Translations under genes and position numbers: made by a program
In this document: in pieces, positions 1 through 32,000 of the stretch
How positions within the stretch are numbered: position 1 is the stretch's first letter
How the letters are laid out: every line of letters starts with the position of its first letter
From: Geobacter sulfurreducens PCA
GTDB lineage: Bacteria; Desulfobacterota; Desulfuromonadia; Geobacterales; Geobacteraceae
Length of the DNA: 32,000 nt
NCBI RefSeq assembly: GCF_000007985.2
Contig: NC_002939.5
Coordinates: 3,180,001 to 3,212,000 of the forward strand
Direction of reading: 5' to 3'
Notes under the pieces: model-generated
Seen by the model: the letters and a program-made list of their open reading frames with translations, nothing else
Databases searched by the model: none
Told to the model about the DNA's origin: nothing

Positions 1-54
1 GCCGCCCCGGAGCTCCGCGGCAACGCGGGCAAACCCACTCTGGCGCGGGAACAG

Positions 55-96
55 ACAGACATCACCGGAGGAAAGACAGACATCACCGGAGGAAAG
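55..96. repeat. Perfect 21-bp tandem duplication (ACAGACATCACCGGAGGAAAG x2) containing the Shine-Dalgarno of the Sel1 gene
   Basis: Read directly: 55-75 and 76-96 are identical with no mismatch. The GGAGG of the second copy lies 5 nt before the ATG at 98. Confidence 0.95.
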
Positions 97-97
97 C

Positions 98-835
98 ATG
101 CTGAATCGCACCACAAGAAAGATCGCCCTGGTTACCGGCCTGTCCCTGGCTCTTGCCCTTCCGTCGCTGTCATGGGCAGATTTTGCCGCCGGGCAGCAGG
201 CATTCCGGAACGGCGACTATGAGACGGCGTTGCGGGAGTACAGGGAGGACGGGGGCGCCCAGGCCTGTTACCGGATCGGAACCCTCTACGACAACGGGTT
301 CGGGGTCCCCGAAAACAAGCAGGAGGCCCTGAAGTGGTACCACAAGGCGGCAGATCTCGGCCTGGACCAGGCACAGCACCGGATCGGAGAAATGTACGAC
401 AACGGGCGCGGCGTCGAAGAGAACCCGGTCACCGCCCTGAGCTGGTATCTGAAGGCTGCCGAGCAGGGAATGGCGATCGCCCAGTTCAAGGTGGGCGACA
501 TGTATTACACCGGAAAGGGGGTCAAACAGGACGTGGCGCTGGGGGTCAAATGGCTGCAGCAGGCGGCCAAGATGGGAAACATCAGGGCCCAGTACGAAAT
601 AGCGACCATGTACGAGACGGGCAGGGAGCTGAAAAAGGACATCTCCGAGGCGGCGAAGTGGTATCTCCGGGCAGCGGAGCAGGGGCACAGCAGGGCCCAG
701 TACACCATTGCGCTCCTTTTCCTCAAGGGCGAAGGCGTCAGGCAGGATCGGGCGGAAGCCGTGAAATGGCTGCGCAAGGCCGCGGAAGGCGGGCACACCA
801 AAGCCCAAATGGACCTGGCAAGCCTGAGCCAGTAA
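98..835 (+). CDS. Secreted Sel1-like (SLR) tetratricopeptide repeat protein, 245 aa
   Basis: N-terminal signal peptide (LSLALALPSLSWA/DF). About five full ~36-aa repeats of the Sel1 pattern (AQ..(I/L)G.MY..G.GV..(D/N)...A..WY.KAAEQG). GGAGG SD before an ATG start. Confidence 0.9.
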   Translation: MLNRTTRKIALVTGLSLALALPSLSWADFAAGQQAFRNGDYETALREYREDGGAQACYRIGTLYDNGFGVPENKQEALKWYHKAADLGLDQAQHRIGEMYDNGRGVEENPVTALSWYLKAAEQGMAIAQFKVGDMYYTGKGVKQDVALGVKWLQQAAKMGNIRAQYEIATMYETGRELKKDISEAAKWYLRAAEQGHSRAQYTIALLFLKGEGVRQDRAEAVKWLRKAAEGGHTKAQMDLASLSQ

Positions 836-863
836 ATGGGACTGAACGGGGTTCTGCTGCCGG

Positions 864-1397
864 CTACGGGCCGCTGAAGGAGCAGGTGCCGGCTTCAATG
901 CAGCCGTCACCCAGGCTGTCGCCGACCCGGACGCAGCCGGCCACCCCCCAGGGCCTGATCTTCAACAGATAGCCATACCCGTGGTCACGGCAGAACGTGG
1001 ACTGCCGTGCCGCCGCATACAGAGGCACCGACCCGCTGTCCGCGCAGGAAAACCAGTTCCTGCTCCTGTCGCTGACAATGTACATGTCGGCACTGGGGCA
1101 GTAGTAGGTGATATCGTCCTGGTTAAAGAGCTGGTCCTCGATGGTCCCGACGGGGGTGCACACCCCGGGCCAGAGGTCATTGGCGGTCCCCTCGGGGCAG
1201 CAGCGCCCGTTTTTCTGCAACACCAGCCCATCCCCGCAGAGCGGGTTGCCCTTGCCGTCATCGGTGGCATCCAGGGCAGATGGCGGCACGACCGGTTTGA
1301 CGAAATTCACCACTCCCGCTCCGGCGGCAGAGGCGCGCGTCGCAGGCCCCCACAGGCCGACAGCCAGCAGACAAACCAGTGTGAACGGAATCCTCAT
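864..1397 (-). CDS. Secreted cysteine-rich hypothetical protein (177 aa from internal ATG)
   Basis: The ORF track gives 864..1607, but Met71 (ATG at 1397) follows GGGAGG and starts a signal peptide (MRIPFTLVCLLAVGLWGPATRASA). The mature part has about 10 Cys and no family I recognise. Confidence 0.6.
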   Translation of the reverse strand: MRIPFTLVCLLAVGLWGPATRASAAGAGVVNFVKPVVPPSALDATDDGKGNPLCGDGLVLQKNGRCCPEGTANDLWPGVCTPVGTIEDQLFNQDDITYYCPSADMYIVSDRSRNWFSCADSGSVPLYAAARQSTFCRDHGYGYLLKIRPWGVAGCVRVGDSLGDGCIEAGTCSFSGP

Positions 1398-1446
1398 CTC
1401 CAGCACCTCCCTCGGCGTCTCCGTTTCCGTCAGCGGGAACACGCTG

Positions 1447-2487
1447 TCAGTAACTGCCGGCCGCCTCCAGCAGCTTCGCGATTCCGTCCATCCCCCTGGC
1501 CCGGGCCACGTCCAGGGCCGACTTTCCGTCAGCGGTCCGGACAGAGACATCCGCCTTGCGCTCCAGCAACGCCCTGACGATTTCCTCGTTACCCTCGGCA
1601 ACGGCAATCAGCAGGGCGGTGACGCCGTGCCTGTTCCGGACAGCAACGTCCGCCCCGGCATCGATCAGGAACCGTGCGATATCAGTCCGGTTTTGAGCCA
1701 GGGCAAACATGAGCGCGGTATCCCCGTCCCTGTGCACCGCATTGATGTCGGCCTTTGCTCCCACCAGGAATTTCACCACCGCCAGGTGGCCGTTCATGGC
1801 GGCCGCCATCAGCGGCGTGACATCCTCGACATTGCTGTTGTTGAGGTAGGCCCCACGCCCTGCCAGGTACCTGACGATCTCCGGATGTCCGTTGTGGGCC
1901 GCGATCCAGAGCGCATTGACGGCCATACTGTTCAGATAGTTCACCCAGGCACCATTGGCAACCAGCAGCTTCACCGTATCCAGGCTCCCCGCCATGGTCG
2001 CCACCATCAGGGGAGAGACCCCGTCAATGGTGCCGCCCTCGGTTCTGTCGACGCTTTCGGTGTAGTTCACATCCGCCCGGGCCCGGATCAGCTTCCGCAC
2101 CCCGGCCGCGTTTCCCGCCATGGCCGCGTCAAAGAGCTCGCCGTTGACGGAGCGTTTCGACGTGCTGCTGACGATCTCGTCCCCCTTGAAGACGATTTCA
2201 TAGAAACCGTCGCGGGTTAAGCCCCGTTCGCGGCAGTTGCGGTAGTCGCCGCGATAGGTGGTGGTCGCGCCCCGCCTGACGATCGAAACCCTTCTGGTCC
2301 CGCCGTCGCCGCAACGCACGGTCTTGCCGCTGTTTCTGCGTACCGTGTCGTGCCCCCCCAGATCGACGATCATGTCCGTCATGAGCTTCGTGGTCGCTTC
2401 CTGCTCGTATTCATAGGCACGGACATCCGCGGGGAGGCCCAGCGCCACCGCGGCACCGGCGGTCGCCAGCACTAGTCTCGTTATCAT
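1447..2487 (-). CDS. Ankyrin-repeat protein with N-terminal signal peptide (346 aa)
   Basis: Six to seven ANK repeats (e.g. GVTALLIAVAEGNEEIVRALLERKADVSVRT; GDTALMFALAQNRTDIARFLIDAGADV). Start placed at Met62 of the 407-aa ORF (ATG at 2487): GGAGAAGGGA SD, then MITRLVLATAGAAVALGLPADVRA. The longer form would overlap the small ORF and hairpin at 2571-2686. Confidence 0.85.
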   Translation of the reverse strand: MITRLVLATAGAAVALGLPADVRAYEYEQEATTKLMTDMIVDLGGHDTVRRNSGKTVRCGDGGTRRVSIVRRGATTTYRGDYRNCRERGLTRDGFYEIVFKGDEIVSSTSKRSVNGELFDAAMAGNAAGVRKLIRARADVNYTESVDRTEGGTIDGVSPLMVATMAGSLDTVKLLVANGAWVNYLNSMAVNALWIAAHNGHPEIVRYLAGRGAYLNNSNVEDVTPLMAAAMNGHLAVVKFLVGAKADINAVHRDGDTALMFALAQNRTDIARFLIDAGADVAVRNRHGVTALLIAVAEGNEEIVRALLERKADVSVRTADGKSALDVARARGMDGIAKLLEAAGSY

Positions 2488-2570
2488 TCCCTTCTCCTGA
2501 ATCGCGCCGCGTGGGGCCGCAGCCGCAGCGCCCTCTCCCGGCCCGCCGCCCCCATGCTGCTGCAAACAAA

Positions 2571-2602
2571 GAGAGGTGGGGCGCCCTGCAGCCTCACCTC
2601 TC
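2571..2602 (-). terminator. Rho-independent terminator/attenuator-like hairpin after small ORF B
   Basis: Minus strand: GAGAGGTG-aGGC-tgcagggc-GCC-c-CACCTCTC followed by TTTGTTTGC. It begins 21 nt after the TAG of the 20-codon ORF. Confidence 0.6.
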
Positions 2603-2623
2603 CGTGCTCGGGCCGGCTGTCGA

Positions 2624-2686
2624 CTAACAGGGATGCACGTTGGCGGAGCCGACGATCCGCGGTTTGACATAGCTGCGCTTTTTCAT
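2624..2686 (-). CDS. Small ORF B, 20 aa: MKKRSYVKPRIVGSANVHPC (unlisted; paralog of 26591-26653)
   Basis: ATG AAA AAG CGC AGC TAT GTC AAA CCG CGG ATC GTC GGC TCC GCC AAC GTG CAT CCC TGT TAG, translated by hand. GAAAGGA SD-like element 9 nt upstream. 15/20 residues identical to ORF A, with many synonymous codon differences. Followed by a hairpin. Confidence 0.7.
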   Translation of the reverse strand: MKKRSYVKPRIVGSANVHPC

Positions 2687-2738
2687 CTGATCACGTCCTT
2701 TCCGCACCCGCAGGTGCACTATCCGGTGTGTAGCGTTC

Positions 2739-5700
2739 CTACCACGGTGACTTCGTATTCCACAACTGCCCGTCCTGCGAGTAGGTCGAGCCGCCGGCGG
2801 TGGCGCTCTGGTGGCAGAGGGTCTGGCTGTTTGTGGTTATGCTGGTAGATTGAGTGGCCTTGCCGAAGAACCACTTGCCCGCAGTGCCCAAGGGCTGGTC
2901 TCCCGTACCGCCGCCCCCCTGCGGGAAGCGACCCACACCCGCCCCCTTGGATCCGCTCTGGGATGCTGGGCCGGTCATGCTGCCGCCGGAGGCCGCCCGG
3001 CCGCGGTGCTTCACGTCGAGGCAGTTGGTCACCAGCAGGCGCGGCAGCTTGGCGTTGTGCGGCGTGTGGCACTTGGAGCAGGTAAAGGCGTGGACCTTGT
3101 TGTTGGCATTGCCCCCGCTGGCGGTCGCCCATCCCTTGACCGTGTTGTGGACCCGCCGCATGGTCTTCCAGTTCGAGGTGGCCGGCGCTGCCGTGTTGTT
3201 GAGGTCGGCCTGGGCGTGACAGCCGGTGCAGAGTCCGGCGAACTGGGCATCGGTGGTACCCTGCATGGTACTCGGTGTCTGGCTGGATGCGTTGTTGGGG
3301 AAGGTCCACTGGCTGCGTGTCGCTGCTGCGGCAATCCCCATGCTGTTCTGGTCGATCCGGTAGCCCGGCGTGCTGCCGACGTTCATGGCACTTCTCTTTT
3401 TGCCGCCGCCGCGGGCTTCGGTTTTGCTGGCCGGCGCCGCATCCTGCTTGTACGGCGAGGTGACCCAGGTCCCCTTGAGGAGGGGTACGGCATAGGCCTG
3501 GTTGGCTCCCAGGGACGGGCTCACGCCGTGGGGGTCGTGGCACGGCGTGCAGAGGCCGTTGATGGGCTTGGCGGCGGTGGTGGTCAGGCTGGAGGATGCG
3601 CCGAAGTGCCCGCCCTTGTTGTCGGGGTTCAATGCCTTGTAGGCATAGGTCTGGGTGTTGGCGAAGGTGCCGCTGCCGAAGTACGGCGTATCGTGGTAGC
3701 CGTAGATGGCCTGGGTGGAGCCGAAGGTCCCGCCGCTGGCCGTCGGACCGTACCCCCAGGGAGCGGTTGCGCCGGCGCTGGCGGTATTGTGGCAGTCGAA
3801 GCAGAGGGCCGCACCCGGGTTGTAGGCGTTCTTGTTGGGCTCGACGGCATCGCCCCCCGCATACGGCGTGTAGTCGGCGGTGTAGCCGCCGATGCCGTTG
3901 CTGGTTGCCTTGAGGATACCGCCCATGTTGCGGCCGGTGGCGCTGGAGTAGCTGCTCATGATGCCGGTGGCGCTGGTGCCGTGGGAGTTGTGGCAGTCAT
4001 AGCAGAGCACGTTGACCGTGCCGCTGGTATTGGCATAGACCTCGCCGGTGGTGCTGTTCCCGACGGTCCAGCCCCGCTGGTTCAGGTCTGCGCGGCCGTG
4101 GGCCGAATAGGCCTTGGTGAGGCTCTTGGCTACCGTGTTGTTGCCGGTGACCTTGGCCCACGTGGTGGTAGTGGCAACGCTGTACCGCTCGGCAATGCTC
4201 TTGCCGTCCCATGCGTACTGCGTCGGCGTCATGCCGTCGCCGAAGGGCTGGCTGGCCGCGTTGGTGGCATTGTGGCAGCCGAGGCAGTTGCTGTTGAGCT
4301 TGGCAAGCTCCGTCCGGGTGCCGTTGGAGGTATAGGCGGTGCCGGTGCTCCCCTCGGTGTAGGCTACCGGTCTTGAGGTAGTGGTCCGGATGACCAGGTT
4401 GACCGGCTGGCCGGCCGTTCTGGTGTGATAGGTCGTATTGGCGGTGCCGTTTGCGTTGGCCTCCCAGTGGCACTGGTAGCAGACCGTGTTGCTGATCTGC
4501 ACGCCCTGCACGTGGTGCGACTCGCCGCCGAACTGCGGGATCACCGCGGCGCGGGTGTTCACCTCGCCACTGTGGCAGCCGATGCAGGTGGGCTTGTGGG
4601 TGCCGCCGTCATAGGTGCCGGTGCTCGGGACGCCCCAGGTGGGTCCGGCCACCGCCGTGGTGTCGTGGCAGAGGATGCTGAAGCACTTCTTGGCACCGCT
4701 GTCGTAAGTGGCCGTCACGCCCACCACCGTAGAGTTGAAGACCACGTCGATATCGCCGTTCACGTGCTTGGGATTGCCGGAACCGGAACCCAGGTGGCAG
4801 ATGAAGCAGTCGATGCCGTAGCCGCCGTTGGCGGAGCTGGCGGAATGCTTCTGGTGGCTGTCGGTGAAGGCCGAGGTCTGGTTCTTGTGGCAGCTGCCGC
4901 AGTTCATGGGCGCGCCGCCCCAGACCGGCAGCGGGCTGGCGTAGTTGCCCCTGCCGTCGCTGTGGCAGTAGACGGCGCAAGTGCCGAAGGCGGTGCTCGG
5001 CGCCAGGCCGTTGGTCGCGCCGCTGGCACCGGCAGTGCCGTTGCCGGCGGCCGGGGTGTACTGCGGGTTGGCGACCTTCTGGTTCAGGCGTTGGGCCGTG
5101 CTGTAGAACGCCCATTCCACCTTGCCGTCCACGTGGTAGTTGTTCTCCTTGACGCCGTGGCAGTTGGAGCAGCCGAGACGCGGCTTGCCAAAGGCGGTGC
5201 TCACGTGGGCGTCATGGGACCCGGTGGCATGGTAGGTGTCGGCGGTCACGCCGTGGCAGGTGCCGCACGCGGCCTGGGACGAACCGCCTTCCCAGTTGGG
5301 CCTGGTGTTGCTCCCACCCTGCAGCGCCGCCCGGGTGGACGTTCCGCCGCCGTGGCAGTAGAGGTTCGCACAGGTGTTGAGGGTATCCGCGTTGGTCGTC
5401 CGGCGGACCACCGTTCCCGCATTGGTGGATTTGTAGACGATTCTCGGCGAGTAGTTGTCGGACAGGGTCGAATAGCCGTAGAACGTGCCGCTGGTGACCC
5501 TGCCGCCATAGGCGTTGAAGCCCATCTCCATGTCGTAGCTCGGCATCTCCTGCGAGTACTGGTAGTGGCAGACGTTGCAATCCTTGCCGATGCTCGGATT
5601 GAGGGCGTGGGCCTGGTGCGCGCCCACCATGCCGGGGGTAAGGGCTCCCACGGCCGGGATGGTCATGCCGGCCTCGTCGACGGGCGGCCGGCCGTGACAG

Positions 5701-8700
5701 GTATTGCAACTGTCCACAACGCCGTTGACGTGCAGTTTCGGGTCCTTGAAGGCGTATCCCGTGTTGTCCACATGCTTGTGGCAGAGGATGCACTGGTTGG
5801 CGACGAACGGCCTGTTGTTGTTGTCGTCCCAGTGGGTGTAGCCGGGCAGCGGCGCTGCCGGCGGGAAAGCATGGCACTTGACGCAGTCGTTGGTGCCCAC
5901 GCCGGTGAGATAGGGAGAATTCCAGACGGCGGGCGCCGGCGAGCCGAGGGAAGCGCCGTCTGTGACGGCAGAGCCGTAGGGGCCGGCCCCCACGTTGGAG
6001 GCCATGCCGCCGCCGTGGCACCAGACGTTGCTGCACTCCCTGCTCGCATAGTTGTAGGACGGCTGGTGCTCTGCGCTGGAATAGCCGTTCTGCACGCCGC
6101 TGCCGGCAATGGCGCCGAAGATGACCTCGGCCGGCAGGGCCGAATCGATGTGGCCAGGGGTGTAGGGGCCCGTGGGCTTCAGGTGGCAGCCGGAGCAGTC
6201 GATCCTGGCCGAATACCTGAAGGGCATGGAGGTGATGTGCTGGAAGTGCGCTCCCACGTAGGCATCGGTCTTGGACGTGGTGCTGCCGGGTCCGGAGGTG
6301 CTGTAGAACCCTGCGGCGGACGGGCTGGTGGTGTGGCACTTCTCGCAGAGCGGAACGGCGTGGTTCGGCGGTTCCCAGGCGAGGGTCCGGCGGGCGCCGT
6401 GGCAGTTGCCGTTGTAGCAGGTGCCGTAGGGGGCGGAACCGGGCGTCTTGGCGGAACTGTAGGAATAGTGGGTATTCTCCCCAAGGCCCGTGAACATGAA
6501 GTTGATCTTGCTGTTGCCATGGTTGAGGGAGTTGGTGCTCCCGCCGTTGGCGTGACAGATGCGGCAGTCGAAGCCGGTCACCTCTTCTCCGGCGTGCTGG
6601 GGATGGCCGCCGGTGGTGTTGGGATCGGCCTGGTGGCAACTGTTGCAGTTGGTGGAGCCGCCCCAGACCGGCGTTGCAAAGCTGGTGGGACCGCCGGTGC
6701 CGTTGTTGGACTGGACATCACTGTGGCAGTACAGGTTGGAGCAGGTGCCGTAGCTGCCCGGGGCGGTGGGGGCCTTGGCGCCGGTGGAGCCTGCCGCGAC
6801 TCCGGCGTACCTGGCAGTAGTGCTGTTGGCGGCGAGGTCCCATTCCACGTTGCCGTTGATGTGGGACGCGCTGGTGGAATAGTTGCGAAAGCCGTGGCAC
6901 TTGGCGCAGGCGATGCCGTTGCCGTAGCCGGGCTCGTTGCCGGCATGCTTGGCATGGCTCCCCGACGGCGGCGGGACATCTGCCGTGGCGGCATGGCACG
7001 AGCCGCACCCCACCTGGGTGATGCCGGTCCAGGCCGGTTCGGTGTTGTAGCCGCCGTTGCCCTCCCAGCCGTGGCAATAGACGCTGCAGGTCATGATGGT
7101 ATTGGGGGCCTGCTGGATGGTGGTGCCCGCGGCGCCGGACCAGGAATAGTCGTTGCCCGGCGCGAGGGTGCGTATCGTGCCCGTGGTGACGCTCCCCACG
7201 AAGCCGGGGAAGGTTCCGTTAGCGACGCTGAAACCCAGGTTCAACTGCATGTCGGGGGTCGCCGTGACCAGGTGGTTGGCGTTGCTGTGACAGGCCGTAC
7301 ATGTCACCTGCCGCGCATTGTGCTTCCCATGGGAGCCGGCATTGCTGGCAAAGGGGAACAGGACCTCGGTCGGCGGCACCACCAGCATCTCGTAGCTGGT
7401 GGGCGGATTGCCGTGGCAGTCGTCGCAGGACTGGCCGGTGGCTTTCGTCTTGAAGCCGATGCTGTGGGGATGGCACTTCAGGCAGTCGCCGTTGTTGTTA
7501 TGATCCTTCCAGGCAACCTTGGCGGCGCTGTACTGGTGGAACCGGGCCCGGTGATGGCAGACCTCGCACACGTTGGTGGATGCGGTGCCGCTCCTCCTGT
7601 CATTGCCGAACACGCCCGCGACATTCGCATTGATGGCCGTGGAGATCGTGTCGAAGAGGACCGGACGGGGTCCGGTGGGCGTGGTTATCACATTCCTGAC
7701 CTGCTTGATGTTGGTCGCGTCGGGAGAATGACACGTACTGCAGGTAAAATTGACACCCCACTTGCCGTACTTCTGGGTACCGAGCTGCAGGCTGCTGTGC
7801 ATCATGGTGCCATACTTGTTGACCACGACCTCGATGGGATCGGGGCACACGGTTTCCCCGCCGCTGCTCTTGACCACTTTCACGTGGAAGGTCTTGACCG
7901 CCCCCTCGATGGCTCCCGGCTTGGCCGTGATGTCCAGGTGCGTGTATTTCGAGCCGTTGTTGGTCGAAATGACAAAATCGTTGGCCTCGAAGGCGGCAAC
8001 GGTGAAGTTGCTGTCGTCGATGTTCGTGCCTTGGGTGACGAGGCTGAAGGTGGTGGGTCCGCAGACCCCGGTATCCTTGTTCTTGATGCCGATGGTCAGC
8101 TTGACGGTGGTGCCCGCCTTGACATAGGACGCCGTGGGGTTGACGATCAGCTCCGGCAGCTCGTTGCACCGGTTCTTGATGGCCGCCGTTGCGCTGGCGG
8201 TGACGCCGGCGTTGATATTGTTGACCGAGTCGATGACACAGAGGCGATAACCGTAGTTGACCCCTTCGTCCAGCCCCTTGTCGACCACGGAGGTGGCGGG
8301 GCCCTGGTAGGCCAGGAAGGTCTTGGCGTTATCCACCGTGCAGGTACGCGGGGCCGGCGCGTTGCCCAGGCCGCGCACCAGCTTGTAGGTGACCGGCTGG
8401 CCGCCGGCATCGGTGGTGCCGAGCCAGCTCAGGTTGACTTCGGCCCGGTCGGTGTCGTTGTGGTAGGTCCCGGTGACGGCCGTGAGGGACGATTCGTTGG
8501 GAGGCTCTTCGTCCATCAGGATGGTGGCGCTGCCGGCATCGTTCACCAGCAGGGCGTTCGTCGTCCTGGAATGGGTCACCGACGTTACCCGGCCCTTGAC
8601 GGTGAAGGTGATCCCCTGGTTCCCCTTGGGGGTGATGGCCACGTAGTAGTCGGTGGGGATCTGGGTGGCGGCCAGGCCGGTGGTGGGGACCTGCCAGTTG

Positions 8701-11150
8701 TCGGCCATGGTGGGGGCGGTCAGGTGCCCCAGGGACGTGCCCGCGGCAGTGACGATATCCACCCGTCCCACGTAGTCGGAGATGACCTTGCCGGCCGGCA
8801 GCCCGCTGGTGGTCGACAGGGTGACCGTGACGTTGCGGATCGTGTCGTTGACGCCGCCGTTGGTCCTGAGTCCGAAGGCATCCACTTTGGTGGGGCCGGC
8901 GTTCCAGGGAATGATCGCGTTGGGGGGCTCGGCGGCGATGAAATCGCTCAGGGTGGTCGTGGGCAGAATGGTCAGCGTGGCCGACGTACTGTCGTTGTCC
9001 ACCCCGATCCCCCCGGTGGAGGCTACCGTCAGGTCGTCGACAACGGCGGTGAGGATCACGTTGGTGTTGGGGGCATCGCCGATGTTCACCACCACCAGGT
9101 AGCGCCTGACCGCGGTGCTGATCGCCAGGTTGAGCCCGGAGATGGTCGCGGTGTTGCCGGAAATCGTGGCGGTGGAGCCGAGCAGGGTGTCGCTGCCGTC
9201 AAGGGTGCCGATGGTGCCGGCATCGGCGTACAGCTTCACCTCTTTGATATTGGTGCCGGTGAACGTGGCGTTCCCCTTGATGGTGACGGCCGTGACCGTC
9301 TTGGCCTTGGCCGCAGTCAGGGTGAAGCTGTCGATGACCTTATTGACGTCCGAGGCATAGACAGTGGCATTGGGAATGGCCGAGCCGTTGCCCACGTCCA
9401 CGTTTTCGTTCTCGGCCGCAGTCTCCTGCACCATAAGCTGGGCATTGACCGAGCTGCCGAGACCGATGCGCATGCCGGCGGTGACGCCGATCTGGATGCC
9501 GAGCCGGGCGCCGGCCGGCACATTGCTGAAATCCTGTCCGGCCAGGGAGGTGGTGATGGTCTGGCTGATCGAGCTGCCGGTGGTGTAGCGGGAGGTTATG
9601 GGGGCGTTGACCCTGACCCCGTCGCTGGTCACGTAGAAGAGCTGCAGCGTCACCGTGCCGCCGCCGAAGGGGGTATAGACCCGGTAGACAAAGGATCCGC
9701 CCTTGATGGTTTTCATGACCGAATGATATCCGGCCCCGGCGAAGTAGAGCCTGATGAAATCGGGCTGGGCGGTGGTGGCGGAGTATCCCCGCCCGGCAAC
9801 GCTGGCGCAGGTGTGGCTCGGGTAATTGAGCAGGCCCACGAGGGGGAAGCCTGACCCGGTGGTGTTGCTGGTGATGCAGGCGGTGTCGGTGGCGGAGGGG
9901 CCGCCCGTTTCGGAAATCCCCGCCAGGGTCGTGCCCTCGTCCCAGTCCGCGGCATAGATCTTCGTGACCGCGGTGCCGCCGTACTGGATGGTGGGGGTTG
10001 AGGAGGAGGTGCTCGTAACGTTCACCACGCCGCCGGCCGCGCCGGTGACCGCGAAGTAGGAGCTGTTGGCCACCCGGGCTCCCACGGTGGTGCCGTAGGT
10101 GGAGTTCCGGGCGATACTATAGACGATGAAATAGCGCTGCGGCGTCGTGGTAATGGTCTGCGGGGTTGCCAGCTCATAGGCCTGGCCGGTGAGCTGGGTA
10201 AAGGTGTAGGGCCCGCCGACCTGGGTGTCGGTCTTCTGGAACAACCCGTCGCCGTTGGCATCCTTGAAGATGGAGAAGGTGACGTCGCCCGGCTCGTCCT
10301 CGTTCACGTAGACGCTGGTGTTGGTGCCGATCTTGTCGAGCTTGCCGCCGCTCCAGGTGGCTCCGCCGCTCACGTTGGAGTACAGGTCCATCTTGAGCAT
10401 GGGGATAGCGCCGTCCCCCTGGGTCACCGACGCGAGCTGGCCGCTGTAGTAGTCGGACAGGTTGTTGACCGTCACCGAGTTGGCCACATAGGGGGCCTCG
10501 GTCACGGTGAAATAGGAGTAGTTGGTGCTGTTGCCCCAGTAGAAGCGCGCCGACGACGAGGTGCTCGCCATCCGGCAGGTGACGACCACCTTGAGCCGGT
10601 AGCCGGCCTCGACATCCTTCGGCTGGGGGTTGGTAAACGTCAGCTCCAGCGGCGTCTGGACCGCCGGGTGGGCCTCTTTCTCGTCCGAGGTCCAGAGCAG
10701 CACGCCGTTATTGGCGGTCCCCTTCGGATTGTAGGCGTACACGTACGCCTTCCAGTACATGTTGTTGGTGGTGCCGTTGCGATCCCGCATCCCGATGGTG
10801 ACCGACGGGGCGGTGAGGGTCTGCTTGGTGGCATAGACCGGCCCGTAGGCCCTGATCATGTTCTGCTCGGCGGTGCTGACGGAGGCGGTAACGTACCGGG
10901 AGGTGGTATAGACACCCGGTTTCATGGAAATTTTGCCGTCGCGGCTGGTCCTGGTCGTGGTGTAGCCGTCGGCGCCCAGGTTTACGGCTGCAGAATCAAG
11001 GGTGAAGTAATAGGTATTGGTGGCCGTATCGCCGATCAGGGGCCGGAACATGGCCTGGTACAGGAAACAGGCCATCACCAGCATTACGGTAATGCCGATT
11101 TTAGTCCGTATCCCCATTCCCCTGATTTTCCTGACGAGCGCTGTTTCCAT
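2739..11150 (-). CDS. Giant multihaem c-type cytochrome, 2803 aa (about 27 CxxCH + 7 Cx3-4CH) with a ~1136-aa haem-free N-terminal region
   Basis: Uninterrupted 8.4-kb ORF. ATG at 11150 preceded by GAGGGA. N-terminal hydrophobic anchor (IGITVMLVMACFLYQAMF). The first haem motif, CSTCH, is encoded at 7728-7742 (residue ~1137). Repeated CxxCH..CxxCH..CxxxxCH units (CSNLYCHSD, CANLYCHGGG, CAVYCHSDG) match the Geobacter CxxxxCH...CXXCH motif family. Confidence 0.95.
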   Translation of the reverse strand: METALVRKIRGMGIRTKIGITVMLVMACFLYQAMFRPLIGDTATNTYYFTLDSAAVNLGADGYTTTRTSRDGKISMKPGVYTTSRYVTASVSTAEQNMIRAYGPVYATKQTLTAPSVTIGMRDRNGTTNNMYWKAYVYAYNPKGTANNGVLLWTSDEKEAHPAVQTPLELTFTNPQPKDVEAGYRLKVVVTCRMASTSSSARFYWGNSTNYSYFTVTEAPYVANSVTVNNLSDYYSGQLASVTQGDGAIPMLKMDLYSNVSGGATWSGGKLDKIGTNTSVYVNEDEPGDVTFSIFKDANGDGLFQKTDTQVGGPYTFTQLTGQAYELATPQTITTTPQRYFIVYSIARNSTYGTTVGARVANSSYFAVTGAAGGVVNVTSTSSSTPTIQYGGTAVTKIYAADWDEGTTLAGISETGGPSATDTACITSNTTGSGFPLVGLLNYPSHTCASVAGRGYSATTAQPDFIRLYFAGAGYHSVMKTIKGGSFVYRVYTPFGGGTVTLQLFYVTSDGVRVNAPITSRYTTGSSISQTITTSLAGQDFSNVPAGARLGIQIGVTAGMRIGLGSSVNAQLMVQETAAENENVDVGNGSAIPNATVYASDVNKVIDSFTLTAAKAKTVTAVTIKGNATFTGTNIKEVKLYADAGTIGTLDGSDTLLGSTATISGNTATISGLNLAISTAVRRYLVVVNIGDAPNTNVILTAVVDDLTVASTGGIGVDNDSTSATLTILPTTTLSDFIAAEPPNAIIPWNAGPTKVDAFGLRTNGGVNDTIRNVTVTLSTTSGLPAGKVISDYVGRVDIVTAAGTSLGHLTAPTMADNWQVPTTGLAATQIPTDYYVAITPKGNQGITFTVKGRVTSVTHSRTTNALLVNDAGSATILMDEEPPNESSLTAVTGTYHNDTDRAEVNLSWLGTTDAGGQPVTYKLVRGLGNAPAPRTCTVDNAKTFLAYQGPATSVVDKGLDEGVNYGYRLCVIDSVNNINAGVTASATAAIKNRCNELPELIVNPTASYVKAGTTVKLTIGIKNKDTGVCGPTTFSLVTQGTNIDDSNFTVAAFEANDFVISTNNGSKYTHLDITAKPGAIEGAVKTFHVKVVKSSGGETVCPDPIEVVVNKYGTMMHSSLQLGTQKYGKWGVNFTCSTCHSPDATNIKQVRNVITTPTGPRPVLFDTISTAINANVAGVFGNDRRSGTASTNVCEVCHHRARFHQYSAAKVAWKDHNNNGDCLKCHPHSIGFKTKATGQSCDDCHGNPPTSYEMLVVPPTEVLFPFASNAGSHGKHNARQVTCTACHSNANHLVTATPDMQLNLGFSVANGTFPGFVGSVTTGTIRTLAPGNDYSWSGAAGTTIQQAPNTIMTCSVYCHGWEGNGGYNTEPAWTGITQVGCGSCHAATADVPPPSGSHAKHAGNEPGYGNGIACAKCHGFRNYSTSASHINGNVEWDLAANSTTARYAGVAAGSTGAKAPTAPGSYGTCSNLYCHSDVQSNNGTGGPTSFATPVWGGSTNCNSCHQADPNTTGGHPQHAGEEVTGFDCRICHANGGSTNSLNHGNSKINFMFTGLGENTHYSYSSAKTPGSAPYGTCYNGNCHGARRTLAWEPPNHAVPLCEKCHTTSPSAAGFYSTSGPGSTTSKTDAYVGAHFQHITSMPFRYSARIDCSGCHLKPTGPYTPGHIDSALPAEVIFGAIAGSGVQNGYSSAEHQPSYNYASRECSNVWCHGGGMASNVGAGPYGSAVTDGASLGSPAPAVWNSPYLTGVGTNDCVKCHAFPPAAPLPGYTHWDDNNNRPFVANQCILCHKHVDNTGYAFKDPKLHVNGVVDSCNTCHGRPPVDEAGMTIPAVGALTPGMVGAHQAHALNPSIGKDCNVCHYQYSQEMPSYDMEMGFNAYGGRVTSGTFYGYSTLSDNYSPRIVYKSTNAGTVVRRTTNADTLNTCANLYCHGGGTSTRAALQGGSNTRPNWEGGSSQAACGTCHGVTADTYHATGSHDAHVSTAFGKPRLGCSNCHGVKENNYHVDGKVEWAFYSTAQRLNQKVANPQYTPAAGNGTAGASGATNGLAPSTAFGTCAVYCHSDGRGNYASPLPVWGGAPMNCGSCHKNQTSAFTDSHQKHSASSANGGYGIDCFICHLGSGSGNPKHVNGDIDVVFNSTVVGVTATYDSGAKKCFSILCHDTTAVAGPTWGVPSTGTYDGGTHKPTCIGCHSGEVNTRAAVIPQFGGESHHVQGVQISNTVCYQCHWEANANGTANTTYHTRTAGQPVNLVIRTTTSRPVAYTEGSTGTAYTSNGTRTELAKLNSNCLGCHNATNAASQPFGDGMTPTQYAWDGKSIAERYSVATTTTWAKVTGNNTVAKSLTKAYSAHGRADLNQRGWTVGNSTTGEVYANTSGTVNVLCYDCHNSHGTSATGIMSSYSSATGRNMGGILKATSNGIGGYTADYTPYAGGDAVEPNKNAYNPGAALCFDCHNTASAGATAPWGYGPTASGGTFGSTQAIYGYHDTPYFGSGTFANTQTYAYKALNPDNKGGHFGASSSLTTTAAKPINGLCTPCHDPHGVSPSLGANQAYAVPLLKGTWVTSPYKQDAAPASKTEARGGGKKRSAMNVGSTPGYRIDQNSMGIAAAATRSQWTFPNNASSQTPSTMQGTTDAQFAGLCTGCHAQADLNNTAAPATSNWKTMRRVHNTVKGWATASGGNANNKVHAFTCSKCHTPHNAKLPRLLVTNCLDVKHRGRAASGGSMTGPASQSGSKGAGVGRFPQGGGGTGDQPLGTAGKWFFGKATQSTSITTNSQTLCHQSATAGGSTYSQDGQLWNTKSPW

Positions 11151-11194
11151 AAAATCCCTCGTGTGGCGTAGATGGCGGAAAGTCTATTGCATGG

Positions 11195-14134
11195 CTACAT
11201 GGCCGAATGGCAACTGACGCACTCGGTAATGCCGTTGTTGTCGGTCCACTTCACGCTCTGGCCGTTGTGGCAGGCGATGTTGGAGCAGGTCTTGGTGCCG
11301 CCGTCCCACATGGTGGCCGTGTCGAGCGCCTGCTTGGCTGAATCGTTGGCACCGGAGACCTTGTAGCCGCCGTTGCGCTTCCAGACGCTGCTGTAGGTGG
11401 CGATGGCGAAGCTTGCCGGCCGCATCTGGGCTTTGGAGATGACGGCCACGGGTTTGAACGCCACATCCACGAGGCCGTTGACGTGCTTCGACCGGTCCGC
11501 GATCGCAGCCCGATTGCCCGACAGGGCACCGACGGCGTTGCCGTCGTAATGGCAGGTCTTGCAGACCGCGTTGTCGTCGTTGCGGGCGGTGGTGACGGTC
11601 TCGTAGTGGCAGATGTTGCAGCTGATGGTGGTGGCGGTGGCTGCATTGCCATGGCTGCTGCTGCCGGTGGTGCCGGCCGTGGCGCGCTTGCCCGGGCTGC
11701 TGTAGATGTTCATGGCGTGGATGCCGATCTGGTGGCCGCCTGCCACGCCGGTGTAGCCGAGGAAACGGTTGTTGTAGTGGGACGAGGACCCGGCAATGGT
11801 GCTGTTGGGCGAGTTGCCGTGACAGGCGGCGCAGCGGTCGCCGGCAAAGCTGCCGCCGTACCAGTCGGGCGTGGCGGCGTAGACCAGGTTTGCGGCGTAG
11901 CCGTTGCTGTGGCAGTAGACCGACGCGCACCTGACCGACGCGCCGGTGGTGCCGGTCAGGCCGCTGCCGGCTGAATTGAGTCCGCTGCCGTTGGTCGCGC
12001 CGTTTTTCGTTTTCAGCCCGCCGGCATTCACATCGTTCTTGCTGAGGGAGAGGTCGATGTGGCCGTCGATGTGGTGCACCGGATCCATCGGATGGCAGTT
12101 GGCGCAGCCGTAGCGATAGGCCGCTCCCACCGGGTGGTTGCCGGTATAGGCATAGAAGGTCGGGATCATCCCTCCCACGTGGATGCCATGGGCGCCTCCC
12201 AACCCGGCGATGGGGTGGCAGGCGTTGCAGTTCTGGGCGGAACCGCCCCAGCGGGGGGTCGCGTAGGCCCTGCCGGTCTGCCGGCCGTTGGAGTGGCAGT
12301 AGACGTTGGTGCAGCGGCGGCTGAGGTCGTTGTAGGACGGGCTGTTGCCGCCCGCGACCGCGGTGTTGAAGGTGACGTTCTTCTGGGTGTTGGCGTGCAG
12401 GGTCGTGCCGGGCACCAGGGAGACGCCGTTCTGGGTGGTGCCGGCGTGGCAGGTGCTGCAGTCGCCGGCCGACCTGACGTGTTTCGGGTTGTGGGAGTTG
12501 AACCAGTTACGGTCGGCAGAGCTGTAGTTGTTGTAGTTGGGCTCGCCGAACCGGCTGACAAAGACCCCGGCCGGGCCGGCGGTGGACGCGCCGTGACAGG
12601 ACGAGCAGCCGTAGGTGGTCGCCGTATCGCTCCAGGGCACCATGGTCCGGTATGCCGGGGAGCGCTGGCCCGAGCTGTGGCAGTAGACATTCGAGCAGGT
12701 GCCGGCGGCGATCGTGCCGGCCCGCTGTCCGGAGTAATCCTTGAAGCGGTTTACGTGCCTGGCCTTATCGGCAATGGTCAGGTTCCCGGAAACGGTAGGG
12801 GCGTGGCACTCCACGCAGCCGATACCCGTGCCGAGCCCGCCGTTGTAGCTTGCATCCACGTGTTTGCGGTGGTTGTTTGACGCAATGACGTTGCCGCTCC
12901 CCTGCTGACCGCCATGGCAGCCGGTGCAGCCTGTCGGGAAGTCGGCCGCCCCCCAGGTCACGGCGTAGTCGTTGAACGGCGGCGTGGTGGTGGCGCCGTC
13001 GGAGTGGCAGTAGATATTCCGGCAGGTGCCGTAGGCGGTGCCCACGTCCTTGGCCACATGCCCGGCGGCGCCGCCGTAGGTTCCGGCGCTGCCGATGGCG
13101 GCCTCGAAGGAGATATCGGCCTTCTTGTTCACGTGCTGCGTCGGATCGCCGATCTGGCGGGAATTCGTCACTGTTGCGCCATGGCACTGGACACAACCGA
13201 TCTGCGCCGCGGCATTCACCCCCACGTGCGCCCCGTGGGACCCGGTCTGCATGGGAGAGCCGGAGTCGGCATCCCCCCGGTGACAGCCGAGACAACTGGT
13301 GCCGAGCGTGCCTGCCCAGTCGGGCGACTGATTGGGAGGGTCGTAGCTGCCGGCCTTGGTGCCGGGGCTGTGGCAGTAGAGGTTGGTGCACGCGCCGGTG
13401 CGGGACGGGTTGTAGAGATAGAGGGGATAGCTCACATCGCCGCTGAAGGAGCCGCCGGTGTTGGGAAATGCCGTGAACTGGATCACCAGCCCCCGCCGGC
13501 CGGCGCTCGTGGCATGGGAGAACGCCCCCTTGCCCGGCTTGGCCGCATGGTCGGGGTGACACTTGACGCAGGCCGTGGTCACATCCCCGTAGTACTGGGC
13601 ATGCTTTGCGTGGCGAGCGTCCGCCGGAGGGGCGCTGTGGCAGGTGGCGCATTTCTGCTGGATCGTCTTGCCGCCGTCCAGGTAGAGCGGCGTGGCCCCG
13701 TTCTGGGGGGTCGTCTTCTCGAAGTGGCAGTTGACGTTGGAGCAGGTGCCGAAGCTCGGGCTCGCCGTGCGGGTGAAGGACGTAAGGTTCCTGTAACGGG
13801 CCGTGAGCCGCGAGTTATTGATAGTGGTCACAAAGTCCACGTTGTTGTTGCGGTGGTTGTAGGTGGCGGGCATCTTGTGGCAGATGGCGCAGTTGGGGGT
13901 TCCGGCGCTAAGCCAGGCATGGGTGTCGTGGCTTCCCATGAACCGGCCGGTGGAGATGTTGCGATAGGGGGCATCAACCGGCGGCATGCCGTGGCAGCCG
14001 GAACAGTCGGTAATGGTGCCGGCTGCGGCCGTACCGGCGAGCGCGAAGAGCGCAGCCGCACATGCCAGCGCCGACAGGACTGCCGCACCGGCCAGTGCAC
14101 AGCCCCTGTGCCATTTCATATACACATTAATCAT
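11195..14134 (-). CDS. Multihaem c-type cytochrome, 979 aa (16 CxxCH + 7 CxxxxCH)
   Basis: The ORF track gives 11195..14218. I prefer the ATG at 14134 (GGCGGAGGG SD 5 nt upstream), giving MINVYMKWHRGCALAGAAVLSALACAAALFALAGTAAAG as signal peptide; ATG at 14119 is an alternative. Seven [CxxCH, CxxCH, CxxxxCH] triads read directly. Confidence 0.93.
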   Translation of the reverse strand: MINVYMKWHRGCALAGAAVLSALACAAALFALAGTAAAGTITDCSGCHGMPPVDAPYRNISTGRFMGSHDTHAWLSAGTPNCAICHKMPATYNHRNNNVDFVTTINNSRLTARYRNLTSFTRTASPSFGTCSNVNCHFEKTTPQNGATPLYLDGGKTIQQKCATCHSAPPADARHAKHAQYYGDVTTACVKCHPDHAAKPGKGAFSHATSAGRRGLVIQFTAFPNTGGSFSGDVSYPLYLYNPSRTGACTNLYCHSPGTKAGSYDPPNQSPDWAGTLGTSCLGCHRGDADSGSPMQTGSHGAHVGVNAAAQIGCVQCHGATVTNSRQIGDPTQHVNKKADISFEAAIGSAGTYGGAAGHVAKDVGTAYGTCRNIYCHSDGATTTPPFNDYAVTWGAADFPTGCTGCHGGQQGSGNVIASNNHRKHVDASYNGGLGTGIGCVECHAPTVSGNLTIADKARHVNRFKDYSGQRAGTIAAGTCSNVYCHSSGQRSPAYRTMVPWSDTATTYGCSSCHGASTAGPAGVFVSRFGEPNYNNYSSADRNWFNSHNPKHVRSAGDCSTCHAGTTQNGVSLVPGTTLHANTQKNVTFNTAVAGGNSPSYNDLSRRCTNVYCHSNGRQTGRAYATPRWGGSAQNCNACHPIAGLGGAHGIHVGGMIPTFYAYTGNHPVGAAYRYGCANCHPMDPVHHIDGHIDLSLSKNDVNAGGLKTKNGATNGSGLNSAGSGLTGTTGASVRCASVYCHSNGYAANLVYAATPDWYGGSFAGDRCAACHGNSPNSTIAGSSSHYNNRFLGYTGVAGGHQIGIHAMNIYSSPGKRATAGTTGSSSHGNAATATTISCNICHYETVTTARNDDNAVCKTCHYDGNAVGALSGNRAAIADRSKHVNGLVDVAFKPVAVISKAQMRPASFAIATYSSVWKRNGGYKVSGANDSAKQALDTATMWDGGTKTCSNIACHNGQSVKWTDNNGITECVSCHSAM

Positions 14135-14218
14135 GACGACCCTCCGCCTCTTTCCGCAGGAGTACCCGACAACTGACAATTCTTGCAGCCCCTTAACGGC
14201 CCGCTGTCGCCTTATCAC

Positions 14219-14528
14219 CGACCAGCAAGCATAACAAATATTAATTATTACAGACTAATTCAGCGTGAAATCGGTTAACCGTTTGATATTTCTAACCCTA
14301 CCGTTTTAATACAATATGAAATGTCAAAATCACTAACTGTTATTTCACTGCGTCAATAAGCAAAGCAAAAACCGAGCCTTTTATCCCGGAGATCCCTGTG
14401 AAATGGCATATACACTCATGTGGTGAAAAGTCAGTCGCAGACAGTCATTGTTACATTTGAGAAAAAAAAGGAACAACACCGGAGGGATGCGCCTCAGAAC
14501 ACTACAAAAACACTCAAATAATCGGCTG
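14219..14528 (-). promoter_or_regulatory. AT-rich intergenic region: probable promoter/regulatory region of the 979-aa + 2803-aa cytochrome block
   Basis: Hand count gives 112 G+C in 300 nt (14221-14520), about 37 percent, against clearly GC-rich flanks. It lies between the 3' end of the YedE-like gene and the 5' end of the cytochrome gene. Contains the perfect palindrome CGGTTAACCG (14272-14281) and several TGAAAT/ATTTCA words. No promoter hexamers could be assigned with confidence. Confidence 0.5.
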
Positions 14529-15599
14529 TCAGGCGGTACGGGCCCGCCAGAAAAGGCAGGCGGCGAGAACAGCGGCGAATCCCGCCAGAAGGGCGGCCTT
14601 GCCGGCAAGGGAAACGCCGGCTGCCGTGGCGGCAATGCCCCACGACTGGACCAGGGCGCCGCCGATGAGCATCCCCACCACCACGAGCCCCGCATCGGCG
14701 TCCCCCTCGCCCGCCTTGATGAGCTGGCGGAAGGGGCAGCCGCCGATGAGGACGGAAATCCACCCCACGAGCCCCATGCCGAGGAAGCTCCAGAGGTGCT
14801 CCGGATGGGCGCCGGGCTGGCCGTGGAGACCGGGGTTGAATCTGCCGAAGGCTACGTTGGCGGCCACCGCCGCAGCCAGAAAGGCCACCACACCCCAGAG
14901 GGCCGGGGTCCGTCTGCCCATGATGAACGCATCACGGATGCTGCCGGTTATGCAGAAGCGGCTCCGCTGGGCCATGGCGCCGAGCAGCGCGCCGGCGCCC
15001 AGGGCAAGGGGAACGGGAGCGTGCTGTGCCGCGCTCCCCTGGCCGGAAAAGATGATGAAACCGGGGCGAACGAGAAGAAAGACCAGGAGCAGGAGAAAGA
15101 AGGCCGGGATCAGCGGGCCGCCGTGACCAACGCCCGGTGACGGGTGCCCCGGCTCCACCCCGTTGGCGAGCCCCCGGAGACCGGCCCAGACCCCGGCGAC
15201 CAGCCCCACGACGCCGGCAACGGCGGTCAGGTCGCCGGCAGCCAGGCGCAGGAAGAGCTTGATGGGGCAGCCGATGAAGATGGCACAGCCGACAATGAGG
15301 AACACTCCCGCAACGAGGCGCGGCAGGGGGGCGCCCCCGCCGCGGGAGCGGAACTCGCGAAAGAGCAGTGCGCTGGCCGCGGCGCCGAGCACGAAGCCGA
15401 TCAGTTCAGGCCGCAGGTACTGCATGCGGGGGTTGTCGTGCATCCCCAGGGCCCCGGCGCTGTTCTCCATGAAGCAGGAAACGCAGATTCCCGAGTTCTC
15501 CGGATTACCCCAGACCGCCAGAAGCGCACCGAGGCCGCCGAGGAAAAGCCCCGCCGCCACCACCATCCAGAAATGCCGATCCCGCAGCACTACTCGCAC
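14529..15599 (-). CDS. YedE/YeeE-family membrane protein (putative sulfur/selenium compound transporter)
   Basis: Polytopic and Gly/Ala/Leu-rich. Family-typical motifs GNPENSGICVSCF, RSRFCITGSIRD and GGCPFRQL. The ORF-track start at 15599 is GTG. A GTG at 15590 (TAGTG overlap with the upstream stop, GGGAGG 9 nt upstream) and an ATG at 15566 are alternatives. Confidence 0.75.
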   Translation of the reverse strand: MRVVLRDRHFWMVVAAGLFLGGLGALLAVWGNPENSGICVSCFMENSAGALGMHDNPRMQYLRPELIGFVLGAAASALLFREFRSRGGGAPLPRLVAGVFLIVGCAIFIGCPIKLFLRLAAGDLTAVAGVVGLVAGVWAGLRGLANGVEPGHPSPGVGHGGPLIPAFFLLLLVFLLVRPGFIIFSGQGSAAQHAPVPLALGAGALLGAMAQRSRFCITGSIRDAFIMGRRTPALWGVVAFLAAAVAANVAFGRFNPGLHGQPGAHPEHLWSFLGMGLVGWISVLIGGCPFRQLIKAGEGDADAGLVVVGMLIGGALVQSWGIAATAAGVSLAGKAALLAGFAAVLAACLFWRARTA

Positions 15600-16129
15600 C
15601 CTCCCGCCAGCCGACTCTTCAGGTAGTTGACCTTGCGCAGGGACGCCGCCAGGCTCCGGTTGCCAGGGTTGGCGGCTGCCCGGCCGCCGATGCCCGCCAG
15701 CCCCTCGACCACCAGGCCCTCGATGGCGCGGCGCCGTGACAGGGGGCTCTGTGCGTCCACGTAATCGCCATTGAGCCTGACCCCTTCCTCAAAGGAAGCC
15801 ACGGCCTCGTCCAGTGCCCCCATCTTCCGGAGGATCTCCCCCCTGAGGATGTAGCCGTGGGCCTCGCCGGGGTAGCTTCGGATCAGCTCGTTCAGCCTCA
15901 GGAGGGCTTCCTGGTCGTTGCCGGCCGTGCGCAACTCCTCCACCGGCCCATAGAGCCTGGCGATCAGCTCGACGCGGGCGCGATAGGCCATCTCACGCTC
16001 CACGGCCTTGCCGAGGCCCGCGGCCCTGCCTGCTCCTGCCCCGTGATTCGTTGCAAGAACACCGGCCAGAGCCGCAATGACGACGGCCAGGAGCAGCCAG
16101 GTTATTTTGTCGAAGGTGTCGGTGAACAT
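15590..16129 (-). CDS. Membrane-anchored TPR-repeat protein (179 aa from ATG at 16129)
   Basis: Met36 of the 214-aa ORF gives MFTDTFDKITWLLLAVVIAALAGVLA as a TM anchor. TPR-like helices follow (DQEALLRLNELIRSYPGEAHGYILRGEILRKMGALDEAVASFEEGVRLNGDY). The start lies 22 nt after the upstream stop. Confidence 0.6.
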   Translation of the reverse strand: MFTDTFDKITWLLLAVVIAALAGVLATNHGAGAGRAAGLGKAVEREMAYRARVELIARLYGPVEELRTAGNDQEALLRLNELIRSYPGEAHGYILRGEILRKMGALDEAVASFEEGVRLNGDYVDAQSPLSRRRAIEGLVVEGLAGIGGRAAANPGNRSLAASLRKVNYLKSRLAGGCE

Positions 16130-16151
16130 TGGAAAAACCAGCCTTTTCAGG

Positions 16152-17057
16152 TCAGTACGTCTGATATGGCGGCATATTGACACGCTTCGCCATTTCACGG
16201 ATAAGGTCGTAATCGCTGTCCAGCAGATCTTCATAGCCGTCGATCCAGGCGGCCTTCAGCACCTTGAGCCGCTCCCCGTCCACCTCGGCGGTGTCGCCGG
16301 GCTTCAGGGCCAGGAGGGCGTCCTTCACCTTCTTCACCAGGGCCGGATCGGTTCCCTTGGCCACGGCAAAGGTGCAGTAGGGGATCGGCTTGCTCTGGGC
16401 GAGGATGACGAAGTCGTCCGCCGAGATCTTTCCTTCCTGTGCCATGGTTTCCAGGTCGAGGACCGGCGCGGCGGCCACGTCATACTTGCCGTGCAGGACG
16501 CCGTAGATGAGTTTTTCGTGCTTGAAGGAGCCCGAGGGGATGGAATAGGTCCCCAGGTCGTGCTCCGGGTTGATGCCGGCCGAGAGCATCAGGTCGTACT
16601 CGGCCAGGTAGCCGGTGGGAGCCAGCATGGGGCCGAAGGCCAGCCTCTTCCCCCGGATGTGGTCGAGTGTTTCGATGCCGCTCCCCTTGCGGGCGATGAG
16701 GGCGCCCGCGGAACGGGAGCCGAAGGTGCCGCGCTTTTCCGATGCCACCAGCTCGACGCCGTGGTTCTCCCGCAGGATGACGTAGATCAGGGAGTTGGTG
16801 TGGGTAAAGGTGAACTCGCCGGACTTGAACCGTTTCTCGAAATCGTGGGTATCCACCGGCACCGCCACGAAGTCGACCCCGCACCTGTCGGACAGATAGC
16901 GGGTGAGTGGGAGGAAGCGGGACATGGTCTCCTGCTCGTTGTTGCAGAGCATGTAGCCGATCTTCACCACGGGCCGGGCCCCCTCGGGCTTGCAGCCGGC
17001 AAGGAAGGCGGCAAAGAGGGCCAGCATGAAACATCGCGTCAGGGTCGAAAAATTCAT
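16152..17057 (-). CDS. PhnD-like (phosphonate-binding fold) periplasmic substrate-binding lipoprotein, 301 aa
   Basis: Start at Met66 of the 366-aa ORF (ATG at 17057), giving MNFSTLTRCFMLALFAAFLAGC with a LAGC lipobox. The body resembles the PhnD/phosphonate-bd family (VKIGYM...FTHTNSLIYV...GKRLAFG...TGYL...GKYDVAA). Confidence 0.75.
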   Translation of the reverse strand: MNFSTLTRCFMLALFAAFLAGCKPEGARPVVKIGYMLCNNEQETMSRFLPLTRYLSDRCGVDFVAVPVDTHDFEKRFKSGEFTFTHTNSLIYVILRENHGVELVASEKRGTFGSRSAGALIARKGSGIETLDHIRGKRLAFGPMLAPTGYLAEYDLMLSAGINPEHDLGTYSIPSGSFKHEKLIYGVLHGKYDVAAAPVLDLETMAQEGKISADDFVILAQSKPIPYCTFAVAKGTDPALVKKVKDALLALKPGDTAEVDGERLKVLKAAWIDGYEDLLDSDYDLIREMAKRVNMPPYQTY

Positions 17058-17094
17058 TACATGGAGTCCTGTCGTTGTCCGGGCGGTTAACCCG

Positions 17095-17964
17095 CTACCA
17101 GCACGAGGGGTCTTCACCCTCAAGGGATTGATGCATGACGTATGCCCTGCCGCGGCATCCCCCCCGGCATTCCGCCAGCTCGCCGCAGGCACCGCAGGCG
17201 CGGGGATGCTCCAGGAGCCGGCGCCGGAGGGCCTTTTTCGCTTCCGAGGCAATGAGCTCCTGCAGGGGCATCTCGCCCGCGGTGCCGAGCCTCACCGGCA
17301 GGGTGGGACAGGGATAGACACCGCCGTCGGGGGCGATGGCGATCATGGTGTTGGCCGCCTGGCATCCCCCCTGGGGAAAGGGTACGCCGGGGTTGAAGGC
17401 CCGCCAGAGGAACGGATCGTGAATGGTCAGGGCAAGGCGCTGGGCGCCGCCTTCGGCGTCCAGGGCGTTCGCCAGCTCCCGCTGTTCGTTCATGGTGAGG
17501 AAGAACGGGGGCTCGCCTCCGTACAGGCGTTGCATGGGGAGGACGAGCCGGGTGATCCCCCGGTCGAGACAGTAATGCACAAGGGTCGGGAGTTCGCGCC
17601 AGTTCCCGTGGGTCACCGCATAGGATACGCCGGCGGACGGCTCGTCCTGCCACTCCCCGGAGTCGAGCAGATCGGCATGGTCCACGTCAAGGAGCAGCTC
17701 CCGCACCGCCCCGTGGGCAACAAGGGCCCGGACGGTATCGTCATGGGCCTGCGGGGGGATCGTGAGGGTAACGGCGGCCGGGCCGCCCCGGAACCGCTCC
17801 AGCACTTCGCCGAGCCAGCCGGGAGAGGTTGGCGCGGTGCTCGTTACATTCAGCATGAGGGGCCGGCAGTCGATGATCCCGGCGGCGATCGCCAGCAGGA
17901 GCGACGGATCGGCCGCGGTAGCGGGGAGATCCCAGTAGATGGTTATGGGAGACGAAAGTTCCAT
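17095..17964 (-). CDS. SPASM-domain protein lacking the radical SAM CxxxCxxC motif (GeoRSP-like SPASM protein)
   Basis: The C-terminus has the full SPASM signature: CQAANTMIAIAPDGGVYPC (C-x12-G-x4-C), CGACGELAECRGGC (CxxCx5Cx3C) and a final DPSCW. The N-terminus ITIYWDLPATAAD aligns with LTINWAINNTCNFACRHC of the neighbouring radical SAM enzyme but has no Cys triad. Confidence 0.8.
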   Translation of the reverse strand: MELSSPITIYWDLPATAADPSLLLAIAAGIIDCRPLMLNVTSTAPTSPGWLGEVLERFRGGPAAVTLTIPPQAHDDTVRALVAHGAVRELLLDVDHADLLDSGEWQDEPSAGVSYAVTHGNWRELPTLVHYCLDRGITRLVLPMQRLYGGEPPFFLTMNEQRELANALDAEGGAQRLALTIHDPFLWRAFNPGVPFPQGGCQAANTMIAIAPDGGVYPCPTLPVRLGTAGEMPLQELIASEAKKALRRRLLEHPRACGACGELAECRGGCRGRAYVMHQSLEGEDPSCW

Positions 17965-17968
17965 AGAA

Positions 17969-19090
17969 TCATGCCCAGCAGTGGGGGTCGGGACTGTTAA
18001 GGTCGCCGGTGAGGGCCAGGGCCCGGGCGGAGCAGCCGCCGAGGCAGTCCTCGTACGCGCTGCAGCCGGCGCACTTGCCGGTGGGCTTCTTGGTACGCAG
18101 CGCCGCCAGTACTGCCGAGTCCCGCCAGACCTGCTTCAGGTCGTCCCGCACGATGTTGCCGATGACAACGGGAATGAAGCCGCAGGGGGTCATGTCGCCG
18201 TTGGTCTTGATGTTCAGGGAGAGCTTGCCGCAGACGCTACCCTTCACGAGGCTCCCCGCATCGCGGGCTCCCAGGAGGGCGATGATCGGGTCGTCCAGGG
18301 AGACGTCGAGCCCCGACTCCCGCTCCCTGGCGGCCAGGGCGCCCCGGTAGAACTCCCGCCACTCGGCGGGCGAAAGGTCCAGTTCATCCCTGTGGGACAG
18401 ACCCAGCCCCGAGCACTTGAAATTGTGGAAGTTGAGCTGTCCCACCCCCTGCTCCCGGGCAAAGGTCACCAGATCGTCGATGGCCGTGTGATTGATCCGG
18501 CAGATCACCGTGGAGATAGAGGTGGCGATGCCCGCCCCGGCCAGATGCCGCAGGGCAGCCACGGCCCGGCCGTGGCTGCCGTCAACGCCGCGGAACCGGT
18601 CGTGGACCCGGGGGAGGTGGCTGTCGATGCTGATACCCACCCTGGTGAACCCGGCGTCCCGCAGGGCCGCCGCCGTGTCCCGGTCAATGAGCCAGCCGTT
18701 GCTGTTCAGGGAAATCCGCAATCCCGACCCGCTGGCGTGCCGGGCGATCTCCAGCAGCCCCGGGTGCAGGAGGGGTTCCCCGCCGCCGAAATTGACGGAA
18801 AAGACCCCGGCAGCGGCCGCCTTTCCCAGGCATGCCAGAAGGACGTCCCGGGGGAGTTCCTCGTGGGTGTCCCCCCGGCTGTAGCAGTGGCGGCAGGCGA
18901 AGTTGCAGGTGTTGTTGATGGCCCAGTTGATGGTGAGGGGCGCTTCCAGTGACGGCGCGTCCGCTCGGCTGGCAGCGGTGGCCTCATCGCCGGCTCCCCG
19001 GCGTATCGCCGGATGCGCCTGCGTTGCCTCCCCTGTGCCGCCGCGCTCGCCACGCGAACTCACCGTCGCGGTTTCCCTGTCATTCTGCAT
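17969..19090 (-). CDS. Radical SAM/SPASM-domain peptide-modifying enzyme (GeoRSP-like), 373 aa
   Basis: CNFACRHC radical SAM cluster motif, GGGEPLL SAM-binding motif and a SPASM signature (CGKLSLNIKTNGDMTPC; CAGCSAYEDCLGGC; DPHCWA). Start set at the ATG at 19090 (Met86 of the 458-aa ORF), overlapping the PqqD stop by 11 nt. The first ~55 aa are low complexity, so the true start may be further in. Confidence 0.9.
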   Translation of the reverse strand: MQNDRETATVSSRGERGGTGEATQAHPAIRRGAGDEATAASRADAPSLEAPLTINWAINNTCNFACRHCYSRGDTHEELPRDVLLACLGKAAAAGVFSVNFGGGEPLLHPGLLEIARHASGSGLRISLNSNGWLIDRDTAAALRDAGFTRVGISIDSHLPRVHDRFRGVDGSHGRAVAALRHLAGAGIATSISTVICRINHTAIDDLVTFAREQGVGQLNFHNFKCSGLGLSHRDELDLSPAEWREFYRGALAARERESGLDVSLDDPIIALLGARDAGSLVKGSVCGKLSLNIKTNGDMTPCGFIPVVIGNIVRDDLKQVWRDSAVLAALRTKKPTGKCAGCSAYEDCLGGCSARALALTGDLNSPDPHCWA

Positions 19091-19394
19091 AGCGGATAAA
19101 TCCCTTGACGGCCAGTTCGTCCAGGAATGCCTGGACATCTTCCCGCAGCACCGCCTCGTCCACCTCGAACTGGGGGAGCAGCTCCGCCACGATGCCCTCC
19201 GGGGTCCGGCCGTCACAGAGCTTCCAGATTTCAGTGCCGAGATAGTTGAGGGAGAGCATGGTCCCACCGGAGAACAGGACCGAGGTGCCGGTCTCCTCCA
19301 CCGCCTCGCCCCGGTCCAGGGCCTCCAGGACCCGGGCCAGGGCATCGGCCTCCTCGCGCCACATGACGTCGGGGTTGCGATGAATCGTCTTCAC
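19080..19394 (-). CDS. PqqD-family peptide chaperone (RiPP recognition element)
   Basis: Typical PqqD-family pattern: HRNPDVMWREE...LNYLGTEIWKLCDGRTPEGIVAELLPQFEVDEAVLREDVQAFLDELAVKGFI. I prefer the GTG at 19394 (AAGGAAGG SD 8 nt upstream). The ORF-track start, a GTG at 19418, is the alternative. Confidence 0.8.
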   Translation of the reverse strand: MKTIHRNPDVMWREEADALARVLEALDRGEAVEETGTSVLFSGGTMLSLNYLGTEIWKLCDGRTPEGIVAELLPQFEVDEAVLREDVQAFLDELAVKGFIRYAE

Positions 19395-19438
19395 GTTTCT
19401 TACCTTCCTTGCTCTCACAATCCGTTGTTGTGAATGCC

Positions 19439-19759
19439 CTAATCCCCCTGCGCCGTTATGGAGGCAATGACCAGATTCTCCTGGGAAGCGTTGCGGATGC
19501 CGTGGTCCTCGAACGCGGGAACGATCACGATCTGCCCCGTGGTGATGGACTGGGTCTTGCCGCCGGACTGGAACTGGCCGGTACCCTCCATGACCATCCA
19601 GATATGGCTGCCGTGGTGGGTGTGGGTCACGATCTCCTGGCCGGGCTTCATGCAGATGAGGCTCACCCGGGCGTGATCATCGGACCAGATGGTTTCCTGG
19701 TGACGTTTTTCATCGTTGAACGTTTTGAGGGTCTGGACGTCGAGCACCTGTGATTTCAT
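19439..19759 (-). CDS. Cupin-domain protein, 106 aa
   Basis: Cupin motif 1-like GQEIVTHTHHGSHIWMVMEG and motif 2-like GQIVIVPAFEDHGIRN. AGGAGG SD 5 nt before the ATG. Confidence 0.75.
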   Translation of the reverse strand: MKSQVLDVQTLKTFNDEKRHQETIWSDDHARVSLICMKPGQEIVTHTHHGSHIWMVMEGTGQFQSGGKTQSITTGQIVIVPAFEDHGIRNASQENLVIASITAQGD

Positions 19760-19818
19760 GCATTCCTCCTGAATGTGGTTGTGTCATCCCGGCTCATGGG
19801 GTACCCAAGGTACCCGCT

Positions 19819-21654
19819 TCAGGCCTTCCTGACAAGCTTCAGAACAGAGCCGAGCCACGCGGAGGCCCGGTTGAAGACGGATGAGGCGGTGGAAACCCGC
19901 ACCTCCCCGCCCGTGTCGGCGACACCGGAGAAGGTCACCCCGTAACGGGAAGCGAAGAGGTTGGCCCCGCGGAAATCCGCTGCGCCGGCTGACGGCAGCG
20001 GCACGACCAGGGCGGCGCCTCCCCGGGCGTTATGGTCCGCCAGGAGTTTCGCCTCGGCATCGCTGAGCCCGGCGGCGCCGTCATCGCCGCAGAAGAGCCA
20101 GACCTGGCCCCACTCCGCCAGCAGCCCTCCGGTGAGGCGCGGCACCTCGCGCCGGTCCACCGTCTTCACGGTGAAGCCCCGCGCCGCGAGTTCGGCCAAG
20201 ACCTTCTCCCCCAGCAGCACCGCGGCACCGCCGGCACCGTCCCCGAGGCGGCAGACGAGGATTCTGGTGGAGGCGGCCGAGAGGGAATTCTCTTCGAGCC
20301 AGTCGGCGATGTTGCCGATGTAGGCCCCGGTGTCGTAGCGGTCGGCCATGGCTGCGGTGAACCGTCCGTACGTCCCGTCGAACACGACCCCCCCCCGCCC
20401 GTCCACGGCATTGGTGTAGGTGGCGACGGTCCCCTTGCCGGCGGGGTCCATCACCATCCGCACGTTGGGATCGTGCTTCAGGACCACGGCGGATGTGCCG
20501 CCGGACAACGACGCGACCCCCCGCAGGAGAGGATTGCCCACATCCACGCCCGGCACGAACACCAGGAGCCGGAAGGCGTAAGCAATCAGGAGCGTCCCCG
20601 AAAGGCAGGCGAACATGTAGAGGAAGAAGACCCGCTTCTTGAAAAAGGTCCAGAAGAGCACCATGGTGGGCACCGCGGTCACCGGTCCGCCGATCATGAA
20701 CGCAAGGGCCGCCCCGGCGTCCATGGTCCCGCCCAGGGCTCCCTTGATATGGTAGACGATGCTGGACGCGCTGATCTGGTGCAGGAACATTGGTACCGAC
20801 GCCAGGGTCACCCAGACGATGTTCAGGGGATCCGTCCGGCCGAAGAAGCGGTAAATCCACTCCTTGGGCAGGTAGCGCTCCACCACCGCGCCGATGACCA
20901 CCCCCACGATGACGTACTTCCCCACCACCCAGACCATCTCCGCGGACTTGGCCAGGAAGATGAGGAACTTGTTGCCGGTCCTGACGGCGACCCGGTTGCC
21001 GAATTTCCGCCGGCAGTTGCACCGCAGCCGCTCGTCCGGGTAGTCCTCGTCGTGGAAATCGCCCCGCACGATCCCCCCTTCGACGAAGATCTCGTTCTTC
21101 CGGAAACCGGGCCGCTTGCTGAGGGCAAGGGTCACCAGCCCGGCGAAGATCCCCATGGAGAAGGCGGAGATGGTCCTGACCACGGTCCACTCGGGACCCA
21201 GGTCGTTCAGGGTAAGGAGATAGGTTGACGGGCTCAACAGCGGCGAGGTCACCATCAGGGCCATGACCGGCGCCAGGGGAATCCCCGCCACCAGGAGGCT
21301 GATGGCGGTGGTCACCGTGCCGCAGGCGCACAGGGGGGTGATGATCCCCACGAAGGACGCGAGAAAGACGCTCAGGGCCCCGTACTTTCTGAGGGATGCC
21401 TGGAGTTTCACGGCAACCTTGAAGGTCCGGAGGTAGCCGGCAATGAGAATGCCCACGATGAAATAGGGCAGCACGTCACGGAGCTCGGCCATTACCCCGT
21501 GGTCGCTGAAAAACAGGTCCCAGAGCTCGCTGCCGAGCAGCACGGGGAACGAAACCGGCGCGGCATCGGAGGAGACCAGGTGCCCGCCGGTGCCCGTGCC
21601 CCACACGTGCCAGACCACTAGGGACAACGAGATCAGAACCATGACGATCAGCAT
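19819..21654 (-). CDS. Predicted permease (DUF318/ArsP-type, PLCACG motif) fused to a ~230-aa C-terminal soluble domain of unknown function
   Basis: Multiple TM segments with ITPLCACGTVTTAISL, typical of the 'predicted permease' family. The C-terminal third (from about DPAGKGTVATYTN) is non-hydrophobic and matches nothing I recognise. Start at the ATG at 21654 (Met27); the GTG at 21732 is the alternative. Confidence 0.7.
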   Translation of the reverse strand: MLIVMVLISLSLVVWHVWGTGTGGHLVSSDAAPVSFPVLLGSELWDLFFSDHGVMAELRDVLPYFIVGILIAGYLRTFKVAVKLQASLRKYGALSVFLASFVGIITPLCACGTVTTAISLLVAGIPLAPVMALMVTSPLLSPSTYLLTLNDLGPEWTVVRTISAFSMGIFAGLVTLALSKRPGFRKNEIFVEGGIVRGDFHDEDYPDERLRCNCRRKFGNRVAVRTGNKFLIFLAKSAEMVWVVGKYVIVGVVIGAVVERYLPKEWIYRFFGRTDPLNIVWVTLASVPMFLHQISASSIVYHIKGALGGTMDAGAALAFMIGGPVTAVPTMVLFWTFFKKRVFFLYMFACLSGTLLIAYAFRLLVFVPGVDVGNPLLRGVASLSGGTSAVVLKHDPNVRMVMDPAGKGTVATYTNAVDGRGGVVFDGTYGRFTAAMADRYDTGAYIGNIADWLEENSLSAASTRILVCRLGDGAGGAAVLLGEKVLAELAARGFTVKTVDRREVPRLTGGLLAEWGQVWLFCGDDGAAGLSDAEAKLLADHNARGGAALVVPLPSAGAADFRGANLFASRYGVTFSGVADTGGEVRVSTASSVFNRASAWLGSVLKLVRKA

Positions 21655-21772
21655 CCGGTTCCCCGACTCAGCCTGGTGTCCGTGGACCTCGCAGGCCTCC
21701 CTCGGTTTTGCCCTGAACGGATTCACGAGCACGATACCCTGCCCGTGCCGGCTGTTCCGATGCCGGAGATAT

Positions 21773-22681
21773 TCATTGTTTCCTCCTCAACCGCCTGGCG
21801 CACGCCAGTACCGCACCGAGCCCCACCATGGCGAACCCGGCGAAAACACACGGCCTCCCCGGGTCCCTGACCACCTGAATACCAGCAAAAGACATGCCCA
21901 TCGCATCCGTACCGACCTGGGTGTTGTAGAAATAGAGGCCGTTCCAGATGAAGGGGGCGTTCACCTCGGCCGTACCCTCCGCTATGGCAACGCCATCGCG
22001 GCTCAAGGCCAGGTCGACCCAGAGCCGCTTCAGGACCGGATTTTGAAACGCCACCAGCCTGAAGTCGTAGGGGAACTCGGCGGGGAGGCTGCGTTCTCCC
22101 GAGGTATCGCAGGTGCCGACGAGCTGCCCGTTGCGAAAAACCGAGAGCCTGAGGACCTCCGAGGGAAACTGGAGGGAATCCGCCGTCACGCGATAGGGCC
22201 CCGCCGTGAAGCTGTCACCGGTCTTCAGAGTGTGGAGCGCCTCCTTCGCGCTGCCCCTGAGGACCCCCACCCTGACCGGAATCGGGTAAAACTCCCGATT
22301 GATCCGCGTGACCGTCAGGTCGGCACCGAGGGGAGCGTCCCGCTCCAGGTCCCACCGGTAGGCCTGGTCAACAGAGGTTCCCTCGTAGACGTTGACGGTC
22401 GCCACGTGGCCGAACGTCCGGGCCGCAACGCCCCCGCAGATTACCAGCACGCCCAGATGCAGAATCAGCACCGGCACCGAAAGGGACCGGAACCGGCGCA
22501 GCGTGCAGCAGACGAGATTCAGCGCCACTCCCGCCAGCAGGCAGAGAAACGCCGGATGGGCGTAGAGAGCCCTGGTCCCGGCGAACGTGCCGGGGATCGC
22601 CGCCACGGCAACGATCAGGAACAGGGCCACCGCCAGTTCCATGGAAGCCAGGAACCGGCCTATCCGTTTCAGTAGAGTCAC
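21773..22681 (-). CDS. ResB/Ccs1-like cytochrome c biogenesis (System II) protein, short form, 302 aa
   Basis: The N-terminus RIGRFLASMELAVALFLIVAVAAIPGT matches the conserved ResB start (..S.KLA..L......SI.GT). Two N-terminal TMs, a periplasmic beta-rich middle and a C-terminal TM. No CcsA/ResC (WWD) partner is present in the window. Confidence 0.7.
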   Translation of the reverse strand: MTLLKRIGRFLASMELAVALFLIVAVAAIPGTFAGTRALYAHPAFLCLLAGVALNLVCCTLRRFRSLSVPVLILHLGVLVICGGVAARTFGHVATVNVYEGTSVDQAYRWDLERDAPLGADLTVTRINREFYPIPVRVGVLRGSAKEALHTLKTGDSFTAGPYRVTADSLQFPSEVLRLSVFRNGQLVGTCDTSGERSLPAEFPYDFRLVAFQNPVLKRLWVDLALSRDGVAIAEGTAEVNAPFIWNGLYFYNTQVGTDAMGMSFAGIQVVRDPGRPCVFAGFAMVGLGAVLACARRLRRKQ

Positions 22682-22700
22682 CGGGAATGGTCCGCTCTGG

Positions 22701-23258
22701 TCAGATCAGTTTTTTCGACTTCAGGAAGTCTCTGACCGCTTTTCTGGACTTGTCGCCGGCGTCCGCCGACTTCAGCAGCCGGGCGTAGGCGTCGTTGGTG
22801 AGCACCCCGGAGAGCTTGGCCAGCAGCTTGGGCAGGGCCGGGTAGTTGTTCAGAGTTTCCACCGTCAGGACGGGAGCATACGAGGGCGTGCCGCCGAAGG
22901 GCTCAAGCCAGGCAAGGTTCAGGGTTGAACGATAGCCGCTCTTGATCGCCTCCCGTGCCGCCCCGTCACCCGCCTTCGGTTTACCCAGCACCTCCAGCGC
23001 GCGCTCGGGGGTTTCCACGAGCAGGTTGACGTCGCCCTTTTTCACGGCACCGTAGAGCTCCCGGCTGTCCCGGTAGACCTGGACCTTCACCGCGGTGCCG
23101 GTCCGCTCGGTGATGAGCAGGGACATCATTTCCGCCAGCAATCTCTCCTGGGGCGTGTTGGGAACGCCGATGTGGAGGGTCCTGCCGACACAGGCCCCTG
23201 CCAGGTGCGCACCCACGAGAACCGAAACCGCAACAATGCAGCAAATAAGCTTTTTCAT
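22701..23258 (-). CDS. Small secreted/lipoprotein-like substrate-binding-domain protein (OpuAC/glycine-betaine-binding-like), 185 aa
   Basis: Signal peptide MKKLICCIVAVSVLVGAHLAGAC. LHIGVPNTPQERLLAEMMSLLITERTG...LYGAVKKGDVNLLVE resembles the N-terminal lobe of OpuAC-type binding proteins. Assignment is tentative. Confidence 0.4.
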   Translation of the reverse strand: MKKLICCIVAVSVLVGAHLAGACVGRTLHIGVPNTPQERLLAEMMSLLITERTGTAVKVQVYRDSRELYGAVKKGDVNLLVETPERALEVLGKPKAGDGAAREAIKSGYRSTLNLAWLEPFGGTPSYAPVLTVETLNNYPALPKLLAKLSGVLTNDAYARLLKSADAGDKSRKAVRDFLKSKKLI

Positions 23259-23330
23259 TGGTCACCTGTCTACCATGGTGGTGCAGACCGCTGTCTGCGT
23301 TGATTCGGAGCGTGCCCGTGACGAGCGCTC

Positions 23331-24020
23331 TCAGTCTGGCCCCAGCCCCACGTCCAGGGCACTATCCGCTGTGCCCGGGGAAGGTACGAATTCCGCCGAG
23401 GCGCGCCATGTGGACGGCGGAAACCGCCTGGAGCTCCCCACGTACTGCTTGTGGCCCGCGGGGACGATGAGGGTGTATCGGCCGTCCGCCCCCGTCCAGG
23501 CCGAGATGTAGTCGGGCATGCGGCTGTTGTCGCTGGTGGCCGACGCAAACACAAAGGCATTGGCCACCGGGTTCCCGTCGCCGTCCAGAACCCGTCCCGC
23601 CAGCTTCACGAAATCTGCGACCAAGGGCCGGCGCATGCGCCCCAGGTCCCGGATATCGGCTACCGTAAAGTCCTGCTCGATCTCGGCATCCGCGGTCAGG
23701 TCCATGACGGCCGGTTCCCCCGAGTGCTTGTCGCCCGGCATGAGCGGACCGTATGATTCGTCCAGCTTGAGCCGCGCCACCACCCAGTAGGTTCCCGGCG
23801 GCACCCTGACGGCCGTGGTGCCGTCCCCGGCCGACGGCGGTGAGATGAAGGTTGCGGGCCGCCGGACATGGGCCGAGTCATAGACAAAGAGCTTCACCCC
23901 TGCCATGGGCTTGCCGTCCACGTCCGTCACCCGGCCCCTGAGGACCGCCGCATCCGCAGCGCCGGCCAGGAAGCCGGTGAGCGCCAGCCAGAGTGTCGCC
24001 CGGAGCGCCGCTCCCCTCAT
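23331..24020 (-). CDS. Secreted protein with two carboxypeptidase-regulatory-like (CarboxypepD_reg) beta-sandwich domains, 229 aa
   Basis: Signal peptide, then two copies of the (L)xGRVxDxDGxPxAxxxVF... pattern (LRGRVTDVDGKPMAGVKLFVY; LAGRVLDGDGNPVANAFVFA). The start overlaps the upstream stop as ATGA (24017-24020). Confidence 0.55.
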   Translation of the reverse strand: MRGAALRATLWLALTGFLAGAADAAVLRGRVTDVDGKPMAGVKLFVYDSAHVRRPATFISPPSAGDGTTAVRVPPGTYWVVARLKLDESYGPLMPGDKHSGEPAVMDLTADAEIEQDFTVADIRDLGRMRRPLVADFVKLAGRVLDGDGNPVANAFVFASATSDNSRMPDYISAWTGADGRYTLIVPAGHKQYVGSSRRFPPSTWRASAEFVPSPGTADSALDVGLGPD

Positions 24021-26518
24021 GGCGTCCCTCCGTTTGCCGGCCCAACCGGGCCCGGCTTGTCCAGCCAGGGCTCGTAGAGGACCATGCCGATGCCCGGCTC
24101 CTGGCGGCCGTCAAAGATCGTCCCGCCCGGATCCCCCTCGCCCCACCAGTTGCCCCGGGCGTTCACGTCCTGGTCGTTGAAATCGCCGATCCGCATGTTG
24201 TAGCCGCTGTTGCCCACGAGACTGTTGCCCGTCACCGTCAGCCCGCCCCCCTTCTCCCGCACGAAGATCCCCGTTTCATTCGCCGTGATCAGGTTCTCCG
24301 CGATGAGGGCGTTGCCGATGTACGAGCGGATGCCGATGGTGTTGTCCCGAAAGATCGAGCGGCGGATCCGGACCGGGCCGCTTCTGAAGCGCATGCCGCC
24401 GTAATTGTGCCGAATCAGGCAATCGGTGACGGCGAGATCCGTGAAATGACTGTGAATGCCCCAGGTGGCGTACTCGACGATGCAGTTGGAGATGACGCTT
24501 CCCGTGGCGTATTCCAGCAGGATTTCGTTCCAGTCGGAGGGCCCTTTGCGGTCGACTGAGGTGAACCGGATCGTGCCGTCCCGTTGTCCCGATGCAAGGA
24601 GCTTGCCCTTGATCTCAAGGCCGGTGCCGGCGGCGAACTGCACCGTTGTTCCCGGGGCAACGGTCAGGGCCGCGCCGGGGAGTACCGTCGTGGGGACGGC
24701 CACGGTGATGACGCCGCGCCAGACCGTATCGGCGGCCACGGTCGCCAGCGGCCAGACAAAGGGGGTGGGAGCGGCCCCCGGCCGGCCGTAATCGACACGC
24801 CCCAGCCGCGGATCGTCCCGCTGGTCGTTGATCACCAGGGCCGGGTCCCGTCCCCCCCACCAGTTGCCGGGGGCGGAAACATCGCCGCTACCGTCCAGAT
24901 CGATGGCATAGAGACCGTTCCCGGCGAAATTGTTGCCGCTGATGATCCCGGCAAAGGACAGGATTCCCATCCCCCGTTCGCCGTTGTCGGCAATCAGGTT
25001 CCCCGTGATCAGGGAGCCGGAATCCTGGATGTTGAAGCCGCTCAGGCCGTTGGCCGTCACCGCGTTGCCTGCGAACTCGACAGAGTCGACGTTTTTCAGG
25101 GAGATGCCCGTTTCGGCGTTGCCGGAGATGCTGTTGCGGTTGACCTCGCCGTGGTAGAGATCGGCCGCCATGAGGCCGAACCGGTTGCCGTCGAACAGGT
25201 TCTCCCTGACCGTTACCGCTCCTTCGCGCAGGCGGAGCCCTTCCCTGCCGTTGGCCACGATCCTGTTCCCGCGGACCGTGAGGGTGGTGCGGAAGAAATT
25301 CCCTCCCACCTGGTTGCCGCAGAGCAGGTTGTCCACCAGTTCAACCTCAGAATCGCGCCCCTGAACCCCGCTCTTATTGCCGCAAAGGGTGTTGCCGTGC
25401 AAGGCCACCACCGACTCCTGGAACTGGATGCCGCGGTAATTGTTCGTGAGGGTGGTGTTGTGGATCGCCACCGTGGAGAAGTGGAAGTGAAGTCCCCGGT
25501 AGGCGTGCTCAATCCGGCAGTGTTCCACCAGGTTCTGGCCTGCCGAGCTGTTCATGATGTTGACGGCATCCCAGTCGCCCATGCGCCGGTCCTTTTCGGC
25601 GGAACGGAAGGTGATGGGCCGGTCGGGAGTCCCCTTGGCCAAAAGGCGCCCCTGGATCATGATCCCGTTTTCGCCGATGCCGTCGCCGTTGGTGTCCCGC
25701 CGGGTAAACTCGACGATCGTTCCCGGCAGGATGACCAGGCGGCTCCCCTCCGGCACCCTCACCGTGCCGTCCACCAGGATTCTCCCCTGCCACAGGGTCT
25801 CGCCCAGCAGGACCATGTCCTGGTACCGGCGGCTGACCGGCGCCTCCTCGTTGACCGGCGGCCCCTTCGGCAGGGTGTGGGGCCGGACCGCTGCCGTGTG
25901 GGCGTCTTTCTTCCGGTTGCGGGCCACCTCGGTGGCATGGGCGGTCACCCGGGCACCCTGAAGGGATAGGACGCCGTAATCGTTCTCGATGATCCTCGCC
26001 CCCTCCACCGTGATCCGCGACGCTGCCCCCTGCGCCACCAGGCCGTACCGGTTTTCCCGAAGCGTCGACGAGGAGAGATGCAGCGTCCCCTCCGCCACGG
26101 AGATCCCGCTGTCGGCGTCGGCGACCAGGCATTCCCTGATGGCGGCGGTGCCGCCGTCGATGAGGATTCCCGCCCAGCTTCCCGCCCTCTTCTCCTGGCC
26201 GGAAAACCGGACCGGAGCCGTCACGGTGCCCTCAACCGCCAGCCTCCCCCGGATGGTTATCTCCGTGAGGGGCGAGAGATATTCGGGGTCGGTCTTGGTG
26301 CTTTCCGCGGCCGCGACCGTGACGACGGTGCCGGCCCGGACGGTCAGGGTGACCCCCTCGGGCACGACGACGTCTTCCGTGACCGTGACGTTCCCCTGCC
26401 AGACCGTATCGGACGTTATCACCCCGGCGATCGCGCCGGCGGGGAGGCCGAACAGCAGGGCGGACAGCAGCGTCAGGGAAAGGGCGGCGATTCTGGCGAG
26501 CGACATGGGTTCGAGCAT
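24017..26518 (-). CDS. Secreted right-handed parallel beta-helix repeat protein (NosD/CASH-like), 833 aa, three internal modules
   Basis: Signal peptide (LTLLSALLFGLPAGAIAG). Many PbH1-type repeats (N.I..N...GI.......I..N). The cap motif DTVW.G.(I/V)TV....V.PG..LTV.(P/A)GT.V.(F/V) occurs three times. Confidence 0.8.
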   Translation of the reverse strand: MLEPMSLARIAALSLTLLSALLFGLPAGAIAGVITSDTVWQGNVTVTEDVVVPEGVTLTVRAGTVVTVAAAESTKTDPEYLSPLTEITIRGRLAVEGTVTAPVRFSGQEKRAGSWAGILIDGGTAAIRECLVADADSGISVAEGTLHLSSSTLRENRYGLVAQGAASRITVEGARIIENDYGVLSLQGARVTAHATEVARNRKKDAHTAAVRPHTLPKGPPVNEEAPVSRRYQDMVLLGETLWQGRILVDGTVRVPEGSRLVILPGTIVEFTRRDTNGDGIGENGIMIQGRLLAKGTPDRPITFRSAEKDRRMGDWDAVNIMNSSAGQNLVEHCRIEHAYRGLHFHFSTVAIHNTTLTNNYRGIQFQESVVALHGNTLCGNKSGVQGRDSEVELVDNLLCGNQVGGNFFRTTLTVRGNRIVANGREGLRLREGAVTVRENLFDGNRFGLMAADLYHGEVNRNSISGNAETGISLKNVDSVEFAGNAVTANGLSGFNIQDSGSLITGNLIADNGERGMGILSFAGIISGNNFAGNGLYAIDLDGSGDVSAPGNWWGGRDPALVINDQRDDPRLGRVDYGRPGAAPTPFVWPLATVAADTVWRGVITVAVPTTVLPGAALTVAPGTTVQFAAGTGLEIKGKLLASGQRDGTIRFTSVDRKGPSDWNEILLEYATGSVISNCIVEYATWGIHSHFTDLAVTDCLIRHNYGGMRFRSGPVRIRRSIFRDNTIGIRSYIGNALIAENLITANETGIFVREKGGGLTVTGNSLVGNSGYNMRIGDFNDQDVNARGNWWGEGDPGGTIFDGRQEPGIGMVLYEPWLDKPGPVGPANGGTP

Positions 26519-26533
26519 AGTCTCACAAAAAGC

Positions 26534-26571
26534 AAAAGAGGTGCCGACGAATACGGTTCGGCACCTCTTTT
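26534..26571 (-). terminator. Strong rho-independent terminator/attenuator hairpin after small ORF A
   Basis: Perfect 14-bp stem AAAAGAGGTGCCGA / TCGGCACCTCTTTT (26534-26547 pairs with 26558-26571) and a 10-nt loop. On the minus strand it is followed by GCTTTTTGTG. It starts 19 nt after the TGA of ORF A and ends 15 nt before the ATG of the beta-helix gene. Confidence 0.75.
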
Positions 26572-26590
26572 AGGGATTGTGATCGGTTTC

Positions 26591-26653
26591 TCAGCAGGGA
26601 TGAACCACTGCGCTCCCGACAACCCTCGGACGAATATAGCTTTTTTTCTTCAC
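26591..26653 (-). CDS. Small ORF A, 20 aa: MKKKSYIRPRVVGSAVVHPC (GTG start; hidden as the tail of the 91-aa track ORF)
   Basis: AAGGAGGA (26661-26668) lies 7 nt upstream of GTG AAG AAA AAA AGC TAT ATT CGT CCG AGG GTT GTC GGG AGC GCA GTG GTT CAT CCC TGC TGA. A paralog with the same length and the same start and stop positions lies at 2624-2686. Followed by a perfect hairpin. Confidence 0.7.
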   Translation of the reverse strand: MKKKSYIRPRVVGSAVVHPC

Positions 26654-26795
26654 CTGATTTTCCTCCTTTGTTTCCGTGCGTACCGCACTCTGTGCATCTG
26701 CCGGGAACGACCTTCCGGCCGATGCCCTTATCGTTCCGGTGCCGGGCTCGCAGCCGCCGATGATTTCGCCGGCTGCCCTGCTCCGGTCTCGCCTG

Positions 26796-29700
26796 CTACT
26801 TGTCGTCGGACCAGCGCGGCGTCGGCTGGAAGTGGCAACTGACGTTCCAGCAACTGCCGGTGGCATCCGGGGACTGCTTCGAGTACCACTGTCCCTTATC
26901 AGCGTTGAACTTGTACGTCGGATCGATCTTCACGTTCACTGCCGACTTCTTCTGCTGGGTGCTGCCGCCGGCCCAGACCGACTCGTCGCCCACGTGGGCC
27001 GCGGCACCGTCGTAGTGGCAGGTGAGGCATGGGGTGAAGCCCTGGGACGGCCGCAGGTTCGACATGAGGTGACCCAGCTTCACGTGGGCGCCGCCGCCGC
27101 CCGAGTAGTTCTCGAGACGTGCCGTCGAGTAGTTGGCCTGGCTGGCAACGAAGCCCTTGGGTGTCGGCGGGTAGCCGTGACACTCGTCGCAAGCCTTAGG
27201 CTTGAAGGCAAACGTGTTGCGGTGGGAGTGGCAGTTCAGGCAGCCGGTTGTGGGGTGGCCGGATCCTTCGTTGACGCCGCGCCGATAATGGCTCGTTTTG
27301 GTGTGGCAGGTCTGGCATACGCCGCGGTACGGAGCCTGTAGCTGCACGAGATCGGCCGTGGTGGCATAGCTGATGGTGGAGGTCAGTGCCCCGAAAACAA
27401 GGGTGGTCCGGACCATGGCCCGGTTGCCGGTGCCGTGGACGTCATGGCAGGTCTTGCACTCCATGGTGTAGTTGCCCAGGTCCACGGCATGGCGGGTCAC
27501 GTTGCGCCTGGTGGCGGTGGGGACCTTGATGGCGTCATTGTGGCAGCCTGCGCAGAGGGTGTAGTCGTTCACGGCGATCCGCTTCTGGTCGCCCGAAGTG
27601 CCGTTGATGTGCCCGCTGTCGGCATCGTGACAGCTTGCGCACTGGCGGCTGGCGTTGAAGCCGGCCCCGGCCTGGCCGTGGCCGCTGGCGGTGAAATTCG
27701 TTTTTGCCGGTGCGGTCTTGCCGCCGATGACCGAGAGGAGCCCCGTGTGACAACTTTCGCAGGTCACGCGGCCCGAGGTCCAGGTGGCGCCGTTCTTGTG
27801 GCAACTGGACGTACAGTTGGCCGAAACCACCTGGACGGAGCCGTTCACGTGGGTGATCGCCGTTGAGGTCGTGTAGGTGTGGCAGCTCTGGCAGGCGGAT
27901 ACCGTTGCCCCCAGGATGGCCTTGGGACCATAGCCGAGGGTCAGGTGGGCCGCGTGGCCGTTGGTCCCGATGGTCTGGGCGCTCGTGGCGGCGATGGTGG
28001 GGGTGGCGTAGTGGCACTTACCGCACGCGCCGGTCGTCGGATCGACCCACTGGGGAGTCGTCACCGGCGCGCCGCCGCGGCCGTCGCCGTGGCATCCGGC
28101 AACGCTGCAGGTCGCCGTGTTCACATTGTAGGTACCGCTGCCGACGTTGATGGTTCCCCGGGCGACGCCGTTGAAGACGACGGTTTTCACGCCATCCACG
28201 TGGACCGATTTGTCCTTGATGGTGGAGGGGCCGCTGAGCGTCGCGTAGTGGCAGTTCTGGCAGTTCATGATCCCTGCGTTGAAGTGGGCCGGGTGGGCGT
28301 TGGTCAGGGGAAATGCCGCGTGGCACGAACTGCAGCCCGACAGCTTGCCCACGCCGTTGCCCCACGTGAACGTCGTATTGCCCGGCGCGCCGACCACGGC
28401 CTGCAGCGAAGCGTTGCGGGGAGCGCCGTCCGAGTGGCAGTAGGTCGCCGTACAGGTGCCGTTGCCGGCCGGGTTGTAGGTGGGGTTGGCGCCGGAGCCG
28501 ATACTGGCGATGATGCCGGTCTTGTCGACGAACACATCCTGGAACGTGCCGGTATTGTGACTGAAGCCCTTGTGGCACTGGTCGCACGCTATGCTGTAGT
28601 TGGCACCGCCGCCGGCATGCCGGGCGTGGGGGGTCTGGGTTTCGTTCTTGAACACACCGGAGGTTGAATAGTCACGAACGCCGTCCTTGCCGTAGCCCGA
28701 AGGCCCGCCGGCCGTGTTGACGGTGGGGGGGAAGCCGTGGCACTGGGTACAGTTGGCCGAAAAGCCCTGGGAGTGGGTGTGGCAGCTCCGGCAGTCGGCT
28801 GCGTTGGTGCTCGAGTGCTGCCCGATGGTTCCCGGCAGGGGCGAGTGGCAGGCCAGGCAGACGCCGAAGGCATCCTTGTTCCAGTTTTTCCGGGTAACCG
28901 AGGTGTACTGGTACATGACCTTGGCGTTGCGGACCGCTCCGTACTGGGTGGAGATGTTCATGTACCGGTTGATGAGATAGGCGTTGGGGGCGGTCCCGTC
29001 AGCCTCGTCCACGTGGCCGCCGTGGCAGTCGGCGCACTGGACGTTCTGGTTCTTGGTGCCGTTGTGGTTCTTGACGCGGGCAGTGGTGTTTGCCGGGTCG
29101 TCGGCCGACTTGTGGCAGTTGGTGCAGATGTTGGGATCGCTGACGGTCCTTCCCTTCAGGTCCGTGCGCAGCAGCATGCCCCGGGACGTGGAAAGGAGCC
29201 CCATCCGGGCGCTTGATGCATTGTCGAAGGTGCGGCTGTTGGAGTCGGTGTAGTGCACCCCGTGACAGGTGGTGCAGACGACCGCGCCGCTGCGCGACAT
29301 CCTCATGGCCGATGTGGGGTTGGCCGGGTTGCTGTTGCGCGGCGGGCTGTAGAATTCGTCGGGCCGGGCCGCGGCCTTGGTCGAGTAGTTCACCGTGACG
29401 GGGTGGGATCCCCTGGTGTGGTCAACGGTCTTGCGGGGCCGGTGGCAGTCGAGGCAGAGCTGGTCCTCGTCGTTGCGCACCCGGAGGAACGGTTTCGAGT
29501 TGTAGGCCGATGAATAGAGGTCGTGGATGTTGTGGCAGCGGGCGCAGGACACGGTTCCGATGAGGAGCGACTTGGTGAGCCTGACGTCCGTGGGAGCCAC
29601 CGCGCCCGCCTTGGGCACCACGTCCTTGCCGATCCAGTTGTGGGAGGTCTGGTACGTCACCGCCGGCCGGGCACTCGTCCAGGTGCGGAAGGGGTTGGCG

Positions 29701-29936
29701 AAGTCGGTCATGGCAAAGGGCTTGCCTGAGCCGTAGGGATCGCTCGGGTTGTGGCAGGTGAGGCAGACGTTGTTGTACCCCGTGGAACCGAGGGTGCTGT
29801 GAACGGTATGGCAGGAGGAACACTTGTAGCCCTTGACGCTGCCGAGTTCGTGGGGATAGTCGATGGCCCACGCGGCGATCGGGACGAAGAGCGTCACTAA
29901 TGCCGTGACGAAAGTCCTCTGTAGTATTCCGTTCAT
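26796..29936 (-). CDS. Multihaem c-type cytochrome, 1046 aa (23 CxxCH + 4 Cx3-4CH)
   Basis: Signal peptide MNGILQRTFVTALVTLFVPIAAWA. Haem motifs counted by hand, including CTATYCHSDG, CSVAGCHGDG and CWNVSCH. GGGAG SD before the ATG at 29936. Confidence 0.93.
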   Translation of the reverse strand: MNGILQRTFVTALVTLFVPIAAWAIDYPHELGSVKGYKCSSCHTVHSTLGSTGYNNVCLTCHNPSDPYGSGKPFAMTDFANPFRTWTSARPAVTYQTSHNWIGKDVVPKAGAVAPTDVRLTKSLLIGTVSCARCHNIHDLYSSAYNSKPFLRVRNDEDQLCLDCHRPRKTVDHTRGSHPVTVNYSTKAAARPDEFYSPPRNSNPANPTSAMRMSRSGAVVCTTCHGVHYTDSNSRTFDNASSARMGLLSTSRGMLLRTDLKGRTVSDPNICTNCHKSADDPANTTARVKNHNGTKNQNVQCADCHGGHVDEADGTAPNAYLINRYMNISTQYGAVRNAKVMYQYTSVTRKNWNKDAFGVCLACHSPLPGTIGQHSSTNAADCRSCHTHSQGFSANCTQCHGFPPTVNTAGGPSGYGKDGVRDYSTSGVFKNETQTPHARHAGGGANYSIACDQCHKGFSHNTGTFQDVFVDKTGIIASIGSGANPTYNPAGNGTCTATYCHSDGAPRNASLQAVVGAPGNTTFTWGNGVGKLSGCSSCHAAFPLTNAHPAHFNAGIMNCQNCHYATLSGPSTIKDKSVHVDGVKTVVFNGVARGTINVGSGTYNVNTATCSVAGCHGDGRGGAPVTTPQWVDPTTGACGKCHYATPTIAATSAQTIGTNGHAAHLTLGYGPKAILGATVSACQSCHTYTTSTAITHVNGSVQVVSANCTSSCHKNGATWTSGRVTCESCHTGLLSVIGGKTAPAKTNFTASGHGQAGAGFNASRQCASCHDADSGHINGTSGDQKRIAVNDYTLCAGCHNDAIKVPTATRRNVTRHAVDLGNYTMECKTCHDVHGTGNRAMVRTTLVFGALTSTISYATTADLVQLQAPYRGVCQTCHTKTSHYRRGVNEGSGHPTTGCLNCHSHRNTFAFKPKACDECHGYPPTPKGFVASQANYSTARLENYSGGGGAHVKLGHLMSNLRPSQGFTPCLTCHYDGAAAHVGDESVWAGGSTQQKKSAVNVKIDPTYKFNADKGQWYSKQSPDATGSCWNVSCHFQPTPRWSDDK

Positions 29937-29972
29937 GGTTGGCTCCCGAATAAACTAAACAAGACAGTACAA

Positions 29973-30812
29973 TTACTTGTTATGGCAGGCGAGGCACATG
30001 GCACTCCCCTCATTGCTGCGGGTGAGGAAGGGCGTCAGGGATTTGTCCCCCACGCCGGTATCCTGCCGATCATAGGTGTAACCGTAAGCCACGTGGGGGT
30101 CGTGGCAGGTGGAACACTCCATCCGGTCGCGGTTGGGACCGAAGAACCGCAGACCCTGGGACTTGGGGGTCTCAATGGGCCTCAGCGACGAGAGCCCCGC
30201 ATCCACCTTTTCCTGGTAGGCGGCGGCATAGGAGAAGGAGATGGGGTGATCGTCCATGAGGTTGCTCCCCGCATAGGGGTCCGCATCGGTCTTCCCCAGG
30301 TTAGCCCGGTACCCGCTGCCGAACATGGGAAGGTTGAGGGAGAAGTCCCCGGTCGGATGCGCGCCGAAGGGGTCGTCGTAGTCTCCCCCGATGTCGACTT
30401 TCTGGTCGCTGCCCACGGCAATCCCGTAGTTGCCGGTATGGATGACGTTGATGGCGGTCCTGCCGTCATGGCAGGAGAGGCAGAGCAGGGACTCGGGTCC
30501 CGGCGCAGTCACCGCTTTGGCCGTATTCGTCAAGGTTGCCGATGATGTGTACATTTTAAATGTCTGTGTCGGCATGACCTTGTTCCAGAGCGGCTTGGCC
30601 GGCTCTGAATAGTGCGGCGTATGGCAGAAAATGCAGACCTGATCGACACCGAGGCTCACGAAATGGCGCTGGCCCTGGGTGAGCCCACTGCCCGCATCCG
30701 TATTGTTGGACATATTGTGTGCCGTCCAGCGGATATTGTTGTTCCCCGCGTAGACAGCCGTCCAGGCCGTCATCACCATCCCTAGTATCACCGCTTGCAC
30801 AACACTCTTCAT
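29973..30812 (-). CDS. Tetrahaem c-type cytochrome, 279 aa
   Basis: Signal peptide, then four CxxCH motifs (CIFCHTPH, CLSCHDG, CSTCHDPH, CLACHNK) arranged as paired motifs. Stop lies 36 nt before the start of the 1046-aa cytochrome. Confidence 0.9.
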   Translation of the reverse strand: MKSVVQAVILGMVMTAWTAVYAGNNNIRWTAHNMSNNTDAGSGLTQGQRHFVSLGVDQVCIFCHTPHYSEPAKPLWNKVMPTQTFKMYTSSATLTNTAKAVTAPGPESLLCLSCHDGRTAINVIHTGNYGIAVGSDQKVDIGGDYDDPFGAHPTGDFSLNLPMFGSGYRANLGKTDADPYAGSNLMDDHPISFSYAAAYQEKVDAGLSSLRPIETPKSQGLRFFGPNRDRMECSTCHDPHVAYGYTYDRQDTGVGDKSLTPFLTRSNEGSAMCLACHNK

Positions 30813-30878
30813 CCGTGCGACCTCGTTCCGTATATATCCATCTTCAGGCTGCGTCCCGGCACCAATCCGGCCCGCTCA

Positions 30879-32000
30879 CTACCAGCTTTGCAATCCGAGT
30901 GCCTTTCTCAGGATCAGGAGCGCGTCCACCAGGTCAATAACCCCGTTGGGCCGGGACTTGCCCTGATAGAGAGGGCCGATGTCCCCGCTGGCCAAATGGG
31001 ATGCGGAGGGAGACAGCTGTCCGGTGAAAATCCTGAGAGCCACCAGGGCATCGGCCACCGTGATCCTGCCGTCGCCGTCGACATCGCCGTCAGGTGCCCG
31101 CACCACCAGAGACCGGACCGTGCTGTTGCCCGCGGCATCGGTGGCCTTCACCGCCAGCGAATGGGGATCGTAACTTCCCAGTGTCAGGACGGCGTGCCAG
31201 GCGCCCTCTGTGATGACGACCTCTCCGACGGTACCGCTGTGGTCCTCTACGGCCACGGTCGCGCCCCGCTCCACCGTTCCCGAGAGTTCAGCCGGATAGA
31301 CGGTGTTAACCTCATTAAGCGTAAGGACGGGAGGGGTTACGTCGTAGATAAGGGTCCGCGTCACCACACCGGCGTTGCCCGCGGCGTCCGTGGCCCGGAC
31401 GGTGACCGCGTGGGCACCTTCCTCGCCAAGATGCACCGACAGGGAGAACGACCCTTCGACCGTGCTTACCTCAACCGGCACACCGTCCACATCGGCTGTT
31501 ACAGTCACGGGACTCGTGTCGTTCGCGCTCCCCACCAGTCCCACGACCTGACGATTGACCGCCATGTCCTGGGCCGGAGAGGTGATGACGATCGCCGGAC
31601 TGCCCGCATCATAGGTGAGGGTCCGCTTCACCGCGGTCGTATTGCCGGCAAAATCCACCGCCACCACCTCGATCGTATTGAGCCCCTGAACGAGCGGCAC
31701 GTCGGCACTCCAGGCGCTGCCGTCGAACCGTGCCGGATGGCCCGCAACCGTCACGGTGGCTGCCTGGTCAACGGTACCGCTGACGGTCACATGATCGACG
31801 GCAACGAAGGCCCCGTCAGCAGGTGACGTGAAGGTCACCACCGGGAGGTCGCAATCGTAGAAGATGGTGCGCGTATTCACGGTCAGGTTGCCCGCAAGGT
31901 CGGCAGCGGCAACAGTGATAACGTTGGCCCCGGGACTGAGCGTCACCGCCGTGCTGCCGGAACCGTTCGTCATCGTGACCGGCCGGCCGTTCACGGCAAC
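30879..32000 (-). CDS. Partial (5'-truncated by window edge) surface protein with tandem Ig-like domains and a C-terminal dockerin-like Ca-binding module
   Basis: Repeating ~90-aa beta-rich units (..V.V.A.D.AGN......L.YD...P...). The last 70 aa contain DGDVDGDGRITVADALVALRI and NGVIDLVDALLILRKALGL, i.e. dockerin/EF-hand-like duplicated segments. The ORF is open to the window end. Confidence 0.7.
   Translation of the reverse strand, partial: VAVNGRPVTMTNGSGSTAVTLSPGANVITVAAADLAGNLTVNTRTIFYDCDLPVVTFTSPADGAFVAVDHVTVSGTVDQAATVTVAGHPARFDGSAWSADVPLVQGLNTIEVVAVDFAGNTTAVKRTLTYDAGSPAIVITSPAQDMAVNRQVVGLVGSANDTSPVTVTADVDGVPVEVSTVEGSFSLSVHLGEEGAHAVTVRATDAAGNAGVVTRTLIYDVTPPVLTLNEVNTVYPAELSGTVERGATVAVEDHSGTVGEVVITEGAWHAVLTLGSYDPHSLAVKATDAAGNSTVRSLVVRAPDGDVDGDGRITVADALVALRIFTGQLSPSASHLASGDIGPLYQGKSRPNGVIDLVDALLILRKALGLQSW

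Follow-up and report, generated by a model that had tools for sequence, protein, structure and literature searches.

A widespread, almost unannotated family of 20-residue peptide genes, probably encoding the substrate of the radical-SAM system GeoRSP

Two open reading frames of only 20 codons lie downstream of large multihaem cytochrome genes in a stretch of 32,000 nt of the Geobacter sulfurreducens PCA chromosome (hereafter the window, in whose numbering all positions are given). Are such short ORFs genes at all and, if so, what might their peptides do? As judged from sequence comparison, both are genuine members of a widespread, almost unannotated family of 20-aa peptide genes. Their peptides are probably the substrate of GeoRSP, a radical-SAM system for peptide modification that has so far been an orphan and whose genes share a cluster with those of the giant multihaem cytochromes.

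Anatomy of the two 20-codon genes

Peptide gene B (2624..2686, minus strand) corresponds to GSU2897 and reads ATG MKKRSYVKPRIVGSANVHPC TAG, with the ATG at 2686-2684 and the TAG at 2626-2624. Peptide gene A (26591..26653, minus strand) corresponds to GSU3618 and reads GTG MKKKSYIRPRVVGSAVVHPC TGA. Both are annotated as 'hypothetical'; GenBank holds the exact 20-aa sequence of peptide B as hypothetical protein GSU2897, and a peptide identical to it is annotated in G. metallireducens. A ribosome-binding site precedes each start, GGAAAGGA at 2696..2703 (minus strand), 9 nt 5′ of the ATG of B, and AAGGAGG at 26662..26668 (minus strand), 5′ of the GTG of A. The GCGGAAAGGAG context of B recurs in 23 Geobacter-type copies of the family, and the range 2624-2700, to which the original prediction referred, comprises the ORF of B and part of its ribosome-binding site. 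As that prediction had stated, the ORF of the 2803-aa cytochrome ends at 2739, leaving a gap of 52 nt to the ATG of B, and a shared ATCAG precedes the start of both ORFs. Both ribosome-binding sites are purine-rich. The ORF of peptide A begins 142 nt after the gene for a 1046-aa cytochrome.

Codon-by-codon comparison of A and B reproduced the count of 15 identical residues out of 20 on which the prediction had been built. Eight of these (K2, K3, R10, G13, S14, A15, V17 and C20) are specified by different codons, in the case of S14 by AGC versus TCC, and the five replacements are K/R, I/V, R/K, V/I and V/N. The start and stop codons differ as well (ATG/TAG in B, GTG/TGA in A), with the limits of the ORF kept. 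Over the ORF only 38 of 63 nucleotides are identical, and the flanks, compared over 60 and 200 nt on each side, match at the level of shuffled sequence (z about 1.2–1.7). The pair is therefore not a recent DNA duplication, and the counter-scenario raised beforehand, in which both copies belong to a longer, recently duplicated segment, fails because the flanks are unrelated. A 57-nt degenerate back-translation of the peptide found exactly two sites in the window, A and B, where shuffled sequences lead one to expect 0.

Both ORFs are followed by a hairpin. Downstream of B, a terminator-like stem-loop at 2563..2610 (minus strand; GGAGAGGTGAGGC...CCCCACCTCTC then TTTGTTTG) folds with −32.6 kcal/mol (z −2.6), its stem being of the conserved GGTGRG...CYCACC class. 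Between peptide A and the beta-helix gene, an intrinsic-terminator hairpin occupies 26527..26571 (minus strand; AAAAGAGGTGCCGA...TCGGCACCTCTTTT then GCTTTTT; −31.4 kcal/mol, z −7.4), and its folding was matched by 0 of 200 shuffles. A simple terminator scan called neither of them because of its rules for loops and T-runs, whereas folding shows both clearly. Across the family, the 70 nt 3′ of the copies fold with −26 kcal/mol compared with −15 in shuffles (p = 7e-15). Taken together, this anatomy suggests that each ORF is translated as a gene of 20 codons, equipped with a ribosome-binding site and a terminator-like hairpin of its own, and that both belong to one ancient family.

A peptide family conserved as coding sequence

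To see how far the family extends, a degenerate DNA pattern that included no start codon and no ribosome-binding site was run over 185,579 species genomes, and the resulting loci were inspected as 8-kb pieces. The scan revealed at least 83 further copies, hosted by Geobacterales, Nitrospirota (Thermodesulfovibrionia) and a few other lineages. An in-frame ATG, GTG or TTG was exactly in place in 83 of the 83 copies listed from other genomes, and 82 of 87 copies (about 94%) carried a Shine–Dalgarno 5-mer core 4–18 nt upstream, compared with 4% of random windows. A real stop codon directly followed ...V-H-P-C in 84 of 84 unique sequences, though the pattern also permitted TGG. Residues 8 and 10, which the pattern left free, are K or R in 94–95% of cases, spread over AAR, CGN and AGR codons, and the equally unconstrained residue 14 is S or T in 90%. 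The family consensus is M-K-K-x-[S/T/R]-Y-x-[K/R]-P-[K/R]-[V/I]-[V/I]-G-[S/T]-A-x-V-H-P-C-stop.

The family is under purifying selection. Among the 84 unique sequences, all synonymous codons are used for the conserved residues, and synonymous sites are saturated (pS 0.76, with pN 0.20). The dN/dS analysis on a larger set that had been proposed as a check yielded about 0.09 among Geobacter-type copies; because the search pattern inflates dN/dS when taken over all codons, we also give the pattern-free codons alone (pN 0.44 versus pS 0.83), alongside the features outside the pattern described above. On this larger set the starts, ribosome-binding sites, stops and saturated synonymous sites uphold the claim of a translated, selected peptide, as against an RNA element or chance ORF. 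The only points in favour of a chance ORF, or of a repeat that acts solely as RNA, are the very small size and the lack of calls by automated pipelines. Against them stand the conserved frame, start, stop and ribosome-binding site, the saturation of synonymous sites and the lack of an Rfam match: neither the whole window nor, at a permissive threshold, the range 2450-2800 gave a relevant hit to any structured-RNA family. The family-wide codon pattern effectively refutes this explanation, to which we assign a negligible likelihood.

Each peptide contains one or two Cys, and in most copies the single Cys is the last residue; one Nitrospirota subtype ends in CVHPC. Neither a signal sequence nor a hydrophobic segment is present in the peptide. 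Since a YedE transporter is encoded in the cluster described below, we also searched for selenocysteine variants, and the fetched loci held no in-frame TGA version of the last Cys codon that would point to a selenopeptide.

The family has so far been almost invisible to databases. Pfam and NCBIfam scans of both peptides gave no match at E ≤ 10, and a protein homology query with A and B concatenated retrieved only two longer, mis-called ORFs in which the peptide is embedded. Ten common variants were absent from a collection of 15 billion proteins, and the peptide genes are listed only in three hand-curated Geobacter genomes. We found no family model in Pfam or NCBIfam and no describing paper in the searched literature, where queries for GeoRSP, GSU2897, GSU3618, GSU2904-2911 and TIGR04302-04 brought up nothing relevant in the library used. 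Because a family of this kind is invisible to automated annotation, much conserved coding sequence below 30 codons is presumably missed.

Gene neighbourhoods and the GeoRSP cluster

All genes considered in the window are on the minus strand. The 2803-aa multihaem cytochrome (2739..11150), with 27 CxxCH motifs and CxxxxCH/CxxCH domains, is encoded immediately upstream of peptide B and followed in the numbering by a 1007-aa multihaem cytochrome (11195..14218). A third, of 1046 aa (26796..29936), lies upstream of peptide A. By counting accession numbers, the probable locus tags are GSU2898 for the 2803-aa and GSU2912 for the 1046-aa protein. Between copies A and B lie the radical-SAM/PqqD maturase genes of GeoRSP, which the original prediction did not mention. 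They encode the SPASM-domain protein GSU2904 (17095..17964; TIGR04304, 511.7 bits versus a cutoff of 300), the radical SAM/SPASM protein (17969..19090; TIGR04303, 667.8 bits versus 400), whose start is uncertain as the model match begins at residue 133 of a 458-aa ORF, and the PqqD-family peptide chaperone, a RiPP recognition element (19080..19418; TIGR04302, 173.4 bits versus 100). The GeoRSP trio is thus complete, with contiguous radical SAM and SPASM genes and all scores above the curated cutoffs.

On one side of the trio is an SBP-TPR-YedE module, consisting of a YedE-family putative selenium/sulfur transporter (14529..15599; TIGR04112, 400.8 bits versus a cutoff of 200), a TPR protein (15590..16234) and a phosphonate-binding-type periplasmic binding protein (16152..17100; the listed ORF extends to 17252 and the 5′ end is uncertain). 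On the other are a cupin (19439..19759), whose gene is always immediately 5′ of the PqqD gene, a 637-aa ArsP_1-type permease (19819..21732), which is a conserved cluster member, and ResB-like (21773..22681), OpuAC-like (22701..23258) and CarboxypepD_reg-like (23331..24020) proteins. The NosD-like right-handed beta-helix protein GSU2911 (833 aa; 24017..26518) is encoded by the first long gene 3′ of peptide A.

The peptide genes are 7 and 14 kb from the maturase genes in the window, and no other small gene lies beside the latter. In the window and in loci L113 and L116, the gap between cupin and PqqD genes is only 2–20 nt, and a search there for another small conserved ORF found none that recurs. 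Many other copies of the peptide gene are found at the head of, or within, a cluster of the type NosD-like beta-helix...YedE...permease-cupin-GeoRSP PqqD-rSAM/SPASM-SPASM. Its order (beta-helix/CarbPepReg/OpuAC/ResB-like/(SBP-TPR-YedE)/permease/cupin/PqqD/rSAM/SPASM) is conserved in Geobacterales, one Desulfobacteraceae genome and Nitrospirota. In the window and in loci L081, L083, L115, L117, L033, L021 and L007, the peptide gene is located just 5′ of the beta-helix gene, and in L086 it lies about 1.7 kb upstream of that gene. Gene order in L121 is PqqD, rSAM, SPASM, cytochrome and peptide, and in L064 true GeoRSP genes lie 4 kb from the peptide. Peptide and GeoRSP also occur together on three further Nitrospirota contigs and one complete chromosome; the loci where they share a cluster or contig are the window, L064, L081, L083, L086, L115, L117, L119-L121 and CP070788. 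No peptide was found within ±10 kb of GeoRSP in L111/L112, L113/L114, L116 and L089; the L111 genome carries a copy elsewhere (L009).

Could a different enzyme be the maturase? In two loci, L062 and L117, a radical SAM/SPASM protein of another family (365–373 aa; 37% identical between the two and below every NCBIfam cutoff) is encoded 1–2 kb from the peptide, which would fit a precursor processed by this family; an enzyme encoded elsewhere is another candidate. Only 2 of about 120 loci show this arrangement and the window has no such gene, whereas GeoRSP co-localizes far more often and additionally provides a PqqD recognition protein. We regard another maturase as very unlikely.

For about half of the listed copies, the neighbour is a cytochrome or a CarboxypepD_reg-like protein and no maturase is visible nearby. 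The expectation that every copy follows a large multihaem cytochrome gene did not hold, as 34 of 75 evaluable listed copies (about 45%) do so and 10 of the 75 follow CarboxypepD_reg-like genes; in locus L002 a protein of roughly 300 aa and a peptide are encoded as a pair three times in tandem. Every copy is paired with a large upstream gene, which would suit an unmodified micro-protein that acts with the product of its neighbour, independently of GeoRSP. Such a peptide could serve as a small subunit, assist in assembly or donate His/Cys ligands, with the giant cytochromes, the CarboxypepD_reg-like proteins or the NosD-like beta-helix protein as its partner, and its His-Pro-Cys end, extended to CVHPC in the Nitrospirota subtype, does resemble a metal or haem ligand set. 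However, the partner proteins are secreted and the peptide lacks the means of export noted above. Nor would this account for the RRE-type YxxPx[V/I] motif, or for the fact that the only PqqD/rSAM system of the cluster is left with no other candidate substrate. An unmodified micro-protein therefore seems unlikely to us, if worth keeping in mind.

The hairpins raise yet another explanation, namely that the ORF is a cis-acting regulatory leader or ribosome-arrest peptide, whose translation or stalling at Pro-Cys-stop controls the hairpin and read-through into the next genes, with a small molecule perhaps being the signal. Known arrest peptides, TnaC among them, are short and conserved and act at a Pro-stop. 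A strong hairpin follows almost every copy, and the same SD-like/anti-SD-like stem (GGTGAGGC...GCCTCACC) is present in 27–33 of 86 copies, in both phyla, its sequence being kept beyond what structure alone needs. Same-orientation genes often follow, such as the beta-helix operon after copy A. Yet the downstream genes are heterogeneous (ankyrin, CarboxypepD_reg-like, beta-helix), and 47 of 80 evaluable listed copies have no recognized gene within 1.5 kb downstream. One genome holds nine or more copies, and an alternative antiterminator pairing was not found. Furthermore, the whole peptide is conserved, including an RRE-type motif that arrest leaves unexplained. We consider a regulatory leader distinctly improbable.

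Recognition motif, proposed role and known systems

All copies carry the motif Y6-x-x-P9-x-[V/I]11. The search pattern required Y6, P9 and a hydrophobic residue at position 11, which in part explains why they are invariant in the scan set, but the motif is also found in five copies identified without the pattern (L081, L083, L086, L115 and L117). Among relatives of the GeoRSP PqqD protein, only TbiB1 (5v1u/5v1v) and LppB (9x8z) have solved structures; both are discrete recognition domains that have been crystallized with [Y/W]xxPx[L/V/I/F/A] leaders (PMC13381572; PMC10368454). In LppB, D70 holds the Tyr, N33 holds the Pro kink and F74 splits the pockets. These residues align to D94, N58 and F98 of the GeoRSP PqqD protein, and all three are unchanged across 10 such GeoRSP proteins drawn from both phyla; the match does not prove specificity, since the equivalents are common in other PqqD proteins too (PMC13381572). 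The nearest solved structure to the GeoRSP radical SAM protein is PqqE (6c8v). On NCBIfam models the GeoRSP protein scores 160.6 bits for the mycofactocin maturase MftC and, about as close, 163.9 for AhbD and 161.8 for NirJ2, both of them haem enzymes, and GeoRSP may have a non-peptide substrate, as the protein is equally similar to the tetrapyrrole-modifying AhbD/NirJ.

The role that best fits these observations is that of a precursor, i.e. the substrate of the GeoRSP system encoded between copies A and B. The N-terminal half of the peptide would dock, via Tyr6-x-x-Pro9-x-Val/Ile11, on the PqqD-family recognition protein. This protein would then offer the C-terminal tail, a short stretch that closes with a near-invariant His-Pro-Cys and a free carboxylate, to the radical SAM/SPASM enzyme and the SPASM-only protein that acts with it, and these would modify it. 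We put at roughly 0.6 the probability that the peptide is a precursor of the RiPP or cofactor type and that modification takes place at the VHPC of its C-terminus. GeoRSP is a catalogued radical-SAM/PqqD system with an NCBIfam entry and no substrate model, for which the peptides offer a concrete candidate.

The product could be consumed stoichiometrically, as a cofactor, prosthetic group or metal/haem ligand for the extracellular redox machinery, following the logic of PQQ and mycofactocin. Such a cofactor-like product is likelier than a toxin because the peptide is conserved over two phyla, unlike antibiotic RiPP cores, is multi-copy and is usually co-transcribed with genes for giant, secreted multihaem cytochromes or with NosD-like/YedE/permease genes. 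A more specific and rather speculative version, which we think doubtful, is that GeoRSP makes an unrecognized peptide-derived cofactor or prosthetic group from the C-terminal His-Pro-Cys, perhaps with sulfur, selenium or metal handling by YedE, the NosD-like protein and the permease, and that it is supplied one-for-one to the giant extracellular multihaem cytochromes of Geobacter and Thermodesulfovibrionia. In Geobacter and in subsurface Nitrospirota, the peptides and maturase genes accompany the largest multihaem cytochromes, so that the system may be relevant to the building or tuning of the machinery for extracellular electron transfer.

Among known systems, TnaC-like arrest leaders share a short conserved ORF with a critical residue beside the stop, followed by a terminator and then genes, but the present family differs in its multiple copies, varied downstream genes, RRE-type motif, co-localized maturase and lack of an identified antiterminator alternative. 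Sactipeptides and SCIFF/ranthipeptides resemble it as small Cys-bearing peptides matured by rSAM/SPASM enzymes. GeoRSP genes match the SCIFF, PapB and StsB maturase models weakly, with all scores far below cutoff, and the peptide has no multi-Cys pattern. We rejected a SCIFF/ranthipeptide precursor, given no NCBIfam match and one or two Cys versus a six-Cys C-terminal pattern.

With the leader recognition of lasso and LPP systems (TbiB1, FusB1, LppB), the peptide shares a Y-x-x-P-x-[V/I] that fits [Y/W]xxPx[L/V/I/F/A] (PMC13381572, PMC10368454), and N58, D94 and F98 of GeoRSP PqqD match LppB N33, D70 and F74. In contrast to these systems, there is no lasso cyclase, protease or kinase, the partner enzyme is a radical SAM/SPASM protein, and the peptide lacks a conventional core since only nine residues follow the motif.

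Mycofactocin (MftA/MftB/MftC) is similar in having a PqqD-like chaperone, an rSAM/SPASM maturase and a short precursor on which radical-SAM chemistry takes place at the very C-terminal end, which is conserved. The peptide ends in V-H-P-C, not G-V-Y, there is no mftD, mftE or mftF, and the MftC score given above lies below the cutoff of 265; identity with MftA was rejected on this C-terminus and on the lack of an NCBIfam match to any mycofactocin precursor model. PQQ differs in that the peptide does not match the PqqA model and, having no Glu among its consensus residues, lacks the Glu/Tyr pair of PqqA. The window is also without pqqB and pqqC, all PQQ model scores are below cutoff and the precursor copies are dispersed beside cytochromes; we rejected PqqA identity for want of a consensus Glu and of any Pfam or NCBIfam match. 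As for similarities, PqqA/PqqD/PqqE combines a very short (about 23-aa), strongly conserved ribosomal precursor with a PqqD-family chaperone and a radical SAM/SPASM enzyme, and yields a cofactor, not a toxin. PqqE is the nearest solved relative of the GeoRSP radical SAM protein, and the GeoRSP PqqD protein matches TIGR03859 weakly. If the cofactor proposal is true, GeoRSP and its peptides would join PQQ and mycofactocin as a third system of this kind, one devoted to extracellular electron transfer.

Two copies of a 20-codon ORF

All genes across the window lie on the minus strand, and two of them encode closely similar 20-aa peptides. Copy B (GSU2897, 2686–2624; ATG AAA AAG CGC AGC TAT GTC AAA CCG CGG ATC GTC GGC TCC GCC AAC GTG CAT CCC TGT TAG) encodes MKKRSYVKPRIVGSANVHPC and starts 52 nt past the end of the ORF for a multihaem cytochrome of 2803 aa (2739–11150). 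Copy A (GSU3618, 26653–26591; GTG AAG AAA AAA AGC TAT ATT CGT CCG AGG GTT GTC GGG AGC GCA GTG GTT CAT CCC TGC TGA) lies 142 nt past a 1046-aa cytochrome. The original prediction compared the two codon by codon and was right in every detail: the peptides agree at 15 of 20 positions, at eight of them through different codons (including Ser AGC vs TCC), and all but one of the five replacements are conservative. Nucleotide identity is 38/63 over the ORF, and the 60- and 200-nt flanks on both sides resemble each other no more than shuffled sequence does (z 1.2–1.7), which rules out that the copies are part of a longer recent duplication. Exact look-up found both ORFs in GenBank, but only as hypothetical proteins. 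No Pfam or NCBIfam model matches either peptide, no family model for the peptide exists, and our literature search found no mention of it, GSU2897 or GSU3618. Ten common variants from other genomes were absent from a collection of 15 billion proteins. A 407-aa mechanical ORF in another frame over copy B (1447–2670, minus strand) was rejected as a high-G+C artefact; the recorded ankyrin-repeat protein has 346 aa (AAR36288.1, start at 2487, minus strand), and at least seven other loci likewise have an ankyrin gene 3′ of the peptide.

A peptide family and its coding signature

We searched a set of 185,579 species, each represented by one genome, with a degenerate pattern of 60 nt that fixes only parts of 13 codons and includes neither the start codon nor the ribosome-binding site. 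We estimate from its information content that ∼0.3 matches would arise by chance; the scan returned at least 83 matches at no fewer than 79 loci, as 8-kb pieces, the scale at which neighbourhoods were read. Hosts among the matches listed are Geobacter, Pelotalea, Geomobilimonas and other Desulfuromonadales, many Nitrospirota/Thermodesulfovibrionia genomes, one Deferrisomatales genome and a few others; G. metallireducens, whose annotated peptide is identical to GSU2897, is not among them. Some genomes hold several copies (at least nine in Nitrospirae WY3.bin132 and at least six in DBS2-1.bin159). Five further copies were found independently of the pattern. Some variants lie beyond it: His18 to Gln, ending ...VVQPC, in locus L081 (1396–1458, plus strand); a 19-aa form, KRQYVRPKIVAAAVVHPC, with a GTG start and Ala for Gly13 in L117 (4915–4971, plus strand); an apparent 21-aa form starting GTG-ACG in L086 (543–605, plus strand); and a copy on the minus strand of L010 (offset 4071, reverse-complemented locus) that runs on past HPC with Gln. 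The family must therefore extend beyond the 83 matches.

An in-frame ATG, GTG or TTG directly precedes all 83 matches, and a Shine–Dalgarno 5-mer core lies 4–18 nt upstream of 82 of 87 copies, a set to which the window copies and some later-fetched loci were added, versus 4% of random windows. All 84 distinct nucleotide sequences end in a true stop (TGA 51, TAA 22, TAG 11), where the pattern also permitted TGG. Because the scan fixes several residues, their invariance is partly by construction; however, free positions proved constrained as well. Residue 2 is Lys in 78/84 and residue 3 in 83/84 (N, S, H, Q and R codons permitted), residue 6 is always Tyr (84/84; Phe permitted), and residues 11, 12 and 17 are almost only Val or Ile (L, M and F permitted). 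At pattern-free codons, residues 8 and 10 are K/R in 79 and 80 of 84, with AAR, CGN and AGR all used, and residue 14 is S/T in 76. Over all codons pS was 0.76, with synonymous sites saturated, and pN 0.20; pattern-free codons alone gave pN 0.44 vs pS 0.83, and dN/dS was ∼0.09 among 23 Geobacter-type copies, the coding signature that the original prediction of a translated, selected peptide called for. Starts, stops, Shine–Dalgarno cores, constrained free codons and the excess of pS over pN thus support the view that these ORFs are members of a large gene family in which the peptide is strongly selected. Set against the same features, a chance ORF or an RNA element is scarcely credible.

Gene unit and upstream neighbours

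A ribosome-binding site, the 20 codons and a stable hairpin are packed closely together in each copy; folding of the 70 nt that follow gives a mean of −26 kcal/mol vs −15 for shuffles (p 7e-15). Copy A is followed by a hairpin at 26527–26571 (minus strand; −31.4 kcal/mol, z −7.4) and then GCTTTTT, copy B by one at 2563–2610 (minus strand; −32.6 kcal/mol, z −2.6) and then TTTGTTTG. A stem GGTGAGGC...GCCTCACC is common to 27–33 of 86 copies in both phyla; as (G)AGGTGAGGC...GCCTCACCT(C) it occurs in both Geobacter and Nitrospirota, with ∼0.003 expected per 80 nt, follows the peptide in 12 further loci and is very rare elsewhere in the 1.9 Mb of DNA fetched. No Rfam family matches the hairpin. A plain terminator has no need of a conserved stem sequence. 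In the subtype with a second Cys (RY...CVHPC) the stem motif is absent. That the peptide acts together with the hairpin as a regulatory leader or arrest peptide we consider quite unlikely. The 5′ arm of the stem is Shine–Dalgarno-like and its 3′ arm anti-SD-like. Beyond the Shine–Dalgarno core, the 23 Geobacter-type copies share an extended upstream motif, GTGCGGAAAGGAGAT (2696–2712, minus strand, before copy B, and in at least seven other loci), and Nitrospirota copies share CCGGAAGGAGGTG.

Among the 75 copies with a visible upstream side, a multihaem cytochrome related to those of the window lies directly 5′ in 34, a CarboxypepD_reg-like secreted protein of ∼230–300 aa in 10, and other, mostly large, genes in 30. 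The check that the original prediction asked for, whether every copy follows a multihaem cytochrome, thus comes out negative. The cytochromes 5′ of the peptide usually end ...WNxK[S/T]PW. The longer tail ...CH..(T)AGG......Q.WN.K[S/T]PW-stop (2739–2765, minus strand, in the 2803-aa protein, and in at least a dozen other loci) is kept in both phyla, which suggests that a single orthologous cytochrome lineage is paired with the peptide. An alternative that we judge unlikely is that the peptide stays unmodified and acts on its neighbour as a micro-protein. The second-Cys subtype of Nitrospirota, MKKxRYARPRV[V/I]GSVCVHPC (L002, 93–3591, minus strand, and five other loci), occurs in tandem arrays in which the partner of each copy is a ∼270–335-aa secreted Cys-rich CarboxypepD_reg-like protein, with no cytochrome; in L002, three such pairs directly follow YedE.

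The GeoRSP cluster and a proposed role

A complete GeoRSP system lies between copies A and B. Its PqqD-family peptide chaperone (TIGR04302, 173 bits vs cutoff 100), radical SAM (rSAM)/SPASM protein (TIGR04303, 668 vs 400) and SPASM-only protein (TIGR04304, 512 vs 300) are, by these scores, true GeoRSP members. Relatives gathered via the SPASM protein and the permease revealed a conserved cluster of ∼11–12 genes (14529–26518, minus strand, and 15 fetched loci) in Geobacterales, one Desulfobacteraceae genome and Nitrospirota, in the order NosD-like beta-helix, CarboxypepD_reg-like, OpuAC-like, ResB-like, a module of phosphonate-type binding protein, TPR protein and YedE-family putative selenium/sulfur transporter, ArsP-type permease, cupin, PqqD, rSAM-SPASM and SPASM, with giant cytochromes at one or both ends. 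The module follows the SPASM gene in Geobacter, precedes the permease in Nitrospirota and is divergent in L116. No other small conserved gene was found beside the GeoRSP genes, and the cupin–PqqD gap is 2–20 nt in three loci. 3′ of the SPASM gene lies an FmdE/zf-dskA_traR protein gene in L117 (14648–15169, plus strand) and L118 (8042–8566, plus strand), and in L113/L114 a metallo-beta-lactamase-fold protein gene (L113, 14540–15649, plus strand) whose product recalls PqqB of the PQQ pathway.

The peptide lies just 5′ of the beta-helix gene for copy A and in seven fetched loci (including L081 and L117), ∼1.7 kb upstream of it in L086, and after PqqD, rSAM, SPASM and a 1643-aa cytochrome in L121. 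Genuine GeoRSP genes lie 4 kb from the peptide in L064, and the two occur together on three Nitrospirota contigs (31.7, 43.6 and 44.7 kb) and on chromosome CP070788. For L089, L111/L112, L113/L114 and L116 we found no copy in the 10 kb on either side of the cluster; the L111 genome has a copy beside a cytochrome on another contig (L009). A second, unclassified rSAM/SPASM family occurs 1–2 kb from the peptide in L062 (2888–3985, plus strand) and L117 (2532–3653, plus strand). Its two members share 37% identity and score under every NCBIfam cutoff. That the peptide serves a different maturase, such as this one, seems very unlikely.

For leader binding, discrete PqqD-type RiPP recognition elements use the motif [Y/W]xxPx[L/V/I/F/A] (PMC13381572; PMC10368454), and the peptide carries Y6-x-x-P9-x-[V/I]11. 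The only solved relatives of the window PqqD protein are TbiB1 (5v1u/5v1v) and LppB (9x8z), both discrete recognition elements. Of the LppB residues in its complex, D70 forms a hydrogen bond with the Tyr, N33 holds the Pro kink in place and F74 separates the two pockets (PMC13381572); these align to D94, N58 and F98, invariant in 10 GeoRSP PqqD proteins from both phyla. The nearest solved relative of the rSAM protein is PqqE, and by NCBIfam the rSAM protein is about equally close to the mycofactocin maturase MftC and the haem enzymes AhbD and NirJ. From these motifs, residues and relatives we propose that the N-terminal half of the peptide would dock on the PqqD protein, that the nine-residue tail ending His-Pro-Cys would be presented to the rSAM/SPASM enzyme, and that it might be modified at or near the C-terminal Cys. 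The peptide is thus a candidate precursor for an rSAM/SPASM-PqqD system, a known kind. Its conservation across phyla, its multiple copies and predicted strong expression by design, its predicted co-transcription with giant cytochromes, and the transport and metal/chalcogen-handling proteins of the cluster (YedE, NosD-like, permease, cupin) point to a consumed cofactor or ligand, putatively linked to the cytochromes, rather than a toxin. It is a doubtful extension of this reading that the family points to a new cofactor, derived from a peptide and linked to extracellular electron transfer. Tested for membership in PqqA, MftA and SCIFF, the peptide belongs to none of them. As proposed, the peptide and GeoRSP would work like the PQQ and mycofactocin precursor systems, with a leader motif of the lasso type.

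Follow-up and report, generated by a model that had tools for sequence, protein, structure and literature searches.

OmcN of Geobacter sulfurreducens, a conserved 34-haem cytochrome with a haem-free N-terminal half: domain map, leader and gene neighbourhood

Is an uninterrupted reading frame of 8.4 kb, in which a long haem-free region precedes a very long chain of haem motifs, a real gene, and what might its product do for the cell? The frame lies in a 32,000-nt stretch of Geobacter sulfurreducens PCA (contig NC_002939.5, positions 3,180,001 to 3,212,000; hereafter the window) and had been singled out by a first-pass annotation made from the sequence alone. It is omcN (GSU2898), already named and already knocked out; the earlier observation was correct but not new, as it rediscovers an annotated gene. 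The present analysis adds a map of its domains, the conservation of its leader and of the gene pair, and a micro-ORF downstream. Proteins that cluster with it at 90% identity or more bear the names G. sulfurreducens, G. anodireducens and G. soli. OmcN is identical to the G. soli protein KIE43258.1 at 2769 of 2803 residues (98.8%), and the published identity between G. soli SE37_11760 and G. sulfurreducens OmcN is also 98.8% (PMC6013743). The protein has been reported to carry 34 haems (bioRxiv 10.1101/2022.05.22.492868), and the GSU2899 cytochrome gene to adjoin it (bioRxiv 10.1101/2022.05.22.492868; PMC13194489).

The frame is open as had been described, with zero internal stops over its 2803 codons, and its GC3 is comparable to that of the neighbouring genes (Table 1). 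The calculated mass of the product is ~292 kDa for the apoprotein and ~313 kDa with 34 haems. One may nevertheless suspect an assembly chimera or a decaying pseudogene kept open by GC-rich codon bias, since long spurious ORFs do arise in high-GC DNA and one G. anodireducens assembly has the gene split into 1967 and 837 aa. An ORF of 1809 aa on the opposite strand (4425..9854 (+)) is indeed of the spurious kind, and was rejected as a shadow of the GC3-rich codons of omcN. Against such an origin for omcN itself, the exact protein was found in 83 indexed blocks of public assemblies and on 74 public contigs from many independent assemblies, so that omcN is not an assembly artefact; the window showed 0 mismatches across 21 kb to two independent assemblies. 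The in-frame GC3 of 0.88, strong family HMM matches and the invariance of all 34 haem motifs in orthologues down to 46% identity point the same way. The first-pass annotation had allowed for an artefactual or interrupted frame, which is ruled out, and for a missing transcript or protein, which is not so, both having been detected (PMC6013743, PMC7894505). These results refute an artefact or pseudogene and show omcN to be an intact, conserved and expressed gene.

Table 1. Features of the omcN locus, in window coordinates
Feature	Coordinates	Strand	Description and basis
omcN (GSU2898) CDS	2739..11150	(-)	2803 aa + stop, ATG start, GC3 0.88
Leader, residues 1-37	11040..11150	(-)	Basic n-region METALVRKIRGMGIRTK, one hydrophobic helix, YQ..F.P motif
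D1, predicted jelly-roll/sandwich	10497..11024	(-)	Residues ~43-218; AlphaFold2 + Foldseek
D2, predicted Ig-like beta-sandwich	9975..10478	(-)	Residues ~225-392; AlphaFold2 model
D3, predicted jelly-roll	9411..9968	(-)	Residues ~395-580; model, Foldseek, alignment
D4, predicted beta-sandwich repeat module	9018..9365	(-)	Residues ~596-711; predicted structure
D5, predicted beta-sandwich	8568..8915	(-)	Residues ~746-861; predicted structure
D6, predicted fibronectin type III (FN3)	8181..8492	(-)	Residues ~887-990; profile match + model
D7, predicted Ig- or CARDB-like beta-sandwich	7812..8168	(-)	Residues ~995-1113; predicted structure
Junction motif (YGKWG..FTCSTCH...NIK) and c7-like head, haem motifs 1-5	7251..7769	(-)	PF14522
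Seven CxxxxCH/CxxCH (TIGR01904 / PF09698) repeats, haem motifs 6-27	4551..7133	(-)	HMM
C-terminal region, 7 widely spaced CxxCH (paired-CXXCH type)	2742..4550	(-)	PF09699, E = 3e-13
20-codon ORF (MKKRSYVKPRIVGSANVHPC)	2624..2686	(-)	Own Shine-Dalgarno; 52 nt downstream of omcN stop
Intrinsic-terminator-like hairpin + T-run	2563..2602	(-)	Closes GSU2899-omcN-small ORF unit
GSU2899-like 23-haem CxxxxCH/CxxCH cytochrome, 979 aa	11195..14134	(-)	Public gene call
AT-rich 394-nt intergenic region	14135..14528	(-)	Upstream of GSU2899-like gene; presumed promoter region

The haem-bearing half had been credited with 27 CxxCH and 7 Cx3-4CH motifs by hand count, and our count agrees (27 CxxCH, 2 Cx3CH and 5 Cx4CH, 34 in all); shuffles of the same residues gave 0.2-0.4 motifs on average and 4 at most. 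It opens with a c7-like head of five haem motifs, continues with seven CxxxxCH/CxxCH repeats and closes with a tail of paired-CXXCH type. The head matches PF14522 (Cytochrome_C7) at residues 1190-1246 with 57.9 bits, and the junction motif is found in 23 relatives. The repeats match TIGR01904 across 7 stretches (164.1 bits, curated cut-off 27) and PF09698 (55 bits, cut-off 21.7), and each of the seven Cx3-4CH sites has a CxxCH 24-50 residues further on. In the tail, Cys2710 and an unpaired 'CH' at 2779-2780 are invariant; its last residues are ...QLWNTKSPW, a C-terminus that recurs in metagenome loci. With 79 His and only 20 Met, this half has enough His for mostly bis-His ligation. No CxxCK or other catalytic haem motif was present in it, and a phmmer search of residues 1137-2803 against all PDB chains gave no significant match, the best having E = 0.026.

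The N-terminal half contains no haem motif before residue 1137, in keeping with the earlier description of a haem-free ectodomain, and it is rich in T (14.5%), G (10.1%), A, V, S and N. The stretch TYKLVRGLGNAP...VNYGYRLCVIDSVNN, quoted earlier as an example of its composition, lies at residues 921-977. Domain searches and segment-wise structure prediction, which the first-pass annotation had proposed, yielded a region (residues 1-1136) predicted to be all-beta behind one N-terminal helix. It is predicted to comprise seven beta-sandwich or jelly-roll domains, namely two jelly-rolls of galactose-binding/CBM type, Ig-like sandwiches and one FN3 domain. The earlier assignment to Ig/FN3/CARDB-like folds holds for FN3 at the profile level, and the other domains resemble Ig, MG and jelly-roll/CBM-type folds, which occur in adhesins and in binding modules. 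For FN3 (residues ~874-970), a sequence profile matched the solved FN3 domains 1wf5 (E = 4e-6) and 1k85 (E = 1.2e-3), the modelled region is all-beta, and Pfam gave only a match below threshold, to the FN3-like PF16656. For residues 1-1136 as a whole, no Pfam family rose above threshold when the entire protein and seven N-terminal pieces were searched at E up to 5. Domains D1-D3 are based on an AlphaFold2 model of residues 38-600 with a mean pLDDT of 85. Foldseek matches of D1 were to jelly-roll, galactose-binding-like and CBM folds, and the jelly-roll matches are to generic folds at 9-16% identity.

Several features of these domains are conserved. D2 has an invariant WTGGKLDKIG motif and a DANGDG loop resembling a calcium site, and its module recurs in other surface proteins (match ranges 216-400). 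Similarly, the D4 module is repeated across many relatives (match ranges 584-766). D3 is the best conserved N-terminal domain. Three Cys pairs, Cys425/Cys448 in D3, Cys937/Cys971 in D6 and Cys995/Cys1030 in D7, are invariant among ten orthologues, as would suit disulfide bonds in a protein that is exported. When the N-terminal half was compared with itself by BLAST, no internal repeat emerged at E up to 0.01, which speaks against a simple tandem array. Nor is this half a hypervariable surface region, being conserved as much as the haem half. The published hematite-binding tripeptide [ST]P[ST] was not enriched in it (1 observed, 2.3 expected).

The single N-terminal hydrophobic anchor noted earlier corresponds to the one hydrophobic window, at residues 12-36, and in the model the leader forms a helix at residues 14-35. 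The leader motif is common to 36 of 185 fetched proteins, with a family pattern of MGKxIxKKIxGMS..K followed by the helix and then YQGWYKP. It has no consistent AxA site and resembles an uncleaved signal anchor; NCBIfam searched with the leader alone returned no family. In G. sulfurreducens the leader also contains a lipobox-like LVMAC with its Cys at residue 28, which fits a permissive lipobox, and the published annotation of OmcN reads 'lipoprotein cytochrome c' (PMC7894505). Of ten orthologues, however, only two have Cys28. A lipobox-like Cys is found in both OmcN and GSU2899 in G. sulfurreducens and at locus L003, and is absent in more distant orthologues.

A word-indexed protein search performed poorly on the T/S/G-rich query (3 matches, or 6 with a profile query), whereas an exhaustive HMMER search recovered 257 relatives. 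The first-pass annotation called the protein chimeric, which is apt for its two-part architecture but not in the sense of a recent or odd fusion: the same design occurs in at least 10 Geobacter and Desulfuromonadales genomes, nine of which have the same 34 motifs. Among ten orthologues at 46-80% identity, 34 of 34 haem motifs are invariant, and the two halves are about equally conserved. As judged from these alignments, the architecture is old and stable.

The genomic context is likewise conserved. The 44-nt gap reported to separate omcN from a 23-haem cytochrome gene is as stated: an ORF at 11195..14218 (-) with 23 motifs stops 44 nt before the omcN ATG, and the name GSU2899 was assigned to it via this position. 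A cytochrome gene with 14-21 haem motifs directly precedes the OmcN-like ORF at loci L003-L008, L010 and L012. The 20-codon ORF on the other side is conserved as well, its peptide following the pattern MKKRxYxKPRxVGSAxVHPC. The 20-aa peptide had no match in Pfam or NCBIfam, and in two metagenome loci its gene adjoins an orthologue of the nearby B12-binding radical SAM enzyme encoded at 25993-27504 of locus L001. The hairpin that follows is kept with compensatory changes in 7 loci; in our scan, the frequency of terminator-like sites did not exceed that in shuffled sequence. By position, the 23-haem gene (GSU2899) upstream, omcN, the 20-codon ORF and then the terminator form one unit. Upstream of the GSU2899-like gene, a terminator-like hairpin (14372-14389) follows yedE and no sigma-70 consensus was found by scanning; Rfam at gathering thresholds gave no match in the whole window. 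Further along, at 26796..30812, the window encodes a 27-haem cytochrome (1046 aa) and a 279-aa paired-CXXCH cytochrome. These fit omcO/omcP, ~14 genes from omcN; in KN400 and G. soli the protein accessions are 13-15 apart, in agreement with the locus-tag spacing (PMC6013743). Both the 27-haem and the GSU2899-like cytochromes are without a long haem-free region and without the OmcN leader. Other nearby genes encode ResB-like and ResB/CcsA proteins, and two are related to selenium, one for YedE and one for a PhnD-like binding protein that weakly matches the selenate-binding family. Among the window ORFs scanned, none was recognised as a porin or secretion gene, nor was any porin-like or MtrA-like gene seen in the window or the flanks of locus L001.

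Published work already bears on function, and the earlier statement that such proteins are rare and essentially uncharacterised was too strong: the gene is named, deletion mutants exist, transcript and protein have been detected, and in the CxxxxCH/CxxCH class cytochromes with up to 87 haem motifs have been catalogued (PMC11492766). Deletion of omcN (Aklujkar 2013) reportedly left reduction of soluble and insoluble acceptors unaffected, as cited in PMC6013743 and in bioRxiv 10.1101/2022.05.22.492868, and deletion mutants are reported to have no Fe/Mn-reduction phenotype. In G. soli grown on ferrihydrite, the orthologue was up 18-fold in transcript and 2.5-fold in protein (PMC6013743), and G. 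sulfurreducens OmcN appears in proteome listings (PMC7894505, PMC8691401). For the G. metallireducens homologue Gmet_0581 an Ig-like domain has been described, and deletion of that gene delayed co-culture with Methanosarcina subterranea (PMC10989804). Predictions of location differ, PSORTb placing OmcN outside the cell (table in PMC13194489) and the G. soli protein being predicted as periplasmic (PMC6013743).

The best explanation, which we consider somewhat probable, is that OmcN is an exported surface cytochrome in which a 34-haem conduit is joined to a beta-domain stalk and binding module. The chain would be exported by Sec and have its haems attached in the periplasm, perhaps via the ResB/CcsA-type system whose genes lie close by. 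Lipidation at Cys28 would probably anchor it in G. sulfurreducens, and it would come to lie at or beyond the outer surface. Its closely spaced, mostly bis-His haems could make up, within one polypeptide, an electron conduit tens of nanometres in length, receiving electrons from GSU2899 or other periplasmic or surface cytochromes and handing them on to acceptors outside the cell or to partner cells. The beta domains would serve as stalk and surface-binding module, possibly for polysaccharide or the envelope of a partner cell; an adhesin or mineral-contact role for them, as suggested earlier, is a candidate idea only. Redundancy with other outer-surface cytochromes may account for the missing deletion phenotype. 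The extracellular PSORTb call, the lipoprotein annotation, the co-culture delay of the Gmet_0581 mutant and the nearby ResB/CcsA genes favor such a surface conduit. Pointing against it are the generic, low-identity folds of the jelly-rolls and the hematite tripeptide frequency, as well as several observations that suit a location inside the cell. OmcN could instead be an inner-membrane-anchored periplasmic electron reservoir or bridge, which we regard as possible but rather unlikely. In that case the leader would be an uncleaved signal anchor holding OmcN at the inner membrane, the beta domains would span the periplasm as a spacer, and the 34 haems would store electrons or relay them from inner-membrane quinol oxidases to outer-membrane conduits. 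The leader is conserved across the family in its basic n-region, helix and YQGW.KP motif, without a lipobox Cys or regular AxA site, and Cys28 is absent in eight of ten orthologues. The periplasmic prediction for G. soli and the lack of porin or secretion genes among the scanned window ORFs agree with this, the null deletion phenotype for external acceptors, as cited in bioRxiv 10.1101/2022.05.22.492868, would fit buffering, and electron storage is one of two rationales offered for very haem-rich cytochromes (PMC11492766). However, PSORTb calls the protein extracellular, the LVMAC of G. sulfurreducens OmcN has its like in the operon partner, strings of FN3, Ig and CBM-like domains typify surface proteins, related high-haem cytochromes are predicted to be longer than the periplasm is wide (PMC11492766), and deletion of Gmet_0581 affects an interspecies (external) process (PMC10989804).

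Two further possibilities seem to us very improbable. OmcN might be the subunit of a head-to-tail cytochrome filament of the OmcS, OmcE or OmcZ kind, decorated by its beta domains. Cytochrome filaments are established in Geobacter (discussed in PMC11492766), and the invariant unpaired 'CH' and free Cys near the C-terminus could make inter-subunit contacts, but the filament subunits that are known carry 4-8 haems and are small, the haem half lacks a significant PDB match, and a chain that weighs ~313 kDa and is anchored at its N-terminus makes an unlikely building block; moreover, polymerisation and long single chains have been contrasted as alternative solutions (PMC11492766). Equally remote is a catalytic reductase whose paired-CXXCH tail acts on a metal, metalloid or nitrogen oxyanion, fed by the remaining haems and with substrate bound by the beta domains. 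Hints of it are a very weak match to octahaem nitrite reductase (E = 0.062), another to NrfB (E ~1e-3, far below cut-off) and the selenium-related genes of the window; all such matches lie far under family thresholds, OmcN lacks a catalytic haem motif such as CxxCK, and no phenotype or activity of this kind is reported. Finally, we put forward as doubtful a conserved three-gene module of the GSU2899-type cytochrome, the 20-residue peptide and, at its core, OmcN; in it the peptide would be an obligate small partner or ligand of OmcN, or a radical-SAM-modified product, and the leader a dedicated sorting signal. Very large cytochromes on beta stalks would be directed by this leader to the cell surface, where the CBM-like jelly-rolls would bind partner cells or polymers.

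G. sulfurreducens is the best-studied of the bacteria that produce electricity, and OmcN ranks among its largest cytochromes; on the surface-conduit explanation its role is probably missed in single deletions because of redundancy. The domain map shows where the protein may be cut for expression, with seven predicted beta domains (two of binding-module type) ahead of 34 invariant haem sites, and omcN, its operon partner and the small downstream gene deserve joint study. If OmcN and its relatives are single-chain wires tens of nanometres long, long-range electron transfer could rest on them instead of on polymerised cytochrome filaments.

Among known systems, G. soli SE37_11760 and G. metallireducens Gmet_0581 represent the same gene, with no difference noted. 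The CxxxxCH/CxxCH class (OmcG, OmcH, OmcA (GSU2884), GSU2887, OmcO and GSU2899) shares its repeated module with OmcN, which adds a 1100-residue haem-free beta region, the special leader and the paired-CXXCH tail; the whole class, including related high-haem Geobacter cytochromes, has been predicted to form long single-chain haem wires (PMC11492766). Shewanella MtrC/OmcA/UndA likewise combine beta and haem domains in surface multihaem proteins, and are lipid-anchored with a proposed mineral contact. In contrast to OmcN, their split beta-barrels are interleaved with pentahaem domains, in another fold and order, and they carry 10-11 haems rather than 34 and dock on a porin-cytochrome complex; PF22113 (MtrC/MtrF domain II/IV) scored 17 bits on OmcN, below its threshold (cut-off 30, E = 0.0044). 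With the OmcS/OmcE/OmcZ nanowires OmcN has in common the proposed function of extracellular long-range transfer via stacked haems. The nanowires are polymers of small subunits, whereas the length of OmcN would come from one polypeptide, and phmmer with residues 1137-2803 against all PDB chains found no filament subunit at E up to 1. Parallels in design are also offered by P0002, P0003, P0013, P0016 and P0018, relatives in which a multihaem cytochrome is fused to S-layer, Ig or FN3 domains. In these relatives, too, a haem-free beta-repeat region lies N-terminal to the multihaem region, and several have the OmcN leader and junction motif; they differ from OmcN in the number and type of beta repeats and in having far fewer haems (9-16). 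Fusions of multihaem cytochromes to S-layer, Ig or FN3 domains also occur in ANME-2d and among Gram-positive cell-wall cytochromes.

We identified the long reading frame as omcN (GSU2898) because several observations agree. Its 90% cluster, with members from G. sulfurreducens, G. anodireducens and G. soli, is named 'CxxxxCH/CxxCH domain c-type cytochrome'. The protein is identical to G. soli KIE43258.1 at 2769/2803 positions (98.8%), and 98.8% identity is also reported between G. soli SE37_11760 and G. sulfurreducens OmcN (PMC6013743). OmcN is reported to carry 34 haems (bioRxiv 10.1101/2022.05.22.492868) and to neighbour the cytochrome GSU2899 (PMC13194489), and a 27-haem cytochrome ~14 genes away fits OmcO (with PMC6013743). 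The first-pass annotation had described a single long ORF with a lone N-terminal hydrophobic anchor, a haem-free N-terminal half, 27 CxxCH and 7 Cx3-4CH motifs, and a 23-haem gene 44 nt upstream. This architecture is as described: the frame runs from an ATG start without internal stops, one hydrophobic stretch spans residues ~12-36, the first haem motif lies at residue 1137, and we counted 27 CxxCH, 2 Cx3CH and 5 Cx4CH motifs, with a mean below one after shuffling of the residues.

Features of the omcN region
Feature	Position (strand)	Details
Sel1-repeat protein	98..835 (+)	downstream flank of operon
Ankyrin-repeat protein	1447..2487 (-)	downstream flank; secreted, 346 aa (public gene call)
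Hairpin and T-run	2563..2602 (-)	after 20-codon ORF
20-codon ORF	2624..2686 (-)	starts 52 nt past omcN stop
omcN	2739..11150 (-)	2803 aa; 44 nt after GSU2899-like gene; Shine-Dalgarno GAGGGA
Cys2779-His2780	2811..2816 (-)	invariant CH
Antisense ORF	4425..9854 (+)	1809 aa; shadow ORF, not a gene
Leader, residues 1-37	11040..11150 (-)	MGKxIxKKIxGMSxxxK, hydrophobic helix, YQGWYKP
Cys28	11067..11069	LVMAC, lipobox-like
Junction motif and c7-like region		YGxWG..TCxTCH...NIK, then five motifs; PF14522, 57.9 bits
Seven TIGR01904 repeats		after c7-like region; 164 bits (cut-off 27); each opens with a Cx3-4CH site
Paired-CXXCH-type region		final 600 residues of OmcN; widely spaced CxxCH; PF09699, E = 3e-13
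GSU2899-like gene	11195..14218 (-)	ORF with 23 haem motifs; gene at 11195..14134 (-)
AT-rich spacer		394 nt upstream of GSU2899-like gene; terminator-like hairpin after yedE
GeoRSP radical SAM/SPASM system with adjoining YedE-family and PhnD-like genes	14529..17252 (-) and 17095..19759 (-)	directly upstream of cytochrome operon; TIGR04303 668 bits, TIGR04304 512 bits
Second cytochrome cluster	24017..30812 (-)	279-aa paired-CXXCH cytochrome, 27-haem cytochrome, 833-aa NosD-like beta-helix protein, CarboxypepD_reg-domain protein
27-haem cytochrome	26796..29936	1046 aa; MtrC/MtrF-like domains; probably OmcO

The ORF is not an assembly artefact: the exact protein occurs in 83 indexed blocks of public assemblies, an exact-sequence look-up placed it on 74 contigs (longest 3.83 Mb), and two independent assemblies equal the window over 21 kb with no differences. 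Its in-frame GC3 of 0.88 equals that of neighbouring genes. The antisense ORF was rejected as a gene, since its GC1 of 0.88 mirrors omcN GC3 and its product is G/A/V/R-rich. In one G. anodireducens genome (contig of 3,555,507 bp) the annotation divides the orthologue into proteins of 1967 and 837 aa, through a frameshift or a sequencing error; in all other complete genomes of the 90% cluster the protein measures 2798-2804 aa. The gene is also expressed. In ferrihydrite-grown G. soli the orthologue is up 18-fold as transcript and 2.5-fold as protein (PMC6013743), and G. sulfurreducens proteomes list a 'lipoprotein cytochrome c (OmcN)' (PMC7894505, PMC8691401).

An exhaustive HMMER search found 257 relatives of the N-terminal half, among them colinear giants that are 2335-3155 aa long and carry 34-51 haem motifs. 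Scanning one genome per species, we recovered 10 full-length relatives, exclusively from Geobacter or Desulfuromonadales MAGs. Nine are complete, six of these having 34 motifs and one 33 by simple count, and in 8/10 a cytochrome gene with 14-21 haems lies immediately upstream. In ten orthologues sharing 46-80% identity, neither the first Cys nor the His changes in any of the 34 motifs, and conservation is similar in both halves (N-terminal 46-80%, haem 50-77%). The OmcN design is therefore stable and vertically inherited. The 'chimeric' label proposed earlier thus holds for the two-part architecture and fails if a recent chimera is meant. A hypervariable surface antigen is likewise ruled out by the conservation of the N-terminal half.

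No Pfam or NCBIfam model matched residues 1-1136 above threshold. The domain search and structure prediction nonetheless bore out the proposed beta-rich half with Ig- and FN3-like stretches. Residues 874-970 gave matches to FN3 domains of solved structure when searched with a profile of five family members (E = 4e-6 and 1.2e-3). AlphaFold2 (mean pLDDT 63 over the entire half) predicts one helix at residues 14-35 and only beta strands thereafter, in seven domains joined by low-confidence linkers. Foldseek matched this model to runs of Ig, FN3 and MG-type domains in titin, myosin-binding protein, complement C5, alpha-2-macroglobulin, cytokine receptors and the adhesin FdeC. When residues 38-600 were re-predicted from 18 sequences, mean pLDDT rose to 85 and the top fold matches were jelly-rolls of galactose-binding, discoidin or CBM type, including the cocaine esterase C-terminal domain, neuropilin, a MAM domain and a CBM22 tandem (E = 1e-3 to 4e-6, 9-16% identity). 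Folds of this kind are characteristic of binding modules and of surface proteins, yet they are generic. The published hematite-binding tripeptide was not enriched in this half. Three Cys pairs (425/448, 937/971 and 995/1030) are invariant in ten orthologues, as would be expected of disulfides in an exported protein.

A PDB sequence search found no solved structure related to the haem half. With 79 His and 20 Met, its composition would provide enough His for mainly bis-His ligation. Near the C-terminus, the CH at 2779-2780 has no partner Cys 3-6 residues upstream and Cys2710 is also invariant; possible roles for these residues are a disulfide, a single-Cys site for a 35th haem, or haem ligation.

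Two elements are worth carrying forward, a family-specific leader and a conserved 20-codon gene. The leader is common to 36/185 fetched proteins with varied ectodomains and 9-51 haems, including shorter 9-15-haem cytochromes with other beta regions. Its motif is conserved far above an ordinary signal peptide, it matched no NCBIfam model, and it may act as a dedicated anchor or sorting signal. Among orthologues, the candidate lipobox Cys28 is confined to OmcN and the relative nearest to it, locus L003 of an uncultured Geobacter MAG. The upstream partner likewise has a lipobox-like Cys in just these two genomes, and distant orthologues of both proteins are without it. Lipid anchoring may therefore be a subclade-specific switch; for the whole family, an uncleaved anchor and a dedicated sorting step are equally possible. 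In L003, a 1947-aa, 23-haem paralogue with the same leader (259-6102 (+)) shortly precedes the GSU2899-like/OmcN-like pair; leader-bearing cytochromes thus cluster together.

The 20-codon ORF encodes MKKRSYVKPRIVGSANVHPC, nearly unchanged 40-80 nt 3' of the OmcN-like gene in 6/7 orthologous loci. AAGGAG is conserved, variation falls mainly at third codon positions and the terminator stem shows compensatory changes, so that this ORF behaves, on alignment evidence, as a translated gene. Scanning metagenome contigs with a degenerate pattern gave 23 further copies, at least 14 of them preceded by an OmcN-type C-terminus (...QLWNTKSPW); three of these loci cover the preceding ORF completely or almost completely, and there it has 34 motifs and a length of at least 2770 aa. 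Two other copies instead follow, at a distance of 152 nt, a B12-binding radical SAM gene that shares 80% identity with a gene 7.5 kb downstream of G. sulfurreducens omcN. The exact peptide occurs in NCBI and UniRef records and has therefore already been annotated by someone, and no family model matched it. It is possibly a small OmcN partner or a radical-SAM substrate.

Elsewhere in the window, the GeoRSP system includes PqqD-family and cupin genes among public gene calls and adjoins a YedE-family selenium transporter (401 bits) and a PhnD-like binding protein. Ankyrin and Sel1-type repeats are unusual in bacteria; the two repeat proteins downstream of the operon are not conserved in orthologous loci.

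The identity, intactness, published expression, domain composition, haem-site invariance and conserved gene neighbourhood of omcN are established. We lean slightly towards reading its product as a surface wire: OmcN would be exported by Sec and receive its haems in the periplasm (ResB-like and ResB/CcsA genes lie near omcN), and would then be tethered at the cell surface, where a continuous haem chain would form a single-polypeptide conduit fed by GSU2899 and the beta domains would serve as a stalk or in binding. The main rival, a periplasmic reservoir anchored in the inner membrane, strikes us as less likely; a periplasmic location was predicted for the G. soli orthologue (PMC6013743) and an extracellular one for OmcN by PSORTb (PMC13194489). 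As related by citing papers, omcN deletion left reduction of soluble and insoluble acceptors unaffected (Aklujkar 2013, cited in bioRxiv 10.1101/2022.05.22.492868 and PMC6013743). A G. metallireducens mutant lacking the homologue Gmet_0581, which has been described as carrying an Ig-like domain, was delayed in co-culture only with Methanosarcina subterranea (PMC10989804).

Cytochromes bearing as many as 87 haem motifs, and a local peak around 35 motifs, all predicted extracellular, emerged from a survey of 84 Desulfuromonadia genomes, and related proteins were predicted to be long single-chain 'wires' (PMC11492766). Overall, the ORF is omcN, which already has a name in a model organism and belongs to an established class of giant Geobacter cytochromes.

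Follow-up and report, generated by a model that had tools for sequence, protein, structure and literature searches.

The GeoRSP locus of Geobacter sulfurreducens PCA: a conserved twelve-gene context and a candidate 20-residue peptide substrate

In RiPP and PQQ operons a terminator usually follows the precursor gene, and pqqA is such a precursor gene, located at the 5' end and with a hairpin after it. In the maturases SuiB and CteB, the recognition domain is fused to the enzyme. Discrete lasso-type recognition proteins bind the leader motif [Y/W]xxPx[L/V/I/F/A] (PMC13381572).

GeoRSP has carried a name as a trio of protein families for years. The literature searched (for GeoRSP, TIGR04302 to TIGR04304 and the locus tags) yielded neither a substrate nor a product or broader genetic setting for the system, in line with the sequence-only reading of this DNA, which knew of no assigned substrate. 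The window, that is, the whole stretch of 32,000 nucleotides analysed here, contains the GeoRSP system of Geobacter sulfurreducens PCA. To the named trio of GeoRSP families we add a conserved block of 12 genes and a link to a family of 20-residue peptides.

The GeoRSP trio and its twelve-gene block

The three GeoRSP genes are not free-standing, as the word 'orphan' had implied, but are embedded in a block of 12 genes, the order of which is kept across Geobacteraceae:

24017..26518, minus: GSU2911, secreted right-handed beta-helix, NosD-like protein, first gene of the block (Pfam Beta_helix and NosD)
23331..24020, minus: CarboxypepD_reg (transthyretin-like) domain protein (Pfam, synteny)
22701..23258, minus: OpuAC-like half substrate-binding lipoprotein (Pfam OpuAC, database name 'lipoprotein', synteny)
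21773..22681, minus: short ResB-like membrane protein (Pfam ResB at the C-terminal part only, name, synteny)
19819..21732, minus: ArsP-type permease with a 240-residue C-terminal domain (Pfam ArsP_1, 130 bits)
19439..19759, minus: small cupin, directly upstream of the PqqD gene (Pfam Cupin_2, synteny)
19080..19418, minus: GeoRSP PqqD-family peptide chaperone (RiPP recognition element); longest open reading frame 112 aa, from GTG 19418
17969..19090, minus: GeoRSP radical SAM/SPASM enzyme, 373 aa (AAR36297 family)
17095..17964, minus: GeoRSP SPASM protein (AAR36296), 289 aa, no SAM cluster
16152..17057, minus: PhnD-type periplasmic substrate-binding lipoprotein (Pfam Phosphonate-bd, 174 bits, synteny)
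15590..16129, minus: membrane-anchored TPR protein (weak TPR matches; putative start)
14529..15599, minus: YedE-family putative selenium/sulfur transporter, last gene of the block (TIGR04112, 401 bits, cut-off 200; synteny)

The trio of a PqqD protein, a radical SAM/SPASM enzyme with a CxxxCxxC motif and a SPASM-only protein is present as described from the sequence, with all genes on the minus strand and co-directional. Its GeoRSP identity, earlier proposed with an HMM search suggested as the check, is borne out by scores that exceed all three NCBIfam equivalog cut-offs: 173.4 bits for PqqD against TIGR04302 (cut-off 100), 668.7 bits for the enzyme against TIGR04303 (cut-off 400) and 511.7 bits for the SPASM-only protein against TIGR04304 (cut-off 300). 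RefSeq names for the G. sulfurreducens proteins already carry the GeoRSP label, and the enzyme exactly matches 'GeoRSP system radical SAM/SPASM protein [Geobacter sulfurreducens]'. Its locus number, GSU2905, was derived by accession offset. The three genes are adjacent, and their order is identical in every locus holding all three. Both of the tight junctions claimed before are found: the PqqD stop codon (19082-19080) and the enzyme's ATG (19090-19088) give an 11-nt overlap, and 4 nt (ttct) separate the enzyme's stop codon from the ATG of the SPASM-only gene.

The PqqD protein also scores 68.7 bits against Pfam PqqD. For its start, GTG 19394 (104 aa) is likelier than GTG 19418 (112 aa). A Shine-Dalgarno sequence, AAGGAAGG, lies 5' of GTG 19394, the HMM match starts at residue 10 of the 112-aa form, and the orthologues in G. 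metallireducens, G. pickeringii and G. benzoatilyticus are 104-105 aa long.

In the radical SAM/SPASM enzyme, the SAM-cluster motif is C62-x3-C66-x2-C69, and the seven SPASM cysteines are located at positions 287, 303, 340, 343, 349, 353 and 371. No CxxxCxxC motif was found anywhere in the 289 residues of the SPASM-only protein; its seven SPASM cysteines (201, 219, 257, 260, 266, 270 and 288) are invariant in 69 homologues. It shares 25% identity with its radical SAM partner over 185 aa. Its AlphaFold2 model (pLDDT 89) matches SuiB, anSME, PqqE and CteB over the full length in Foldseek, with TM-scores of about 0.6-0.7, and SkfB is a further match. Going by this model, the protein is a degenerate radical-SAM barrel lacking the SAM cluster, combined with an intact twin-cluster SPASM domain.

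GSU2911 is syntenic wherever the locus flank extends that far, and the TPR protein is found at the same position in most loci with sufficient flank. The PhnD-type lipoprotein gene begins 37 nt downstream of the SPASM-only gene, with the start MNFSTL at 17057. The permease is replaceable: in some lineages NicO, TPR and a small NosD-like protein are encoded instead, as seen in locus L093, and no match to the permease was found in loci L006, L007, L010, L011, L021 and L025. It scores 103 bits against the NCBIfam SO_0444 Cu/Zn efflux family, below the cut-off, and a Pfam search with its 240-residue C-terminal domain gave no match. The description of the surroundings as a cytochrome-dense locus holds for part of the family: large cytochromes are encoded within 10 kb of the block in only some of the lineages, and no large cytochrome open reading frame was found within that distance in most GeoRSP loci. 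The spacers adjoining the cassette, 20-60 nt long, contain no open reading frame, as the sequence-only reading had noted, and no other conserved small open reading frame was found in or beside the cassette.

A family of 20-residue micro-genes and its linkage to GeoRSP

The two same-strand genes for 20-residue peptides described earlier are present in the window, one 7.2 kb upstream of the cassette and the other 14.4 kb downstream, each with a hairpin after it:

26591..26653, minus: type A 20-mer (GSU3618), V/MKKKSYIRPRVVGSAVVHPC, GTG start, TGA stop
26526..26571, minus: G+C-rich hairpin with T-tract after the type A gene, minimum free energy -31.4 kcal/mol, z -7.8
2624..2686, minus: type B 20-mer (GSU2897), MKKRSYVKPRIVGSANVHPC, TAG stop
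2564..2603, minus: hairpin with T-rich tail after the type B gene, minimum free energy -33.9 kcal/mol

The type A gene is located 72 nt upstream of the first block gene and has a Shine-Dalgarno site, AAAGGAGG. Its product is an exact match to 'hypothetical protein GSU3618' and is recognized by the family HMM with an E-value of 2.5e-12, the noise floor being at about 1. The type B gene follows omcN (GSU2898) at a distance of 53 nt and precedes an ankyrin-repeat gene by 137 nt, a module of OmcN, peptide and ankyrin that recurs in metagenome loci; its product is an exact match to GSU2897, and the UniRef entry name marks an identical sequence in G. metallireducens. Seventeen copies from the GeoRSP-seeded loci and the window stand clear of noise at E <= 1e-8, with the next match at E 1.1.

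In all, 77 copies were collected, with the consensus MKKxxYxKPRIVGSAxVHPC. Tyr6 and Pro9 are invariant, position 11 is Ile or Val, and the C-terminal A-x-V-H-P-C is likewise invariant. The entropy is 0.39, 0.45 and 1.45 bits for codon positions 1, 2 and 3, respectively, and 70 of the 77 copies have a Shine-Dalgarno site. By this codon signature and these sites the 20-mers are shown to be a real family of micro-genes that, as far as such signatures tell, are translated. The peptides carry no signal sequence; their neighbours are secreted or periplasmic.

A stable hairpin is found 3' of every copy, and the 75 nt downstream of the 77 copies are strongly structured (mean z -4.4). Equivalent terminators were called by the scanner in loci L093 and L020. 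The hairpin after the type A gene ends 8 nt before the next gene's ATG, and in locus L093 the distance from the terminator end to the first start codon of the block is 18-28 nt; with no space left for a promoter, transcription of the block has to run through the peptide gene. From stop codon to hairpin the distance ranges from 1 to 44 nt across copies, with a median of 14 nt; in the window copy it measures 19 nt. Pairing of the open reading frame with the 5' arm of the hairpin is no better than for shuffled frames (mean z -0.28, with 3% of copies below -2), and no alternative, antiterminating structure was detectable in the 20-mer copies.

Linkage was assessed from both sides. Of the 29 GeoRSP loci whose sequence continues upstream of the block, 13 carry a 20-mer copy on the same strand, 70-190 nt upstream of the first block gene; among them are the loci of G. 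sulfurreducens, G. metallireducens, G. hydrogenophilus, G. pickeringii, G. benzoatilyticus and Geomobilimonas luticola. In two further loci a copy lies within 10 kb, bringing the total to 15 of 29. In the searched flanks of the other 14 loci, none was found within 10 kb; among these loci are a contig encoding the Geotalea uraniireducens protein, that of Pelotalea chapellei and most of those with an FmdE insertion. The 20-mer of G. pickeringii has an unrelated gene (LuxE) upstream, indicating that the peptide gene there travels with the block and not with a cytochrome. Starting from the peptide, GeoRSP is encoded within 10 kb of five of the eight metagenome copies with at least 9 kb of flank on both sides. 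About 0.04 of the eight would be expected by chance, a 20-kb span being about 0.5% of a genome of roughly 3.8 Mb. The first block gene is directly downstream of the 20-mer in six peptide-seeded loci. Most copies lie away from GeoRSP, where they follow OmcN-like giant cytochromes, precede ankyrin genes or stand beside CarboxypepD_reg proteins. The 12-gene block never splits, so the linkage belongs to the block and is not assignable to the three GeoRSP genes specifically. In one transcriptome, omcO and GSU2899 were significantly changed and no block gene was listed.

The 20-mers as candidate substrates

The presence of a PqqD-type recognition protein implies that the substrate is a peptide. Among solved structures, the GeoRSP PqqD is closest to the lasso recognition protein TbiB1 (5v1u/5v1v; E 2.7e-5), and Y6-x-x-P9-x-[I/V]11 of the 20-mers fits the published leader motif of such proteins. 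The motif is short: roughly estimated, about 0.7% of random 20-mers would carry it. The earlier proposal that the 20-mers are candidate substrates is thus strengthened in that they are conserved, translated by their codon signature, linked to GeoRSP from both seeds and equipped with a lasso-type motif, but it is weakened by the 14 of 29 loci without a copy within 10 kb. They are the most plausible, albeit unproven, peptide substrate of GeoRSP. That GeoRSP is a RiPP-type maturation machine and the 20-mers its candidate substrates is a reading to which we give about even chances.

If so, the 20-mer genes are translated, as their codon signature and Shine-Dalgarno sites indicate, and the discrete PqqD protein would grip the peptide near its N-terminus by the Tyr6-Pro9-Ile/Val11 motif, by analogy with recognition in its closest structural relatives. 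The C-terminal A-x-V-H-P-C could then be presented to the CxxxCxxC radical SAM/SPASM enzyme, which would abstract a hydrogen and either install a crosslink or modify the C-terminus, with the thiol of the terminal Cys as the likeliest participant. The SPASM-only paralogue, with both auxiliary clusters kept in the modelled fold, may be a non-catalytic partner, serving as scaffold or electron relay. As for pqqA, the position of the type A copy at the 5' end of the block, before a leaky terminator, might ensure much precursor and little enzyme. From their domain content, the other block proteins (permease, two substrate-binding lipoproteins, NosD-like beta-helix, CarboxypepD_reg, ResB-like, TPR and YedE proteins) may export, bind or re-import the product or its ligand, a metal or sulfur/selenium.

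A wider proposal is that the 20-mers are precursors of an undescribed peptide-derived cofactor, electron shuttle or metal- or chalcogen-binding peptide, made by the active radical SAM and pseudo-radical SAM/SPASM pair of GeoRSP, handled by the NosD-to-YedE block and used with giant CxxxxCH cytochromes of the OmcN/OmcO type in Geobacter extracellular electron transfer. We consider this unlikely as a whole; the redox-cofactor idea and the proposed chemistries are purely inferential.

The hairpins invite a different explanation, in which the 20-mers act in cis as regulatory leader (arrest) peptides. Their translation would control read-through of the terminator and so tune what lies behind it, namely ankyrin and CarboxypepD_reg genes, some cytochromes and the NosD-to-YedE block, and GeoRSP would have its substrate elsewhere. 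A short conserved open reading frame and a terminator directly before an operon are the signature of a regulatory leader; every copy has its hairpin, the copies precede several different operons, and neither the window nor L093 has space for a promoter before the next start codon. Conservation extends over the entire 20-mer, and arrest peptides, TnaC and SpeFL for example, typically show amino-acid conservation along their whole length. With the median spacing of 14 nt, a stalled ribosome could interfere with the hairpin in about half of the copies. However, the spacing is variable and in the window copy places the hairpin past the footprint of a terminating ribosome, no antiterminator could be detected relative to shuffled frames, and most copies are located 53-190 nt after a co-directional gene, like a last cistron. 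A terminator 3' of the peptide gene is equally usual for RiPP and PQQ precursors, and the GeoRSP peptide chaperone would be left without a candidate substrate. We regard regulation by arrest as distinctly unlikely.

In another alternative, the 20-mers could be unmodified small proteins that partner giant CxxxxCH cytochromes of the OmcN/OmcO type, or the secreted partners of these, independently of GeoRSP; adjacency to the block would then reflect only a shared regulon or neighbourhood. In the peptide-seeded sample the 20-mer is indeed most commonly placed right behind an OmcN-like cytochrome and ahead of an ankyrin gene, many copies are flanked by CarboxypepD_reg proteins, and dedicated ResB/CcsA pairs occur in the same neighbourhoods. 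Yet a peptide lacking a signal sequence would have to meet secreted or periplasmic neighbours, no co-directional cytochrome is found upstream of the pre-block copy in G. pickeringii, L020, L030 and L081, and the block itself has no large cytochrome nearby in most GeoRSP loci; of the alternatives weighed here, this is the least probable. Nor do we give much credence to a GeoRSP target other than a free short peptide, such as a segment of a block protein or cytochrome, or a tetrapyrrole, which we hold to be quite improbable. The neighbouring ResB-like and cytochrome genes fit such a target, and the best non-GeoRSP HMM scores of the radical SAM enzyme are to AhbD (165 bits), NirJ2 (163 bits) and MftC (161.5 bits), but all are far below the family cut-offs of 265-500 bits. 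The PqqD family binds peptides, whereas, to our knowledge, haem-modifying radical SAM enzymes use no PqqD partner, and the fold relatives of the SPASM-only protein are mostly peptide maturases, along with the protein-modifying anSME.

With maturation of the 20-mers by GeoRSP as the preferred reading, the trio gains a conserved context and a concrete candidate substrate that is already annotated (GSU3618, GSU2897) and can be tested in G. sulfurreducens, a genetically tractable model electroactive bacterium. If true, it would define a new class of RiPP or peptide cofactor, with a precursor of 20 residues, a stand-alone lasso-like recognition protein and a radical SAM enzyme paired with a cluster-bearing pseudo-radical SAM protein, and would connect peptide chemistry with the surroundings of the largest multihaem cytochromes of Geobacter. 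Should the link fail, the 20-mers would still form a family of strongly conserved micro-genes and might represent a new class of arrest peptides.

Comparison with known systems

The window locus agrees with GeoRSP, as defined by TIGR04302, TIGR04303 and TIGR04304, in every respect tested, with no difference. PQQ biosynthesis is similar in its very short precursor (about 20-25 residues), its discrete PqqD chaperone and its radical SAM/SPASM enzyme, and PqqE gives one of the best fold matches to the SPASM-only partner; GeoRSP differs in having this extra pseudo-radical SAM/SPASM protein. The PQQ pathway itself was considered and rejected, the enzyme scoring 106.5 bits against PqqE (cut-off 381) and the PqqD protein 34 against the PqqD equivalog (cut-off 46), with no PqqB, PqqC or PqqF among the scanned genes and no E-x3-Y pair in the 20-mer. 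Mycofactocin (MftA/MftB/MftC) shares a short precursor modified at its C-terminus, a radical SAM/SPASM enzyme and a PqqD-type chaperone. As an assignment it was set aside at 161.5 bits for MftC against a cut-off of 265; the 20-mer ends in HPC, not GVY, and no MftD, MftE or MftF was found in the block.

The lasso recognition proteins TbiB1, FusB1 and PbaB1, with their YxxPxL leaders, resemble the GeoRSP PqqD in structural kinship and motif, but the partner enzyme in GeoRSP is a radical SAM protein. A lasso pathway was discarded, as no B2 protease or C cyclase family is among the Pfam and NCBIfam matches of the scanned block proteins. The haem-modifying enzymes AhbC, AhbD and NirJ were likewise rejected, at 123-165 bits against cut-offs of 500-650. 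Leader-peptide attenuators (TnaC, SpeFL and the leaders of amino-acid operons) have in common with the 20-mers a short conserved open reading frame, a terminator and then a promoterless operon; the 20-mers differ in the undetectable antiterminator, the variable spacing, the lack of regulatory codon runs and the many copies that are last cistrons elsewhere.

SuiB (streptide), CteB (sactipeptide), SkfB and anSME share the fold of both large GeoRSP proteins and the twin auxiliary clusters. Unlike in SuiB and CteB, the GeoRSP recognition protein is separate, and one of the two barrels lacks the SAM cluster. A PqqD-type recognition protein and a radical SAM/SPASM maturase encoded together are present here.

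The GeoRSP trio of the window

Three adjacent genes in the window encode a PqqD-type peptide chaperone, a radical SAM/SPASM enzyme and a SPASM-only protein:

19080-19418, minus strand: PqqD gene (ORF); the likelier start is GTG 19394
17969-19090, minus strand: radical SAM/SPASM gene, 373 residues, overlapping the PqqD gene by 11 nt
17095-17964, minus strand: SPASM-only gene, 289 residues, four bases past the radical SAM gene

The trio is confirmed as a member of the known, already named GeoRSP family. The PqqD protein scores 173 bits against TIGR04302 (cut-off 100), the radical SAM protein 669 bits against TIGR04303 (cut-off 400) and the SPASM-only protein 512 bits against TIGR04304 (cut-off 300); AhbD, NirJ2, MftC, PqqE and other outside families give 106–165 bits against cut-offs of 265–650. 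By exact-sequence look-up, which identifies the window as Geobacter sulfurreducens PCA, the SPASM-only protein is AAR36296 and the radical SAM protein falls in the AAR36297 cluster, both with RefSeq names of the form 'GeoRSP system ...'. The radical SAM protein contains C62-x3-C66-x2-C69 and seven SPASM cysteines. In the SPASM-only protein the CxxxCxxC motif is absent and the seven SPASM cysteines are present, invariant among 69 homologues. The sequence-only reading had thus described the cassette correctly, from gene order, overlap and four-base gap to the cysteine motifs, and the GeoRSP identity that it put forward, together with a proposal to check it by HMM, is borne out by all three models.

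The longest PqqD ORF, from GTG 19418, encodes 112 residues. GTG 19394, preceded by the Shine-Dalgarno site AAGGAAGG, gives a protein of 104 residues; the orthologues in three cultured Geobacter species have 104–105. The TIGR04302 match starts at residue 10 of the long form, a form that does not occur in the protein collection. Judged from these sequences, GTG 19418 is probably not the real start and GTG 19394 is used instead. In the radical SAM protein, the region of residues 1-47 carries a low-complexity N-terminal extension of about 40 residues, rich in Gly, Ala, Thr and Arg, which is missing from the 332-residue G. metallireducens orthologue and lies outside the coverage of the family model.

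Searches of a paper library returned nothing relevant on GeoRSP, TIGR04302-04, GSU2897, GSU3618, GSU2900 or GSU2903-GSU2911; the G. metallireducens genome paper has no content on the GeoRSP topic, and the GeoRSP genes are absent from the lists in two omics supplements.

A block of twelve genes in fixed order

The trio had been called an orphan cassette in the sequence-only reading. This label does not hold, as the trio is embedded in a block of fixed order. When 30 loci from a scan of species-representative genomes were compared by tblastn with the window proteins, the same gene order was found wherever the flank was long enough. This twelve-gene context is new content for GeoRSP.

Genes of the conserved block, in order (minus strand in the window)
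Gene 1: NosD-like beta-helix protein, 833 aa (GSU2911)
Gene 2: CarboxypepD_reg protein, 229 aa
Gene 3: OpuAC-like lipoprotein, 185 aa
Gene 4: short ResB-like protein, 302 aa
Gene 5: ArsP-type permease, 637 aa
Gene 6: cupin
Genes 7, 8 and 9: PqqD, radical SAM/SPASM and SPASM-only proteins
Genes 10, 11 and 12: PhnD-type binding protein, TPR protein and YedE-family transporter

A search at E ≤ 1e-10 gives 521 homologues for the SPASM-only protein; every named one comes from Geobacteraceae or a close relative. Only some lineages have large cytochrome ORFs within 10 kb of the block. The block also varies internally. In the G. pickeringii locus (L093:6221-8612), a NicO-type (Ni/Co) permease, a TPR protein and a small NosD-like protein replace the ArsP-type permease and cupin; in six other compared loci (L006, L007, L010, L011, L021 and L025) tblastn gave no permease or cupin match at the block position. 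From these sequences, it looks as if some transport module is needed at the permease position, its type being interchangeable. Locus L081 has a NosD-like match at the permease/cupin position.

About 14 loci contain 500–600 additional nucleotides between the SPASM-only and PhnD-type genes. This stretch was considered as a precursor and rejected, as it holds a gene whose product, of about 180 residues, combines an FmdE domain with a DksA/TraR-type zinc ribbon (L008:10930-11460; at this position also in L009, L012-L019, L022 and L027-L029). Most lineages with this gene lack the peptide copy upstream of the block that is described below.

A family of 20-residue micro-genes

Two short genes of the window encode 20-residue peptides of the form MKKxxYxKPRIVGSAxVHPC:

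26591-26653, minus strand: GSU3618, type A, before the block
2624-2686, minus strand: GSU2897, type B, after omcN

An exact look-up, successful for these two peptides only, returned existing annotations for both, 'hypothetical protein GSU3618' and 'hypothetical protein GSU2897'; in UniRef, the latter falls in an entry that has a G. metallireducens entry name and covers two Geobacter records. Neither 20-mer matches any NCBIfam family at E ≤ 10, so an identity as 'geopeptide' or other modelled precursor was rejected. Copies were found by pattern search and an HMM was built from the matches, which retrieved 17 copies in the window and 30 loci at E ≤ 1e-8, the next-best match having E 1.1. The 20-mers are real genes. 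Across 16 copies, entropy is 0.39, 0.45 and 1.45 bits at codon positions 1, 2 and 3, and the flanks are unconserved except for a GGAGG-type Shine-Dalgarno site. Of the 77 copies collected in all, 70 have a Shine-Dalgarno site. In an alignment of 14 sequences M1, K2, Y6, P9, V12, A15, V17, P19 and C20 are invariant, with G13 and H18 nearly so. Type A (...G[SN]AVVHPC) is the usual form before the block and type B (...GSA[ND]VHPC) the usual form in other places. One lineage, G. benzoatilyticus and relatives, has Gln in place of His18 (…VVQPC; L003:1505-1567, L083 and L094:1406-1468). So His18 is not indispensable, a point that matters for any proposed chemistry of the HPC tail.

These peptides had been put forward in the sequence-only reading as candidate substrates of the trio, a proposal that comparison supports in part. 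The enzyme-seeded sample comprised 29 loci whose sequence reaches past the start of the block: the window itself, 24 genome loci and another four from exact protein look-up. Thirteen of them carry a same-strand 20-mer that precedes the beta-helix gene by 70–190 nt: the window, L001 (G. hydrogenophilus), L003, L006 (Geobacter sp. AOG1), L007, L011 (Geomobilimonas luticola), L019, L020, L023, L030, L091 (G. metallireducens, with a called 20-residue gene), L093 (G. pickeringii) and L094 (G. benzoatilyticus). Two further loci, L010 and L013, carry one within 10 kb. An independent metagenome scan seeded with the peptide gave 60 loci; GeoRSP lies within 10 kb in five of the eight copies having at least 9 kb of flank on both sides, against a chance expectation of about 0.04 of eight, as 20 kb makes up about 0.5% of a Geobacter genome. 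The beta-helix gene is directly downstream of the 20-mer in six peptide-seeded loci. On the other side, 14 of the 29 enzyme-seeded loci, those of Geotalea uraniireducens and Pelotalea chapellei among them, have no 20-mer within reach, and an HMM search of all their short ORFs found no hidden divergent peptide. Upstream of the block these loci have unrelated genes: a sulfatase-modifying-like gene, a CarboxypepD_reg gene without peptide, or products that look like CrcB and DUF190.

Most copies of the 20-mer are not beside GeoRSP. In one recurring module, an OmcN-like giant cytochrome is followed by the 20-mer and an ankyrin protein, as in GSU2898-GSU2897 of the window; the window's ankyrin-repeat protein (1447-2487, minus strand) has a signal-like N-terminus and comes after the type B copy, and the module is conserved in L031, L033, L057, L072 and L074. 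A second context is a secreted CarboxypepD_reg protein of 260–290 residues directly before or after the 20-mer (L006:329-1189; L062, with three tandem copies; many other loci), a distant paralogue (22–28% identity) of the 229-residue second gene of the block. A constant tie to cytochromes was rejected: among 58 copies with enough upstream flank, the upstream ORF is non-cytochrome in 33 and absent in three. The family thus marks a wider network of neighbourhoods with secreted proteins; the GeoRSP block is one conserved node in it.

By exact look-up, the 2803-residue and 1046-residue window cytochromes are AAR36290 and AAR36304; the labels GSU2898/omcN and GSU2912/omcO rest on accession offset. 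A 310-nt intergenic gap (14219-14528) separates the YedE gene from the GSU2899 cytochrome gene; it falls where the window has its lowest G+C (0.59 for 14001-15000). Rfam, tRNA and 20-mer searches gave no match in the gap, which may be the promoter region of a GSU2899-omcN-GSU2897 operon. Several genomes have ResB and CcsA pairs beside CxxxxCH cytochromes. Full-length pairs (CcsA as Cytochrom_C_asm; L091:19417-20870, L092:13518-15794 and L094:19095-20861) are direct neighbours of CxxxxCH/CxxCH giant cytochromes or of the block at its YedE end; they may serve as dedicated haem lyases that act on the unusual CxxxxCH sites.

Transcription of the peptide gene and its possible role as a leader

The 75 nt past the 20-mer stop are far more structured than shuffles (mean z -4.4, 77 copies). 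The hairpins are G+C-rich and their sequence varies from copy to copy; those inspected end in T-rich tails. A consensus scanner calls terminators at them where the loop is short enough; it missed the window hairpin, whose loop exceeds 8 nt, and found no promoter either. The T-tract ends 8 nt before the beta-helix ATG in the window, and in L093 the terminator ends 18–28 nt before the beta-helix gene, so the block must be transcribed through the peptide gene and hairpin. In L020, L030 and L081 no co-directional gene precedes the 20-mer, which places the peptide at the head of the block's transcription unit, not at the tail of a cytochrome operon; in G. pickeringii the preceding gene, a LuxE homologue, is unrelated.

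Where a promoter-less operon is directly preceded by a short conserved ORF and a terminator, the ORF has the look of a regulatory leader or arrest peptide. Such a role, the main rival to that of a substrate but able to coexist with it, is weakened by several observations. Pairing of the 20-mer ORF with the 5' arm of the terminator does not exceed that of shuffled ORFs (mean z -0.28; 3% of copies below -2), and the distance from stop to hairpin is unconstrained (1–44 nt, median 14, 19 in the window copy); by these two tests, classical attenuation is unsupported. Many copies, moreover, follow co-directional genes as last cistrons. A riboswitch behind the arrangement is rejected: neither Rfam nor tRNA scanning of the window gave a match.

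A proposed role as GeoRSP substrate

On the main reading, the GSU3618/GSU2897 family is the GeoRSP substrate; we put the chances of this at about even, and the comparative case for it is new content. To judge by names only, the remaining genes of the block may take part in exporting, binding or taking back up the product, or else a metal or chalcogen ligand: they encode a metal-type permease (exchangeable for NicO), two binding lipoproteins, secreted NosD-like and CarboxypepD_reg proteins and a YedE-type transporter.

Over the SPASM domain and the last strands of the barrel, the SPASM-only protein shares 25% identity with its radical SAM neighbour, of which it is a paralogue: the SAM cluster has been lost, while both auxiliary clusters are retained. 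Its predicted structure (pLDDT 89) aligns in Foldseek over the whole length with SuiB, anSME, PqqE, CteB, TigE and SkfB (TM ~0.6–0.7). It might act as a non-catalytic partner, as a scaffold or electron relay.

For the PqqD protein, the best solved relative is TbiB1 (5v1u/5v1v; E 2.7e-5), a discrete lasso-peptide recognition protein whose structure was reportedly solved with its leader peptide. The invariant Y6-x-x-P9-x-[I/V]11 of the 20-mer exactly fits the leader motif [Y/W]xxPx[L/V/I/F/A] bound by discrete lasso-type recognition proteins, the YxxP part of which is needed for complex formation (PMC13381572). On the strength of this match, the 20-mer may be divided into a leader (residues 1-13) and a seven-residue core, [S/N]-A-x-V-H-P-C. 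The reaction on this core would most likely engage the invariant terminal Cys, giving a thioether or an MftC-like modification at the C-terminus.

Follow-up and report, generated by a model that had tools for sequence, protein, structure and literature searches.

Two intergenic hairpins of Geobacter sulfurreducens as probable terminators of a conserved cassette built around a 20-codon peptide gene

The window analysed here is a stretch of 32,000 nucleotides from Geobacter sulfurreducens PCA (contig NC_002939.5, positions 3,180,001 to 3,212,000), in which two hairpins, A and B, probably act as Rho-independent terminators of three-part cassettes that close transcription units. Based on sequence comparison, we give this reading a probability of roughly 70%. 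The cassette would consist of a strong Shine-Dalgarno (SD) sequence (GAAAGGAGG), a gene of 19-21 codons and a GC-rich hairpin with a U tract, and it would close units whose products are for the most part giant extracytoplasmic cytochromes with many haems, or secreted proteins related to these. All genes relevant to both hairpins lie on the minus strand, and their positions are collected in Table 1.

Table 1 Positions of the two cassettes and their neighbouring genes within the window
Feature	Position	Strand	Basis
Multihaem cytochrome upstream of cassette A (1046 aa, 26 haem motifs, 139 nt before peptide start)	26796..29936	minus	
SD of peptide gene A, AAAGGAGG	26662..26669	minus	sequence
Peptide gene A (GTG start, MKKKSYIRPRVVGSAVVHPC, stop TGA)	26591..26653	minus	ORF and family pattern match
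Hairpin A (14-15 bp perfect stem, AAAAGAGGUGCCGA(A)...(G)UCGGCACCUCUUUU)	26534..26571	minus	pairing and fold, dG -26.8, z -5.75
U-rich tail and spacer GCUUUUUGUGAGACU, between hairpin A and NosD-like ATG	26519..26533	minus	sequence
NosD-like beta-helix protein downstream of cassette A (833 aa, first gene of 11-gene GeoRSP cluster)	24017..26518	minus	
GeoRSP radical SAM/SPASM gene (start approximate)	17969..19090	minus	TIGR04303, 668 bits
GeoRSP SPASM-domain partner gene	17095..17964	minus	TIGR04304, 512 bits
Multihaem cytochrome upstream of cassette B (2803 aa, 32 haem motifs, 49 nt before peptide start)	2739..11150	minus	
SD of peptide gene B, GGAAAGGA	2695..2702	minus	sequence and family consensus
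Peptide gene B (ATG start, MKKRSYVKPRIVGSANVHPC, stop TAG)	2624..2686	minus	ORF and family pattern match
Hairpin B (GAGAGGUGAGGC...(G)CCCCACCUCUC, GGTGAGG class)	2571..2602	minus	alignment with 41 same-class hairpins from other genomes; covariation
U-rich tail of hairpin B, UUUGUUUGCAGCAG	2557..2570	minus	sequence
Ankyrin-repeat protein downstream of cassette B (signal-peptide-like N-terminus)	1447..2487	minus	

Both hairpins are intergenic, lie a short distance past a stop codon, and combine a GC-rich stem with a directly following U tract (UUUUGCUUUUUG 3' of stem A, UCUCUUUGUUUG 3' of stem B). The arms of hairpin A, AAAAGAGGTGCCGA (26534-26547) and TCGGCACCTCTTTT (26558-26571), are perfectly complementary. 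Next to the hairpin, read along the transcribed strand, comes GCUUUUUGUGAGACU, and this gap of 15 nt leads to the ATG at 26518. Hairpin B, with a stem of 9 bp and 3 inner pairs, is followed by UUUGUUUG, with 83 nt to the ATG at 2487. The sequence-only reading had placed a perfect hairpin after ORF A, ending 15 nt before the ATG of the beta-helix gene, and a second hairpin (2571-2602) after ORF B, 83 nt before the start of the ankyrin gene, and both positions and both gaps were correct. The core GAGGTG...CACCTC which it had described as common to the two stems is present in both, and the sequences do show an SD-like arm paired with an anti-SD-like arm, as they commonly do across the family. The stems begin 19 nt (A) and 21 nt (B) past the stop codon of the respective peptide gene, and the gap from that stop codon to the next start is 72 nt and 136 nt.

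Upon folding of the RNA, hairpin A (-26.8 kcal/mol, z = -5.75) was equalled in stability by 0 of 200 shuffled sequences, and hairpin B alone, which is the weaker of the two (z = -2.49), by 4 of 200. Free energy is not distinctive in this window, however, as many coding stretches fold as stably at its 65% G+C, and the case for termination therefore rests chiefly on conservation, along with the perfect pairing of stem A, the presence of U tracts and the location between genes. Both hairpins exceed the loop limit of a simple terminator scan, which for that reason does not report them. No Rfam 15 family matched at gathering score in the whole window, and the matches around hairpin A were at chance level (E 2.7-4.1).

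The mini-genes in front of the two hairpins differ, by manual count, in 8 synonymous sense codons (including one switch of Ser codon family) and in 5 conservative replacements, and these synonymous and conservative differences point to selection on the protein. The peptide consensus is MKKxxYxxP[KR][VI]VG[ST]AxVHPC, encoded by 20 codons in the window and by 19-21 codons family-wide. One genome per species was scanned with a degenerate DNA pattern for the C-terminal half of the peptide (P-x-[ILVMF]-V-G-[ST]-A-x-V-H-P-C-stop), which matches at these two places only in the window, with a chance expectation of 0. In the one-genome-per-species collection at least 120 DNA stretches match, and since the strict pattern fixes several residues, both the diversity and the distribution of the family are underestimated. 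Each listed match ends an ORF of 19-21 codons (ORF calls in the peptide loci being mechanical). The listed matches comprise 94 distinct peptide sequences with 10 invariant or nearly invariant positions, and the Tyr is invariant among the listed peptides though it lies outside the search pattern. The hosts of the listed matches are Geobacteraceae, Desulfuromonadaceae/Desulfuromonadales and Nitrospirota/Thermodesulfovibrionia, with a few contigs binned to other taxa, and several genomes have 3-5 peptide copies among the matches listed. The SD consensus is found at -16 to -8 in 111 of the 112 listed copies; a conserved promoter at a fixed distance upstream of the mini-gene was not found among the listed copies.

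No HMM from Pfam or NCBIfam matches the peptide even at E <= 10. The peptide sequences were not found in the searchable literature, nor was GeoRSP in a relevant sense, and two Geobacter genome papers make no mention of such a peptide or hairpin. Both window peptides are present in NCBI/UniRef/nr as 20-aa proteins (eight from other genomes are absent), which means that the mini-ORFs have already been annotated in at least this genome. The part that seems to be undescribed is the peptide cassette, the hairpins themselves being of a very well-known kind.

Conservation of the hairpin was assessed over ~100 nt downstream of the stop codon, counting hairpins with dG <= -10 that are accompanied by a T tract (at least 4 T of 7), with other gene ends within the same loci (n = 414) as the control. 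Such a hairpin with a T tract follows 98 of 119 listed peptide genes versus 61 of the 414 control gene ends; with the threshold set to dG <= -15, it follows 91 of 119 versus 24 of 414. Any local hairpin with dG <= -14 follows 109 of the 119. Among the listed copies the median dG is -21.7 kcal/mol, and the stem starts most often 10-24 nt past the stop codon. Around 18% of the listed family members are without a good T tract, most of these retaining the hairpin, and in some copies the hairpin may be doing something besides, or instead of, intrinsic termination. The presence of the hairpin is independent of the genes behind it: among the listed copies the hairpin and T tract are found in 73 of 88 cases with a co-directional next gene and in 20 of 24 with a convergent one, where a device regulating downstream genes would not be retained.

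Selection acts on the structure of the hairpin, and the sequences of the stems form classes. Among the listed matches, 43 copies, hairpin B included, carry (A/G)AGGTGAGGC...GCCTCACCT(C/T). In an alignment of 42 sequences of the GGTGAGG class, 84.7% of the cells are paired versus 39-53% with the partners slid, both sides have changed at 12 of 16 pairs, and the covariation score was reached by 0 of 500 shuffles; because the core pairs chose this subset, the evidence lies in the flanking and inner pairs only. Hairpin A represents a second stem class (GAGAGGTGCCGA / GAGAGGCAYCG) with clean double swaps among seven loci, compensatory changes being found in its homologues in L121, L040, L178, L060, L050 and L007. 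The subset in front of NosD-like genes has CG<->UA and AU<->GC swaps, and the consensus fold of its 7 loci holds the terminator.

The gene 5' of the mini-gene is on the same strand and usually 30-100 nt away in the listed loci. In these loci it most often encodes a giant multihaem cytochrome (up to 39 haem motifs), a non-haem giant whose fibronectin-like tail has Cys as its last residue, or a secreted CarboxypepD_reg protein; a rhodanese and a B12 radical SAM enzyme are single cases. The 2803-aa cytochrome in front of cassette B ends in ...WNTKSPW, a C-terminal motif common to 39 upstream proteins in the listed loci. A BchE-like B12 radical SAM enzyme, which precedes the peptide in L039, L041 and L052, was considered as a partner and rejected: its close relatives are found without the peptide in seven places (five distinct loci). 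A plain terminator occupies the position of the cassette in 4 of these 5 (L203, L206/L207, L208 and L209), and L204/L205 has neither terminator nor peptide.

On the downstream side, the order of cassette B and the ankyrin gene is shared with L078, L001, L077, L033 and L053, and the layout of peptide, hairpin and NosD-like gene occurs in at least 12 other loci from two phyla. In the window the NosD-like gene has the peptide directly before it, as it also does in L121, L122, L178 and some ten loci from genomes, whereas the peptide is missing there in L127, L128, L130, L135, L136, L145, L149, L150 and L164. The 11-gene cluster behind hairpin A encodes NosD-like, CarboxypepD_reg, OpuAC-like and ResB-like proteins, an ArsP-type permease, a cupin, the GeoRSP radical SAM/SPASM and GeoRSP SPASM proteins, a phosphonate-type binding protein, a TPR protein and YedE; with the latter, a gene for a putative selenium transporter (YedE family) lies within the window. 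The GeoRSP radical SAM/SPASM pair is in the same gene string as hairpin A, 7 kb downstream of it. The gene set is mostly kept in at least 20 of 28 long metagenome loci, which were fetched via the radical SAM protein, with the order rearranged in several. The NosD-like protein of this organism is also present in 95 blocks of assembled public sequencing runs, SRR34004744 and SRR17798820 among them.

Following the terminator reading, the mini-gene would in most copies be co-transcribed with the large upstream gene and be translated, strongly, from its own ribosome-binding site, after which transcription would halt at the hairpin. The hairpin probably also shields the 3' end of the transcript from 3' exonucleases. 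Co-directional genes further downstream, unless they have a promoter of their own, would receive only those transcripts that escape termination. In the window, the NosD-like/GeoRSP cluster (after A) and the ankyrin gene (after B) would be such downstream genes, and expression of the GeoRSP cluster would amount to only a small part of that of the cytochrome/peptide unit. As far as can be judged from the sequence, the GeoRSP cluster in the window is probably expressed at a low level via read-through.

The promoter scan bears on this point. The sequence-only reading had argued that the space from hairpin A to the beta-helix gene is too short to take a promoter, which agrees with the 15-nt gap and with the sigma-70-type scan, which found no promoter-like site at 26519..26533 of the minus strand. 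With this gap and no promoter-like site, it is a fair inference that in the window the beta-helix gene, and the cluster behind it, would depend on read-through or on an upstream promoter. A distance of 10-15 nt between hairpin and ATG, without a promoter-like match, is found in the window, L121 and L040. A sigma-70-like promoter precedes the NosD-like gene in L127, L128, L130 and L136/L174, where the clusters have no peptide at that place; the one in L127, TTTACT-N18-TATAGT, stops 8 nt short of the ATG, a spacing that points to a leaderless NosD-like message at that locus. Nitrospirota copies with the peptide cassette have -10-like boxes between the hairpin and the NosD-like ATG. A strong terminator 15 nt before an 11-gene cluster without a visible promoter is awkward, and either terminator A would be leakier than it looks, or it would be overlapped by a type of promoter outside the coverage of the scan.

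In a rival reading the peptide would be a precursor that the GeoRSP pair matures, either into a modified peptide or into a cofactor derived from it, and hairpin A would be deliberately leaky in order to keep the peptide message far in excess of the enzyme message. In pqqA operons (followed by pqqBCDE) and behind many lantibiotic lanA precursor genes a hairpin keeps the peptide message abundant over the enzyme message, and PqqA is similar to the present peptide in size and multi-copy habit. Peptide A and its hairpin lie directly before a co-directional cluster with members of both TIGR04303 and TIGR04304 (668 and 512 bits), the same placement recurs in L121, L122 and L178, and in L185 the radical SAM gene is followed, at a distance of 146 nt, by the peptide gene. 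Beyond the GeoRSP model, the best family matches of the enzyme include mycofactocin and PQQ maturases, yet its other best matches are the haem b synthase AhbD and NirJ2, which are not known to be peptide maturases. A precursor/maturase operon with a leaky terminator, as had been suggested from the sequence, may exist at locus A only, and the case for it is weak, with a peptide within 10 kb in 8 of 28 long GeoRSP loci.

This 8 of 28 looks like more than a few copies spread over a genome of a few Mb would produce (roughly estimated at ~5%), but the other 20 of the 28 long loci are without a peptide within 10 kb, and at least 9 GeoRSP loci are clearly without one upstream of the NosD-like gene. 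Conversely, only L088, L091 and L098 among the listed 8-kb peptide loci match either GeoRSP protein (E <= 1e-8), and most listed peptide copies stand behind cytochrome genes, with no maturase anywhere near. In clusters that lack the peptide, the NosD-like gene has a promoter of its own before it, and the hairpin is equally frequent in listed copies without a co-directional gene behind it. A sequence search of both the N-terminal stretch and the whole radical SAM protein for an RRE or PqqD domain or gene gave no Pfam or NCBIfam match, and the homologues of the enzyme have radical SAM and SPASM domains only. An RRE domain fused to the enzyme was rejected as well, since the apparent N-terminal extension of 130 aa is an artefact of taking the longest ORF: homologues are 330-373 aa long, the true size is ~335 aa, and the longest ORF of 458 aa is too long. 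Taken together, a role of the GeoRSP pair in maturing the peptide is considered unlikely. Quite unlikely, too, is the wider proposal in which the 20-aa peptides would be precursors of a cofactor or small modified peptide, with the invariant Tyr and the C-terminal His-Pro-Cys as the residues that react. The product, made by the GeoRSP pair, would serve the extracellular machinery of multihaem cytochromes in Geobacter-like bacteria and Nitrospirota, and the hairpins would set a high ratio of peptide to enzyme and stabilise the short message.

Whether the stem sequence itself has a function beyond termination is a separate matter. In that case the 5' arm would mimic an SD and the 3' arm an anti-SD sequence, and together with CAUCCYUGC the stem would form a protein- or ribosome-binding element or a small regulatory RNA derived from the 3' end. 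The inverted repeat GGTG[AG]G[AG]...[CT]C[CT]CACC occurs 34 times directly after peptide genes (listed copies) versus 2 independent sites elsewhere in 909 kb, and the stem positions flanking the anchor hold 0.9-1.3 bits versus 0.2-0.6 bits for the four-fold synonymous sites of the same loci, which are nearly saturated. A generic genome-wide palindrome of the REP type was rejected, as the inverted repeat with GGTGAGG is hardly ever found outside the peptide cassette. In the mini-gene itself, the His codon is CAT in 111 and the Pro codon CCY in 109 of 122 copies among the listed matches, each versus a background of 44%. The last codons of the mini-gene (CAUCCYUGC) are under strong constraint at the nucleotide level. 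Avoidance of pairing with the GGTG arm of the terminator was tried as an explanation of the CAT bias and rejected, the same bias being present without GGTG (38/41 versus 73/81).

The class of a hairpin, however, goes with that of the upstream gene and with the subtype of the peptide. Behind cytochromes ending in ...WNxKxPW, the listed copies are of peptide subtype GSA[ND] in 23 of 39 cases and of hairpin class GGTGAGG in 25 of 39, whereas behind a ~270-aa CarboxypepD_reg protein ending in FPGRGP the subtype is xKY in 7 of 13 and the hairpin GAGGCR in 6 of 12, with none of the GGTGAGG class. Shared ancestry of the cassette and strong selection for pairing can account for the conservation; read most simply, each cassette is passed on as a whole, and its stem is kept by that selection. 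In addition, the other two-thirds of the listed copies, cassette A included, are without the full GGTGRGR...YCYCACC, many having quite different stems; the SD-like arm would be locked inside a very stable stem, and there is no match to an Rfam family. A sequence-specific function of the stem is therefore regarded as improbable.

The order of short ORF, hairpin and co-directional genes, which occurs twice in the window, had also been compared with a leader-peptide attenuator, in which translation of the mini-ORF would choose between terminator and antiterminator and so control the downstream genes. In L036 and L102 the upstream gene is divergent, and the peptide gene seems to be the first of a unit running into the NosD-like gene. 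In the listed loci, however, the mini-gene normally trails a long gene at 30-100 nt. The downstream genes vary widely and are convergent in 24 of the 112 listed copies with a called downstream ORF. A terminating ribosome covers ~12 nt past the stop codon, which places stems that start 19-21 nt past it in the window (most often 10-24 nt in the listed family) beyond its reach. The consensus fold of the 7 NosD-type loci consists of the terminator and two small hairpins within the ORF, with no conserved alternative pairing of either terminator arm; the best candidate aligned by hand, CAUCCCU with AGAGGUG, pairs at 6 of 7 positions, compared to the stem of 15 bp. The peptide is moreover conserved across phyla as a protein sequence, without codon runs. 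With no conserved antiterminator, no runs of regulatory codons and a hairpin that is equally frequent before convergent genes, the attenuator did not hold up, and we consider it very improbable.

Recoding of the stop codon with the hairpin as a selenocysteine insertion element (SECIS), to which the roughly matching distance of bacterial SECIS elements, the predominance of UGA (78 of 119 listed copies) and the YedE-family putative selenium transporter gene in the window could point, is rejected and given next to no weight, as the stop codon varies (TAA 33 and TAG 8 of the 119, TAG in window copy B), T tracts follow the stems, and none of the fetched loci holds a copy with TGA in place of the Cys codon.

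As terminators, the hairpins would mark the boundaries of giant-cytochrome operons, and for the GeoRSP/NosD-like/YedE cluster of this organism they imply expression that probably proceeds via read-through. They have also led to a tightly conserved, multi-copy family of 20-codon genes that accompanies the genes for extracellular electron transfer in metal-reducing bacteria. Should the peptide turn out to be a regulator, the precursor of a cofactor, or a partner that binds metal or sulfur/selenium, a heavily studied system would gain a new component.

Compared to known systems, bacterial SECIS elements share with the present arrangement a hairpin ~10-25 nt after an often-UGA codon, here in a locus with a putative selenium-transporter gene, but differ in that the stop codon here can also be TAA or TAG, the stem runs into a U tract, and the fetched loci showed no variant of the peptide with selenocysteine. 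The trp, his and ilv attenuators have the layout of the window in common (short ORF, terminator hairpin, co-directional genes downstream), but here antiterminator and regulatory codons are absent, and the stem begins too far past the stop codon. Moreover, the peptide is conserved as a protein, the downstream genes vary or are convergent, and the ORF ends an upstream operon instead of opening one.

The pqqA and lanA operons likewise have a very short, strongly translated ORF, a stable hairpin and co-directional genes, and at locus A only there is, as in pqqA operons, a radical SAM/SPASM enzyme among the downstream genes. Operons for peptide cofactors and other ribosomally made, modified peptides (RiPPs) also resemble the cassette in having the peptide gene in several copies per genome. 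They differ in that most cassette copies trail cytochrome genes without an adjacent candidate maturase, most GeoRSP clusters are without an adjacent peptide, no peptide-recognition domain was found in the enzyme, and the peptide, at only 20 aa, has no visible split into leader and core.

Rho-independent terminators share the GC-rich stem-loop with an immediate U tract, the intergenic position and the short distance after a stop codon, and hairpin A, with its upstream A tract and symmetric form, resembles the bidirectional kind. Hairpin A departs from the usual terminator in abutting the next start (15 nt) without a visible promoter. The two hairpins differ from Rho-independent terminators, further, in the conservation of the stem sequence within cassette classes, which goes far beyond what is usual, and in being inherited with one particular 20-codon gene in two phyla.

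The two peptide genes of the window and at least 120 DNA stretches that match the peptide pattern (L001-L120 among the matches listed) share the consensus MKKxxYxxP[KR][VI]VG[ST]AxVHPC, which describes a conserved family of 19-21-aa peptides. Among the matches listed there are at least 94 distinct sequences, and several genomes carry at least 3-5 copies. Both window peptides are already present as proteins in NCBI/UniRef/nr; Pfam and NCBIfam contain no model for the family, and no paper on it was found in the searchable literature. The end of the mini-gene (i.e. the ~20-codon peptide gene) is under constraint at the nucleotide level. Across all family loci, 111 of 122 copies use CAT for His and 109 of 122 use CCC or CCT for Pro, in each case versus a background of 44%, and in minimum-energy folds the terminal codons pair most often with the Shine-Dalgarno region of the same mini-gene.

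The proteins encoded before the peptide have their own C-terminal features. The giant cytochromes share the signature GPWFFG...CH..TAGG.TY....WN.K.PW at their extreme C-terminus, while the non-haem giants end in a fibronectin-like repeat followed by ...TG(A/D)..C(R/Q/N), and the CarboxypepD_reg proteins in FPGRGP.

With respect to other neighbours, a rhodanese-like gene lies directly 5' of the peptide gene in L044 and L002, its best match being ExtH of the selenite/tellurite reduction operon. Downstream of the peptide gene, TPR-YedE is found in L044 and also in L028, and a phosphonate-type binding-protein gene in L002; together, these neighbours link the cassette (Shine-Dalgarno sequence, peptide gene and terminator-like hairpin) to sulfur/selenium-handling genes. 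In three Nitrospirota loci (L003, L017 and L032), the genes behind the cassette look, from their N-terminal sequences only, like a NikR-type regulator and a CbiMNQO-type nickel/cobalt transporter.

The GeoRSP radical SAM/SPASM pair, 3' of window copy A, is part of a conserved 11-gene cluster (NosD-like, CarboxypepD_reg, OpuAC-like, ResB-like, ArsP-type permease, cupin, rSAM, SPASM, phosphonate-type binding protein, TPR and YedE), for whose function no description was found in the literature. Among 28 long metagenome loci, no fewer than 20 retain most of this set, and in several the genes stand in a different order. The longest ORF for the radical SAM protein is too long: its homologues measure 330-345 aa (647 proteins) or 373 aa (one that is 98% identical). 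No RRE/PqqD domain is detectable in the protein. A weak terminator-like site behind the YedE gene may represent the end of the cluster transcript.

In four peptide-less copies of the cluster, a sigma-70-like promoter is found 5' of the NosD-like gene (encoding the beta-helix protein). The one in L127 reads TTTACT-N18-TATAGT, with 8 nt between its end and the ATG, a spacing suggestive of a leaderless message; in the window, nothing comparable precedes the NosD-like gene.

Features in the window and in the compared loci
Feature	Position	Strand	Remark
Peptide gene copies	26591-26653; 2624-2686	minus	family consensus match
Last three sense codons of mini-genes	26594-26602; 2627-2635	minus	nucleotide-level constraint
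C-terminus of 2803-aa cytochrome with signature	2739-2870		also upstream ORFs of L004, L006, L009, L012 and others
Conserved 11-gene cluster around GeoRSP pair	14529-26518	minus	also L121-L185
Longest ORF, GeoRSP radical SAM gene (458 aa)	17969-19345	minus	85-125 aa too long
Weak terminator-like site, CCGGGATAAAAGGCTCGG then TTTTTGCTTT	14372-14389	minus	between YedE and 1007-aa cytochrome genes
Sigma-70-like promoter	L127 ~540-580; L128 ~2555-2595; L130 ~2683-2720; L136 ~2458-2500		5' of NosD-like gene
Rhodanese-related region	L044 6796-7998; L002 5264-5689	minus	
BchE-like B12 radical SAM gene	L039 1-840; L041 1723-3237 (minus); L052 1586-2776 (minus)		

A highly conserved BchE-like B12 radical SAM gene is located 5' of the peptide in three genomes. 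The loci of its close relatives (L203-L209) contain no peptide and mostly have a plain terminator in the place of the cassette, and from this comparison the cassette looks like an add-on at the ends of operons.

Follow-up and report, generated by a model that had tools for sequence, protein, structure and literature searches.

A conserved 20-codon micro-gene beside giant multihaem cytochrome genes of Geobacter sulfurreducens as a candidate precursor peptide of the GeoRSP radical SAM system

A gene of only 20 codons, GSU3618 of Geobacter sulfurreducens PCA, together with its paralogue GSU2897, probably encodes the ribosomally synthesised precursor on which the GeoRSP system acts. Three proteins make up this system, a peptide chaperone of the PqqD family, the radical SAM/SPASM enzyme and its SPASM-domain partner, and neither NCBIfam nor the literature that could be searched defines a substrate for them. 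Both peptide genes lie in the stretch of 32,000 nucleotides analysed here (NC_002939.5:3180001-3212000, hereafter the window), in which all credible genes are on the minus strand. Judged by comparative sequence analysis, the 20-codon reading frame is a genuine and widely conserved micro-gene under purifying selection, and its product is best read as a RiPP or cofactor precursor that would be modified at its C-terminal V-H-P-C segment. Most probably, the GeoRSP proteins and the peptide represent an RRE-dependent radical SAM peptide maturation system with an unusually short precursor and an unusual gene cluster (NosD-like, ArsP, YedE, cupin and a SPASM-only partner), and the candidate precursor is most probably tied in its function to the giant multihaem cytochromes with which these bacteria respire metals.

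The first copy of the peptide gene (copy 1, GSU3618) is read on the minus strand from a GTG start codon at 26653..26651 to a TGA stop at 26593..26591 (Table 1). A preliminary description of this DNA had reported a 27-haem cytochrome gene just upstream, a Shine-Dalgarno sequence 7 nt from the GTG, a frame of 20 codons ending in TGA, and a perfect 14-bp hairpin 19 nt past the stop. Each of these elements was recovered as described, the hairpin with stem arms at 26571..26558 and 26547..26534. In a mechanical ORF list, copy 1 indeed appears only as the tail of a 91-aa frame (26591..26866), as had been pointed out. The term "unlisted", which the description had used for this gene, is correct for such lists but not for curated annotation, where the same 20-aa sequence is found exactly in GenBank as "hypothetical protein GSU3618 / KN400_3512" of Geobacter sulfurreducens (ADN78401.1 / AFP20510.1). 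The peptide has neither a signal peptide nor a TM segment, and a simple promoter scan found no sigma-70 promoter.

The second copy (copy 2, GSU2897), absent from the preliminary description, starts 53 nt past the gene of a 2803-aa cytochrome and has its own hairpin and T-tail. Each window peptide has an identical 20-aa entry in GenBank and in UniProt, copy 2 as "hypothetical protein GSU2897", and this second peptide also occurs in G. metallireducens. Eight other variants of the peptide were looked up, and none is present in the protein collection. No Pfam or NCBIfam model matches either window peptide, even at E <= 10, which agrees with the earlier remark that no described family could be recognised. 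The literature searched contained nothing on GeoRSP, TIGR04302-04, GSU3618 or GSU2897, nor on Geobacter in combination with PqqD and cytochromes; one RNA-seq study of G. sulfurreducens tabulates GSU2887 and GSU2888 in its supplement, from which the peptide genes are absent.

Table 1. Features of the window in minus-strand order (positions counted from the first letter of the window)
Feature	Position	Strand	Details
27-haem c-type cytochrome, 1046 aa	26796..29936	minus	directly upstream of copy 1
Shine-Dalgarno sequence of copy 1, AAGGAGGA	26661..26668	minus	7 nt 5' of GTG
Peptide gene copy 1 (GSU3618)	26591..26653	minus	GTG start, 20 codons MKKKSYIRPRVVGSAVVHPC, TGA stop
Hairpin of copy 1, 14 bp, GC-rich, 10-nt loop	26534..26571	minus	starts 19 nt past copy 1 stop; T-rich tail
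NosD-like periplasmic beta-helix protein, 833 aa	24017..26518	minus	first large cluster gene, immediately downstream of copy 1
CarboxypepD_reg protein	23331..24020	minus	conserved cluster gene
OpuAC-like protein	22701..23258	minus	conserved cluster gene
ResB-like protein	21773..22681	minus	conserved cluster gene
ArsP-family permease	19819..21732	minus	conserved cluster gene
Small cupin	19439..19759	minus	conserved cluster gene
GeoRSP PqqD-family peptide chaperone (RRE)	19080..19418	minus	TIGR04302, 173 bits
GeoRSP radical SAM/SPASM enzyme	17969..19090	minus	TIGR04303, 668 bits
GeoRSP SPASM-domain partner (SPASM-only)	17095..17964	minus	TIGR04304, 512 bits; lacks the CxxxCxxC radical SAM motif
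PhnD-like binding protein	16152..17252 (as listed)	minus	distal conserved cluster gene
TPR protein	15590..16234	minus	distal conserved cluster gene
YedE-family putative selenium transporter	14529..15599	minus	TIGR04112; distal conserved cluster gene
Giant CxxxxCH/CxxCH cytochrome, 1007 aa	11195..14218	minus	
Giant CxxxxCH/CxxCH cytochrome, 2803 aa	2739..11150	minus	34 haem motifs; directly upstream of copy 2
Peptide gene copy 2 (GSU2897)	2624..2686	minus	ATG start, MKKRSYVKPRIVGSANVHPC, TAG stop
Hairpin of copy 2	about 2563..2603	minus	T-tail
Ankyrin-repeat protein		minus	follows copy 2

The two copies belong to a larger family, whose members were collected from genomes and metagenomes. A genome set of 80 loci, retrieved via the radical SAM gene of the window and taken with 10-kb flanks, yielded 22 copies in a six-frame search (19 loci plus the window), and a metagenome scan with the peptide alignment added a further 80 loci. 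The family total is 103 copies with 89 unique DNA sequences, from Geobacteraceae, Nitrospirota loci and metagenomes. The peptide is 19-20 aa long throughout, cysteine is always its last residue, and a stop codon directly follows the motif in 103 of 103 occurrences, none of which is fused to or embedded in a larger protein. Residues M1, Y6, P9, V17, P19 and C20 are invariant, position 11 is always V or I, and K2, V12, G13, A15 and H18 are nearly invariant. Position 16, occupied by V, N or D, is variable, and where a locus carries two or more paralogues it is mainly at this core position that they differ. Among the unique copies, 82 of 89 start with ATG and 84 of 89 are preceded by a Shine-Dalgarno-like sequence.

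The pattern of substitution in the family is that of a coding sequence. Entropy at the three codon positions is 0.46, 0.49 and 1.41, the third being about three times the first and second, and pN/pS, which is 0.29 in frame, rises to 1.46 and 1.48 when the frame is shifted. Such a family is far more than chance would produce. The frame-specific signal persists in the genome-derived copies alone and in codons 2-11, both of which lie outside the selection imposed by the metagenome search pattern. The earlier proposal of a genuine small coding gene is thereby upheld: frame, length and the C-terminal HPC are kept across the 103 copies, with H18 nearly invariant, and substitutions obey the reading frame.

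The GeoRSP proteins are the products of a curated system described by three NCBIfam models, TIGR04302, TIGR04303 and TIGR04304, and the window matches exceed the cut-offs of all three. The radical SAM gene truly begins with the ATG at 19090, which overlaps the stop of the PqqD gene, and the listed ORF of 458 aa is over-extended. Outside its own family, the enzyme shows its closest similarity to AhbD, NirJ2 and MftC. The solved structures nearest to it are PqqE, the decarboxylase BlsE and SkfB, and the "Radical SAM" chain of 5V1Q, presumably CteB, is also among its relatives. NCBIfam names the PqqD-family protein a "peptide chaperone", yet has no model that matches the peptide described here.

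Leader recognition would link this chaperone to the micro-gene. Among solved structures, its best relatives are TbiB1 (E = 3e-5), LppB and PbaB1, which are discrete RREs that bind leaders with the motif [Y/W]xxPx[L/V/I/F/A], the YxxP portion being essential for binding (PMC13381572). In LppB, N33 fixes the kink at the proline, D70 hydrogen-bonds the tyrosine, and F74 splits two hydrophobic pockets (PMC13381572). The peptide carries a leader motif of this RRE type in the form of its invariant Y6-x-x-P9-x-[V/I]11. In a HMMER alignment, the chaperone residues N58, D94 and F98 fall on N33, D70 and F74 of LppB, and these three residues are kept in 78 of 78 GeoRSP PqqD homologues, at an overall identity of only 44-88%. 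The motif and the matching RRE residues together form the strongest evidence from which binding of the peptide by the GeoRSP chaperone may be inferred. The preliminary description had placed the peptide in the size class of the RiPP and cofactor precursors PqqA and MftA; this idea gains support from the leader motif and the motif-binding residues of the putative chaperone, and from the genes for the PqqD-family protein and the radical SAM/SPASM pair, 7 kb downstream in a conserved same-strand cluster.

The genes in question form a 12-gene cluster on one strand that is conserved in 80 loci from two phyla, and the gene content of the block from NosD to YedE is common to Geobacteraceae and Nitrospirota/Thermodesulfovibrionia. 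The peptide gene stands directly upstream of the NosD-like gene in the window, in at least 11 genome loci and in at least 8 metagenome loci, and in six other loci it is found elsewhere near the cluster, on either strand. On two metagenome contigs both types of peptide flank GeoRSP, as they do in the window. Copy 1 and the PqqD gene are 7.2 kb apart on the same strand, and the enzymes are not adjacent to the precursor; neither of the G. sulfurreducens copies is more than 16 kb from the radical SAM gene. A search of the GeoRSP core for a further conserved small ORF found none. An extra ORF between the SPASM and PhnD genes of one clade was considered as an alternative precursor and set aside, as it looks like an FmdE-like zinc-ribbon protein.

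Downstream of the peptide genes, a hairpin is a recurrent feature. That of copy 1 has a folding energy of -31.4 kcal/mol (z = -5.8), none of 200 shuffled sequences folds as well, and its T-rich tail reaches to within about 10 nt of the start codon of the NosD-like gene. A simple terminator scanner passed over this structure, its rule allowing loops of 3-8 nt as against the 10 nt present here. A comparable hairpin with a T-run follows 69 of 88 family members, with a median stem of 14 bp and a median start 17 nt past the stop codon (IQR 13-21), and the stem sequences are not conserved. The copy 1 hairpin looks like an intrinsic terminator and is probably leaky. Leaky terminators follow the precursor genes of many RiPP operons, and the hairpins of the family resemble these.

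On these grounds, a pathway for the favoured reading, in which the peptide is the GeoRSP precursor, can be proposed. Residues 1-13 would serve as the leader, and the Y6-x-x-P9-x-[V/I]11 segment would dock as a beta-strand into the PqqD protein by means of the invariant Asn58, Asp94 and Phe98. The proposed core, residues 14-20 (S-A-V-V-H-P-C in copy 1), would then be offered to the radical SAM enzyme, which would abstract a hydrogen atom and modify the region of V17, H18, P19 and C20. By analogy, the preferred chemistry is an MftC-like oxidative decarboxylation of the terminal cysteine with ring closure, because this cysteine is strictly C-terminal and the nearest characterised relatives of the enzyme (AhbD/NirJ, MftC and BlsE) are oxidative decarboxylases. 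Close alternatives are a thioether from Cys20 to residue 16 or 17, and a three-residue cross-link between His18 and Cys20. The hairpin past the ORF would provide an excess of precursor transcript and permit limited read-through into the enzyme genes.

Against the favoured reading, no peptidase is evident in the cluster in Pfam and NCBIfam scans, and the peptide gene is 7 kb away from the enzyme genes. The product would probably be exported via the ArsP-type permease and act alongside periplasmic proteins of the NosD-like and CarboxypepD_reg types and the giant multihaem cytochromes. Many copies of the peptide gene would be co-transcribed with the cytochrome genes. A tentative extension, proposed with low confidence, is that modification turns the peptide into a new cofactor or prosthetic group of peptide origin, comparable to PQQ and mycofactocin, which GeoRSP makes and which, once exported, is used by the giant CxxxxCH cytochromes and the NosD-like machinery of metal-respiring Geobacteraceae and Thermodesulfovibrionia. 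Such a cofactor might carry sulfur or, in view of YedE, selenium, or it might be haem-linked. The last idea follows from the kinship of the enzyme with AhbD/NirJ, from the ResB-like gene of the cluster, and from one locus (L161) in which a ResB plus CcsA-type pair stands beside the cluster.

The distribution of the peptide gene admits a different reading, since in its positions the peptide gene follows the cytochrome/CarboxypepD_reg module no less closely than the GeoRSP core. The peptide could be a small protein that serves the giant multihaem cytochromes and the CarboxypepD_reg-like proteins independently of GeoRSP, either as a cytoplasmic escort or assembly factor, or as a mini-protein that binds metal or haem by way of His18 and Cys20. 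The GeoRSP chaperone would then have another substrate, and the proximity of the two would merely reflect a shared cytochrome island. Consistent with this, about 30 copies sit 40-100 nt 3' of giant multihaem cytochrome ORFs with 16-48 haems, further copies have genes for ankyrin proteins or for CarboxypepD_reg-like proteins of about 270 aa at their flanks, and the neighbours of the peptide cluster into cytochrome, CarboxypepD_reg/NosD-like and ankyrin families. GeoRSP genes were not found within 10 kb in many long metagenome loci, and several long contigs, such as L092 and L147, carry no modifying enzyme close by. In about 17 Geobacteraceae GeoRSP loci with intact flanks, no peptide was found within 10 kb on either side and no leader-like mini-ORFs were detected. 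These loci include one of Geotalea uraniireducens type and a clade with apparent crcB/DUF190-type genes before NosD, and a GeoRSP clade without adjacent cytochromes likewise has no peptide within 10 kb. However, where genes are arranged as in the window, flanks of 10 kb miss the linkage even if it exists, because the cytochrome-linked copy of the window itself lies about 12 kb beyond YedE; part of the apparent non-linkage is thus a range effect. Moreover, a 20-mer that lacks a signal peptide and a TM segment could not, if unmodified and unexported, reach cytochromes in the periplasm or outside the cell. The YxxPx[V/I] motif and the invariant Asn, Asp and Phe of the RRE would have to be a coincidence, and the GeoRSP core holds no other candidate substrate ORF. 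A role independent of GeoRSP is therefore regarded as unlikely, while retaining some plausibility.

The hairpins and stop codons bear on two other proposals, in which the DNA or RNA around the stop would matter more than the peptide product. In the first, the ORF would act in cis as a regulatory leader or an arrest peptide, as TnaC does, and its translation or termination would control the hairpin and thereby read-through into the downstream genes. A short ORF with a strong Shine-Dalgarno sequence, a hairpin resembling a terminator immediately before the next gene in most family members and a peptide ending in Pro-Cys-stop all fit such a role. So does the choice of stop codons, which among the 89 unique copies are TGA in 61, TAA in 25 and TAG in 3, so that nearly all are RF2-readable, as against a background frequency of TAG of 23%. 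The hairpins, however, start beyond the estimated reach of a terminating ribosome and at no fixed spacing from the stop, and some copies precede unrelated genes or no same-strand gene at all. Conservation extends over the whole peptide, the RRE-type leader motif included, rather than over a C-terminal arrest segment, and paralogues that differ mainly at position 16 are typical of precursor families. Rfam gave no match in the whole window, nor at permissive settings (E <= 1) around copy 1, and thus no leader, riboswitch or SECIS element. Regulation of the TnaC type is accordingly judged improbable. The second proposal, prompted by YedE, reads the TGA after Cys20 as selenocysteine and the hairpin as its SECIS, giving a longer Cys-Sec selenopeptide. 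In its favour, TGA is the stop in 20 of 22 genome-derived copies, a hairpin follows 15-25 nt downstream, YedE (TIGR04112) is a conserved cluster member, and Geobacter has a known Sec-containing RiPP, SbtM (PMC9204691). Nevertheless, 28 of the 89 unique copies, window copy 2 among them, end in TAA or TAG, the sequences that in-frame read-through would add are unrelated and range from 0 to more than 30 aa, and the hairpins lead into T-runs and share no loop motif. SECIS was absent from the Rfam results at the gathering threshold as well as at E <= 1. On account of the TAA and TAG members, the unconserved read-through and the missing SECIS match, the selenocysteine reading is rejected as having next to no probability.

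With this peptide family, a curated enzyme system acquires a concrete substrate candidate that is open to synthesis. At 19-20 aa, the peptide would rank among the shortest RiPP-type precursors known. The system, which is conserved in anaerobes of two phyla that respire metals and sulfur, is located in G. sulfurreducens, a model electroactive bacterium, within an island of cytochromes with 27 to 34 haems. Should its product be a cofactor or ligand of these cytochromes, a previously unrecognised component would be added to extracellular electron transfer.

Several known systems share features with GeoRSP and its candidate precursor. The leaders of lasso and LPP peptides (TbiA/TbiB1, PbaA/PbaB1 and LppA/LppB) have the [Y/W]xxPx[L/V/I/F/A] motif in common with the peptide, and the GeoRSP PqqD protein, whose best PDB matches are TbiB1, PbaB1 and LppB, keeps the Asn, Asp and Phe that hold the proline kink and the Tyr hydroxyl and separate the two pockets. 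In contrast to these systems, the modifying enzyme of GeoRSP is a radical SAM protein, the cluster contains no lasso cyclase, B2 protease or kinase, and the peptide has no Thr at position -2 and only about 8 residues past the motif. Despite the leader motif, a lasso precursor was rejected, as no protease or Asn-synthetase-like cyclase domain occurs in the cluster proteins. Sactipeptides, ranthipeptides and SCIFF peptides resemble the GeoRSP peptide in combining a Cys-containing peptide with a radical SAM/SPASM maturase, and SkfB is among the solved relatives of the enzyme. The GeoRSP peptide is nonetheless far shorter, has a single and always C-terminal Cys, and is accompanied by a separate RRE protein, and for it a thioether is only proposed. 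The selenium RiPP system of Geobacter, SbtA/SbtM, belongs to the same bacterial group, relies on a radical SAM/SPASM maturase, and has a selenium connection that in GeoRSP is suggested by YedE. In contrast to it, the GeoRSP peptide has no Sec codon or SECIS, and the SbtM model scores the enzyme at only 76 bits against a cut-off of 350.

Mycofactocin and PQQ offer further parallels. In the mycofactocin system, the C-terminal Tyr of MftA undergoes oxidative decarboxylation by MftC and is joined in a cross-link to the penultimate Val. GeoRSP resembles this system in having an RRE protein with a radical SAM/SPASM enzyme and, as proposed here, in using the invariant last residue as the site of chemistry. 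The MftC model matches the GeoRSP enzyme over its full length with 161 bits, below the cut-off of 265. The peptide, however, ends in Cys and not in Gly-Val-Tyr, MftD, MftE and MftF homologues are absent from the cluster in Pfam and NCBIfam scans, and GeoRSP has a second, SPASM-only partner protein. Its identity as an MftA was rejected in view of the His-Pro-Cys ending, the lack of a model match and the sub-threshold enzyme score. PqqA, at about 23 aa, is of similar size. The GeoRSP peptide matches none of the NCBIfam models, those for PqqA included, has no Glu and thus no Glu...Tyr pair, and ends in V-H-P-C, and in the same scans PqqB and PqqC were absent from the cluster, which instead has NosD-like, ArsP, YedE and cupin genes. 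For these reasons (no Glu-x3-Tyr, no family match, no PqqB or PqqC neighbours), a PqqA identity was likewise rejected. The organisation of PqqA, PqqD and PqqE is nevertheless like that of GeoRSP, with a very short precursor, a PqqD-family chaperone and a radical SAM/SPASM enzyme, and among solved structures it is PqqE that comes closest to the GeoRSP enzyme. In PqqA the modified residues lie near the C-terminus, as is proposed for the GeoRSP peptide, and the PQQ to which they give rise is a cofactor and not an antibiotic.

The peptide family of 19-20 aa ending in V-H-P-C, to which the proposed GeoRSP precursor GSU3618 belongs, has a second copy in the window, GSU2897, which begins 53 nt past the 3' end of a 2803-aa, 34-haem cytochrome ORF and has an ankyrin-repeat gene downstream. 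This copy was missing from the preliminary description. Among the 89 unique family members (loci L001-L160 and the window), 61 genes end in TGA, 25 in TAA and 3 in TAG, a usage skewed relative to the long ORFs of the same loci, where TAG makes up 23% of stops (p ~3e-7 by a naive binomial, the peptide copies not being independent). Nearly all of these stops can be read by RF2.

The peptide gene also has other neighbours. Upstream of it in L110, L153 and L157 are giant ORFs of 2082-2561 aa that are haem-free and not cytochromes, so the peptide may be associated more broadly with giant secreted proteins. In three near-identical loci, L027 (~18.6 kb, minus strand), L086 and L087 (both ~8.3-10 kb), a 504-aa ORF stands ahead of the peptide gene and, judged from its sequence, appears to encode a B12-binding radical SAM protein. 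This ORF lies on the strand opposite to the GeoRSP cluster, 4.7 kb from its YedE end.

In one GeoRSP clade (L011, L014, L018-L020, L023 and L025-L029), the SPASM and PhnD-like genes are separated by an additional gene, at ~11.9-12.5 kb. Its motifs suggest an FmdE-like product in which a CxxC...CxxC zinc ribbon occupies the C-terminus. No peptide gene was found within 10 kb in the loci of this clade, with L027 as the sole exception. In six of them (L011, L018, L023, L025, L026 and L028), the NosD-like gene is preceded by putative crcB/DUF190-type genes.

Features of the window and of L161, a locus of Geotalea uraniireducens type
Feature	Location	Strand	Description
GSU2897	2624..2686	-	second peptide gene copy; encodes MKKRSYVKPRIVGSANVHPC, TAG stop
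Ankyrin-repeat gene	1447..2484		
Conserved block	14529..24020	-	~12 genes
Automatically listed ORF	17969..19345	-	458 aa, over-extended
ArsP-family permease	19819..21732	-	637 aa
L161 genes directly past YedE	14556..21035		full-length ResB (466 aa), CcsA-type protein (PF01578), 1451-aa CxxxxCH cytochrome

The CcsA-type product in L161 is a cytochrome c assembly protein, and together the ResB and CcsA-type genes look like a dedicated haem-attachment pair adjoining GeoRSP. Their position next to GeoRSP hints that the island has to do with maturation of these unusual CxxxxCH cytochromes.

Within the window cluster, codons 1-85 of the over-extended ORF are the PqqD gene read out of frame; the start codon of the radical SAM gene is the ATG at 19090, which gives an 11-nt overlap with the PqqD stop. 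Pfam and NCBIfam permease models span only about residues 86-398 of the ArsP-family permease, which has a long, uncharacterised C-terminal domain conserved along with the cluster. In Geobacteraceae, the conserved block runs NosD-like, CarboxypepD_reg, OpuAC-like, ResB-like, ArsP, cupin, PqqD, radical SAM, SPASM, PhnD-like, TPR and YedE. In Nitrospirota loci, the PhnD-like and YedE genes are relocated between ResB-like and ArsP, and the TPR gene was undetected in the GeoRSP loci of this phylum among L001-L080. Across L001-L080 and the window, the GeoRSP 'system' extends far beyond its three curated families.
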